A DNA stretch of 32,000 nucleotides from Acaryochloris marina MBIC11017 (GCF_000018105.1 NC_009925.1:1740001-1772000); one strand, 5' to 3'. Positions 1-32,000 are shown, counted from the stretch's first letter. Numbers and translations: made by a program. The notes: generated from the letters alone by a model not told the origin.

Positions 1-96
1 CATCGCTGCTCAACCGTTAATAGACCGACATGCAGCACGAATAATCCTCTTAGCAAACCAGCGAACTCAATTCTTTCGGGTTGAATGCCCTTTTTA

Positions 97-1032
97 CTAA
101 GACAACAATTGAATGCCACTACTACAAAATTTAGTTACCAGAATTTCTAAATCTGGATCTGGAAGAGCCGTTTGTAACTGGGTCGCCATTAACTCGGCCT
201 TGGAACGCGAATCCGCTAACCCAAACACCGTTGGTCCTGACCCTGACATCATCGTTCCCAAGGCTCCAAAAGATTGGAATAAGTCACGAATTTCCTGCAC
301 CTGAGGATGTTCAGGCAGAACCACTTTCTCCAAATCGTTATATAGATATTGAGGCACTTTTTGGGAATCGCGATGGGAAATCGCGGCCAACAGTTCCACC
401 GAATGTCCTTCACGTCGCCGCTTTTCTAGCGCTTCTGGATCACGAGCATAGGACTCACTAAATTGTTGCCGATAGGTCTTATAGGCCCAAGGCGTGGCAA
501 CGGACAAACTTCGATACTTGGCCAACACTGCATAGAGCTGATCCAAGTCAGGAAGTGGCGTCAGTTCTTCCCCTCGCCCTAAGGCCAAGGCCGTTCCCCC
601 CGACACACAAAAGGGAATATCAGACCCCAACTTGGCCGCATAGGTATGGAGTTCAGCTTGGGTTAATCCCAACCCCCACATCAGATCCAACCCCACTAAC
701 ACGGCTGCCGCATCTGCAGACCCTCCCGCCAGCCCCGCACCAATGGGAATTTTTTTATCAATCGTAATGGCGACACCGCCTTTGCCTGGGAACTGTTCCT
801 GCATCAGCCTCGCGGCCCGATGGGCCAAGTTCGACTGGTCGCAAGGCACTTGAGGATGATTGCAAAACAGCTCAATCCGATCGCCACTCAGGGGCTGTAA
901 CTCAACGATATCCGCCAAGTTAACGCTCTGCATCACCATCACCAATTCATGGAACCCATCCGGTCGATCACCAATAATTTCCAACAATAGATTGATCTTG
1001 GCGGGAGCCTTCAGGGTATAAGCGTGCATCAT
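97..1032 (-). CDS. ispE: 4-diphosphocytidyl-2-C-methyl-D-erythritol kinase (GHMP kinase family)
   Basis: 311-aa ORF. The N-terminus KAPAKINLLLEIIGDRPDGFHEL and the GHMP glycine-rich loop PIGAGLAGGSADAAA are classic IspE signatures, recognised from memory. Two adjacent ATG codons are possible starts. Confidence 0.9.
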   Translation of the reverse strand: MMHAYTLKAPAKINLLLEIIGDRPDGFHELVMVMQSVNLADIVELQPLSGDRIELFCNHPQVPCDQSNLAHRAARLMQEQFPGKGGVAITIDKKIPIGAGLAGGSADAAAVLVGLDLMWGLGLTQAELHTYAAKLGSDIPFCVSGGTALALGRGEELTPLPDLDQLYAVLAKYRSLSVATPWAYKTYRQQFSESYARDPEALEKRRREGHSVELLAAISHRDSQKVPQYLYNDLEKVVLPEHPQVQEIRDLFQSFGALGTMMSGSGPTVFGLADSRSKAELMATQLQTALPDPDLEILVTKFCSSGIQLLS

Positions 1033-1077
1033 AAGTTAGAGGCCGGATGAACCAGTGCAATCAACACTCTACCTCGT

Positions 1078-1887
1078 CTATACCTGGCTTGGATGCACAG
1101 AATCACTTAAGGCAATCCACTGGGTCACACTCAGGTCTTCTGCACGAGCCTGGAGACTGATATTGAGGGTATTCAAGCACTCTGATAACTGGTCCCGATC
1201 CACTAGTGATTTCAGATTATTGCGCAGCATCTTGCGACGACTGCTAAATCCTACCTTTAGTAAGGTTGAAAGCCATTGCGGATTTTGCACAGGTTGGGGA
1301 TAGGGGCGAGGGGTTAGTCGCACTACAGCCGACTCCACTTTAGGGGCAGGCTTAAAGGCAGAGGCGGGGACTGGACATATTAATTCGCAGTCCGCTAGAT
1401 ATTGCGATCGCACCGACAATCCATTAAATATCTTTGAACCCGGTTCGGCCACCAACCGATCCGCCACCTCTTTTTGGATCAGCAATACCACCGTTTCATA
1501 AACGGGCTGCGCTGGTGCATCAATACGGCCCAGCAGCTTACTTAGAATCGGACTCGTAATGTTGTAGGGAATATTGGCAACGACTTTATTCGGGAGCGGC
1601 TCTGTGAGTTCTGCCGCCACATCCAGATTCAGAAAGTCCAATTCCAGTAATGTGAAATTTTCCTGGTCATTAAAGGTGTGACGCAGGGATTTGCATAGGT
1701 CTCGATCTAGCTCAACGGAAACCACGGACTGAGCTTGGGCCAGCAGTTCGCGGGTTAAGACCCCTCTGCCCGGACCGATTTCAAGGATGCGATCGCATCC
1801 TTGTATCTTGGCTGCAGCAATAATCTGCCGAAGCACAGCCTGACTTTTGAGCCAATGCTGAGCAAAACGTTTACGGGGCCTGGGCAT
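1078..1887 (-). CDS. rsmA: 16S rRNA (adenine1518/1519-N6)-dimethyltransferase
   Basis: 269-aa ORF with FAQHWL, the SAM-binding ILEIGPGRGVLT and ANIPYNITSPIL motifs typical of KsgA/RsmA. It lies 45 nt upstream of ispE on the same strand. Confidence 0.9.
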   Translation of the reverse strand: MPRPRKRFAQHWLKSQAVLRQIIAAAKIQGCDRILEIGPGRGVLTRELLAQAQSVVSVELDRDLCKSLRHTFNDQENFTLLELDFLNLDVAAELTEPLPNKVVANIPYNITSPILSKLLGRIDAPAQPVYETVVLLIQKEVADRLVAEPGSKIFNGLSVRSQYLADCELICPVPASAFKPAPKVESAVVRLTPRPYPQPVQNPQWLSTLLKVGFSSRRKMLRNNLKSLVDRDQLSECLNTLNISLQARAEDLSVTQWIALSDSVHPSQV

Positions 1888-1961
1888 TGTAGATTTACCG
1901 AAATACCATCAATATTAGCCTGAGATCCAGGCTTTCGCTCCGCACATTCTTAAGCTTTTCA

Positions 1962-2480
1962 TTATAATTGTCCCAAACCACCAAGGCATCCACTAACAAA
2001 CACATTATTATTTAGGGAAAATGTATTTAACGATACATTCTTGTGATTCGGATCACTTATCCAGGTGATGCGAGTCCGTACTGTACTGTCAAGTAGGTGA
2101 TGGATTCTGTGTTTCTCCAACTCAACTGATTGAACCAAGGGTTGAGTCAAAAAGTATGTTGTTGTGTCCGTTTTTGACGGGAATGAGCACAACAACTGTT
2201 TGGTATTGGTATACACCCTTTTTTTAGCAATAAAAATGACAGCTTTTCCCATTCACCTGAGAAAGCGGACCTTGGAAACCACATTATTTTTCGTAAGGAA
2301 TAACTGATATCACCGCAATTTTAAAATAATTGCCTCTCGACTGCATACACTGTATTCAACGTAGATATCGAATGAACAAAGAATACAGAAGTCAGAATAA
2401 TTATTTTCCTTATCAGCAAGCAGAAGAGTTTCTGTCTTGCCAAAAAGGTGCTGGATTTCTTTAAGATCTAAAAGACTCAT
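1962..2480 (-). pseudogene. Possible degraded gene: one 172-codon frame interrupted by two in-frame TGA codons
   Basis: The ATG at 2480 (MSLLDLKEIQHLFGK...) is exactly 228 nt (76 codons) upstream of, and in frame with, the ATG at 2252 of the 96-aa track ORF. In-frame TGA codons lie at 2310-2312 and 2253-2255 (plus-strand coordinates). No family recognised. The region is AT-rich. Confidence 0.3.
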
Positions 2481-2950
2481 TTCAGATCTTGAAAAAAATT
2501 GGCAACCTATACCACTTAAGAATATTTCCAGTATCTAGATAGCATTCTCCAATAGTCCTTGTGTTATGGAATCAAACCTAGATTCTGGGCATATATTTGC
2601 ACCAATTTACTTAAAGGCCAGCACTGTAAGACGGAGACTCTGAACGGAGAAAGTTCTGTCCTAACTGCCCAGTGAGTCAGGAGTTAAAGCTGAGCTATCA
2701 TAAGCTATTCACTGCATTTTTATCCTCATATCTTTGTCAATGCATCAACAGCAATGTAAAAAAATCAGATATAAAGAAAATATTTAGAAGAAAAATAATT
2801 ACGTATCTAGATGTGTATCATGAATTTAGATATGCATACTGTAGGAAAAAAATATATCTCCTATATACACTTCTAAAAACTAAAAAATTAAATCTCCATA
2901 GATAGTGCAATTGCAATAATCCACTATCTACACAATTCAAATCTGAATAC

Positions 2951-3010
2951 AGCCCAAGAATACCAAGATTCAAAGCGATCAAAAAAATCTTAGTATTCTT
3001 GGGCTTTTAT
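2951..3010 (+). terminator. Long hairpin followed by a T-run (intrinsic-terminator-like)
   Basis: The arms AGCCCAAGAATACCAAGATT (2951-2970) and AATCTTAGTATTCTTGGGCT (2986-3005) pair over 20 bp with one mismatch and a 15-nt loop. They are followed by TTTTATATTT on the plus strand only. Confidence 0.35.
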
Positions 3011-3104
3011 ATTTCATATTCACATCAATATAGATTTAGAATAAAGCTCTCATATATCACTTACAGACAATATTTCAATATTAATTTTTTTTCACAAAAA
3101 AAGC

Positions 3105-3133
3105 TTGACTTGAAATAATCACTACTGTATTAA
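3105..3133 (+). promoter_or_regulatory. Candidate sigma70-type promoter for the peptide gene array
   Basis: TTGACT (3105-3110), a 17-nt spacer, then TATTAA (3128-3133), about 145 nt upstream of the first peptide ATG. AT-rich context makes chance matches likely. Confidence 0.3.
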
Positions 3134-3276
3134 TATAACAAGCGATGAAAAGTATCCAACGGGAGCAAAACTAAATACTTTTCAAAACTCTAAACAAACA
3201 GACTTTATTTTCAATCCAAAAACAAAGTCTGTTCAACGTAAACGATTAAATACCTTAGTGCAAGTGAGGTCATATC

Positions 3277-3510
3277 ATGTCTGAATTATTTACTGACTTG
3301 TCTGATCAACAGCAAGAACTCGTTGCTGGTGGTTCAGTCACTCTACTCAACGTCAACGCGACCAACTTCTACTCAAATACTGAAATCCTTGGGGCTGCTG
3401 GAGCTGCTGGCTCTACTCCAGGTGGATCAGTTGCTGTTGGTGAAATTGCTGGTGCGAACCAAGAAATTTATACCAATGCTCTTGGTGTTCAATTTGGTAA
3501 TGTTTCCTAG
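3277..3510 (+). CDS. Double-glycine-leader peptide precursor, copy 1 (bacteriocin-like)
   Basis: 77 aa. The leader MSELFTDLSDQQQELVAGG matches the LSxxELxxIxGG-type double-glycine consensus. The core is 58 aa, Gly/Ala/Asn-rich and Cys-free. A conserved GTGCAAGTGAGGT motif with a GAGG Shine-Dalgarno lies at 3258-3270. Confidence 0.85.
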   Translation: MSELFTDLSDQQQELVAGGSVTLLNVNATNFYSNTEILGAAGAAGSTPGGSVAVGEIAGANQEIYTNALGVQFGNVS

Positions 3511-3783
3511 GTACAGATTAACTCTGGCTTAATCATTACCAACATTCCGTTGTATTGAGAACAACCAAGAGCTGGTCTTAATTGTGAACCTAGTACTCCA
3601 CCACATAGAAGACGACAGGTTCCTAAAAGCTAAGATGCATTGACATCAAGTATTTTGCTTGCGGTGATTTTATCGAAATCACTGTGGCATAGTCCTAGGA
3701 TATTCACAATTGTTTTGATCCCAGCTTTTGGTTAGTTCCAAGCATTATTCACATTCATTTTTTTGTGCAAGTGAGGTTACATT

Positions 3784-4017
3784 ATGTCTGAATTATTTAC
3801 TGAATTGTCTGATCAACAGCAAGAGCTTGTAGCTGGTGGTTCAGTCACTCTACTCAACGTCAATGCCACAAATTTCTACTCCAATACTGAAATCCTTGGG
3901 GCTGCTGGGGCTGCTGGCTCCACACCAGGTGGATCAGTTGCTGTTGGTGAAATTGCTGGTGCGAACCAAGAAATTGATACTAAAGCGCTTAGTGTTCAAT
4001 TCGGTAACGTTGCTTAG
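3784..4017 (+). CDS. Double-glycine-leader peptide precursor, copy 2
   Basis: 77 aa, differing from copy 1 at 5 residues, 4 of them in the last 13 aa. The upstream motif lies at 3765-3777. Confidence 0.85.
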   Translation: MSELFTELSDQQQELVAGGSVTLLNVNATNFYSNTEILGAAGAAGSTPGGSVAVGEIAGANQEIDTKALSVQFGNVA

Positions 4018-4186
4018 GCATCATTTTTTACCCTAACAACATAGTTCTATTTTGCAAGACTACTGAAAGCAGGTGTATACAATACCGAACAAACTAACAA
4101 CAATTCTTTTTTAGTTTGAAATTAAGCTTTTCAGTAGTACTTACATCTAATTCCATTAATCTCTTAAGTGCAAGTGAGGTCATATC

Positions 4187-4420
4187 ATGTCTGAATTATT
4201 TACTGAATTATCTGATCAACAGCAAGAACTCGTTGCGGGTGGTTCAATCACATTGATCAATGCCAATCTAACCAGCTTTAAATCCAATACTGAAGTTCTT
4301 GGTGCTGCTGGTGGTGCTGCTTCTGGTCCTGGTGGATCTGCAGCGGCTGGTGAAATTGCTGGTGCCAACCAAGAACTTTATACCACTGCCATTAACTTTC
4401 AGTATGGCAACGTACTATAG
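4187..4420 (+). CDS. Double-glycine-leader peptide precursor, copy 3
   Basis: 77 aa. The leader MSELFTELSDQQQELVAGG is identical to copy 2. The core has diverged but is collinear. The upstream motif lies at 4168-4180. Confidence 0.85.
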   Translation: MSELFTELSDQQQELVAGGSITLINANLTSFKSNTEVLGAAGGAASGPGGSAAAGEIAGANQELYTTAINFQYGNVL

Positions 4421-4577
4421 TCATCCATTTGACTGAGTTCTAGGTTTCAAAACCACACGATTAGGGCTGTATAAATTGCATGAATTCTTTTAGTGAACAA
4501 CCTTTATCAAGTTCATTATGGAATCACAATTTCATCCAGCCCTATTCCAGTTTGTCCCAACGTTCCAATCAACTATT

Positions 4578-4823
4578 ATGTCTGGTCAATCCTCTGAGTT
4601 ATTTATAGAGCTATCTGAACATGAGCAAGAAATTGTTGCAGGGGGCACAACAACACTATTCAACTTAAATCAGACGGAATTCTTCTCTCAGTTAAACCTC
4701 TATCAAGCGAGTGGCGTAGCCACTGCTGGCCCCAACGGTGCTAGTGCATCTGGGTCAATCACCCACATGAACCAAACCATAGACACCAAGGCATTCAACT
4801 TCGTCTTCGGCCAGATTGATTGA
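4578..4823 (+). CDS. Double-glycine-leader peptide precursor, copy 4 (divergent)
   Basis: The track ORF starts at 4518. The internal ATG at 4578 gives MSGQSSELFIELSEHEQEIVAGG, collinear with copies 1-3, so 4578 is preferred. The core keeps the NxNxTxF and FGx end motifs. Confidence 0.75.
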   Translation: MSGQSSELFIELSEHEQEIVAGGTTTLFNLNQTEFFSQLNLYQASGVATAGPNGASASGSITHMNQTIDTKAFNFVFGQID

Positions 4824-4860
4824 TAAAAAAACCGGGAAGGCAGGTATCTCAATCATCCCA

Positions 4861-4873
4861 GTGCAAGTGAGGT
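4861..4873 (+). repeat. Orphan fourth copy of the peptide-gene translation-initiation motif GTGCAAGTGAGGT
   Basis: The 13-mer is identical to those 7 nt upstream of the ATGs of copies 1-3, but no start codon or ORF follows. Confidence 0.6.
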
Positions 4874-5048
4874 TTTTGGATATATCCTGCTTTCCCTTAA
4901 GTGGCTAAAACATTGAGATTCCAGTGTTTTAGCTATTCAGAGAGCTTTTAGCTTCTCAAGGATTTAATTATAACAGGCATTAAAGATTAGCTAGTTTCTT
5001 GACCTAACCCCCTATCAATCTCCTTAATGCATAGCCCCATAAGATTCC

Positions 5049-6353
5049 ATGAATACCCTCCAACCTGATCAACTTCACTTTGTTCAGGAAGATGAATTTT
5101 TACCCTCCATTAGCCCGTGGATTTCAATGGGGGGAATGGTTTTGGTGCTGGTATTCGGTGCCGCTGTTGCCATTTCCTCTACCCTCAAATTCAGCATCAC
5201 TGTCAAAGCCCCTGCAGCCATTCGGCCCGCAGGTGGCCTGAGTATCGTCCAAAGTGGTATTGATGGCACCATTACTCATATCAACGTGGAGGAAAACCAG
5301 GTCGTCAAAAAAGGCGATCTGTTTGCACAGCTAGACGATTCAGGGTTGCAAACCCGCAAAAGCCAACTGCAAGGAGATATCCAATCCATTACCCTGCAGA
5401 GATATCAGATCAATGCTCAACTCAGAGCGTTAGACCATCAAATTATTGCTGAAACCCGGTTAGTCAGCCGTTCCATCGCCGCCGCAGAAGCCAACTTAAC
5501 CTCACACCGTCGTCGCTATCAAGATCTTAAAATCAGTACCGAAGCAGACCTAGAAGAAGCCCAAGCTGGGTACCACCTGGCTTCTGAAGAGTATCTACGC
5601 TTCAAAGAACTCGAGGAATCAGGAGCCATTGCCAAACTGCAGGTCAAAGAGAAAGAAGCCTCTTTGAAAGCGGCATCCGCCAGAATTAAGCGTCTTAAGG
5701 CTGCAACCAATCCATCAGACGCCACTATTGATCAAGCCTTAGAACAAATTGCCCAGGAAAAAGCCAGAGGTAGTGTCACCCTGGCAGGTCTCAATCAACA
5801 AAAAGAACAGCTGATGCGCACCCGCATCGAAGCCCAAAAGCAGCTCCAACGCACTCAAAAAGAGCTACAGCAAATCGATAACGAACTCAAAGGTACTAAA
5901 ATCCGGGCTCCCATCGATGGCACCGTTTTACAGCTCAATCTACGCAATCCCGGTCAAGTGGTGCAGCCTGGAATCCCCATCGCTCAAATTGCCCCCCGCA
6001 ACGCTCCTTTGATTATCAAGGCTAGGGTCAACGCCCAAGATATCAACCAGGTGAAAACAGGGCAGATGGTTCAAATGCGCGTTTCAGCCTGCCCCTACAC
6101 GGATTACGGCACCTTACAGGGAACCGTTATGAATGTGTCACCGGATGCCATTCCGGTGAATGATGCTAGCGGTCCAGCCACTAGTCCAGCTTTTTATGAA
6201 GTTACCGTACAACCTCGAACCTTATATATGGGCAATCAACAGCGCTGGTGCCGCCTGCAATTTGGGATGGAGGGTCGAGCCGATATTGTGTCACGCCAAG
6301 AAACCGTTCTCCAATTTGTCTTGAAAAAAGCCCGCTTAATGTCCAACTTCTAA
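5049..6353 (+). CDS. HlyD-family membrane-fusion / periplasmic adaptor protein of the peptide exporter
   Basis: 434 aa. It has an N-terminal TM helix (ISPWISMGGMVLVLVFGAAVAISS), a long Q/E/K-rich coiled-coil centre and a C-terminal KIRAPIDGTVLQLN barrel motif. It lies directly upstream of the C39-ABC gene. Confidence 0.85.
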   Translation: MNTLQPDQLHFVQEDEFLPSISPWISMGGMVLVLVFGAAVAISSTLKFSITVKAPAAIRPAGGLSIVQSGIDGTITHINVEENQVVKKGDLFAQLDDSGLQTRKSQLQGDIQSITLQRYQINAQLRALDHQIIAETRLVSRSIAAAEANLTSHRRRYQDLKISTEADLEEAQAGYHLASEEYLRFKELEESGAIAKLQVKEKEASLKAASARIKRLKAATNPSDATIDQALEQIAQEKARGSVTLAGLNQQKEQLMRTRIEAQKQLQRTQKELQQIDNELKGTKIRAPIDGTVLQLNLRNPGQVVQPGIPIAQIAPRNAPLIIKARVNAQDINQVKTGQMVQMRVSACPYTDYGTLQGTVMNVSPDAIPVNDASGPATSPAFYEVTVQPRTLYMGNQQRWCRLQFGMEGRADIVSRQETVLQFVLKKARLMSNF

Positions 6354-6380
6354 CTCGCCTGATCAAACGATAAAGGCACC

Positions 6381-8576
6381 TTGTCCATGCCCTCTTTAAT
6401 GCTCCTCAATCCCCTACTCAAATCACGCAAAAGCTACCAGTGTGTCAAGCAATGGAGCGAAGAAGATTGTGGAGCCGCGTGCCTAGCTTCAATCTGCAAG
6501 TATTATGGCCGTCTACTGAGCATTACCCGTAGTCGGGAAGTGGTGGGAACAGGACAACTTGGCACCACCCTGTTAGGTCTGAAAAGAGGCGCTGAAGCCC
6601 TAGGGTTCAATGCCCGTTCTGTGAAAGCATCAGAAGCGTTGATTGATCGGCTACAGGACATCTTACTGCCAGCCATTATCCATTGGAAAGGCTATCACTG
6701 GGTCATTCTCTATGGCAAACGCGGTCGCAAGTATGTTGTGGCCGATCCAGGCGTGGGGATTCGGTATCTCACCAAACAGGAACTTCTCGAATCATGGAAT
6801 GGCATCATGCTCTTACTGGAGCCTGATGTCGATCGATTTCATGATCGAGGCGAAGACGAAGAAAAGTCCGGTGGATTTTCTCGCTTCCTGGGTCGGATTT
6901 GGCCCTATCGTACGATTCTGAGCCAAGCCCTTTTGATCAATATTGTCCTGGGATTATTGGCCCTCTCCAGCCCTTTTCTCATCCAGATTCTGACCGATGA
7001 TGTCTTGGTCCGTCAGGATATGGAGTTGCTGACGGTCGTAGTGGTGGGGGTTGTCATTTCCCAAGTGTTCAGCAGTAGCCTGCAAATCATGCAGTCGAAC
7101 CTGATTGCCCACTTCAGCCAGCGGCTGCAGCTCGGTCTAGTCTTAGAGTTTGGTCGCAAAATCCTGCAACTCCCCCTGAACTACTATGAGTCGCGCAGAA
7201 GCGGGGAGATTATCAGCCGTTTGCGAGATATTAACGAAGTCAATCAACTGGTCTCACAAATCGTTGTTCGGGTCCCCAGTCAAATTTTTGTTGCCATTAT
7301 TTCCATTGGCTTCATGCTGTTTTACAGCGCGAGTTTAACCCTAGTGGCTGCAGGGATTGCCATCATCATGGCTATCTCAACCCTGCCATTTCTGCCAATA
7401 TTGCGGAAGAAAACTCGCAATTTACTGATTCTGTCTTCTGAAAATCAAGGAGTCTTAGTTGAAACCTTCAAGGGAGCGCTAGTCCTGAAAACGACCAACG
7501 CAGCGCCCCAGTTTTGGGAAGAGTTTCAATCTCGATTTGGCCGACTAACCCACCTCACCTTCAGCACCATCCAACTGAGTGTCCTCAACGGTACCTTTAC
7601 TCAGTTGATTTCGAGTATTGGCAGTGTCGCTCTTTTGGCCACGGGAAGTCTGCTGGTCATCAAGGAAGAAATCAGTATTGGCCAGTTACTAGCCTTCAAC
7701 ACTATGCAAGGCAACATGCTCGCTTTGATGACGACCATCATCGGCCTCACAGATGAATATTTTCGGGCTCAAACGGCAATTGGCCGTATTTTAGAGGTCA
7801 TCGATGCCACACCAGAATCCGTCGGAGAGACTAACAAACCTTTTGCCCAGCTCTCTGGAGACCATGATATTACCTGCTCCCATTTAAACTTTCACCATGC
7901 TGGGCGAGTCGTTCTCCTAGATGATTTTTCCTTGACGCTACCTGGGGGGAAGGTAACCGTCATCATTGGGAAATCCGGCTGTGGTAAAAGCACCCTGGCC
8001 AAGGTGATCGCAGGCCTTTATCAAACCCAGTCTGGAACCGTCAGAATCGGTCCCTATAATTTACAGGATTTGTCCATCGTCGCTCTCCGGCAACAAGTCT
8101 CGTTTGTCCCCCAAGAACCTCATTTTTGGAGTCGATCCATTATTGAGAACTTTCAGCTAGGCAACCCGCAAGTCTCGTTTGAACAAATCGTAAAGGCCTG
8201 CCAAATTGCGGATGCTGACAGCTTTATCAGCGAATTACCCAATACGTACCAGACCGTTTTAGGTGAGTTTGGTGCCAACTTATCGGGTGGGCAGCGGCAG
8301 CGGTTAGCCATTGCTCGGGCCATTGTTAACGATCCACCCATCTTGATTTTGGATGAATCCACTGCAGGCTTAGATCCCGTGAGCGAAGCCGAAGTTCTAG
8401 ATAAATTACTAGCCTATCGCCAAGGCAAAACGACCATCATGATTTCCCACCGCCCCAGCACCATTAAACGAGCAGAGTGGTTGATTCAAATGGAAAAAGG
8501 CCAACTGCTTTTGGAAGGAGACTTTGCCTCCCTAGCTACTCAACCTGGAGAACATCAGAAGTTTTTAAACCACTAA
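6381..8576 (+). CDS. Peptidase-C39-domain ABC transporter (double-glycine leader cleavage and export)
   Basis: 731 aa. C39 motifs: QWSEEDCGAACLASI (Cys), IIHWKGYHWVILYG (His), VVADPG (Asp). It has a six-helix TMD, Walker A GKSGCGKST, signature LSGGQRQRLAIARA, Walker B ILILDEST and H-loop ISHR. The start is TTG at 6381 or ATG at 6387. Confidence 0.92.
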   Translation: MSMPSLMLLNPLLKSRKSYQCVKQWSEEDCGAACLASICKYYGRLLSITRSREVVGTGQLGTTLLGLKRGAEALGFNARSVKASEALIDRLQDILLPAIIHWKGYHWVILYGKRGRKYVVADPGVGIRYLTKQELLESWNGIMLLLEPDVDRFHDRGEDEEKSGGFSRFLGRIWPYRTILSQALLINIVLGLLALSSPFLIQILTDDVLVRQDMELLTVVVVGVVISQVFSSSLQIMQSNLIAHFSQRLQLGLVLEFGRKILQLPLNYYESRRSGEIISRLRDINEVNQLVSQIVVRVPSQIFVAIISIGFMLFYSASLTLVAAGIAIIMAISTLPFLPILRKKTRNLLILSSENQGVLVETFKGALVLKTTNAAPQFWEEFQSRFGRLTHLTFSTIQLSVLNGTFTQLISSIGSVALLATGSLLVIKEEISIGQLLAFNTMQGNMLALMTTIIGLTDEYFRAQTAIGRILEVIDATPESVGETNKPFAQLSGDHDITCSHLNFHHAGRVVLLDDFSLTLPGGKVTVIIGKSGCGKSTLAKVIAGLYQTQSGTVRIGPYNLQDLSIVALRQQVSFVPQEPHFWSRSIIENFQLGNPQVSFEQIVKACQIADADSFISELPNTYQTVLGEFGANLSGGQRQRLAIARAIVNDPPILILDESTAGLDPVSEAEVLDKLLAYRQGKTTIMISHRPSTIKRAEWLIQMEKGQLLLEGDFASLATQPGEHQKFLNH

Positions 8577-8600
8577 TCCATCGTCATTAGGAGAAAGATC

Positions 8601-8918
8601 ATGGCTCAATTACAAAACAGTCCGCAACTTCCGCAAATCATCGATCTACCATCAGACTTATTTGTTGAATTATCTGATCCAGAACAGGAGACCATTTCAG
8701 CTGGATTTGGCTTAACCTATCTCTATTTTGAGCAGGAAATCATTTCGTCGTCATCGTCCAATACGACGGAAATTGACAATCTATCTCCTGGCTCCGGTAG
8801 CGGTCGTACCTCTCAGCAAGCCAACTATGATTCGAAACGCACTACGTTTGCCTTCGGCGGATTAATTCCCATTCGTTCGGTTTCTTCGTTTATTGCCTCC
8901 ATTCTCAAATTGTTTTAG
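8601..8918 (+). CDS. Divergent leader-peptide precursor (AG cleavage motif, C-terminal hydrophobic tail)
   Basis: 105 aa. It has a strong SD, AGGAG at 8589-8593, 7 nt before the ATG. LFVELSDPEQETISAG resembles the other leaders. The core keeps a family-like TTFAFGG end motif and adds the 22-aa tail LIPIRSVSSFIASILKLF. Confidence 0.7.
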   Translation: MAQLQNSPQLPQIIDLPSDLFVELSDPEQETISAGFGLTYLYFEQEIISSSSSNTTEIDNLSPGSGSGRTSQQANYDSKRTTFAFGGLIPIRSVSSFIASILKLF

Positions 8919-8999
8919 CGGGGTCGCGCTGAAGCTGCATCATTGCGTAAATTGGCCCTTCCGGTTGCAAGACTACTTCCCTATTAGATTGAGTTCAAC

Positions 9000-10340
9000 A
9001 TGACTAAGACGCTGGTGACAAATACTGTTTTAAGGCAGGATAGTGGAGAGAGTGACGTTTCATCTCATCAGGTGATCCGATTGGATCGCCCTCTGAGTTC
9101 TTTGAGCACAGGTGAAGCGTCTATATCGTTAGGCCCCATCATGTTGCAGTCTCTTGGACAACTTGTTTACACCAGTTTTCCTAACGTCGGGTTTAGGCAC
9201 TTATCGAGTCCCCACATCCCGCAAGAGATTCAACATGCATTTGTTCATCAAGTAGTCTACTTACGCTGGAACTCGTACAATCCCCCAGCTGCTGACTATC
9301 GGGCGGCCTACCTCTATCAAATTAATACAGACAACACCTTATTCGGGTGGTTGTATGGCGATGCCACCGATGATGTTGGTCGTCATGTTCCCTATTTTAT
9401 TGGCTACCACCTGGCAGAACCGTTGACGGAAGATTATCTAAATAGTATCTATATCTGCCTACAGCGAGGGCCAACAGCGATTTCTAGCAAGGAAGAGCTG
9501 AGTCAGGGGGTTTTAGAAAATATCTCTATTCCCGATATTCGCGGCTATCCCCCTGCCCGGATTGGCGTTGATATCCCCGATGACATTCGCAACTACAGCT
9601 GTACGTTTTTGCAAATGCAAGAGTTGCTGAATATCTTTGTGCCAGCCAGTGAGCGTCAGTCCAGACTTTCCTCCCCGGCTGTCTCCTCTGAAGAAGTAGA
9701 CCTCACCCAATCCCTCTCCAAGCAAAAAACCGTTATTCAGCCCCAGAAAAATCAGCCTGGGACGACGCTTCAACCCCGCAAATCTCAGCCGGCCCAACCT
9801 CAACCGGCCCAGCCTCAGCCGGCCCAGCCTCAGCCGGCCCCTATGAACTATCTAGAGCAAATTCTCTATGAATTAATTGCCAAACCCATTGGGATTCAAA
9901 GCGCATTTTTAGTGTCCATAGAAGGACTACCCATCACCTCTCCCATTGGTATTAGCGAAAATAGTGCCTTGATTATTGCTGGTACTATGCTGTATCTCGC
10001 CAGAAGTACTCACGAAGAATTGCAGTGGCAAGGCATTGAGAAAATTTCGGTCCAGGCCCAAGAAGGATACGTCATTCTAGCGAACTGTACATCAGATATT
10101 TTTCTGCTGGTCAAAGCAGCTAAGGCTTTAACGGGCCTACTAGATGGCGAGATCAACCGCACGATCAAGCGTCTCCAAACGGCCCTCCAAATTGAACATT
10201 TGGATAAAGATACTGAGTTATCTCCAGAAGCCCAGCATGAGTTAGTTACCCAACTTAATTTAGATCAGGCCGCCTCAGACTTCTTAGAGGAATCCACCGA
10301 CAACTTTGACATGCAATATCGGGGCAACTCTATCCAATAG
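9000..10340 (+). CDS. Fusion protein: unknown N-domain, Pro/Gln linker, C-terminal Roadblock/LC7 (MglB-like) domain
   Basis: 446 aa. The C-terminal region (about 9843-10190), FLVSIEGLPITS...ALIIAGTMLYLA...EGYVILANCTSDIFLLVKAAKALTGLL, aligns by eye with MglB-type Roadblock domains. The start is uncertain, with an alternative Met at about 9144. Confidence 0.7.
   Translation: MTKTLVTNTVLRQDSGESDVSSHQVIRLDRPLSSLSTGEASISLGPIMLQSLGQLVYTSFPNVGFRHLSSPHIPQEIQHAFVHQVVYLRWNSYNPPAADYRAAYLYQINTDNTLFGWLYGDATDDVGRHVPYFIGYHLAEPLTEDYLNSIYICLQRGPTAISSKEELSQGVLENISIPDIRGYPPARIGVDIPDDIRNYSCTFLQMQELLNIFVPASERQSRLSSPAVSSEEVDLTQSLSKQKTVIQPQKNQPGTTLQPRKSQPAQPQPAQPQPAQPQPAPMNYLEQILYELIAKPIGIQSAFLVSIEGLPITSPIGISENSALIIAGTMLYLARSTHEELQWQGIEKISVQAQEGYVILANCTSDIFLLVKAAKALTGLLDGEINRTIKRLQTALQIEHLDKDTELSPEAQHELVTQLNLDQAASDFLEESTDNFDMQYRGNSIQ
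9786..9842 (+). repeat. About 3.8 copies of a 15-nt tandem repeat encoding (QPAQP)n
   Basis: The units are CAGCCGGCCCAACCT, CAACCGGCCCAGCCT, CAGCCGGCCCAGCCT and CAGCCGGCCCCT, in frame inside the 446-aa ORF. Confidence 0.9.
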
Positions 10341-10496
10341 AGACTCGCTTCAGCCCTCCATGGGTATCGGTTTTCCCATTACTTTCCTATCTCATCCATA
10401 TCGAATCGTAGCCTCTTGAGGCTTCTATTTTTGGCATTTCATCACATTCAATTTTCTAGTCCCCCCTTTATTTCGAGTCGTTAAACCTTTAAGACC

Positions 10497-11864
10497 ATGA
10501 GCTTATTATTTGGAGATGATCCTAAAACCCTGAATTTGCTGAGCATTGGTGAGCGGGGCGTCGGTAAAACTGTTTTTTTAGTCGGTAGCTATACCGAGTC
10601 AAACCATCGCTACGAAGGAGATCAGCCCCAAAAACGATGGTTTGACTGTGACGATCACGATGCTCACAAAAATATCCAAGGGGTCTTGAACTATATTGCG
10701 CAAACGGGCCATTATCCCCCTCCCACCATGAAGATCGCTGACTTCACCTTTAGCTTGAAGCAGAAACGGCTGTGGGGGACACAAACCCTCTGTCACTTCC
10801 GGTGGTGGGATATGCCCGGAGAAATCTGTGATTTGAACAACCGTCAATTTCAATCGATGGTGTTGAGTTCCCAGGGCTGTTGTGTCTTTATCAATGCTTA
10901 TTCCCTTATTCACGAACCGGCCTATTTAGAATCAGTCAAAGACATGATCGAATTGGTAACTGCGATCGCATCTTTGATCAAACATCACAACCTGCAATAT
11001 CCGATGGCCCTGATCTTCACCCAATGCGATCGTTTAGAGGCAGGCCCCTTAGGCCAATTGCAAATTGAGAAATGTCTAGAACCCCTGATTATTCGCCTAG
11101 AGAATGCCCGCACCAACTATCGACGGTTTTACTCCTCTATCCCGATTGTGCGCATCGACGGCACCCCCGTTCTACGGGCCAGTGGCTCTGCCGATGGCCT
11201 GGTGTGGGTCACCTCTGAACTGTGTAAAGCTCGGTCAGTCCAATCTGGACAAGATTTGGCCACAAGTTTATCCCAAAGTACCTCCCTCGATCATCAATTT
11301 GTCCCCACGGTACGACGCCCCGGCTTTGCACTGGGACTTATTTCGGCTGGCGTGGTTGGCTTCTTAACCGTGGGGTTTGCCCTGACATCCCTCTGGTCTA
11401 CCCAACCTCCCCAACAGGCACAAGCAACCCAAAGAACGCTCCAAGATCACCACAATGTGTTGACCCGAGATCCGAATAATTTAGATTCCCTGATTTCCGT
11501 CTACGACCATTATGTAGAAGTGGGTCAACTGGCTAAAGCGGTGCCGTTATTAGAGAAAATTGTGGCTCAAAAGCCGACCCATCTCGATTTGAAATTCAAC
11601 TTGGCCGACCTCTATGAATTAACCGGAGAAAAGCAAAAAGCAGAAGCGACTTATGATGGGATTCTGACAGCCCAGCCCCAGGATGTTAAAGCCATTGTGG
11701 GGAAAGCAATTCTCAGGGGCGAAGCAGGAGATTTATCCACCGCTCAATCCCTATTTCAGCAGGCCGAAAACATCGCAGCGACTCAAGAGGCCAAAGGCAA
11801 AATTAAAGAGATTGCAGCCCAAACGCTGCAGACACAAGCGCCCGTCAACACCACAACGGAATAA
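10497..11864 (+). CDS. P-loop small-GTPase-like protein with one TM helix and a C-terminal TPR domain
   Basis: 455 aa. G1 is GERGVGKT (10548-10571), G3 is WWDMPGE and the G4-like motif is FTQCD. A hydrophobic helix GFALGLISAGVVGFLTVGFALTSLW lies at about 11320-11400. TPR-like repeats run from LISVYDHYVEVGQLAKAVPLLEKIVAQKP to LFQQAENIA. Confidence 0.7.
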   Translation: MSLLFGDDPKTLNLLSIGERGVGKTVFLVGSYTESNHRYEGDQPQKRWFDCDDHDAHKNIQGVLNYIAQTGHYPPPTMKIADFTFSLKQKRLWGTQTLCHFRWWDMPGEICDLNNRQFQSMVLSSQGCCVFINAYSLIHEPAYLESVKDMIELVTAIASLIKHHNLQYPMALIFTQCDRLEAGPLGQLQIEKCLEPLIIRLENARTNYRRFYSSIPIVRIDGTPVLRASGSADGLVWVTSELCKARSVQSGQDLATSLSQSTSLDHQFVPTVRRPGFALGLISAGVVGFLTVGFALTSLWSTQPPQQAQATQRTLQDHHNVLTRDPNNLDSLISVYDHYVEVGQLAKAVPLLEKIVAQKPTHLDLKFNLADLYELTGEKQKAEATYDGILTAQPQDVKAIVGKAILRGEAGDLSTAQSLFQQAENIAATQEAKGKIKEIAAQTLQTQAPVNTTTE

Positions 11865-12210
11865 GTTCTCTCCGCCTCCATTCAGTATTGAGGATAAGGG
11901 GCTATCCATCGCCCTGCAAACACAGAATATTGCCGATGGGAACGCTTACTCCTGCATCATTTGTTTAATTCCTACGATTTTTGGTACACACTAAAAAAGC
12001 AAAGATTCATCATCTTTTCTGTTGATGGTAATCACAGCGTTTATCGTCGAGACAGGCTATCTTAGGGGCGTTTGGCCTTTCAGGTGATTCAATCTAAGCG
12101 GTTTACCCTTCGGATTGTAGCTCAGACTGAGCGGTCCCCAAGGGTAAAGCCCCCACCCTCTTGAGTTCTCAAGCCAACTATCCTCAAAATAATCGTGGAG
12201 AAAGCATCTT

Positions 12211-12555
12211 ATGTCCTGGAGAAAAATTGTTGAGATCCTAGCTGGTGGACTCGCAGGATATTTGTTAGGGAAATACGCCAGTCTAGCCTTATACACCACC
12301 GTCGTTGGCCCGATCAAACTCGGCAATACAGGTCTCTTTCCAATTCTTATCTCTACGGTACTCGGATTAATTTTTTGTCTTATTCCTTTACTCCTCGGCA
12401 ATGGCTTATTGCTGTCGTTCCTACCGAAGGTAGGGCTCTGGTCAACGGGAATCTCGGTGGTGATGAGTTTATATACGTTGGCCCTGGTGATCATTGCCAT
12501 CGCCTTTGGCGTTTTTGGTAATAATTCGCCTTTGCCTTTGCCATTCTGGTTATAA
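12211..12555 (+). CDS. Small integral membrane protein (about 4 TM)
   Basis: 114 aa and very hydrophobic, with helix-length segments. GGAG lies 10 nt upstream of the ATG. It is preferred over the overlapping antisense 147-aa ORF, which is Arg/Pro-rich and unprotein-like. Confidence 0.55.
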   Translation: MSWRKIVEILAGGLAGYLLGKYASLALYTTVVGPIKLGNTGLFPILISTVLGLIFCLIPLLLGNGLLLSFLPKVGLWSTGISVVMSLYTLALVIIAIAFGVFGNNSPLPLPFWL

Positions 12556-12663
12556 TTCTCTTCAATTTAGGGCTGGGGCTCAGCCCTTGCTGTAACCCCC
12601 GAGTATCAGGGGCTGAACATCAATGTTTTAGGATAGGGGTATCAACACGCCAGCGCTAACGCT

Positions 12664-13041
12664 ATGGAAGATTCTCGCGACGTTTTAGAAAATAGAACTT
12701 TAAAGCGTCTTTTTCTATTCATTTATTTGGTCCCTGTGTTTGGCGTCGTCCCGGCCCTCTGGACCCTCAGTCGACGAGATAGCGATCGCAAACAGCGAGA
12801 AGTGAGCCGAGTCGCCACTTTAATTGGCTTGGCCTGGCTGATCGGCACCCTACTTCTGACATCCGGGGTCGCCGTTACTAGCGGTGAGAATGCCCAGAGT
12901 ATGGGGATTTCGCAATTATTGTTCAACAGCTTATTTACATCCAGCTATTTTCTCAGCAACCTTTGGCTGATGGTGCGAGTTTGGCGACGTCAGTCCCTTG
13001 ACCTTCCAGGACTAAAACGCATTACTAAATATTTACCCTAA
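12664..13041 (+). CDS. Small membrane protein (about 3 TM)
   Basis: 125 aa with hydrophobic helices. Its stop (13039-13041) is 2 nt before the ATG of the following GTPase gene, which suggests translational coupling. Confidence 0.65.
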   Translation: MEDSRDVLENRTLKRLFLFIYLVPVFGVVPALWTLSRRDSDRKQREVSRVATLIGLAWLIGTLLLTSGVAVTSGENAQSMGISQLLFNSLFTSSYFLSNLWLMVRVWRRQSLDLPGLKRITKYLP

Positions 13042-13043
13042 CG

Positions 13044-14594
13044 ATGGCCTGGCCCCGCCTCCTTATTCTGCTGTTAGGCCTCGCTATTATTTTGGGGCTG
13101 ATGCTCTGGCTGATCAGCTCACTGCAATGGCTATACGCCCAAGTGGCCCTGACCTCGCCTTTTTTAGCCAACTTACTGGTGTTCTGCCTGATTGCCTTAA
13201 TGGCCGTTCTGATCGGGGTTTTTATCTATTACGGTTGGCAGTTTCGAGGCCGAAAAAAGCCCAGGCAGCGTCCGCCTCAAGTCCCCACGGATAAGGTCGA
13301 TGCCGCTGCCTCCAATCTCCGTGCCGTGCGTCGTCAGATTCAGCAGATCCAAGACGAAGTCACCCGCCAAGCCCTACTGAAAGAAACGCGGCAAATGGCG
13401 AAGACCTTTACCCGCCGGGAACTCAAAATCGTCGTCTTTGGCACGGGGTCCGCAGGCAAGACCTCTTTGGTCAATGGGATTTTAGGACAAATGGTGGGGG
13501 AAGTCGGCGCAACCATCGGCACCACAGCAGTGGGACAAACCTTTCGCTGTCAGCTACGCAGTGTTGATCAGGCGTTACTGGTTACGGATACCCCAGGATT
13601 ATCTGAACCGGGCGTTGCCGGTACCGAGCGAGAACAGGCTGCCCGGAAGCTAGCAACAGAGGCCGATTTACTGCTGTTTGTGGTTGATGGTGATTTAACC
13701 CAGTCTGAATATCAGCCCCTAAGGGCCTTGGGCCGAATGGGTAAACGGTCTTTGTTAGTGTTCAATAAAACAGATTGCTATACCCAAACCGACCAAGACC
13801 TGATTCAGCAACGCCTGCATGAGCGCGTCCAGAACTGGATTCAGCCGGAAGACGTGGTTGCGATCGCAGCCCGTCCCCAACCCGTCCGATTAGCCTCTGG
13901 GGAAATCCTGGAACCGGAGCCAGACCTCAAAGCGCTTCTCCAACGCATCTCTCGAATTCTGCGGCAAGAGGGAGAGGACTTATTTGCCGATAATATTCTG
14001 CTTCAATCCCAACGTTTAGGGGCAGAAGCTCGACAGCAGATCGATCAAGAACGTCGTCAGCAAGCCGACCAAATTGTCGATCGGTTTCAATGGATAGGTG
14101 CTGGCGTGATTTGGGTCACCCCGGTCCCCGTCATTGATTTGCTAGCAACCGCTGCCGTCAACACCCAAATGGTGATTGAGATTGCCAAAATTTATGGCTG
14201 CGATCTGACCCTCGATCGAGCCAAAGATTTGGCCCTCTCCCTCGCGAAGACCATGGTCAGTTTGGGCATAGTCAAAGGTGCGATTGAAGTCTTTGCCCGG
14301 GCCTTGCAATTTAGTGTGGTGGGATTTGTCGTCGGTAAAACCATTCAAAGCGTGGGAGCCGCCTATCTAACGCGAATCGCGGGTAAGAGCTTTATTGAAT
14401 ATTTTCGCAACGATCAAGAGTGGGGAGATGGCGGTATGACAGAAGTCGTGCAGCGCCAATTTCAGCTCCATCGCCGTGATCGGTTCGTCAAAGCCTTTAT
14501 CCAAGAGGCGATCACCAAACTTCCAGCTGAATTCGGCCGTCGTGTCCAGGAGCAGTTAAGCCCGATTCGTTCTGAGCCTACCGACCATCCTTAA
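13044..14594 (+). CDS. Membrane-associated GTPase with a C-terminal DUF697/YcjF-like domain
   Basis: 516 aa. It has two N-terminal TM helices, G1 GTGSAGKTS, G3 DTPGL and G4 NKTD. The C-terminal hydrophobic region PVPVIDLLATAAVNTQMVIEIAKIYG is typical of DUF697, recognised from memory. Confidence 0.8.
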   Translation: MAWPRLLILLLGLAIILGLMLWLISSLQWLYAQVALTSPFLANLLVFCLIALMAVLIGVFIYYGWQFRGRKKPRQRPPQVPTDKVDAAASNLRAVRRQIQQIQDEVTRQALLKETRQMAKTFTRRELKIVVFGTGSAGKTSLVNGILGQMVGEVGATIGTTAVGQTFRCQLRSVDQALLVTDTPGLSEPGVAGTEREQAARKLATEADLLLFVVDGDLTQSEYQPLRALGRMGKRSLLVFNKTDCYTQTDQDLIQQRLHERVQNWIQPEDVVAIAARPQPVRLASGEILEPEPDLKALLQRISRILRQEGEDLFADNILLQSQRLGAEARQQIDQERRQQADQIVDRFQWIGAGVIWVTPVPVIDLLATAAVNTQMVIEIAKIYGCDLTLDRAKDLALSLAKTMVSLGIVKGAIEVFARALQFSVVGFVVGKTIQSVGAAYLTRIAGKSFIEYFRNDQEWGDGGMTEVVQRQFQLHRRDRFVKAFIQEAITKLPAEFGRRVQEQLSPIRSEPTDHP

Positions 14595-14789
14595 CCTACT
14601 TCGCTCAAATTAAACAGGACAAGGTTATCCAGCTTACCCCCCATCCTGGGAAATCCACATTAGAATGGGTTTTATATTCTCTTTATATTCTCCAGTGGAT
14701 CAAGAATTGGGTAATGAGTGCCTCAATGTGAATGCATTTAGATCTAAGTCAGAGTTCCACCTCCTGTCCCGCCACAGCAGCGTCGTCCT

Positions 14790-16157
14790 ATGGAAACATC
14801 TGAAACCTCAAATTTACAAGAACCCGTTGAAGCACAAATTGCAGTCGCGGAACGATCGTTCAACTCCACCATCAAATCCTTGAAACAACGTAGCAGTCGG
14901 AATTGGATCATTGCCGGTGTGGCCCTTATGGGGACAGGGCTGGTGGTCTGGCAATTTTGGCCCAAAGGGGCCAAAACCACGGGTCAACAGGGTCCGCCGC
15001 CGACTTTGGTCAAAGTTCAGACCGTCCAAACCAGTCCAGTCAAGCAAACCTCTGCCTTCCTAGGCACCTTAGAAGCCAAGCAGGGCGTGGTGCTACGCCC
15101 CGAAACAGAAGGACGAGTCACTCAGATTTTTGTCTCATCGGGGTCGAGGGTGTCCCCTGGCCAGCCTATTGTTCAACTCAGTCCCGAGAAATCTCAAGCA
15201 GACTTCGGCGCAGCGGTGGCCAATATCAATGTAGCCACCGCCGCCAGCAGCAATGCCCAAGCCCAACTTCGAGCCGTCCAAGCCGATCGTGCCAGGGCAG
15301 TTGCTGAGCTGGAATTGCAAAATACAGAGTTTCAGCGGACCCAGACCTTGGTCAAACAAGGGGCACTGGCCAAGCAAGTATTGGATCAAGTCCGCCGCGA
15401 CCGCGCCTCTGCCCAAGCGGCTCTCAGAGCAGTAGATGAGCAAATTCGTGCGGCTAAAGCCAACTTAACCCAATCTAGAGCCAGCCTCAATCAAGCCAAA
15501 GCCAGCGCCTTATCGGCTAGAGAAGATGTACAAGATACGCGCATCACAGCCCCCATTGCGGGGATGGTGGGGGATATTCCCATTAAGTTAGGTTCCTTTG
15601 TACAGGCCGGTGACACCCTTACCACCATTATTCAAAATCAAACCCTAGAGATCAATCTCAATATTCCGATTGAGAAGCGCGAGCAGCTCGCAGTGGGATT
15701 ACCAGTCGAACTCAGCCAAGCCCAATCCCAAGACATCCTGGCCCAGGGACGTATCAGTTTCGTCTCACCCACGGTCAATAACGAGAGTCAATCCGTCTTA
15801 GCCAAGGCCACCTTCGCCAACCCCAAAGGGACATTACGGGATGGTCAACGGGTCGAAGCTAACGTGGTTTGGCAAACCCGTCCGGGGGTATTAGTGCCCA
15901 CCACCGCTGTGACACGATTGGGAGGTAAAGCCTTTGTCTTTATTGCTGATCAGCCACAACAACCAGACGGTCAAGTACCTGGGATGGTGGCTCGCCAGCA
16001 ACCCGTTGAGCTAGGCAGCATCCAGGGCAACGACTACCAAGTGTTGGAGGGTATCCAAGCCGGTGAAACCATCGTTATTTCTGGCCTACAAACCATCAGG
16101 GATGGGGCCCAACTGCGCCTTGATGACAACAAATCCAGCGGCAAACCACCCCAGTAA
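14790..16157 (+). CDS. RND efflux periplasmic adaptor (membrane fusion protein)
   Basis: 455 aa. It has an N-terminal TM anchor, Ala/Gln-rich coiled-coil hairpin and an RITAPIAGMVGDI lipoyl-like motif. It lies directly upstream of the RND pump. Confidence 0.88.
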   Translation: METSETSNLQEPVEAQIAVAERSFNSTIKSLKQRSSRNWIIAGVALMGTGLVVWQFWPKGAKTTGQQGPPPTLVKVQTVQTSPVKQTSAFLGTLEAKQGVVLRPETEGRVTQIFVSSGSRVSPGQPIVQLSPEKSQADFGAAVANINVATAASSNAQAQLRAVQADRARAVAELELQNTEFQRTQTLVKQGALAKQVLDQVRRDRASAQAALRAVDEQIRAAKANLTQSRASLNQAKASALSAREDVQDTRITAPIAGMVGDIPIKLGSFVQAGDTLTTIIQNQTLEINLNIPIEKREQLAVGLPVELSQAQSQDILAQGRISFVSPTVNNESQSVLAKATFANPKGTLRDGQRVEANVVWQTRPGVLVPTTAVTRLGGKAFVFIADQPQQPDGQVPGMVARQQPVELGSIQGNDYQVLEGIQAGETIVISGLQTIRDGAQLRLDDNKSSGKPPQ

Positions 16158-16277
16158 GCTGCCTTAGCATTTGCACTGTACTTCACTGATTCGATATTCT
16201 CTCCCATTTAGCCTCTCTCCTTGGCTGTGCCTGCTGATTCCTAGCCTCCCCCCTCGCAACCGTCCTTCCCCCCTCTT

Positions 16278-19200
16278 ATGCTTGTCAATTTTTTCATTAA
16301 ACGGCCCGTCCTGACGACCGTTTGTGCCCTCCTGATCCTGCTGATGGGCCTTGTTTGTCTTCCCACCTTACCCATTGCCCAATATCCAGATATCAGCCCG
16401 AAACAGGTCAGTATTCAGGCCAACTTTATTGGTGCCGATGCCGCCACTGTCGAAGATGGCGTCACGAGCATTCTGGAACGGGAGATTAACGGGGTCGAAG
16501 GTCTTCGCTACATGACCTCAAGCAGCAGCAACAGCGGCTCTAGTTCTATCACCGCCACCTTTGAGAATAATCGTGACCAAGATTTAGCAGCGGTGGATGT
16601 GCAGAATCGCGTCTCCAGTGTGGAGTCCCAGTTACCCGCGGCTGTCCAACAGACCGGGGTCCGGGTGACGAAACAATCCAGCAGCATTCTGATGGGCTTT
16701 GGCCTCTTCAGTGAGGACGACGAGTACGACAGTATTTTCCTGAGTAACTATGCGGACCTATATCTAACCAATGCCCTGAAGCGCGTCAATGGCGTTGGTA
16801 ATGTCACTATTTTCGGAGAACGGAAATATGCCATGCGCCTATGGCTCGACCCCGAGCGGTTAGCCAAGCGCAATCTAACCGGGCAAGATGTGGTGGATGC
16901 CCTACAAGAACAAAATATTCAAGTGGGGGCGGGACAAATTGGTCAACCGCCCGCCCCAGAAGGTCAGCAGTTCCAAATTGATATCCGCGCCGAAAGTCGA
17001 CTCAACACGATTGAAGAATTTGAGGCGTTAGTCGTTGACTCCACCGACGGTAATCTGATCAAGCTCCAAGATGTTGGGCGAGTTGAATTGGGGGCTGAAA
17101 ATTACGGTTCATTCTTACGGTTTCGCGGTAAAGACGCGGTCGGCTTGGGGATTTCCCAAATCCCTGGGAGTAACGCCCTAGACGTTGCTCGGGGCGTCAA
17201 AGAAACCATGGCAACCCTATCTGAAGACTTCCCCCCAGGGATGACCTATGACATCGGTTTTGACACCACCGATTATGTGGAGCAGTCCCTAACGGAAGTA
17301 ATCTGGACCTTAATCCAAGCGGTTGGTTTAGTGGTCCTGGTGATCTTTGTCTTTTTGCAAGATTGGCGCACCACCATTATTCCCGCCGTCACCATTCCCA
17401 TTTCCCTAATTGGGACGTTTGTATTTGTTAAATTATTCGGCTTTTCCATCAATAGCTTGACCCTGTTTGGTCTCACCCTGGCCACAGGCATGGTGGTGGA
17501 TGATGCCATTGTGGTGGTCGAAAATGTTGCCGCCAAAATTCAGAATGAGGGCATCGAGCCTCGTCAGGCCGCCATTGTGGCTATGGAAGAGCTAACAGGG
17601 GCCGTCATTGCCACCTCTCTTGTTTTGATGGCGGTGTTTGTACCTGTAGCCTTTTTCCCCGGTACAACAGGTGCACTGTATCAACAGTTTGCCTTAACGA
17701 TTGCATTTGCGATCTCACTCTCCACCTTCAACGCCCTCACCCTGACTCCCACCCTATCCGGATTACTCCTCCGTCAAAATCCCAGCATTCCTGACTGGAT
17801 AGCACCAGCCTTCAATTGGTTTAACCGCCAGCAAGATCGGCTTCGTCAGAGCTACGGCAACATTTTGGACTGGATGAACCGGTTCAAATATTTCATCTTG
17901 GCGATTTTTGCTGCCCTGTTAACCTTTACCGCTTGGATTTATACCACTGTCCCTTCAGCCTTTCTACCGGAAGAAGACCAAGGGTATTTCCTCACCATTG
18001 TCGGTGCCCCCGATGGTGTGTCTCTGGAATACACCAGCGACGTCATGAAAAAGATCGAAGAGGTCATGCTTCCCCTACCTGAAGTGCGGGCCACCTTCGC
18101 CGTGGGAGGATTTAGCTTTGGGGGCAATGCATCCAATAAAGGGATTGTGTTTACCACTCTCAAACCCTGGTCAGAACGCCGCAGCTCCGAACAATCTGCC
18201 CAAGCAATTATTAATCGAGTGCGCGGTCAATTATTCCAAATTCCCGAAGCCCGCATTCTAGCCATCAATCCACCCGCTATTCGGGGGCTCGGGAGCTATG
18301 GAGGATTCACCTTCCAACTCCAAGACCGCTCAGAGAATTTAAGCCTCGATGAGTTTGTCAGTAACTTAGGGCCAGTCTTGGGAGCCGCTAACAGCAATGA
18401 TGCCCTCGAAGGGGCATTCACCACCTATGGAGCCAATACACCACAGCTCAAGGTCGAAGTCAATCGTCAGCGAGCGAAAGCCCTCCAAGTCGATGTGGAC
18501 GAAATTTTCAATACCCTGCAGATCTATTTGGGGTCTCGGTATGTCAACGATTTCAATTTAGGTCGCCGCACCTATCGGGTCTATGTGCAAGCCGATCAAC
18601 AGTTTCGCTCCAATCCCGATGATATTGGCAAGCTATACGTGCGCTCTGGCACGGACCAAATGATTCCCCTCAGTAACTTAGTCACCATTACGTCCGTAAC
18701 GGGTGCTCAAACGATTAATCACTATAATCAATTCCGGTCCATTGAGATTAACGGAGCCGCCAAGGCAGGGGTGAGTTCTGGGCAAGCCTTACAAGCCATG
18801 GAAGAAATTGCCGCCAAAGTTCTCCCGCCAGGACTAGGGTTTGAATGGTCAGGTATCTCCTTGGAAGAAATCGAGTCCGGGGGGCAAGCAACAATTATTT
18901 TCAGTTTGGGTTTGGTACTCGTCTTCCTAGTTCTGGCTGCCCAATACGAAAGCTATGTGGATCCAGTTATCATTATGCTCTCCGTTCCCCTCGCAGTTTT
19001 AGGGGCGTTGGGAGCCCAAGTCTTACGGGGCTTTTCCAACGATATTTACTGCCAAATTGGTCTCGTGATGCTGATTGGTCTCGCGAGTAAAAACTCAATT
19101 CTGATTGTTGAGTTTGCCAACCAACTCCGGGAAGAAGGACTCCCCATTCCTAAAGCGGCCCTGCAAGCGGCCCAACAACGACTCCGACCCATTTTAATGA

Positions 19201-19454
19201 CCGCTATTTCCACCCTCAGCAGTATTTTCCCCCTCGTGGTGGCGTCTGGAGCTGGGGCTGGCAGTCGGCAATCCTTGGGAACAGCCGTCTTTGGCGGCAT
19301 GTTTGTGGCCACATTTCTAAGTCTCTTTGTTGTGCCTATCCTGTACATCATCATTAAGGGCTTTAGCGATCGTATCTCTCCCAAAACAGCCGAACTAACG
19401 CCAACAACAGAGGTGCTAGGGGCAGAAGAAAATCTAACCGTCATTCGCAAATAA
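16278..19454 (+). CDS. RND efflux permease, AcrB/HAE1-like
   Basis: 1058 aa. It has MLVNFFIKRPV at the N-terminus and GMVVDDAIVVVENV, the two-fold TM/large-loop architecture typical of AcrB-family pumps. Confidence 0.93.
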   Translation: MLVNFFIKRPVLTTVCALLILLMGLVCLPTLPIAQYPDISPKQVSIQANFIGADAATVEDGVTSILEREINGVEGLRYMTSSSSNSGSSSITATFENNRDQDLAAVDVQNRVSSVESQLPAAVQQTGVRVTKQSSSILMGFGLFSEDDEYDSIFLSNYADLYLTNALKRVNGVGNVTIFGERKYAMRLWLDPERLAKRNLTGQDVVDALQEQNIQVGAGQIGQPPAPEGQQFQIDIRAESRLNTIEEFEALVVDSTDGNLIKLQDVGRVELGAENYGSFLRFRGKDAVGLGISQIPGSNALDVARGVKETMATLSEDFPPGMTYDIGFDTTDYVEQSLTEVIWTLIQAVGLVVLVIFVFLQDWRTTIIPAVTIPISLIGTFVFVKLFGFSINSLTLFGLTLATGMVVDDAIVVVENVAAKIQNEGIEPRQAAIVAMEELTGAVIATSLVLMAVFVPVAFFPGTTGALYQQFALTIAFAISLSTFNALTLTPTLSGLLLRQNPSIPDWIAPAFNWFNRQQDRLRQSYGNILDWMNRFKYFILAIFAALLTFTAWIYTTVPSAFLPEEDQGYFLTIVGAPDGVSLEYTSDVMKKIEEVMLPLPEVRATFAVGGFSFGGNASNKGIVFTTLKPWSERRSSEQSAQAIINRVRGQLFQIPEARILAINPPAIRGLGSYGGFTFQLQDRSENLSLDEFVSNLGPVLGAANSNDALEGAFTTYGANTPQLKVEVNRQRAKALQVDVDEIFNTLQIYLGSRYVNDFNLGRRTYRVYVQADQQFRSNPDDIGKLYVRSGTDQMIPLSNLVTITSVTGAQTINHYNQFRSIEINGAAKAGVSSGQALQAMEEIAAKVLPPGLGFEWSGISLEEIESGGQATIIFSLGLVLVFLVLAAQYESYVDPVIIMLSVPLAVLGALGAQVLRGFSNDIYCQIGLVMLIGLASKNSILIVEFANQLREEGLPIPKAALQAAQQRLRPILMTAISTLSSIFPLVVASGAGAGSRQSLGTAVFGGMFVATFLSLFVVPILYIIIKGFSDRISPKTAELTPTTEVLGAEENLTVIRK

Positions 19455-19728
19455 AACCGCTAACTGCCAGGTCAAATCATCAAAAAGTGGGCTCACCCTA
19501 GTTTTATTGACATTGGTATTGCCATCAAAAAATACTGTTTTATTTGTATTTCATGATACAAGGGATTCCAGTCGCCTAGATCTACCGGTCTGTCACTCAT
19601 TTTTAGGGGCATTAAGCAGATTTCTCCCATTAAAGTCTTGAAAAAATGCACAACATGTGATCCATAGAAGAAAACATTGGGAACATTCAGTAGTATTCCA
19701 ATGCTGTTCGTAATTTCAAGGAGAAATT

Positions 19729-19893
19729 ATGCCGCAACGATATCGAGAGGAAGTTGAAGCATTAGCTAAAGCTTTATTAAGTAGTCACGAAAAAGATGGC
19801 CTGATTTATAGTGGGATTGCAACGCTACTTATGGTTGCCTTAACCATTTATTGGGTGGATGGACTCATTAGGCTAGGATTGATTGGTGGATAG
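19729..19893 (+). CDS. Small tail-anchored membrane protein (54 aa), not in the ORF track
   Basis: AAGGAG (19718-19723) lies 5 nt before the ATG. The product is MPQRYREEVEALAKALLSSHEKDGLIYSGIATLLMVALTIYWVDGLIRLGLIGG. A hairpin plus T-run follows at 19923-19956. Confidence 0.45.
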   Translation: MPQRYREEVEALAKALLSSHEKDGLIYSGIATLLMVALTIYWVDGLIRLGLIGG

Positions 19894-19922
19894 GGTTTGA
19901 GAGTGCAAGATGATCAGTTACC

Positions 19923-19956
19923 AAGCCCTGAGAGATCTTTCTTAAAGGGCTTTTAT
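19923..19956 (+). terminator. Hairpin plus T-run downstream of the small ORF
   Basis: AAGCCCT (19923-19929) pairs with AGGGCTT (19946-19952) around a 16-nt loop and is followed by TT A. Confidence 0.3.
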
Positions 19957-20130
19957 ACACTTATTTATATCAATTTATATATAAAATATTCAGGCTAGTA
20001 GAAATCATTAGCTATCCTTCATCAACGGGAATCAATCAATTATTTTTTTAGCTCAGATTATCTACAGTACTCTCCAATTTTTTCTCTCGCAGTGGAATGA
20101 GTCAAGCTATCAATCTCTTCCTAAAAGTTG

Positions 20131-20619
20131 TTAGAGCACCCCTTGATCATAGGTTGAGTACTCTAATCCTAAAATATTGCGCAAGGCGGGTAGTTGATGA
20201 GTTTGTAGAAACTCAAAGTTAGAATAATTCAAGCTCTTAAAAGGGACCTGCCGCCCATGTTCCACGCCTGCACTAAATTCTTCTAGTTCTCTTTGACTTA
20301 AACAATAGGGGCTAGGGTAAAGAAACCGAGCGACAAACTGGAAGAGCATAAGATGAAACCAATGGGTATTAGGGTCATTACCCATGGCAAATCCCAGAAC
20401 ATAGGCTTCACCAAAGGAGTCGAATCCTTTTTTCAACAAGAGGTGTAGACAGTCATGCTGGTACAAGTCAATTTTGCCGGGTAGCGCCAAGGGACTCCTA
20501 GGATTTTCAAAAAGCCACACGAAGAATGGGATCTTCGAAGGGGGATCTCCAGCTAACATTAAATATGCATCACGCAGAGTTAATACTTCAAGTTCTTCTG
20601 GATAGATATCCCAAAGCAT
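20131..20619 (-). CDS. Coq4-like HDxxH-x11-E motif protein (function unknown)
   Basis: 162 aa. QHDCLHLLLKKGFDSFGEAYV matches the Coq4-family metal-ligand motif HDxxH-x(10-13)-E, including the G-E ending. The protein is shorter than canonical Coq4. Confidence 0.6.
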   Translation of the reverse strand: MLWDIYPEELEVLTLRDAYLMLAGDPPSKIPFFVWLFENPRSPLALPGKIDLYQHDCLHLLLKKGFDSFGEAYVLGFAMGNDPNTHWFHLMLFQFVARFLYPSPYCLSQRELEEFSAGVEHGRQVPFKSLNYSNFEFLQTHQLPALRNILGLEYSTYDQGVL

Positions 20620-20657
20620 TGACTCCTCCTATTTGAAATATCAAAAATTTACTCATG

Positions 20658-20912
20658 TTAATTGAGAATCCAGCGAAAAATTCCTAAACAGTCCACACAC
20701 AGAAAAAGGGACGCCGAATAAAGCACCATCGACTGGTCTCGAAGCAACATGCTAGAGACCAGCATTTGGCTTGAGCTAACAGCCAGAAAGAGAAATCCAT
20801 AACCACTGATCTCAGTATTCGAGGCAAGGATAATTCCTCCCGTTATGGCACAGGCTGTACTAGAGAATTTTAATCGCCGAGCCCACCTCAAATGATTCCG
20901 AAGTAACACCAT
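20658..20912 (-). CDS. Small membrane protein (about 3 TM)
   Basis: 84 aa and hydrophobic, 38 nt upstream of and co-directional with the Coq4-like gene. Confidence 0.5.
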
Positions 20913-21540
20913 TCGTCATTCTCTAAATAGACAATATCCATGCCAGTATGAACAGTTAAAAATATGCATTGTTTTTATCTGATTTTGCAAAAAACAACTC
21001 AATCCTCTATTCACAAAAACACTAGTACAGCTATCGCCTAATAGAATAAAAATAGCCAGAATAGCTTTCTCAGAAATCATTTCTGATAATCTTACTATTC
21101 GGAATAAAAAACTATTCACTCACACAACAATATAATGTTCAGCGAAGAAATCCGTCTGTAACACCACAATATTTTTCATAAATCAATATTATGTGGGTGT
21201 ATCTAATTTTAGGCTAATCACTTTGTATCATAATTTACAAAATTTTTCTCCGTTTTTTTTAGATTTTCCAGTTCAATTCCAACAAAATAGTCTGTTTTTC
21301 TAGCTCAATATTATTGAAGCCATTCCTATAAACATAAGTCCTGAACTATTTTTCACGATCAAGACAAGAACAGCCACAATATTTTTATTAACTTTATTTA
21401 CATAAATATCTATTTTTTTAGAGAAAAATTCAACAATCATCACTCGATAAAATCCCTGTAACAAAATCTAGAAATTCAGACAAAAAAGGGATCCAAGATA
21501 ATCTATAAAAAAACTGATAAGTCAATACTCTAGAGCTAAT

Positions 21541-23838
21541 TCACGGCAAACTTTCGTGCAAGCTTGCTGCCCTCGCCATCTCTATGGGTCTTAATCTCAC
21601 AGGTACATTTTTATGGAAAGGGGTGGCACTGATGGTGTCGCAATGTTGGGCGTCGGTCAACAAATTCAAGAGCGGGCCGTAGCGGGTGCGCGTTCCATTC
21701 GCATCGGGATAGTCCAACCCATAGCCGTGGGGCAAACTGACCACCCCCGGACGAAGGGTATCGCAAAGTTTGACCTGTACCGTCAGCTGTCCCCAGGGGG
21801 ATTCACACACTGCATGACTCCCTTCAGCTAGCGCTAACGCTTTAGCATCGACAGGATGGATCTTGAGCACCCCCTCAGCGTCATTTTGTCGCCATTGGGG
21901 ATTACGGTAGATGGTGTTGGCGTTATACATGCGGCGCTCACCTGCAATCAGCATCAAGGGATACTCTGGCCAGGCATGGTGGGAGGAGAGGGTCTGCAAC
22001 TCCTCAATCAGTTCAGAAATCACTAACCGCACTTTTTGGTCTTTGTAGCCCATCAATGCCCAGGTCTCTTCATAGCGATGTTGGCTAATAGGTGCGCCAC
22101 TATGGCCATGCAAAATCCGCTGAAATAATGCTTCTGCCAATCGCCCCCCTCGGCCAGGCAAACCCGTCCGGGCCACTGCTTCGCCATGGTGCTGAACATA
22201 AAGCTGGCTCACCCCCCAAAACGGGGCAATGCTGTCATCCGGTAAGGTCTTGCCCAAGGATCCTTGCAAGGCAAAAGCAACGGTACGTCTCAGCTGAGGC
22301 TGTAGGGCCATGGCCGCCACCAAAGCCACTCGATACAGTCCTAGCTGAGGCCACCGCCCATGCCAACGAGCCACCTGTTCCAACACTGGATAGCGTTCAG
22401 GAATCGCCCCAATCGCAACCGCCAATCGCCGATAGATTTCTGACTCTGGCAGAGTATCGGCTAAAGGAGCAAACAGAGGCTTTCGTAAATGAAAGGCATT
22501 GGTGGGAAATTCCAAATTAAAAAAGGCGGCTTCCCATTTTTCAAACTGCGACGCAGCCGACAGGATGTAGTCGGCATAGCGAGCCGTCTCTGTCATCGCC
22601 ACATCTACAACCACCAGCAGATCCAGCTTGGGAAAGGCACGCTGATAGGCTTGGGTATCTGCCCCGGACACCACCGGATTGGCACTATCGACGATTAAGC
22701 CCCGGATACGCTGAGGATGATCGGACTCAATTTCAGCAGGCAACACATTGGGGGGAAATAGCTGGGCAATTTCCGTGATACCCGTTGCCTTCGTTTGGCA
22801 TAGCGTTTTAGCCTCGGCATCAGAATGGCCAACCCAAGGCAGGAAAAAGGTATGGAAGTTGTTACCGCCAGGTTTGCCTAAATTGCCCGTTAGCAGAAAG
22901 AACAGTTTCTCTAGATAGGAATTGAGGGTGCTGTTGAGGCTTTGCTGCAAACCCAAATCCACCCGGACATTGGCAGACTTCGCGGTGGCAAAGCGGCGCA
23001 CGGCCTCATAAACCTGATCGGCATCTACTCCAGCCCGTTCAATATGATCCGCAATGGGAATGGTTAGGAGACAAGCCCGCACCTCTGTATATCCAATCGT
23101 ATGCTCCTGGAGAAAGGCTTGATCTTCCCAGCCTTCCTGCACCAGAATTGCCAGCATGGCTGATAGTAAAAAGGCATCGGTTCCAGGCCGCAACTGCAGA
23201 TGAATATCCGCTAACTCTGCCGTTTCCGTCCGGCGCGGATCGATCACAATCATGGTTCGCTGATCGTCCTGGGCAATCTGTTTAAGGGTGGGGCGGGCAT
23301 TACGGATGCCGTGGGCTTGCCAAGGATTGGTGCCAATAAACAATACGCACTCTGTCTGTTCAATATCTTCGGTGGTATGGCAGTTTTGACGACCAAACAG
23401 CTTGCCATTCGCCCAAAAGTCCCCGGTTTTTTCCTGAGCCAGGGCGGAATAGTAGTAGGGAATCTCCAAGGCATCGCGAAAGGTGCTGCTGTACATGGAG
23501 CCGAGGTGATTGCCTTGGCCGCCCCCGCCATAAAAGGCGAGGCACTCTTTGCCGTAGGTCTGCTTTAGATCCAGCAGGCGAGCGGCAATTTCGGTAATAG
23601 CGGTTTGCCAGTCAATGGGTTGATAGGATCCATCTTCCTGCCGTTTAAGGGGTTGGGTGAGGCGATCGGCATTGTTTTGATAGTGGTCGAGTTGGGCGGC
23701 TTTTTGGCAGATATAGCCTGCACTAACCGGGTGGTTTTTATCGCCACGAATCTTGGTGAGATGGCCGTCTGCGACTTGGACCTGGAGGCCGCAGTTGCGG
23801 GAACATAAAATACAAGCCGTCGGCTGCCAATCGGTCAT
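21541..23838 (-). CDS. Molybdopterin (bis-MGD) oxidoreductase family protein with an N-terminal 4Fe-4S motif
   Basis: 765 aa. C-x2-C-x3-C-x27-C (TACILCSRNCGLQ...GYIC) is the MopB-superfamily cluster motif. Length and overall pattern fit BisC/formate-dehydrogenase-like enzymes. The substrate cannot be assigned. Confidence 0.85.
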   Translation of the reverse strand: MTDWQPTACILCSRNCGLQVQVADGHLTKIRGDKNHPVSAGYICQKAAQLDHYQNNADRLTQPLKRQEDGSYQPIDWQTAITEIAARLLDLKQTYGKECLAFYGGGGQGNHLGSMYSSTFRDALEIPYYYSALAQEKTGDFWANGKLFGRQNCHTTEDIEQTECVLFIGTNPWQAHGIRNARPTLKQIAQDDQRTMIVIDPRRTETAELADIHLQLRPGTDAFLLSAMLAILVQEGWEDQAFLQEHTIGYTEVRACLLTIPIADHIERAGVDADQVYEAVRRFATAKSANVRVDLGLQQSLNSTLNSYLEKLFFLLTGNLGKPGGNNFHTFFLPWVGHSDAEAKTLCQTKATGITEIAQLFPPNVLPAEIESDHPQRIRGLIVDSANPVVSGADTQAYQRAFPKLDLLVVVDVAMTETARYADYILSAASQFEKWEAAFFNLEFPTNAFHLRKPLFAPLADTLPESEIYRRLAVAIGAIPERYPVLEQVARWHGRWPQLGLYRVALVAAMALQPQLRRTVAFALQGSLGKTLPDDSIAPFWGVSQLYVQHHGEAVARTGLPGRGGRLAEALFQRILHGHSGAPISQHRYEETWALMGYKDQKVRLVISELIEELQTLSSHHAWPEYPLMLIAGERRMYNANTIYRNPQWRQNDAEGVLKIHPVDAKALALAEGSHAVCESPWGQLTVQVKLCDTLRPGVVSLPHGYGLDYPDANGTRTRYGPLLNLLTDAQHCDTISATPFHKNVPVRLRPIEMARAASLHESLP

Positions 23839-24021
23839 GATTCAGGTCGAGTAGAGGGGAACTACTGTCAGCATAGGGGCCTTTGGGTTGCAATCCAATG
23901 CCCTGTGATAAACCTCTTCTTTGGTCACCGAGACAGATCACAGTGGAGTATGTGTCGGCGATGATTCAATAGAACTGAAGTCGTCATCTGAATAAACTTC
24001 GCCGATAATGAATTCAAGTGA

Positions 24022-25296
24022 GTGAGGGTTGTCCCCATGCAGCGATTTAACGTTCTATTGCCTGCTTTAACGGTGGGAACTGCTTTGGTGATGGTGCAGC
24101 CAGCCCAGGCGTTGTCCGGGGCCGAGGTGAATCAAATAGCAAAGGAGTCCACCATTTTGGTGAAAGGCCAAAATCCTGGCTCTGGGGTGCTGGTGGGGAA
24201 AAAGGAAAATACCTACTATGCCCTGACAGCAGAACATGTGGTCGCCACGCCGGATGAGTATGACATTGTGGCTCCCGATGGGACGGAATATGTCTTGAAT
24301 TATCAATCGGTGCAGAAGCTGCCGAATGTGGATTTGGCTCTGGTGAGTTTTACCAGCCAGAAATCGTATCAATTAGCAAAACTCGGTAACTCAGATCAGT
24401 TAACAGAAGGCGATAAGGTCTTTATTGCGGGCTGGCCTTCTTCGGGGGTTGCCCTGCCTCATATCTATCAGTTCACGTCTGGCGAAATTTCCGGTCTGCC
24501 ACCCCAGTCCATCGGTAAAGGCTACAAAATGGTCTATACCAACGTCACCCGAGCAGGAATGAGTGGCGGGCCTGTGTTTAATGATGATGGCAAAGTGGTG
24601 GGGATTCATGGTTTAGCCGAAGGCAGAGAGGTGGTTTTGCCAGGCTATCAAGGGGACCGCAGCGTGATTAAGGCTGGGTTCAATTTGGGAATTCCCATCA
24701 ATACGTTTGTGCGGCTCTCTAAAAAGATGGAGGCCAAGCCCCAGGCGACTCCACAACCCACTCCCAAACCGATTCAAGAATCAACGGCAGTAGCTCAAGT
24801 GATTGATGCGCCTGCTCTACCAGCCCTCCCCAGAGGTCCAAAGGTTACTTTTGATCGCCCCCCTCAACTTGTCGGTACTTCTACAACAAATCGAGATGCC
24901 CGATCTTTAGGAGCCACGTACTTCTTTACGATTGATATTCCACAAGATGCGGCTCAACCGTTGCAAAAGGTGGAGTTTATTTTGAAGCAAGGGGTGCAAT
25001 ATCCACGCTTTAAGGCAACTTCAGTGAAGGCATTTGAGGGGACAAAGCGAAATAAAGGCGAGGCTTTGCCGATTAATATTGTGGTCAGTGATCCATCGGT
25101 TCGGACATTGACGGTTACGTTTGATAAACCTGTTGCTCCAGGTCAAACAATTACAATGGCTGTTCGACCAGTGCGGAATCCTTCGGTGGGAACTTATATG
25201 TTTGAGGTACGAGGTACGCCTGCTGGTTCAACTGCTGAAGGTCAATATTTAGGGATTGGTCGTTTAGATTTTTCACGCAGCTCCTTGGGGAAATAA
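24022..25296 (+). CDS. Secreted trypsin-like (S1) serine protease with a C-terminal cyanobacterial DUF2808-like domain
   Basis: The catalytic triad contexts are TAEHVV, DLALV and GMSGGPV. The track start is GTG at 24022. ATG at 24037 gives a clean signal peptide, MQRFNVLLPALTVGTALVMVQPAQA. A Pro-rich linker precedes a beta-rich C-domain. Confidence 0.85.
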   Translation: MRVVPMQRFNVLLPALTVGTALVMVQPAQALSGAEVNQIAKESTILVKGQNPGSGVLVGKKENTYYALTAEHVVATPDEYDIVAPDGTEYVLNYQSVQKLPNVDLALVSFTSQKSYQLAKLGNSDQLTEGDKVFIAGWPSSGVALPHIYQFTSGEISGLPPQSIGKGYKMVYTNVTRAGMSGGPVFNDDGKVVGIHGLAEGREVVLPGYQGDRSVIKAGFNLGIPINTFVRLSKKMEAKPQATPQPTPKPIQESTAVAQVIDAPALPALPRGPKVTFDRPPQLVGTSTTNRDARSLGATYFFTIDIPQDAAQPLQKVEFILKQGVQYPRFKATSVKAFEGTKRNKGEALPINIVVSDPSVRTLTVTFDKPVAPGQTITMAVRPVRNPSVGTYMFEVRGTPAGSTAEGQYLGIGRLDFSRSSLGK

Positions 25297-25656
25297 AGCG
25301 TGCCCAAGCTAGAGATTTAGGGTGTTAGGTCTATAAATCATCGAGGCAAAAAACCATCAGAAGGTGATTAACTTTTACCAAGAATTTAATCACCATAGAT
25401 TTCTGCTAAAGCCACCGCCAGCCCATCATCCAAATCTTGCAACGCGGACCAGCAGGGGCATTAAACCAGCAGGGGCATTAAAATAGGAATTTACGGTTTC
25501 GTCTGGAACCACTGCCCTATATGGCGTCCAGATCGCACTGTGGGGATGTGTAATGAGATTAGCACCCTGGAATTACCTGATTTAGCCCTCTCCATGAACA
25601 AGAAAACTCATCAAAAAATCAAAATAATGTTTTGTGCTCCCTTCTAAGTTTCTTAG

Positions 25657-25938
25657 CTACTCATAACTGTAGGTGTTTGTCGATATGCACACGCTGCTGG
25701 TCCTAATTGGGCCTATTGGTCGCTTTGGATAGTATTTATTTGGGCAAACGATTCGCCATGTTCCATCAGAGCAGCATATATAAATACCATCTTTTGTTCC
25801 TGCCGGAACGTGCCTATCATTAAGAATACAAGCAGCGTATGCACTGGGTGAAAAGAAATAGATAAATGCTGTCGCAATAATAGTACTTAAAATATACAAA
25901 GAAAGCTTGATGGAGGTATTCATGTTTTTAGATATCAT
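25657..25938 (-). CDS. Small secreted or lipoprotein-like Cys-rich protein
   Basis: 93 aa. The signal peptide ends SPSAYA/AC and the mature part has five Cys, or four if Cys+1 is lipidated. It starts 9 nt after the stop of the upstream 299-aa ORF. Alternative ATG at 25923. Confidence 0.6.
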   Translation of the reverse strand: MISKNMNTSIKLSLYILSTIIATAFIYFFSPSAYAACILNDRHVPAGTKDGIYICCSDGTWRIVCPNKYYPKRPIGPIRTSSVCISTNTYSYE

Positions 25939-25947
25939 AGATGATTA

Positions 25948-26847
25948 TTATTCAGCTTTTGAAATTGAAACTTGAACTTTTGGAAGATAAGCTGTAAACG
26001 AGTCTGCTCCAGACAGTCTCATTTTTTTAGCAACACTTTGGGTCACTCGAATTTCAAGTATCCCAGAATGTTTATTAGGACTATTTTTTTCTCTTCCTAC
26101 GATTCTTACTGAATTTATTAATGGAGATTCTTCTCCCTCTCTCACAATTCTTAAGTATACTTGATTTGGATATTTTGAATTACAACCATACGCTAGAAAG
26201 TATGATTCATCAATATCATGAGGAACAACAACAACTGCTAAATCCTTGTTATGATCAATAGAGTGGCCACAATTTGTTTGTAGTGATGTATCAGGTAACA
26301 TGGTCAAAGCAGCTGGTATTGGCAGCTTTCCAACATCAGAAACAAACTCTTTAGTAACCTTACCTTTTACCTTGATCAACTCTATTTTTGCAAGAATATG
26401 TTGATTAAATCGTTCTGTTACTACATTAACAAATTCTTCTTTTTTTATAAAATCTTCATACTGTTTTTGACTCCATTCTTTTGTAGCATTAAAGACAAAA
26501 TCTGGCGCCCCTTTTTTAACCTTTTTTAGGTCTTTTATTTCAACGTTATCTTTATTTAAATTGTAGATATGTTCTGGTGAATAAATATTTTGTATGAGCC
26601 ATCTTAGAATCCAATCACTAGATGTGGCCTTTGCATAAATTCCTTGGGCTAAAATAAGGCCCATAATAGACATTATAGTTGTAATAATAATTTTGGCAGT
26701 CTTGAATGTTTCATGAATAGATTTTATTATTGAAATATCATTCGCGATTTGATCTTGTAATTTATTGAGTTCACTTGTAGATAAATATTCAATAGTTTGT
26801 TGTACATCTTTTTTTGAATTTTGATTATTAAAGTTTTTTTCTTTCAT
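25948..26847 (-). CDS. Orphan single-pass membrane protein (299 aa)
   Basis: A 900-nt ORF in extremely AT-rich DNA, where stop codons are frequent, argues for real coding. There is one TM helix (IIITTIMSIMGLILAQGIYA). No family recognised. Confidence 0.75.
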   Translation of the reverse strand: MKEKNFNNQNSKKDVQQTIEYLSTSELNKLQDQIANDISIIKSIHETFKTAKIIITTIMSIMGLILAQGIYAKATSSDWILRWLIQNIYSPEHIYNLNKDNVEIKDLKKVKKGAPDFVFNATKEWSQKQYEDFIKKEEFVNVVTERFNQHILAKIELIKVKGKVTKEFVSDVGKLPIPAALTMLPDTSLQTNCGHSIDHNKDLAVVVVPHDIDESYFLAYGCNSKYPNQVYLRIVREGEESPLINSVRIVGREKNSPNKHSGILEIRVTQSVAKKMRLSGADSFTAYLPKVQVSISKAE

Positions 26848-27457
26848 TGTTTTATCTCAAGAATGATTTTTATGATAATTCAAAACTAATTTTTGTGAAA
26901 TAAAAATATTCGCATTTATTTTTTAATTCATATTTTTTGGAAAAACTTAAGAACAAATATATTCTCAATCCGTTTATTGTCCTCTACCTTAATAAGCATT
27001 GTCTTATAATATTTTGCTAATCCAGTGAAATGCTAAGATGCCCTTTTTTGATATAGATACTAAATTAAGATTTACTTTAAAATTTCTTGGTCAATTTTTT
27101 TTGACAGATTGATAAAAGGAGTGAATTATATTTTTCAATAGTATTGAAATGGTGACAGATCTCAGCAACTCTCTTGTCTTAATATTCTCTCAATAAATTA
27201 AGCTTGAGCAGATATAGTTTCAACTATATTTTTCCCTAAGAAATATATAATTTAAGCTTGAATTAGAAATTTTTTATGATCACTTCCATGTAATAAAAAT
27301 CACAACTAAAATAATAAAAAATCTTAATCTTTTTGTATGTATTTTATTCTTATACATTATGCAGTTTTCTTTATTTTTTACTAAAAAATTTAATTCAGTA
27401 TTTTATTTGTCAATTTGTTGACATACTATTTTCTATAAACACCACATCATGATGAGA

Positions 27458-27774
27458 CTAAACAAAACCGAGGGATAGAGAAGTTCTAATACTTGAGGCA
27501 CCTGCATCACCAGCATCTTTAAGATAGAGACTTGTTTTTGAGAGATTGTAATCTTCCATTTGAGTCCTGATCAATTCTCCCTGTTTTCGTCGATACAGCA
27601 GTTCAATATACTGCTGTGGGGTCAATTTATTCTTACATCCAAAACTGACCCCACAGGCTTTTGCATTTTTGATTCTATGCATTCGGATTTCAGTTTCAGG
27701 CCCCTAAAAGTCATTGATTACACCTAGTGTCAGCAACCCTTCAATTGGGCCTATTGGAAAGCCTAGAGAGATTA
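27458..27774 (-). pseudogene. Serine recombinase (resolvase/invertase) remnant: C-terminal HTH part only
   Basis: ETEIRMHRIKNAKACGVSFGCKNKLTPQQYIELL...YNLSKTSLY matches the resolvase E-helix and HTH region. There is an in-frame TAG at 27704-27706. The catalytic N-domain is absent and the remnant abuts the stop of the 220-aa ORF. Confidence 0.6.
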
Positions 27775-28437
27775 TTAATTCAACTGTAACGATCTAGCAT
27801 TATCAATCACTCCTTTTACATTTCGTAATCGATCTAATTGATCGTGCCAATAAGAACTCCCTGCTGCTGCTGCAAAGCCACCAACAAAAATATTGATCAG
27901 AGGATCTTGAAGCTTATTTAATGTGTCGAGCCACTCTTTCCCTTCTTCTGAAGTGGATAATATCTGAAAAACGTAAAATTCAGATTGCCAAACTAAAAAA
28001 CATCCAACGGCTGCAGCAAGAGTACGGATGATAAAAACTCGCTTTCGTTTGTCTGCATCTAACTCAGCTTTGACATTTAATGCAACTTCATTCAGTGCAT
28101 GCTTCAATGCATCAGTTATTGGCTTACCTGCTAGCTTAGATAATTCTAATTTGATTTCATTAAGAGTCGTAATATTATGTTTAGACTTCATTTTTAGTTG
28201 TTTTTGAGCATTCATCAAAGCATCAACCTTAGAAACCATTTCTGAATTATTACCAGAGAATTCTTTTAGTAAATCTAGAGACTGTTCTATAGATATCTTA
28301 CTTTTTGCCCAAACAACTCCAAACTGTTCAAGGAATCCTCTAAAGATTTCCAATATAACTTCTACGGAAGCTGAAAGGACAAGAAACATGAAGAAAAGCA
28401 TCCCAATAAGCGATAGGAAAGAATCCATGGTTACCAA
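27775..28437 (-). CDS. Orphan membrane protein (about 3 TM plus a coiled-coil segment)
   Basis: 220-aa ORF with a TTG start at 28437; ATG at 28428 is more likely. It has hydrophobic segments at the N-terminus, VFIIRTLAAAVGCFLVW and INIFVGGFAAAAGSSYW. It is a long ORF in AT-rich DNA. Confidence 0.7.
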   Translation of the reverse strand: MVTMDSFLSLIGMLFFMFLVLSASVEVILEIFRGFLEQFGVVWAKSKISIEQSLDLLKEFSGNNSEMVSKVDALMNAQKQLKMKSKHNITTLNEIKLELSKLAGKPITDALKHALNEVALNVKAELDADKRKRVFIIRTLAAAVGCFLVWQSEFYVFQILSTSEEGKEWLDTLNKLQDPLINIFVGGFAAAAGSSYWHDQLDRLRNVKGVIDNARSLQLN

Positions 28438-28461
28438 TACTCATCGAATATTTATTTAAAA

Positions 28462-28485
28462 CTTTTGCCTTAATCAGAGCAAAAG
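28462..28485 (-). terminator. Hairpin plus T-run downstream of the integrase remnant
   Basis: CTTTTGC (28462-28468) pairs with GCAAAAG (28479-28485). On the minus strand it is followed by TTTTAAAT. Confidence 0.3.
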
Positions 28486-28579
28486 AAGACTCACCTAGAT
28501 ATCAGGTTATGAAACATTTATTATGCATCTTCACCTATCAATTATTTTTTGAAGATGCTCCATTAAAATCATTTGATAT

Positions 28580-28966
28580 TTACAACTCCATCTCAAAGAT
28601 CCGTGCCACATCCCTAGACTGAATCCCCAGATAAGCCATCGTCTGCTGCTGGGACTTATGCCCAAACGCCTCCATCACCAACGGAATCGGCGTATGCCAC
28701 TTATACTGCCAATACCCCCACGTCTTCCGCAGCGTATGGCTTCCATAGTGACCCTTTAGCCCCACCAATCGACACCAGCGCTTCACCATATTCGTCACCG
28801 TCGGCAACCGGACCATGCAGACACCAGAACAGATAGTCTTCATCCTCAAACACCCGAGACCTCAACAACGACTGAATCACCGACACCGCCTTAGAATTCA
28901 ACGTCACCAACCGATACCGGTCCGTCTTCGACTGTTTCAGATCAATCACATCCCCCACCCCCAGAT
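28580..28966 (-). pseudogene. Tyrosine recombinase/integrase, C-terminal portion (frameshifted)
   Basis: Two overlapping frames carry consecutive parts: ...DYLFW (frame A) and RLPTVTNMVKRWCRLVGLKGHYGSHTLRKTWGY...GHKSQQQTMAYLGI (frame B, with the HxxR box and catalytic Tyr). The frameshift lies at about 28800-28830. Confidence 0.8.
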
Positions 28967-30449
28967 CAATGGCACTGACTTAAGAAGTCAGGAAAAAGCT
29001 ACAAGTCTTGATAGATATAGGATCAAGACTTGCACGCCATAAACTTCTGCCTTTCACTATGTCTGAGTCAGCCGAAATTCTCAAGCAGCAATTTTCCCAA
29101 AGCCTGGGTTTACCGTGGACAGATATCCTTCCAGCCTCAAGGTTAGAGGAACTCCTGAAAGAAGAAGCATTCTCCTATCGCAACCGGATATATAGCCCCA
29201 TCGTTACGCTGTGGGCCATGCTTTACCAAGTGCTATCAGCCGATAAAAGCCTTCGTAACACAGTCAAATGCATCACGACTTGGCTCACAGCGGCTGGCAT
29301 CCAACCGCCCTCATCTGATACCGGAGCCTACAGCAAAGCCAGAAGTCGCTTTCCAGAGTCACTGTTGCAACGTTTAATTCCCGAAAGCGCTGAGTGCTTA
29401 GCGCAACCCCTCTCCCCAGAGCACCTCTGGTGTGGTCGGCCCGTCAAGGTCTACGACGGAACCACCGTGTTGATGGCTGATAGTGCGGCCAACCAAGCAT
29501 CATATCCACAACATGGCAATCAAACAGCAGGCTGTGGTTTTCCCATCGCTCGCTTGGTAGTGTTCTTCTGTTTGGTTACCGGTGCAGTGGCGTCAGCTTG
29601 TATTGCCTCCTGGGACACCAGTGAAATTGTCATGAGTCGTTTGCTCTATCAAGACCTTGAGGTCGGTGATGTGGTCATGGCGGACCAAGCTTATGGCAGC
29701 TATGTTGATCTAGCCATCATTCAACAACACAGGGCTGATGGAGTGTTGCGTAAACATCATGCTCGCAAGACTGATTTCCGCAAAGGCAACAAGCATGGCA
29801 TTGGTGATCATCAGGTGACATGGCATAAGCCAGCCCAACGGCCTGAGCACATGAGTGAGCAAGATTTTGCCCTGATTCCTCAAACATTGGTCGTTAGAGA
29901 GGTGTGTTTGCGCTTATCCCTTAAGGGCTTTCGCGACCAGCACATTATTGTGGTGACGACGCTGCTGGATGCTCAACGCTACAGCGCTGGGCAACTGACT
30001 CGCTTGTATGGCTGGCGTTGGCCAGTGGCGGAAGTCAATCTGCGCCATCTCAAAACCACCTTAAAAATGGAGATGCTCAGTGCCAAAACTCCGGATATGG
30101 TGCGCAAGGACATTTGGGTACATTTGTTGGGCTATAACCTACTCAGAAGTCTCATGGAACTTGCGGCACCGCTAGCAGATAATGCTAGAACTCAACTGTC
30201 TGTGCAAGGAGCACGACAACACTTCAATCAGATGCTTGCTTTGTTGGCGACAGCCAACCGTGCGACCAGAAAGCGGTTGTTTACTCATCTACTTGAGACC
30301 ATGGCAGCCGATCTATTACCCTCTCGACCGAATCGGCACGAACCGAGAGTCGTCAAACGCAGACCCAAATCTTTCCCGCGAATGCGACAACCTCGCTCTG
30401 CTCTCAAAGCTAAGCTAGCTGTTTGATTGAGCTTAAGTCAGTGCCATTG
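28967..30449 (+). mobile_element. Intact IS4-family insertion sequence (1483 bp)
   Basis: Perfect 18-bp terminal inverted repeats, CAATGGCACTGACTTAAG (28967-28984) and CTTAAGTCAGTGCCATTG (30432-30449). The flanking 10-bp direct repeat is ACCCCCAGAT (28957-28966 and 30450-30459). It carries a single DDE transposase ORF. Confidence 0.9.
29059..30426 (+). CDS. IS4-family DDE transposase
   Basis: D motifs are VKVYDGTTVLMADS and VVMADQAYGS, and the Y-R-E-K region is YGWRWPVAEVNLRHLK. The track ORF begins with TTG at 29008; ATG at 29059 (MSESAEIL) is preferred. Confidence 0.88.
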   Translation: MSESAEILKQQFSQSLGLPWTDILPASRLEELLKEEAFSYRNRIYSPIVTLWAMLYQVLSADKSLRNTVKCITTWLTAAGIQPPSSDTGAYSKARSRFPESLLQRLIPESAECLAQPLSPEHLWCGRPVKVYDGTTVLMADSAANQASYPQHGNQTAGCGFPIARLVVFFCLVTGAVASACIASWDTSEIVMSRLLYQDLEVGDVVMADQAYGSYVDLAIIQQHRADGVLRKHHARKTDFRKGNKHGIGDHQVTWHKPAQRPEHMSEQDFALIPQTLVVREVCLRLSLKGFRDQHIIVVTTLLDAQRYSAGQLTRLYGWRWPVAEVNLRHLKTTLKMEMLSAKTPDMVRKDIWVHLLGYNLLRSLMELAAPLADNARTQLSVQGARQHFNQMLALLATANRATRKRLFTHLLETMAADLLPSRPNRHEPRVVKRRPKSFPRMRQPRSALKAKLAV

Positions 30450-30664
30450 ACCCCCAGATAGCGCACCTGGCTCGCCCTCAACGACAGCAGCTCATTCGCC
30501 CGATAGGCCGTATTAATCCCCAGCGTAAACAGACACAGATCCCGAGGACTCCACGACAACAGCTGCTTAATCCCCGCAATCGCTTTCTTCATCCGAATTG
30601 GCTCCACCTTAATCGAAGAATCCAACTTCGAATGATTCGGATTCGACCCCTTTGGCAACGGCAT
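30450..30664 (-). pseudogene. Tyrosine recombinase/integrase, N-terminal portion (split by the IS)
   Basis: MPLPKG...RDLCLFTLGINTAYRANELLSLRASQVRYLGV. Removing the IS and one target-duplication copy restores a continuous frame, ...QVRYLGVGDVIDLKQSKTDRYRLVTLN... Confidence 0.85.
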
Positions 30665-30780
30665 AACCTACCTAAAAAGTAATTAAGTTATTTCCCTTAT
30701 CAACCTATAACTTAATCACCTCAAATTCCCCTCTCCCTCAACAAAAGCCCCAACCCCCACTCCATATCCCTTTCTCCCAT

Positions 30781-31072
30781 AGAAGAGATGATTAACTAAT
30801 GATGGAATAGTCAAACACCTCCGGTAAAACCGGAGGCTTGGAAGAACCCCTTAAAGGGGATTTTAATCGCTGGTCTTAAACTCTCACTTTTGATGTTGAC
30901 GGCAGCACATCTCCATAACACGCTGTTGTCACACTGAAGTCTTACTATAAGGCTAAGGCTTGTGGGGTTTGCAACGCCCAAATTTTTGGATGAGGCTATG
31001 ACCGCGGTAAAGGTTAAACCTTACGAGTCCTCCGGTTAAACCGGAGGCTTAAGCAGGATAGTTAATCATCTT
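30781..31072. other. About 290-bp structured element with imperfect terminal inverted repeats and twin subterminal hairpins (MITE-like or ncRNA candidate)
   Basis: The ends are GAAGAGATGATTAACTA (30781-30797) and TAGTTAATCATCTTC (31058-31072). The subterminal hairpins are CCTCCGG-TAAAA-CCGGAGG (30817-30835) and CCTCCGG-TTAAA-CCGGAGG (31028-31046). There is no ORF. Confidence 0.5.
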
Positions 31073-31098
31073 CAGTCATGAAATTTCATGAGCTGATC

Positions 31099-31141
31099 AG
31101 TTTGTATCACTTACCGAGAATGTCTCGGTAAGTGATACAAA
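31099..31141 (-). terminator. Perfect 20-bp-stem hairpin 34 nt downstream of the last minus-strand ORF
   Basis: GTTTGTATCACTTACCGAGA, loop ATG, then TCTCGGTAAGTGATACAAAC. There is no clear T-run, so the terminator role is tentative. Confidence 0.4.
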
Positions 31142-31174
31142 CTAAATCGAAAACTTTAAAAATGCAGAAGATTT

Positions 31175-32000
31175 CTACTCATCCGTATGCCAAGGATCTT
31201 TAGTAAAATTTTCATCCAAAATCCGCTTGGGTCGCATCACTAAAACCACCTGCCCATAAAGTTTCTGCTCAGGAGCCTCCGCAAACCACTGCACCTGCAA
31301 CTGCCCATCTGCCTCCACCAAAAAGTAACAGTCCTCATGCCACTGCCGCTGATCACGATCAATAATCACTAACACCTCCTCCGTTGGTCGAGGCAGATCT
31401 GGCCCTAAATCCTGTACCTGCGCTAACAACGCCACCGGATCCTCCGCCCGCAAAATCACCTGCCAACCCGGAACCGGAACCCAAGCACAAGTCCCTGAAA
31501 ACTGCACCATCCCAAACGGTTCTTCTTCCTCAACCACCGGCACCGCCTTCAAATCCGCCAGCGTCAATGGCAAGTGCCCCATCACTGGCATCAACCGGGG
31601 CAACTCCTCCTCTGACTCCAGCCGGAAAAATGGCAGACGGGGAGCCTCTTTCGCCTTCACCACCGAGAAGTCGCTCAATAGCTGCTGTAACTGCTCCCGT
31701 GCCGAATCACTATGGGCATACTTTAGTCCTTGACCAATGAGTCGCGATCTCTCCTGCAAATCATCCTTTTGACGGGCAAAATACCAGCATCGGTAGGCCA
31801 TAGCATCTCCCGGTGTATCGGTAAAACCCACCGGAGTCTCCGAGAGACGACTGAACTCCTTCATCGCCTTTGCGATCGCACGGGCATCATCTGCATCCAA
31901 CTGCTTTTCTGCCGCCAGTGTGGCCGCTGCCGCGCGTTCCACCTGATTCAACACCCGAAACTCATAGAGAATATCGCTACGGCGCTCACCAAAATATTGG
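31175..32000 (-). CDS. Hypothetical acidic protein, 5'-truncated by the window edge
   Basis: The track gives a GTG start at 31954, but the frame stays open to base 31999 (...QYFGERRSDILYEFRVLNQVERAAA...), so the gene probably starts beyond the window. It contains a HIP1 site. No family recognised. Confidence 0.7.
   Translation of the reverse strand, partial: QYFGERRSDILYEFRVLNQVERAAAATLAAEKQLDADDARAIAKAMKEFSRLSETPVGFTDTPGDAMAYRCWYFARQKDDLQERSRLIGQGLKYAHSDSAREQLQQLLSDFSVVKAKEAPRLPFFRLESEEELPRLMPVMGHLPLTLADLKAVPVVEEEEPFGMVQFSGTCAWVPVPGWQVILRAEDPVALLAQVQDLGPDLPRPTEEVLVIIDRDQRQWHEDCYFLVEADGQLQVQWFAEAPEQKLYGQVVLVMRPKRILDENFTKDPWHTDE

Follow-up and report, generated by a model that had tools for sequence, protein, structure and literature searches.

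A membrane GTPase and N-domain partner pair beside a double-glycine peptide export cassette in Acaryochloris marina

Introduction

In the DO-GTPase/GAP1 systems (Kaur, Burroughs, Iyer and Aravind 2020, eLife, PMC7159879; Pfam PF19993 and PF19975), a TRAFAC GTPase with a conserved Glu in its Walker-B motif is encoded next to a partner gene. The GAP1-N2 type has been described mainly outside cyanobacteria (PMC7159879). The gene pair described here belongs to a family that shares several features with these systems: a Glu that follows the DxxG of Walker-B, a partner gene that in most cases comes directly downstream and bears variable C-terminal fusions (caspase, or transmembrane (TM) segment plus outside domains), and, on some GTPases, a C-terminal TM segment with an outside binding domain. 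It differs in its low DO-GTPase2 scores (below), in having no zinc ribbons, second GTPase, GAP1-N/M/C, FNIII or GASH domains, and in its linkage to PCAT peptide exporters, of which PMC7159879 reports none. The partner bears a cyanobacteria-specific N-domain instead, which showed no relationship to GAP1-N in Pfam and phmmer searches.

With MglA/MglB, the Cvn conservons and Rag/Ragulator the pair shares a GTPase gene that adjoins a gene with a true Roadblock/LC7 fold. It differs from them in that its GTPase does not resemble MglA or Ras in profile searches and is membrane-anchored and TPR-fused, and in that the Roadblock domain is dispensable across the family, TM-WD40, PstS-like or caspase domains standing in its place on the conserved N-domain partner.

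Cyanobacterial PCAT/GG-peptide cassettes are known from group III of Wang et al. 2011, the EbfG/PteB biofilm system of Synechococcus elongatus and HetC/HetP of Nostoc. The A. marina locus has the same CTB-type double-glycine (GG) peptides, HlyD and short C39-ABC, and one related locus has the cNMP-C39-ABC, HlyD and HetP of the HetC/HetP type; the accounts of such cassettes that we consulted name no GTPase, Roadblock or WD40 gene among their components. Likewise, our literature search found no paper that describes such a pair or connects these cassettes with a GTPase, and neither ABW26782/3 nor alr1203/alr1204 came up in it. With the RRNPP and two-component sensing of Firmicutes the locus has in common a TPR as a possible peptide-binding module beside exported-peptide genes. 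RRNPP receptors are cytoplasmic with HTH or phosphatase outputs, whereas in the A. marina pair the TPR is predicted to be extracytoplasmic, a GTPase would act as transmitter and there is no DNA-binding output.

Results

Organization of the locus

We analyzed a window of 32,000 nt from A. marina MBIC11017; coordinates count from its first letter. On the plus strand, four CTB-type double-glycine peptide genes are followed by genes for HlyD, a C39-ABC exporter, a fifth peptide and the two proteins studied here, termed gene 1 and gene 2 (Table 1). With a C39 peptidase-ABC fusion, an HlyD protein and GG-leader substrates on one strand, this is a PCAT double-glycine cassette. Both open reading frames and their spacing, 81 nt from the fifth leader peptide to gene 1 and 156 nt from gene 1 to gene 2, were confirmed as given in the first-pass annotation. 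A weak 5-bp stem followed by a T-run is found at 10410-10423, inside the 156-nt gap. Scanning for promoters and terminators gave no signal above chance, and an Rfam search no match above chance.

The CTB precursor region contains three tandem copies of 257 nt each, and there are five copies of a 53-nt leader-coding repeat, the last of them at 8652-8704. The actual start of the fourth precursor is probably 4578. The fifth, "type-2" peptide has a leader ending in SAG and a core with a conserved ...RTTFAFGG... and a hydrophobic C-terminus.

Table 1. Features of the A. marina locus, in window coordinates
Feature	Coordinates	Strand	Basis
Four CTB-family double-glycine precursor genes	3277-3510, 3784-4017, 4187-4420, 4518-4823	+	NCBIfam NF038167 E=9e-15
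HlyD-family membrane fusion protein	5049-6353	+	Pfam HlyD_3 E=7.7e-24
Peptidase-C39 ABC exporter, short-type PCAT	6381-8576	+	Pfam Peptidase_C39 1e-32, ABC_membrane 3.9e-30, ABC_tran 1e-33
Fifth, type-2 leader peptide	8601-8918	+	weak CTB leader match
Gene 1, N-domain-Roadblock protein, 446 aa from 9000	9000 or 9141 to 10340	+	100% identical to A. marina ABW26782.1
N-domain, aa 49-215 (167 aa)	9144-9644	+	pLDDT above 90; without Pfam model
Disordered linker, Gln/Pro-rich	9645-9848	+	pLDDT below 50 for aa 227-266
Roadblock/LC7 domain, aa 284-405	9849-10214	+	Foldseek; pLDDT above 90
C-terminal tail, 41 aa, conserved YRG motif near end (MQYRGNSIQ)	10215-10340	+	alignment consensus ...RYRGR...
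Gene 2, GTPase-TM-TPR protein, 455 aa	10497-11864	+	100% identical to A. marina ABW26783.1
GTPase domain of gene 2	10521-11231	+	invariant motifs, DO-GTPase2 matches of homologues, EF-Tu structural matches
G1 GERGVGKT	10548-10571	+	motif
Candidate switch-I Thr77	within 10713-10733	+	motif
G3 DMPGE	10809-10823	+	motif
G4 TQCD	11019-11030	+	motif; TKCD in many homologues
G5-like motif, YS[SA]IP	11127-11147	+	motif
Single transmembrane helix, aa 276-298	11322-11390	+	Kyte-Doolittle 2.12
TPR domain, 8 helices (AlphaFold aa 308-445), about 3.5 repeats	11418-11831	+	Pfam TPR_19 3.1e-10

Gene 2 encodes a membrane-anchored GTPase-TPR protein

The public annotation of ABW26783.1 is TPR protein only. 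All three GTPase motifs that the first-pass annotation had read from the sequence (G1, G3 and the G4-like TQCD) were found, and they are invariant or almost so in 37 homologues; K24, D105, G108 and D178 do not vary across 37 sequences, nor does the Walker-B Glu of DxPGE (E109) among homologues. G1, G3, G4 and G5 follow one another in the order of TRAFAC (Ras-like) GTPases.

Pfam DO-GTPase2 (PF19993) did not match the gene 2 protein at E<=1, and its GTPase domain reached no Pfam GTPase model. DO-GTPase2 did match 22 of 25 homologous GTPase domains (best E=1.4e-8), with homologues covering model positions 6-206 of 226, though most scores fell short of the gathering threshold of 27 bits; four of six full-length homologues scored 19.1-25.6 bits, and the other two had no match. 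Strands and helices alternate in the GTPase domain of the AlphaFold model (pLDDT 76), and Foldseek returned EF-Tu (1ttt, 1d8t), with E about 1e-4 and, over the entire chain, an rmsd of 12-13 A. Matches to TPR proteins dominated that list and also swamped a PDB profile search with the whole protein; with the GTPase domain alone, the profile search gave only sub-threshold P-loop matches to Rab32/Rab38 and RagD, which are not informative. Because homologues match DO-GTPase2 and the model is weakly like EF-Tu, the earlier placement of the P-loop domain among TRAFAC GTPases is supported, as a distant relative of DO-GTPase2. Pfam searches with the GTPase family yielded no Ras, Arf or MglA-type match, only weak sporadic Roc and Gtr1_RagA matches in 3-4 of 25 members. 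An MglA-type classification was rejected on this lack of MglA/Ras-family matches.

One hydrophobic helix followed by about three TPR repeats had been noted from the sequence, and this architecture held up: the helix is conserved in 37/37 homologues, usually with more Lys/Arg on its N-terminal side, and eight TPR helices follow in the model. Pfam TPR_14 was also above threshold, and the TPR matches in Foldseek were to MamA, CTPR and OGT. Since the TPR follows one conserved TM helix, we predict, in line with the original reading, a single-pass protein with its GTPase in the cytoplasm and its TPR domain across the membrane. No HTH was detected in gene 2, and no DNA-binding or other output domain is present in the pair. 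Gene 2 was also considered as an RRNPP receptor and rejected, its TPR following a TM helix and no HTH being present.

Gene 1 joins an N-domain to a Roadblock domain

The region of ~270 aa originally described as unrecognized, together with a linker, can now be divided into a doubtful 47-aa extension, a 167-aa domain that we call the N-domain, and a disordered linker. The QPAQP linker stands as described, a QPAQPQPAQPQPAQPQPAP run at aa 263-281 whose repeat spans 9786-9842. A start at 9141 (M48) is more likely than one at 9000, because homologues outside Acaryochloris begin at M48 and the extension has no excess of third-position changes in a codon-position test. Compared with the related locus L001, substitutions by codon position were 13/4/72 in the N-domain and 7/2/45 in the Roadblock domain; judged by sequence comparison, purifying selection acts on both genes.

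The N-domain is cyanobacteria-specific. A phmmer search of 1.84 billion proteins, with a single sequence rather than a profile as query and therefore of lower reach, found 179 cluster representatives, N-terminal in all, which form a tight family with no bridge to GAP1 or longin proteins. No match was found in Pfam, NCBIfam or PADLOC, and hhalign detected no relationship to Roadblock (probability 0.2%). The strand/helix order of the AlphaFold model, b-b-a-b-b-b-a-a, fits the longin type. When the gene 1 model was compared with a viral fold library, there were no matches at E<=0.001 and weak ones, at E 5e-3 to 4e-2, to synaptobrevins, which we take to be longin-type proteins; the domain responsible is not assignable.

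The C-terminal domain is, by its model, a true Roadblock alpha-beta-alpha sandwich. Foldseek matches to 9jue, 3kye (a Streptomyces Roadblock protein), MglB 6hjm and LAMTOR2 had TM about 0.8 and rmsd about 2 A, and the best 50 PDB matches of the gene 1 model were nearly all Roadblock, MglB, MglC or Ragulator (LAMTOR) chains, mostly at TM 0.7-0.83, rmsd 2-3 A and probability 1.00. Pfam Robl_LC7 (PF03259) scored 20.2 bits on gene 1 (E=5e-4), below its gathering threshold of 23 bits, and matched 33 of 46 relatives (best E=1.5e-9). Thus the Roadblock assignment in the first-pass annotation was right, but not its extent as the last ~115 aa of the protein, for a 41-aa tail follows. The gene 1 product is cytoplasmic. 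Its identification as HetP was considered and rejected.

The N-domain, not the Roadblock, is the conserved partner

We surveyed 80 genome loci of the GTPase family. In 52 of them an N-domain gene was no more than 10 kb away from the GTPase gene; at 46 of those both genes were on one strand, separated by 350 nt or less. What the N-domain carries at its C-terminus varies across the family (TM-WD40, TM-PstS-like, caspase or Roadblock). The universal partner of the GTPase family is therefore the N-domain; the Roadblock, which had been proposed as the cognate switch partner, is one of several interchangeable fusions to it. Nor is the TPR the conserved outside element. No well-called pair is without a predicted outside domain (TPR, WD40 or PstS-like), and in most exporter-linked orthologues this is a WD40 propeller on the partner, the GTPase being 310-336 aa without a TPR.

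The pair adjoins PCAT cassettes in several cyanobacterial orders

A PCAT (C39-ABC) gene was found within 10 kb in 19 of the 80 loci. These exporter-linked loci, from Acaryochloris, Nostocales, Leptolyngbya, Chroococcidiopsis and one HetC/HetP-type cluster, show at least five different arrangements and fall within one large clade of the GTPase tree. The pair, in the same or a variant form, thus adjoins PCAT cassettes in several cyanobacterial orders. Fifteen of the exporter-linked loci have a homologous type-2 peptide beside the ABC gene, placed between it and the pair in 14, and PCAT-less paralogue loci lack the peptide. In Leptolyngbya NIES-3755 six genes are operon-tight, spaced by 11, 5 and -1 nt; spacing in Desmonostoc is about 40 nt. 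A HetC-type PCAT with HlyD and HetP lies directly upstream of the pair at locus L031, and 2 kb from an N-domain-Roadblock gene at L087 and L088.

Synteny with C39-ABC/HlyD/GG-peptide genes, which the first-pass annotation had proposed as a check, is thus kept in distant cyanobacteria. Several observations count against a functional tie: for many members of the family no exporter lies within 10 kb; L008-L021, the closest TPR-type orthologues from outside Acaryochloris, lack both partner and exporter in their vicinity; and at L038 cassette and pair are divergently transcribed. That annotation had named three outcomes that would speak against its reading, namely a P-loop or C-terminal domain outside TRAFAC or Roadblock/LC7, a missing TM helix, and a lack of conserved synteny; with TRAFAC type, Roadblock fold, TM helix and synteny all supported, none of them was observed.

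Discussion

We put at about even the chance that each of the two genes encodes one half of a membrane GTPase switch, conserved in cyanobacteria, whose function is tied to the neighboring C39-ABC/HlyD cassette. In such a switch the N-domain would bind the GTPase, either to regulate it or as its effector (GAP-, GEF- or SRX-like), and the Roadblock may dimerize or offer a further surface for regulation. On the outside, the repeat domain (TPR here, the partner's WD40 in Nostocales and Leptolyngbya) would bind an exported GG-peptide or the export machinery itself; the conserved type-2 peptide, whose gene adjoins the ABC gene, would be the most plausible ligand. Binding might shift the GTPase cycle and in this way feed back on export or trigger a peptide-dependent response. 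Because there is no DNA-binding domain, the output would probably be protein-protein (exporter activity or localization) rather than transcription. A role as a peptide-sensing receptor GTPase is plausible, but from a simple conserved ligand-receptor pair one would not expect a conserved type-2 peptide combined with an outside domain that changes between TPR and WD40.

That interchangeability fits an alternative in which the cytoplasmic GTPase and N-domain, the conserved parts, control how the PCAT-HlyD-TolC conduit is assembled, gated, supplied with substrate or localized, the analogy being membrane-anchored SR-beta with the SRX domain of SR-alpha. On this reading the TPR or WD40 would serve as periplasmic scaffolding and not as a ligand sensor. 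Operon-tight spacing to the ABC gene agrees with such an accessory role, as does linkage to two unrelated PCAT types and, in one lineage, to a TetR-MFP-FtsX-ABC exporter. We nonetheless think it unlikely: many pairs have no nearby exporter, the PstS-like outside domains on some partners suggest ligand sensing, and to our knowledge the PCAT cassettes of other bacteria mostly work without such a pair.

Kinship with DO-GTPases raises another alternative, a module for conflict or immunity such as Kaur et al. 2020 predicted for DO-GTPase/GAP1 systems, in which variable outside domains would sense envelope attack (bacteriocins, phage) and effectors would be released. Location by bacteriocin cassettes would then mark an offense/defense island or producer self-protection. 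The GTPase is distantly related to DO-GTPase2 and has the Walker-B Glu, the partner is usually downstream with variable C-terminal fusions (caspases, TM segments) in an architecture as in PMC7159879, and there are many paralogues per genome. This reading seems quite unlikely given that no GAP1-N/M/C, FNIII, GASH or EAD domains were detected (GAP1 Pfam families gave none at E<=1 in 46 partner proteins and none at E<=0.001 in 46 locus-encoded partners), that PADLOC matched neither protein of the pair, and that a plasmid search found no copies. Moreover, the A. marina partner bears a Roadblock and not an effector, and pair and type-2 peptide are vertically conserved and operon-tight, not shuffled as in defense islands.

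Very improbable is a general polarity, motility or envelope GTPase switch (MglA/MglB-like) that stands beside the exporter by chance, for although it would suit the Roadblock domain, the pairs that flank a GAF-MCP photoreceptor gene (L081, L082) or adjoin Wza/Wzc polysaccharide-export genes (PCC 7424) and the several N-domain-Roadblock genes that stand alone, it does not suit an exporter within 10 kb at 19 of 80 loci, where roughly 1% would be expected by our own estimate (about 2.5 clusters per genome, from counts in PMC3140520), nor five different arrangements with two PCAT types, nor the type-2 peptide that accompanies the exporter-linked pair at 15 loci.

The new points are the N-domain as universal GTPase partner and the conserved link to peptide export. 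They extend the DO-GTPase/GAP1 theme, so far purely computational, to a different partner and biological setting, define a new N-terminal partner domain (about 180 cluster representatives, no Pfam model), and reveal a GTPase in proteins annotated just as "TPR protein" or "hypothetical".

Cyanobacterial C39-ABC/GG-peptide cassettes are numerous, and their products are important for forming biofilms (EbfG/PteB) and for the development of heterocysts (HetC/HetP). The HetC paper leaves it as an open question by what means cells perceive the exported peptides or control the export. A conserved membrane GTPase pair in these operons is a concrete, genetically testable candidate for either role, and is present in the culturable strains A. 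marina MBIC11017, Leptolyngbya NIES-3755 and several Nostoc. More broadly, and doubtfully, an undescribed cyanobacterial class of transmembrane receptor/G-protein modules may sense PCAT-exported peptides, CTB/EbfG-like and HetC/HetP-type included. Such a module would consist of a DO-GTPase-like GTPase, an N-domain partner and an outside TPR, WD40 or binding-protein domain. If true, peptide signaling in multicellular and biofilm-forming cyanobacteria would run through a GTPase switch and not a two-component system.

The export cassette and its flanks

The window lies in the chromosome of Acaryochloris marina. The proteins encoded by gene 1 and gene 2 were 100% identical to A. marina ABW26782.1 and ABW26783.1, publicly annotated as "roadblock/LC7 domain-containing protein" and "tetratricopeptide repeat protein". 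Both genes lie at the end of a plus-strand series comprising four CTB-family double-glycine precursors, HlyD, a C39-ABC exporter, a fifth leader peptide, gene 1 and gene 2, with gaps of 81 nt before gene 1 and 156 nt between the two. A scan for promoters and terminators between the window genes returned nothing convincing.

Features of the window
Feature	Position	Strand	Remark
CTB-family double-glycine precursors (n = 4)	starts 3277, 3784, 4187, 4518	+	
HlyD	5049-6353	+	
C39-ABC exporter	6381-8576	+	short-type
Fifth leader peptide	8601-8918	+	
Gene 1, N-domain-Roadblock	9000 or 9141 to 10340	+	446 aa as called
Gene 2, GTPase-TM-TPR	10497-11864	+	455 aa
Small membrane ORFs	12211-12555, 12664-13041		
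slr1306/DUF697-family membrane GTPase	13044-14594		
RND efflux pair	14790-19454		membrane fusion protein, 1058-aa pump
ORFs in G+C trough	25948-26847, 27775-28437	-	
Listed 259-aa ORF	31175-31954		
tRNA-Pro (TGG)	31460-31542	-	

A 53-nt leader-coding segment occurs five times in the window, the fifth copy (8652-8704) ending in AG, not GG. In the fourth peptide ORF as listed (4518-4823) a stretch of 20 aa precedes the leader, and the true start is likely 4578 (MSGQSSELF...). A 257-nt CTB precursor unit stands three times in tandem (3255-4421; 79-90% identical, spaced by 507 and 403 nt), which points to the type-1 peptides having been duplicated locally and recently; G+C in this region is low (0.35-0.40).

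Downstream of gene 2, the slr1306/DUF697 GTPase matches the PADLOC LeoA dynamin-like model (E=1.7e-16). In Acaryochloris loci L001, L002 and L004 this GTPase and the two small membrane ORFs likewise follow the pair, L003 being without the first ORF, and at another locus (L075) an slr1306 homolog lies 4.4 kb downstream. The RND efflux pair is also conserved in Acaryochloris loci and shows no sign of belonging to the peptide system. Farther on, a trough in G+C at 26000-28000 (0.29-0.32 versus about 0.50) may be horizontally acquired DNA. The 259-aa ORF is probably spurious, since a tRNA-Pro gene sits inside it.

A membrane GTPase with a distant relationship to DO-GTPases

Alignment of 37 homologs of gene 2 showed as invariant or nearly so the G1 (GxRGVGKT), G3 (DxPGE) and G4 (T[QK]CD) motifs, a G5-like YSAIP and a candidate switch-I Thr77. 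The window's own protein reached none of the Pfam GTPase models. PF19993 (DO-GTPase2) was matched by 22 of 25 homologous GTPase domains (best E=1.4e-8) and by four of six scanned full-length homologs, whose matches span positions 6-206 of the 226 in the model and score 19-25.6 bits, slightly short of the 27-bit threshold. The paper that defined the DO-GTPases (PMC7159879) describes them as TRAFAC proteins carrying a glutamate in Walker B, a feature that DMPGE of gene 2 fits. The AlphaFold model (pLDDT 76) drew a list of structural matches dominated by TPR proteins; EF-Tu was among them (E about 1e-4), a poor fit at rmsd 12-13 A.

All 37 homologs share a hydrophobic helix (aa 276-298, Kyte-Doolittle 2.12), with Lys/Arg usually richer on its N-terminal side; in gene 2, eight TPR helices (aa 308-445) follow it. 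Because a GTPase depends on GTP from the cytoplasm, and the protein has no signal peptide and opens directly with the P-loop strand, its TPR helices would lie in the periplasm or thylakoid lumen.

The Roadblock protein and its N-domain

Homologs of gene 1 outside Acaryochloris begin at M48 (9141). The 47-aa extension is open in six Acaryochloris sequences, with its first ~16 codons conserved, is absent from every non-Acaryochloris homolog and has no third-position excess of substitutions. Both folded domains show such an excess against L001 (13/4/72 by codon position in the N-domain, 7/2/45 in Roadblock). The stretch 9000-9140 may be a leader that is not translated, in which case the protein begins at 9141.

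Structural modeling identifies residues 284-405 as a genuine Roadblock domain: nearly every one of the 50 PDB matches listed is a Roadblock, MglB, MglC or Ragulator (LAMTOR) chain, most of them at TM 0.7-0.83 and rmsd 2-3 A. The Roadblock Pfam model scores 20.2 bits in the window protein, below its 23-bit threshold, and matches 33 of 46 relatives. The tail after it (10215-10340) ends in RYRG[RN]xxx, conserved in most N-domain-Roadblock proteins across genera, and could be a docking motif.

The N-domain (residues 49-215) is predicted at pLDDT above 90 with the order b-b-a-b-b-b-a-a. It matched nothing in Pfam, NCBIfam or PADLOC, and profile comparison found no similarity to Roadblock; longin, SRX and PAS-like folds are candidates. 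Among 1.84 billion proteins there were 179 cluster representatives, with the domain N-terminal in all.

The constant partner

The survey took a single genome for each species and retained 80 loci. An N-domain gene lay within 10 kb of the GTPase gene in 52; in 46 the two genes shared a strand and stood no more than 350 nt apart, the N-domain gene usually directly downstream. The family partner of this GTPase is therefore the N-domain and not Roadblock, which the first-pass annotation had named as switch partner and which proves to be an accessory of Acaryochloris and Pleurocapsales-type genomes. One stand-alone Roadblock match (L043, Thermosynechococcaceae; 5342-5671, minus strand; 45% identical to gene 1 aa 288-397) adjoins an N-domain-Roadblock and GTPase-TPR pair.

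N-domain-TM-WD40 was the architecture of 26/46 partner proteins scanned; the rest were N-domain-TM-PstS-like, N-domain-Roadblock (sometimes with V4R) and short TM forms. Protein searches added fusions to caspase (Peptidase_C14) and SepF. The fusion repertoire in relatives is wider than the window shows (caspase, SepF or PstS-like: P0076, P0091, P0092, P0081, P0082, P0086; L044, L078, L034). The GTPase has a form of about 450 aa with TPR and one of 310-336 aa without, the latter partnered by TM-WD40 in all cases; therefore no well-called pair is without a predicted outside domain. An unchanging cytoplasmic core of GTPase and N-domain that carries differing modules outside resembles a signal-transduction system, and likewise the membrane-associated DO-GTPase/GAP1-N2 systems that Kaur et al. 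predicted (PMC7159879).

Association with peptide exporters

In 18 of the 80 loci there was a C39-ABC at least 55% identical to the window's. Five Acaryochloris loci repeat the window order. The order peptides-HlyD-ABC-peptide-GTPase-N-domain-TM-WD40 was found in Nostoc, Desmonostoc, Dendronalium, Scytonema, three Leptolyngbyaceae and one Pseudanabaenaceae genome; spacing at the last three junctions in the complete genome of Leptolyngbya NIES-3755 (CTB, HlyD, ABC, type-2 peptide, GTPase, N-domain-TM-WD40) is 11, 5 and -1 nt. Variants include a convergent HlyD gene (two Chroococcidiopsis loci), an inserted gene (L006) and divergent transcription of cassette and pair (L038). A nineteenth exporter locus (L031, Xenococcaceae) has a HetC-type cNMP-C39-ABC, HlyD and a HetP-family gene (NF037966, E=6e-36) directly upstream of N-domain-Roadblock and GTPase-TPR. 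Exporter adjacency was thus 24%, versus roughly 1% expected by chance within 20 kb, a rough estimate that ignores phylogeny and derives from the count by Wang et al. of about 2.5 such clusters per cyanobacterial genome (PMC3140520).

The fifth window peptide is a member of a separate family, type-2, whose end is hydrophobic (core F.FQQT...RTGYSFRQTTxAF or ...KRTTFAFGG). It adjoins the ABC gene in 15 loci, lying between ABC and pair in 14, and was not found at exporter-less paralog loci.

A neighbor-joining tree of the GTPase domain placed the exporter-linked loci, the window included, inside one large clade. Because exporters are missing from the neighborhood of many family members, the pair is a general cyanobacterial module, of which one lineage, the window's, is tied to PCAT (peptidase C39-ABC exporter) cassettes. 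For the closest TPR-type orthologs beyond Acaryochloris (L008-L021), the 10 kb around the gene contain no partner and no exporter. The pair of Nostoc PCC 7524 also lacks a neighboring exporter, an ammonium transporter gene splits the pair in PCC 7424, and some N-domain-Roadblock genes have neither GTPase nor exporter within 10 kb. In one lineage (L081, 351-6556; L082, 5367-11368; L086, 4084-11122) N-domain-Roadblock and GTPase-TPR diverge around the gene for a triple-GAF MCP of about 1020-1040 residues, possibly a cyanobacteriochrome-type receptor, and a TetR-MFP-FtsX-ABC exporter operon comes after the GTPase-TPR gene.

Possible functions

TPR and WD40 are both peptide-binding scaffolds, which makes peptide sensing by the outside domain plausible. 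The outside domain, TPR or WD40 by lineage, would bind exported peptide, and binding would switch the GTPase, for signaling or feedback. Counting in the parts that were observed, we rank this reading first and give it an even chance. The earlier proposal of TPR sensing, a GTPase switch and Roadblock came through its own refutation tests but needs revision, in its outside element too, which is TPR in some lineages and WD40 in others. A conserved type-2 peptide set against a changing outside domain and a constant cytoplasmic core fits equally well with a pair that controls or assembles the exporter, an alternative we consider unlikely; the same pattern also fits a DO-GTPase-type conflict or immunity system, which we rate marginally lower. 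That the pair is an unrelated neighbor of the exporter is improbable.

In the full-text literature searched, these proteins went unmentioned, and no paper tied cyanobacterial GG-peptide cassettes to a gene for a GTPase, Roadblock or WD40 protein; such genes are also missing from the papers on bacteriocin clusters, on HetC and on the GG-peptides of Anabaena biofilms. The closest precedent is the DO-GTPase/GAP1 system, itself a computational prediction, relative to which the different partner domain and the genomic association are new.

The hetC-like/HlyD/hetP trio thus occurs in non-heterocystous Pleurocapsales-type genomes, directly beside N-domain-Roadblock in L031 (2975-11284) and at a distance of about 2 kb from it in two Hydrococcus-type genomes (L087 and L088, 10001-19135). 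The HetC paper explicitly left open the signal-transduction system that perceives the exported product. These neighborhoods may bear on the substrate of HetC and on its perception.

Follow-up and report, generated by a model that had tools for sequence, protein, structure and literature searches.

The AT-rich stretch at positions 25297-28579 of the window (the whole 32,000-nucleotide stretch of Acaryochloris marina MBIC11017 DNA analyzed here) is the cargo part of a horizontally acquired mosaic insert of 5.9 kb, which extends from 25298 to about 31174, beyond the limits of 25297-28579 set in an earlier note on the same DNA. The mobility genes of the insert are plasmid-type and dead. The best overall explanation, which we hold with slightly better than even confidence, is a mosaic insert with dead plasmid-type recombinases and two independent cargo units, A (the 217-aa protein AM1_1776) and B (the 299-aa protein AM1_1774 with a 93-aa peptide precursor), the latter pair being bacteriocin/immunity-like. 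The features of the region are as follows.

24037..25296, plus strand: protease AM1_1773 (Trypsin_2 and DUF2808 by Pfam), the left conserved flank, outside the insert
25298..25656, no strand: left insert junction, GC 37-51%, unaligned to the empty site or to other strains
25657..25938, minus strand: unannotated gene, predicted product a small secreted peptide made as a 93-aa precursor (homologous ORFs, hydropathy)
25948..26847, minus strand: AM1_1774, predicted 299-aa bitopic membrane protein (AF2, Foldseek, alignments A2 and A3)
26848..27457, no strand: spacer of 610 bp, 22.5% GC, without an ORF of at least 40 aa
27458-27682, minus strand: C-terminal remnant of a serine recombinase (resolvase/invertase), 74-aa ORF (tblastn, PHROG)
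27693..27751, no strand: dispersed repeat of about 59 nt, common to intergenic regions of Acaryochloris megaplasmids
27775..28428, minus strand: AM1_1776, predicted 217-aa inner-membrane protein, ATG start according to the family alignment
28580..28965, minus strand: tyrosine recombinase pseudogene, 3' part, with a frameshift (Pfam Phage_integrase)
28966..30450, plus strand: IS4-like insertion sequence, DDE transposase at 29008-30426, bounded by perfect 19-nt terminal inverted repeats
30451..30664, minus strand: tyrosine recombinase pseudogene, 5' part (in-silico reconstruction)
30665..31174, no strand: right insert junction, with plasmid homology upstream of the recombinase up to about 30821

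The GC content of 25297-28579 is 32.9% vs 47.9% in the rest of the window, the lowest value of any 3283-nt segment of the 32 kb (median 47.4%). The abrupt drop after the protease stop described in the earlier note was reproduced together with its hand counts, which are exact (9 G/C at 27301-27360 and 32 at 17521-17580); it begins at most 1 nt from that stop, and the low-GC part ends exactly at the stop of the tyrosine recombinase, 28580. The absence of HIP1 sites from this part was also confirmed, though it is uninformative, since the 32 kb contain only six such sites and about 0.6 would be expected here. Horizontal acquisition is borne out by strain comparison: homology to three other Acaryochloris genomes ends at 25297 and picks up at 31137-31175, and the site is empty or differently filled in related strains. 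Of the island boundaries proposed earlier, the left edge and the recombinase debris are real; the right limit has to be moved, because the variable insert runs on to about 31174. Deviating composition, strain presence/absence at a fixed site and mobility genes, all characteristic of genomic islands, are present; tRNA integration and flanking att-type direct repeats are not, as neither junction holds a tRNA (the sole ARAGORN call sits within the raf1 coding sequence) and a repeat search revealed no att-type direct repeats bracketing the insert.

The left junction segment contains a 17-nt tandem duplication at 25448-25481 (repeat family D3) and has no plasmid match. In the right junction, past about 30821, two palindromic repeats of 22 nt each were found, at 30818-30839 and 31029-31050, and a perfect 21-nt hairpin at 31099-31143 adjoins the raf1 stop. 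The 610-bp spacer, which has neither a plasmid nor an Rfam match, carries a promoter-like site at 26899-26872 on the minus strand and presumably holds the promoter region of the 299/93 pair. For the dispersed repeat of about 59 nt, plasmids from three strains (MBIC10699, 'Moss Beach' and S15) give 84-93% matches, and a single plasmid can hold as many as 6 copies.

The gap between the protease and raf1 genes, which adjoins the RuBisCO operon, is a strain-variable hotspot. In Acaryochloris 'Moss Beach' the gap measures 281 bp and is empty, in a second strain (protease 98% identical) it is filled by a GmrSD_N/DNA_methylase/HNH/HTH/Uma2 insert with a C5 methylase, and in a third one an RTX protein occupies it; the insert described here was found only in the near-identical strains A. 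marina MBIC11017 and MBIC10699 and in a few sequencing runs. In its atypical composition, its recombinase and IS genes, its fixed position between conserved genes and the different cargo, including restriction-type genes, borne at the same site by other strains, the locus resembles known strain-variable hotspot islets. Unlike them, it has no tRNA target or flanking direct repeats, and unlike islets with phage-type integrases, it carries a small, plasmid-type, multimer-resolution-like tyrosine recombinase and a resolvase, both inactivated.

The truncated serine-resolvase remnant recognized earlier is substantiated by a tblastn match to plasmid recombinases (E 2e-10): residues 1-57 of the 74-aa ORF share 59% identity with 'recombinase family proteins' of cyanobacterial plasmids in their C-terminal third, the matches being to recombinases of pAQ6 and pAQ7-type and spanning approximately residues 123-181 of 186, and PHROG 125 'DNA invertase' gives a weak match. 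The ORF keeps no more than the HTH-bearing last third, and the catalytic domain with the nucleophilic serine is gone, so that we regard it as a remnant and not as a functional recombinase; the gap between it and the upstream gene is 92 nt. The dead tyrosine integrase named as the island border is likewise real. Its gene is split by the 1485-bp IS, which is flanked by the 8-bp target duplication CCCCCAGA at 28958-28965 and 30451-30458, and in-silico removal of the IS still leaves one frameshift instead of an uninterrupted R-H-R-Y frame; the copy is a pseudogene because of both lesions. The pseudogene DNA is 89-91% identical to that of intact genes (198 aa) carried by the Acaryochloris conjugative plasmids pREC4 and pMB06, and after IS removal and frameshift repair its product is 90% identical to theirs, with the HxxR, GH and Y motifs retained. 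It belongs beside the small plasmid tyrosine recombinases of cyanobacteria and Firmicutes (about 190-200 aa, 'site-specific integrase'), from which it differs in being chromosomal, IS-interrupted and frameshifted. The two dead recombinases, the IS landed in this segment, the gene-free 610-bp spacer and the confinement to two near-identical strains and a few sequencing runs would all fit decaying, functionless plasmid debris, in which the ORFs survive by chance. We consider this reading of the insert quite unlikely, because all three cargo ORFs are intact and, as described below, both units keep the residues conserved in their families.

The three long minus-strand ORFs reported in the earlier note are all present, but the one given as 220 aa from a TTG start is 217 aa from ATG, as the family alignment indicates. 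Hydropathy agrees with their description as predicted membrane or secreted proteins in all three cases. They also have no match in Pfam, NCBIfam, PHROG or PADLOC, in line with the statement that no known family was recognizable, yet they are not strict orphans, since relatives exist.

In AM1_1776 (unit A), two hydrophobic segments were detected by hydropathy scan and a third, Gly/Ala-rich one was read from the sequence; the AF2 model is all helical (pLDDT 84.5). From these data we infer an N-out/C-in topology with TM1, a cytoplasmic helical bundle and a TM2-TM3 hairpin. The family is rare and patchily distributed (104 homologous clusters), with members in Archangium, Raoultella, Pseudomonas, Methylomonas, Mesorhizobium, Phycisphaerae and others. 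In alignment A1, E23, R30 and the C-terminal G-S-x-Y-W-H-D-x-x-D-x-x-R-x-x-K (motif GSSYWHDxxD) are invariant. The window protein keeps every invariant residue and a full-length variant at 89% identity exists, which argues against chance survival in plasmid debris, as does the fact that the gene is transcribed and regulated: its values were 214 in the control, 94 under microoxic and 978 under hyperoxic conditions, i.e., a 4.6-fold induction by hyperoxia (PMC5295598 Table S3). Among the cargo ORFs, transcription evidence covers AM1_1776 only; AM1_1774 does not appear in the differential-expression table, which is silent on whether that gene is expressed. The genes of the 217-aa family are solitary and often have GC below that of the host locus; their neighbors are heterogeneous (CheB/CheW, ABC transporter genes, P450, GH57, IS elements), with no conserved or recurring partner.

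The inferred arrangement of N-out terminus, TM1, large cytoplasmic helical domain, TM2-TM3 hairpin and cytoplasmic tail is the same as that of ExbB/TolQ/MotA-type proteins, and ExbB (5sv0_B) is among the Foldseek matches, so that a divergent stator or channel subunit had to be considered. We find this very unlikely: the ExbB match has rank 43, E 0.52 and a TM-score of 0.28, Pfam MotA_ExbB is absent among the first 25 of the 52 families listed (53 members scanned), and no ExbD/TolR/MotB-like partner gene adjoins any copy; on these data the protein does not belong to the ExbB/TolQ/MotA family. Most likely, unit A would act as an oligomerising inner-membrane protein, channel-like or stress-related, and might spread as a single-gene 'moron'.

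The earlier note had tentatively linked the cargo to defense systems, and a membrane-level module for anti-phage defense or exclusion, of the abortive-infection or superinfection-exclusion kind, would agree with the GmrSD_N, C5 methylase and HNH genes at the same hotspot in a sister strain and with the membrane or secreted nature of the cargo proteins by hydropathy. About one-fifth of the 217-aa relatives (11 of 53) weakly match the C-terminal 100 residues of the PADLOC candidate PDC-M40C (E 3e-4 to 1e-2), and in Archangium one copy adjoins the gene of a toxin-type deaminase while a second has a Schlafen/AlbA_2 gene at a distance of about 5 kb. However, the PDC-M40C matches are marginal and cover the central helical region and one TM segment, the window copy has none, and the 217-aa family is solitary, unlike the multi-gene PDC-M40C. 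The four window proteins gave no PADLOC-DB v2 match even at E <= 1, so that none of them could be assigned to the defense components of this database; among the 20 members of the AM1_1774 family, a single one matches LeoA, marginally. The 217-aa neighborhoods have no recurring partner and are not enriched in defense genes, units A and B are unlinked elsewhere, and neither cargo family was found in phages, plasmids or IMG/VR. The proposed link to defense systems is therefore not upheld, and we regard a membrane-acting defense module as improbable. Support for an accessory or conflict role of the cargo in a broader sense is circumstantial and comes from the GmrSD/methylase/HNH set at the hotspot and from HigB and RepL beside a distant copy of the unit B pair (see below).

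The larger protein of unit B, AM1_1774, has one hydrophobic segment by hydropathy and consists of a helical N-terminal part (a coiled coil by eye), a TM segment at 53-71, a helical linker and a C-terminal domain at about 165-299. Only 19 remote relatives were found among 1.84 billion representatives (about 20 representative clusters with AM1_1774 itself), and the family has no PDB sequence match. The AF2 model, built from the 20-sequence alignment, reaches a pLDDT of 90-97 in the C-terminal domain. Its top Foldseek match is PA4485 (probability 1.0, E 3.5e-4), followed by kiwellin, bacterial and plant expansins, loosenin and a designed double-psi beta-barrel (DPBB) protein; the top structures, 4avr_A, 6fpg (kiwellin), 2hcz, 1n10, 9ce9, 3d30 and 7dvf, are ones that we take to be DPBB proteins. 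Accordingly in fold, at the level of predicted structure only, the domain is predicted to be a disulfide-bonded periplasmic DPBB, resembling PA4485, RlpA/MltA, expansins/EXLX1, kiwellin and loosenin also in its extracytoplasmic location. It differs from these proteins in having neither sequence-profile similarity to them nor an invariant catalytic Asp, in the N-terminal helical region, TM anchor and helical linker to which the barrel is fused, and in the genetic coupling to a small 4-Cys peptide. The Cys193/Cys222 pair, the only residues that are invariant, is kept in the window copy.

RlpA and MltA exemplify bacterial periplasmic DPBB proteins that act as lytic transglycosylases. Unit B might by this token belong to cell-wall machinery, with a tethered RlpA/MltA/expansin-like barrel that cleaves or loosens peptidoglycan and a peptide serving as its periplasmic regulator or inhibitor; the matches to PA4485, bacterial and plant expansins and loosenin, and the predicted tethering of the barrel at the outer face of the inner membrane, would suit this role. 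We consider it unlikely, since no acidic column is invariant in alignment A3 (the best one, E265, is shared by 16 of 20 members), the Asp of 'GRxxDH' occurs in about half of the family, and the conserved catalytic aspartate of RlpA/MltA-type lytic transglycosylases is consequently missing. None of the 20 members matches Pfam DPBB_1, 3D or Barwin at E <= 10, either at full length or with the C-terminal domain, and the family is extremely rare and occurs in accessory or mobile contexts, unlike housekeeping wall enzymes. Because the barrel has no invariant catalytic acid, it would probably be a non-enzymatic binding module, and, by analogy with kiwellin, could bind protein.

The partner of AM1_1774 lies in 25657..25938, a stretch of the chromosome in which the collection calls no gene. 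The 93-aa ORF begins with a Sec-type, signal-like segment ending AYA|A (AYA, AYG or SLA across copies), followed by a core of four cysteines (C-x17-CC-x8-C) that carries the motif GT[KT]xGxYxCCxDGxW and, in the window copy, by a 27-aa C-terminal tail. Small homologous ORFs adjoin the 299-aa relatives, in tandem or divergent orientation, in all three independent outside contexts examined in addition to the window (L035/L036, L037 and L039), and the pairing holds even where the large proteins share 23% identity. Pairwise comparisons of the peptides gave E values of 4e-12 to 2e-3 (5e-10 to 4e-7 with the window copy; database size 1e9 residues), and by our count the cores share about 67% identity in copies with large proteins that are 39% identical. 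As far as the sequences go, the 299 + 93 pair is a previously unnoticed conserved two-gene cassette. The window pair retains both invariant Cys and the peptide motif, which again speaks against functionless debris.

A small gene for a peptide of predicted exported type beside a membrane-protein gene, in mobile or variable low-GC contexts of patchy distribution (the L039 copy lies beside HigB and RepL), recalls Sec-dependent class II bacteriocins with their immunity genes, and the pair may have a toxin-immunity role. Unlike class II bacteriocins, the peptide matches no known bacteriocin family and its cores are not cationic, which sets them apart from typical antimicrobial peptides in general; the putative immunity protein, with about 300 aa, is large, and it is the product of the upstream gene. 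The homology searches gave no pointer to toxin, immunity, receptor or channel activity. As our best guess, we infer a secreted-peptide/binding-partner pair that is toxin-immunity-like. The peptide would be exported by Sec and may fold with two disulfides, the barrel would probably capture it at the outer face of the inner membrane, and the two could represent a secreted effector and its cognate immunity or receptor protein, in a bacteriocin/immunity-like manner. A bolder and somewhat doubtful proposal is that the pair would constitute an undescribed two-component envelope system, in which a Sec-exported two-disulfide mini-protein is bound by a membrane-tethered non-catalytic DPBB, the whole working as a new peptide toxin/immunity or peptide/receptor cassette which moves between AT-rich bacteria on mobile DNA, and that, as a separate matter, the 217-aa GSSYWHD family would represent a new membrane effector encoded by a single gene.

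The suggestion of a single uncharacterized membrane-acting module is not supported in that form, since the 217-aa relatives are solitary and never found beside the 299-aa relatives, and the 299-aa and 93-aa proteins form a pair of their own; the cargo consists of two unrelated units, which in our view do not work together.

Taken together, these results present the island itself as ordinary accessory DNA at a chromosomal hotspot. The gap adjoining RuBisCO and raf1 is an Acaryochloris landing pad, with restriction-type genes in one strain and envelope genes of unknown function in another, and megaplasmid DNA feeds the Acaryochloris chromosome. The analysis adds an unannotated peptide gene to the annotation, corrects the start codon of AM1_1776, and delineates two protein families that Pfam lacks, giving conserved motifs and usable structure models for them. 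Unit B is extremely rare, and its general importance is therefore limited; if, however, the pair is a toxin-immunity or signaling cassette, it would represent a new class of small disulfide peptides and a new use of the DPBB in bacteria.

The DNA between the DUF2808 protease gene AM1_1773 and raf1 is an insert at a hotspot, mosaic in structure and built on a plasmid scaffold, and it carries two unrelated cargo units: the gene of a 217-aa membrane protein, AM1_1776, and the gene of a 299-aa protein, AM1_1774, with a 93-aa peptide ORF. The proposal of the earlier note that the cargo forms a single defence or toxin module is neither supported nor refuted. Subtracting 1,740,000 from an MBIC11017 coordinate gives the window coordinate, which places AM1_1773 (1764037-1765296) at 24037-25296. 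In BLASTN comparisons with three other Acaryochloris loci, found as orthologues of the flanking protease, homology ended at 25297 and restarted at 31137-31175 in all three; therefore, the variable segment extends from 25298 to approximately 31174. The previously proposed extent, 25297-28579, was too short, as the insert also takes in a recombinase pseudogene, an IS and a 510-nt right junction. The comparison supports the view of the region as a horizontally acquired island: rather than being conserved in synteny as core genome, it is absent or replaced in the three loci. In ‘Moss Beach’ the protease-raf1 distance is 281 bp, while in a strain with a 98%-identical protease the same gap (L028, 11511-16567) holds GmrSD_N (DUF262), a 176-aa protein, a C5 DNA methylase, an HNH endonuclease, an XRE-type HTH protein and Uma2, so that the hotspot is occupied there by an islet of restriction/defence type. 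In a metagenomic Acaryochloris, a 522-aa RTX protein is encoded in this gap. In kind, the island is ordinary.

The drop in composition reported after the protease stop was reproduced, 25297-28579 having 32.9% GC versus 47.9% elsewhere, which is the minimum among all 3283-nt windows of the 32 kb; the base counts given (9 G/C in the line at 27301, 32 in the line at 17521) were exact. A core of 610 nt (26848-27457) has 22.5% GC. HIP1 sites do not occur in 25297-28579 (0 found), and, as there are 6 such sites in 32 kb and about 0.6 would be expected in this part, their absence says nothing. A second low-GC patch (19501-21500, 36.5%) contains a 162-aa ORF (20131-20619, minus strand), the gene of which keeps its position in other Acaryochloris strains, so that low GC alone is no mark of foreign DNA here. 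Another stretch of the window, 3277-8576, resembles a bacteriocin cluster of the double-glycine-leader type together with its exporter:

3277-3510, 3784-4017, 4187-4420 and 4518-4823: four tandem small ORFs (77, 77, 77 and 101 aa) with the double-glycine-type leader ELSDQQQELVAGG, in a 37% GC stretch
5049-6353: HlyD-like 434-aa ORF, after the four small ORFs
6381-8576: 731-aa ORF, after the HlyD-like ORF

The following features of the insert are needed for its dissection:

27458-27682: 74-aa ORF, a truncated serine-recombinase remnant with the catalytic domain missing
27775-28428, minus strand: AM1_1776, 217 aa from the ATG at 28428 (220 aa, 27775-28437, from a TTG start)
28966-30450: IS4-like element of 1485 bp with 19-nt perfect inverted repeats and the 8-bp target duplication CCCCCAGA
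30818-30839 and 31029-31050: 22-nt palindromic element CCTCCGGTWAAACCGGAGGCTT, present twice in the right junction

Both recombinases recognised earlier, the serine-type remnant and a dead tyrosine integrase, were recovered. The gene of the latter is split by the IS, and one frameshift is left after in-silico removal of this element; once repaired, the tyrosine recombinase shares 90% identity with intact 198-aa genes carried by the conjugative plasmids pREC4 (strain MBIC10699) and pMB06 (‘Moss Beach’). The plasmid DNA homology spans the gene together with approximately 150 nt upstream of it, and its other limit is precisely the stop codon, where AT-rich DNA starts; no plasmid DNA similarity was detected for the left junction or the AT-rich spacer. 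Residues 1-57 of the 74-aa ORF share 59% identity (tblastn E 2e-10) with residues ~123-181 of 186-aa recombinases from Picosynechococcus and Synechocystis plasmids, making the remnant one of cyanobacterial plasmid type, and a PDB sequence search with this ORF gave no match. Copies of a repeat of about 59 nt (27693-27751) are scattered between the genes of Acaryochloris megaplasmids (84-93% identity, up to 6 copies on pREC4). Taking together the plasmid-type tyrosine recombinase, the dispersed repeat and the plasmid-type serine remnant, the scaffold is plasmid-derived, and the insert consists of this scaffold plus AT-rich cargo from a foreign source. Of all fetched loci, only the insert locus has the palindromic element.

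Neither a tRNA nor flanking direct repeats were found at the insert ends. A tRNA-Pro(tgg) called by ARAGORN at 31460-31542 (minus strand) lies within the raf1 coding sequence (31175 onward) and hence is probably a false positive. Two repeats were weighed as att-site candidates, one direct (15 nt; 25705 and 27743) and one inverted and imperfect (16 nt; 25362 and 30706), and both were considered explicable by chance. An Rfam search gave no match, and promoter and terminator scans remained near shuffle expectation.

The three long minus-strand ORFs of the island (217/220, 299 and 93 aa) are present as described, their membrane or secreted labels are backed by hydropathy, and scans against Pfam, NCBIfam, PHROGs and PADLOC matched none of them. 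Exact-protein look-ups identified AM1_1774 as ABW26795 and AM1_1776 as ABW26797, with identical proteins in strain MBIC10699 (AP026075). No text mention of AM1_1773 to AM1_1776 was found in the literature, and these loci are absent from the mBio 2024 supplements.

The GenBank entry ABW26797.1 (204 aa) begins 13 codons late, a truncation that reaches into the first TM helix, which is conserved. Alignment and consensus of the family favour the ATG at 28428. The family comprises 104 homologous clusters (207-235 aa) from Archangium, Raoultella, Pseudomonas, Methylomonas, Mesorhizobium, Phycisphaeraceae, Rhodobacterales, Burkholderiales and many metagenomes, with only 10 loci among 185,579 species representatives, and E23, R30, G190, S191, Y193, W194, H195, D196, D199, R202 and K205 are invariant in its alignment. 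The AF2 model is confident (pLDDT 84.5) and all helical, and from the positive-inside rule we infer an N-out/C-in protein that crosses the membrane three times and has a helical bundle in the cytoplasm. Foldseek with this model against PDB and BFVD revealed no significant match, the GPCR-BRIL and ExbB matches being rejected as generic helical bundles, and an ExbB-like subunit is a most improbable identity for the protein. The family profile had no match in a PDB sequence search, and Pfam scans of the members gave coiled-coil noise only, among the matches listed. All-against-all BLAST of neighbours at 15 loci yielded no conserved partner gene; relatives are flanked by CheB/CheW, ABC-transporter genes, P450, GH57 and IS elements, and the GC content of the family gene is often below that of the host locus.

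In Raoultella sp. BIGb0149 (L007/L008, 7133-9904), a relative belongs to a low-GC islet of three genes (38-46% GC, against 52-63% in the flanking genes), with a PG_binding_1 protein on one side and a DUF900 hydrolase on the other, an arrangement that may reflect a lineage-specific functional association. In a Chloroflexota MAG (L019, 7997-10144), a 715-aa ORF ends in the GSSYWHD-type C-terminal motif of the family, suggesting that the conserved C-terminal helix is fused there to a large N-terminal region without a Pfam match.

AM1_1776 is transcribed, lack of transcription or translation evidence being among the refuting points of the earlier note: its array signal was 214 in the control, 94 under microoxic and 978 under hyperoxic conditions, i.e., log2 changes of -1.18 and +2.19, respectively (PMC5295598, Table S3). 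The recombinases of the insert are broken and this cargo gene is transcribed; that the insert is inert debris appears quite unlikely. AM1_1776 would be an inner-membrane protein that is self-contained and may be channel-like or stress-related. The tail of the PADLOC candidate PDC-M40C weakly matches a fifth of its relatives, the window copy having no match, and we regard these matches as a lead only; a literature search for ‘PDC-M40’ gave nothing useful. Both cargo families are absent from 72,556 plasmids, 50,697 phages and IMG/VR. With this lead and this absence side by side, an anti-phage role of the cargo is considered unlikely.

The 299-aa protein initially appeared to be an absolute orphan, as a word-indexed search found only itself; 19 relatives then emerged when 1.84 billion representatives were scanned in full with HMMER, two at 38-39% identity and the others at 22-31%. 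Common to them are a helical region at the N-terminus (a coiled coil as judged by eye), a single TM segment, the motif ‘IYPPxxIY’ and a C-terminal domain in which two cysteines are invariant. This domain is modelled at AF2 pLDDT 90-97, its best Foldseek match being PA4485 (E 3.5e-4, probability 1.0, TM-score 0.66 on target), followed among the top matches by kiwellin, expansins, loosenin and a designed double-psi beta-barrel (DPBB) protein, all of which we take to be double-psi beta-barrels. No sequence profile in Pfam or PDB links the domain to DPBB families, and the family alignment contains no invariant acidic residue; therefore, we favour a binding role for the predicted barrel over an enzymatic one of the RlpA/MltA type. 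Pfam scans of the members gave coiled-coil noise only, and the family profile had no match in a PDB sequence search. A wall-active enzyme with its regulator, to which the barrel fold and the lack of an invariant acidic residue are both relevant, is an improbable reading of the pair.

The 93-aa ORF, for which the gene calls of this chromosome region hold no entry, is, by sequence comparison, a conserved partner gene of the 299-aa protein. Homologous small ORFs are located downstream of the relatives with 39% (L035/L036) and 38% identity (L037); in L039, where the relative is 23% identical, the small ORF is upstream of it in divergent orientation, and this copy adjoins HigB and RepL. Pairwise E-values of the peptides range from 4e-12 to 2e-3 (database size 1e9 residues), those of pairs with the window copy being 5e-10 to 4e-7. 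All copies have a signal-peptide-like N-terminus ending in AYA/AYG/SLA, a core C-x17-CC-x8-C with GT[KT]xGxYxCCxDGxW, and variable tails; the GC content of all copies of this unit is 29-31%. The peptide DNA motif is extremely rare, having been found on one contig in JGI metagenomes, already known, and on none in IMG/VR. Presumably, the peptide would be exported as a mini-protein with two disulfides and would be bound by the membrane-tethered barrel; most simply, and tentatively, the two may constitute an effector/immunity pair. The added value of the analysis lies in this newly recognised peptide/barrel gene pair and in the delineation of two families.
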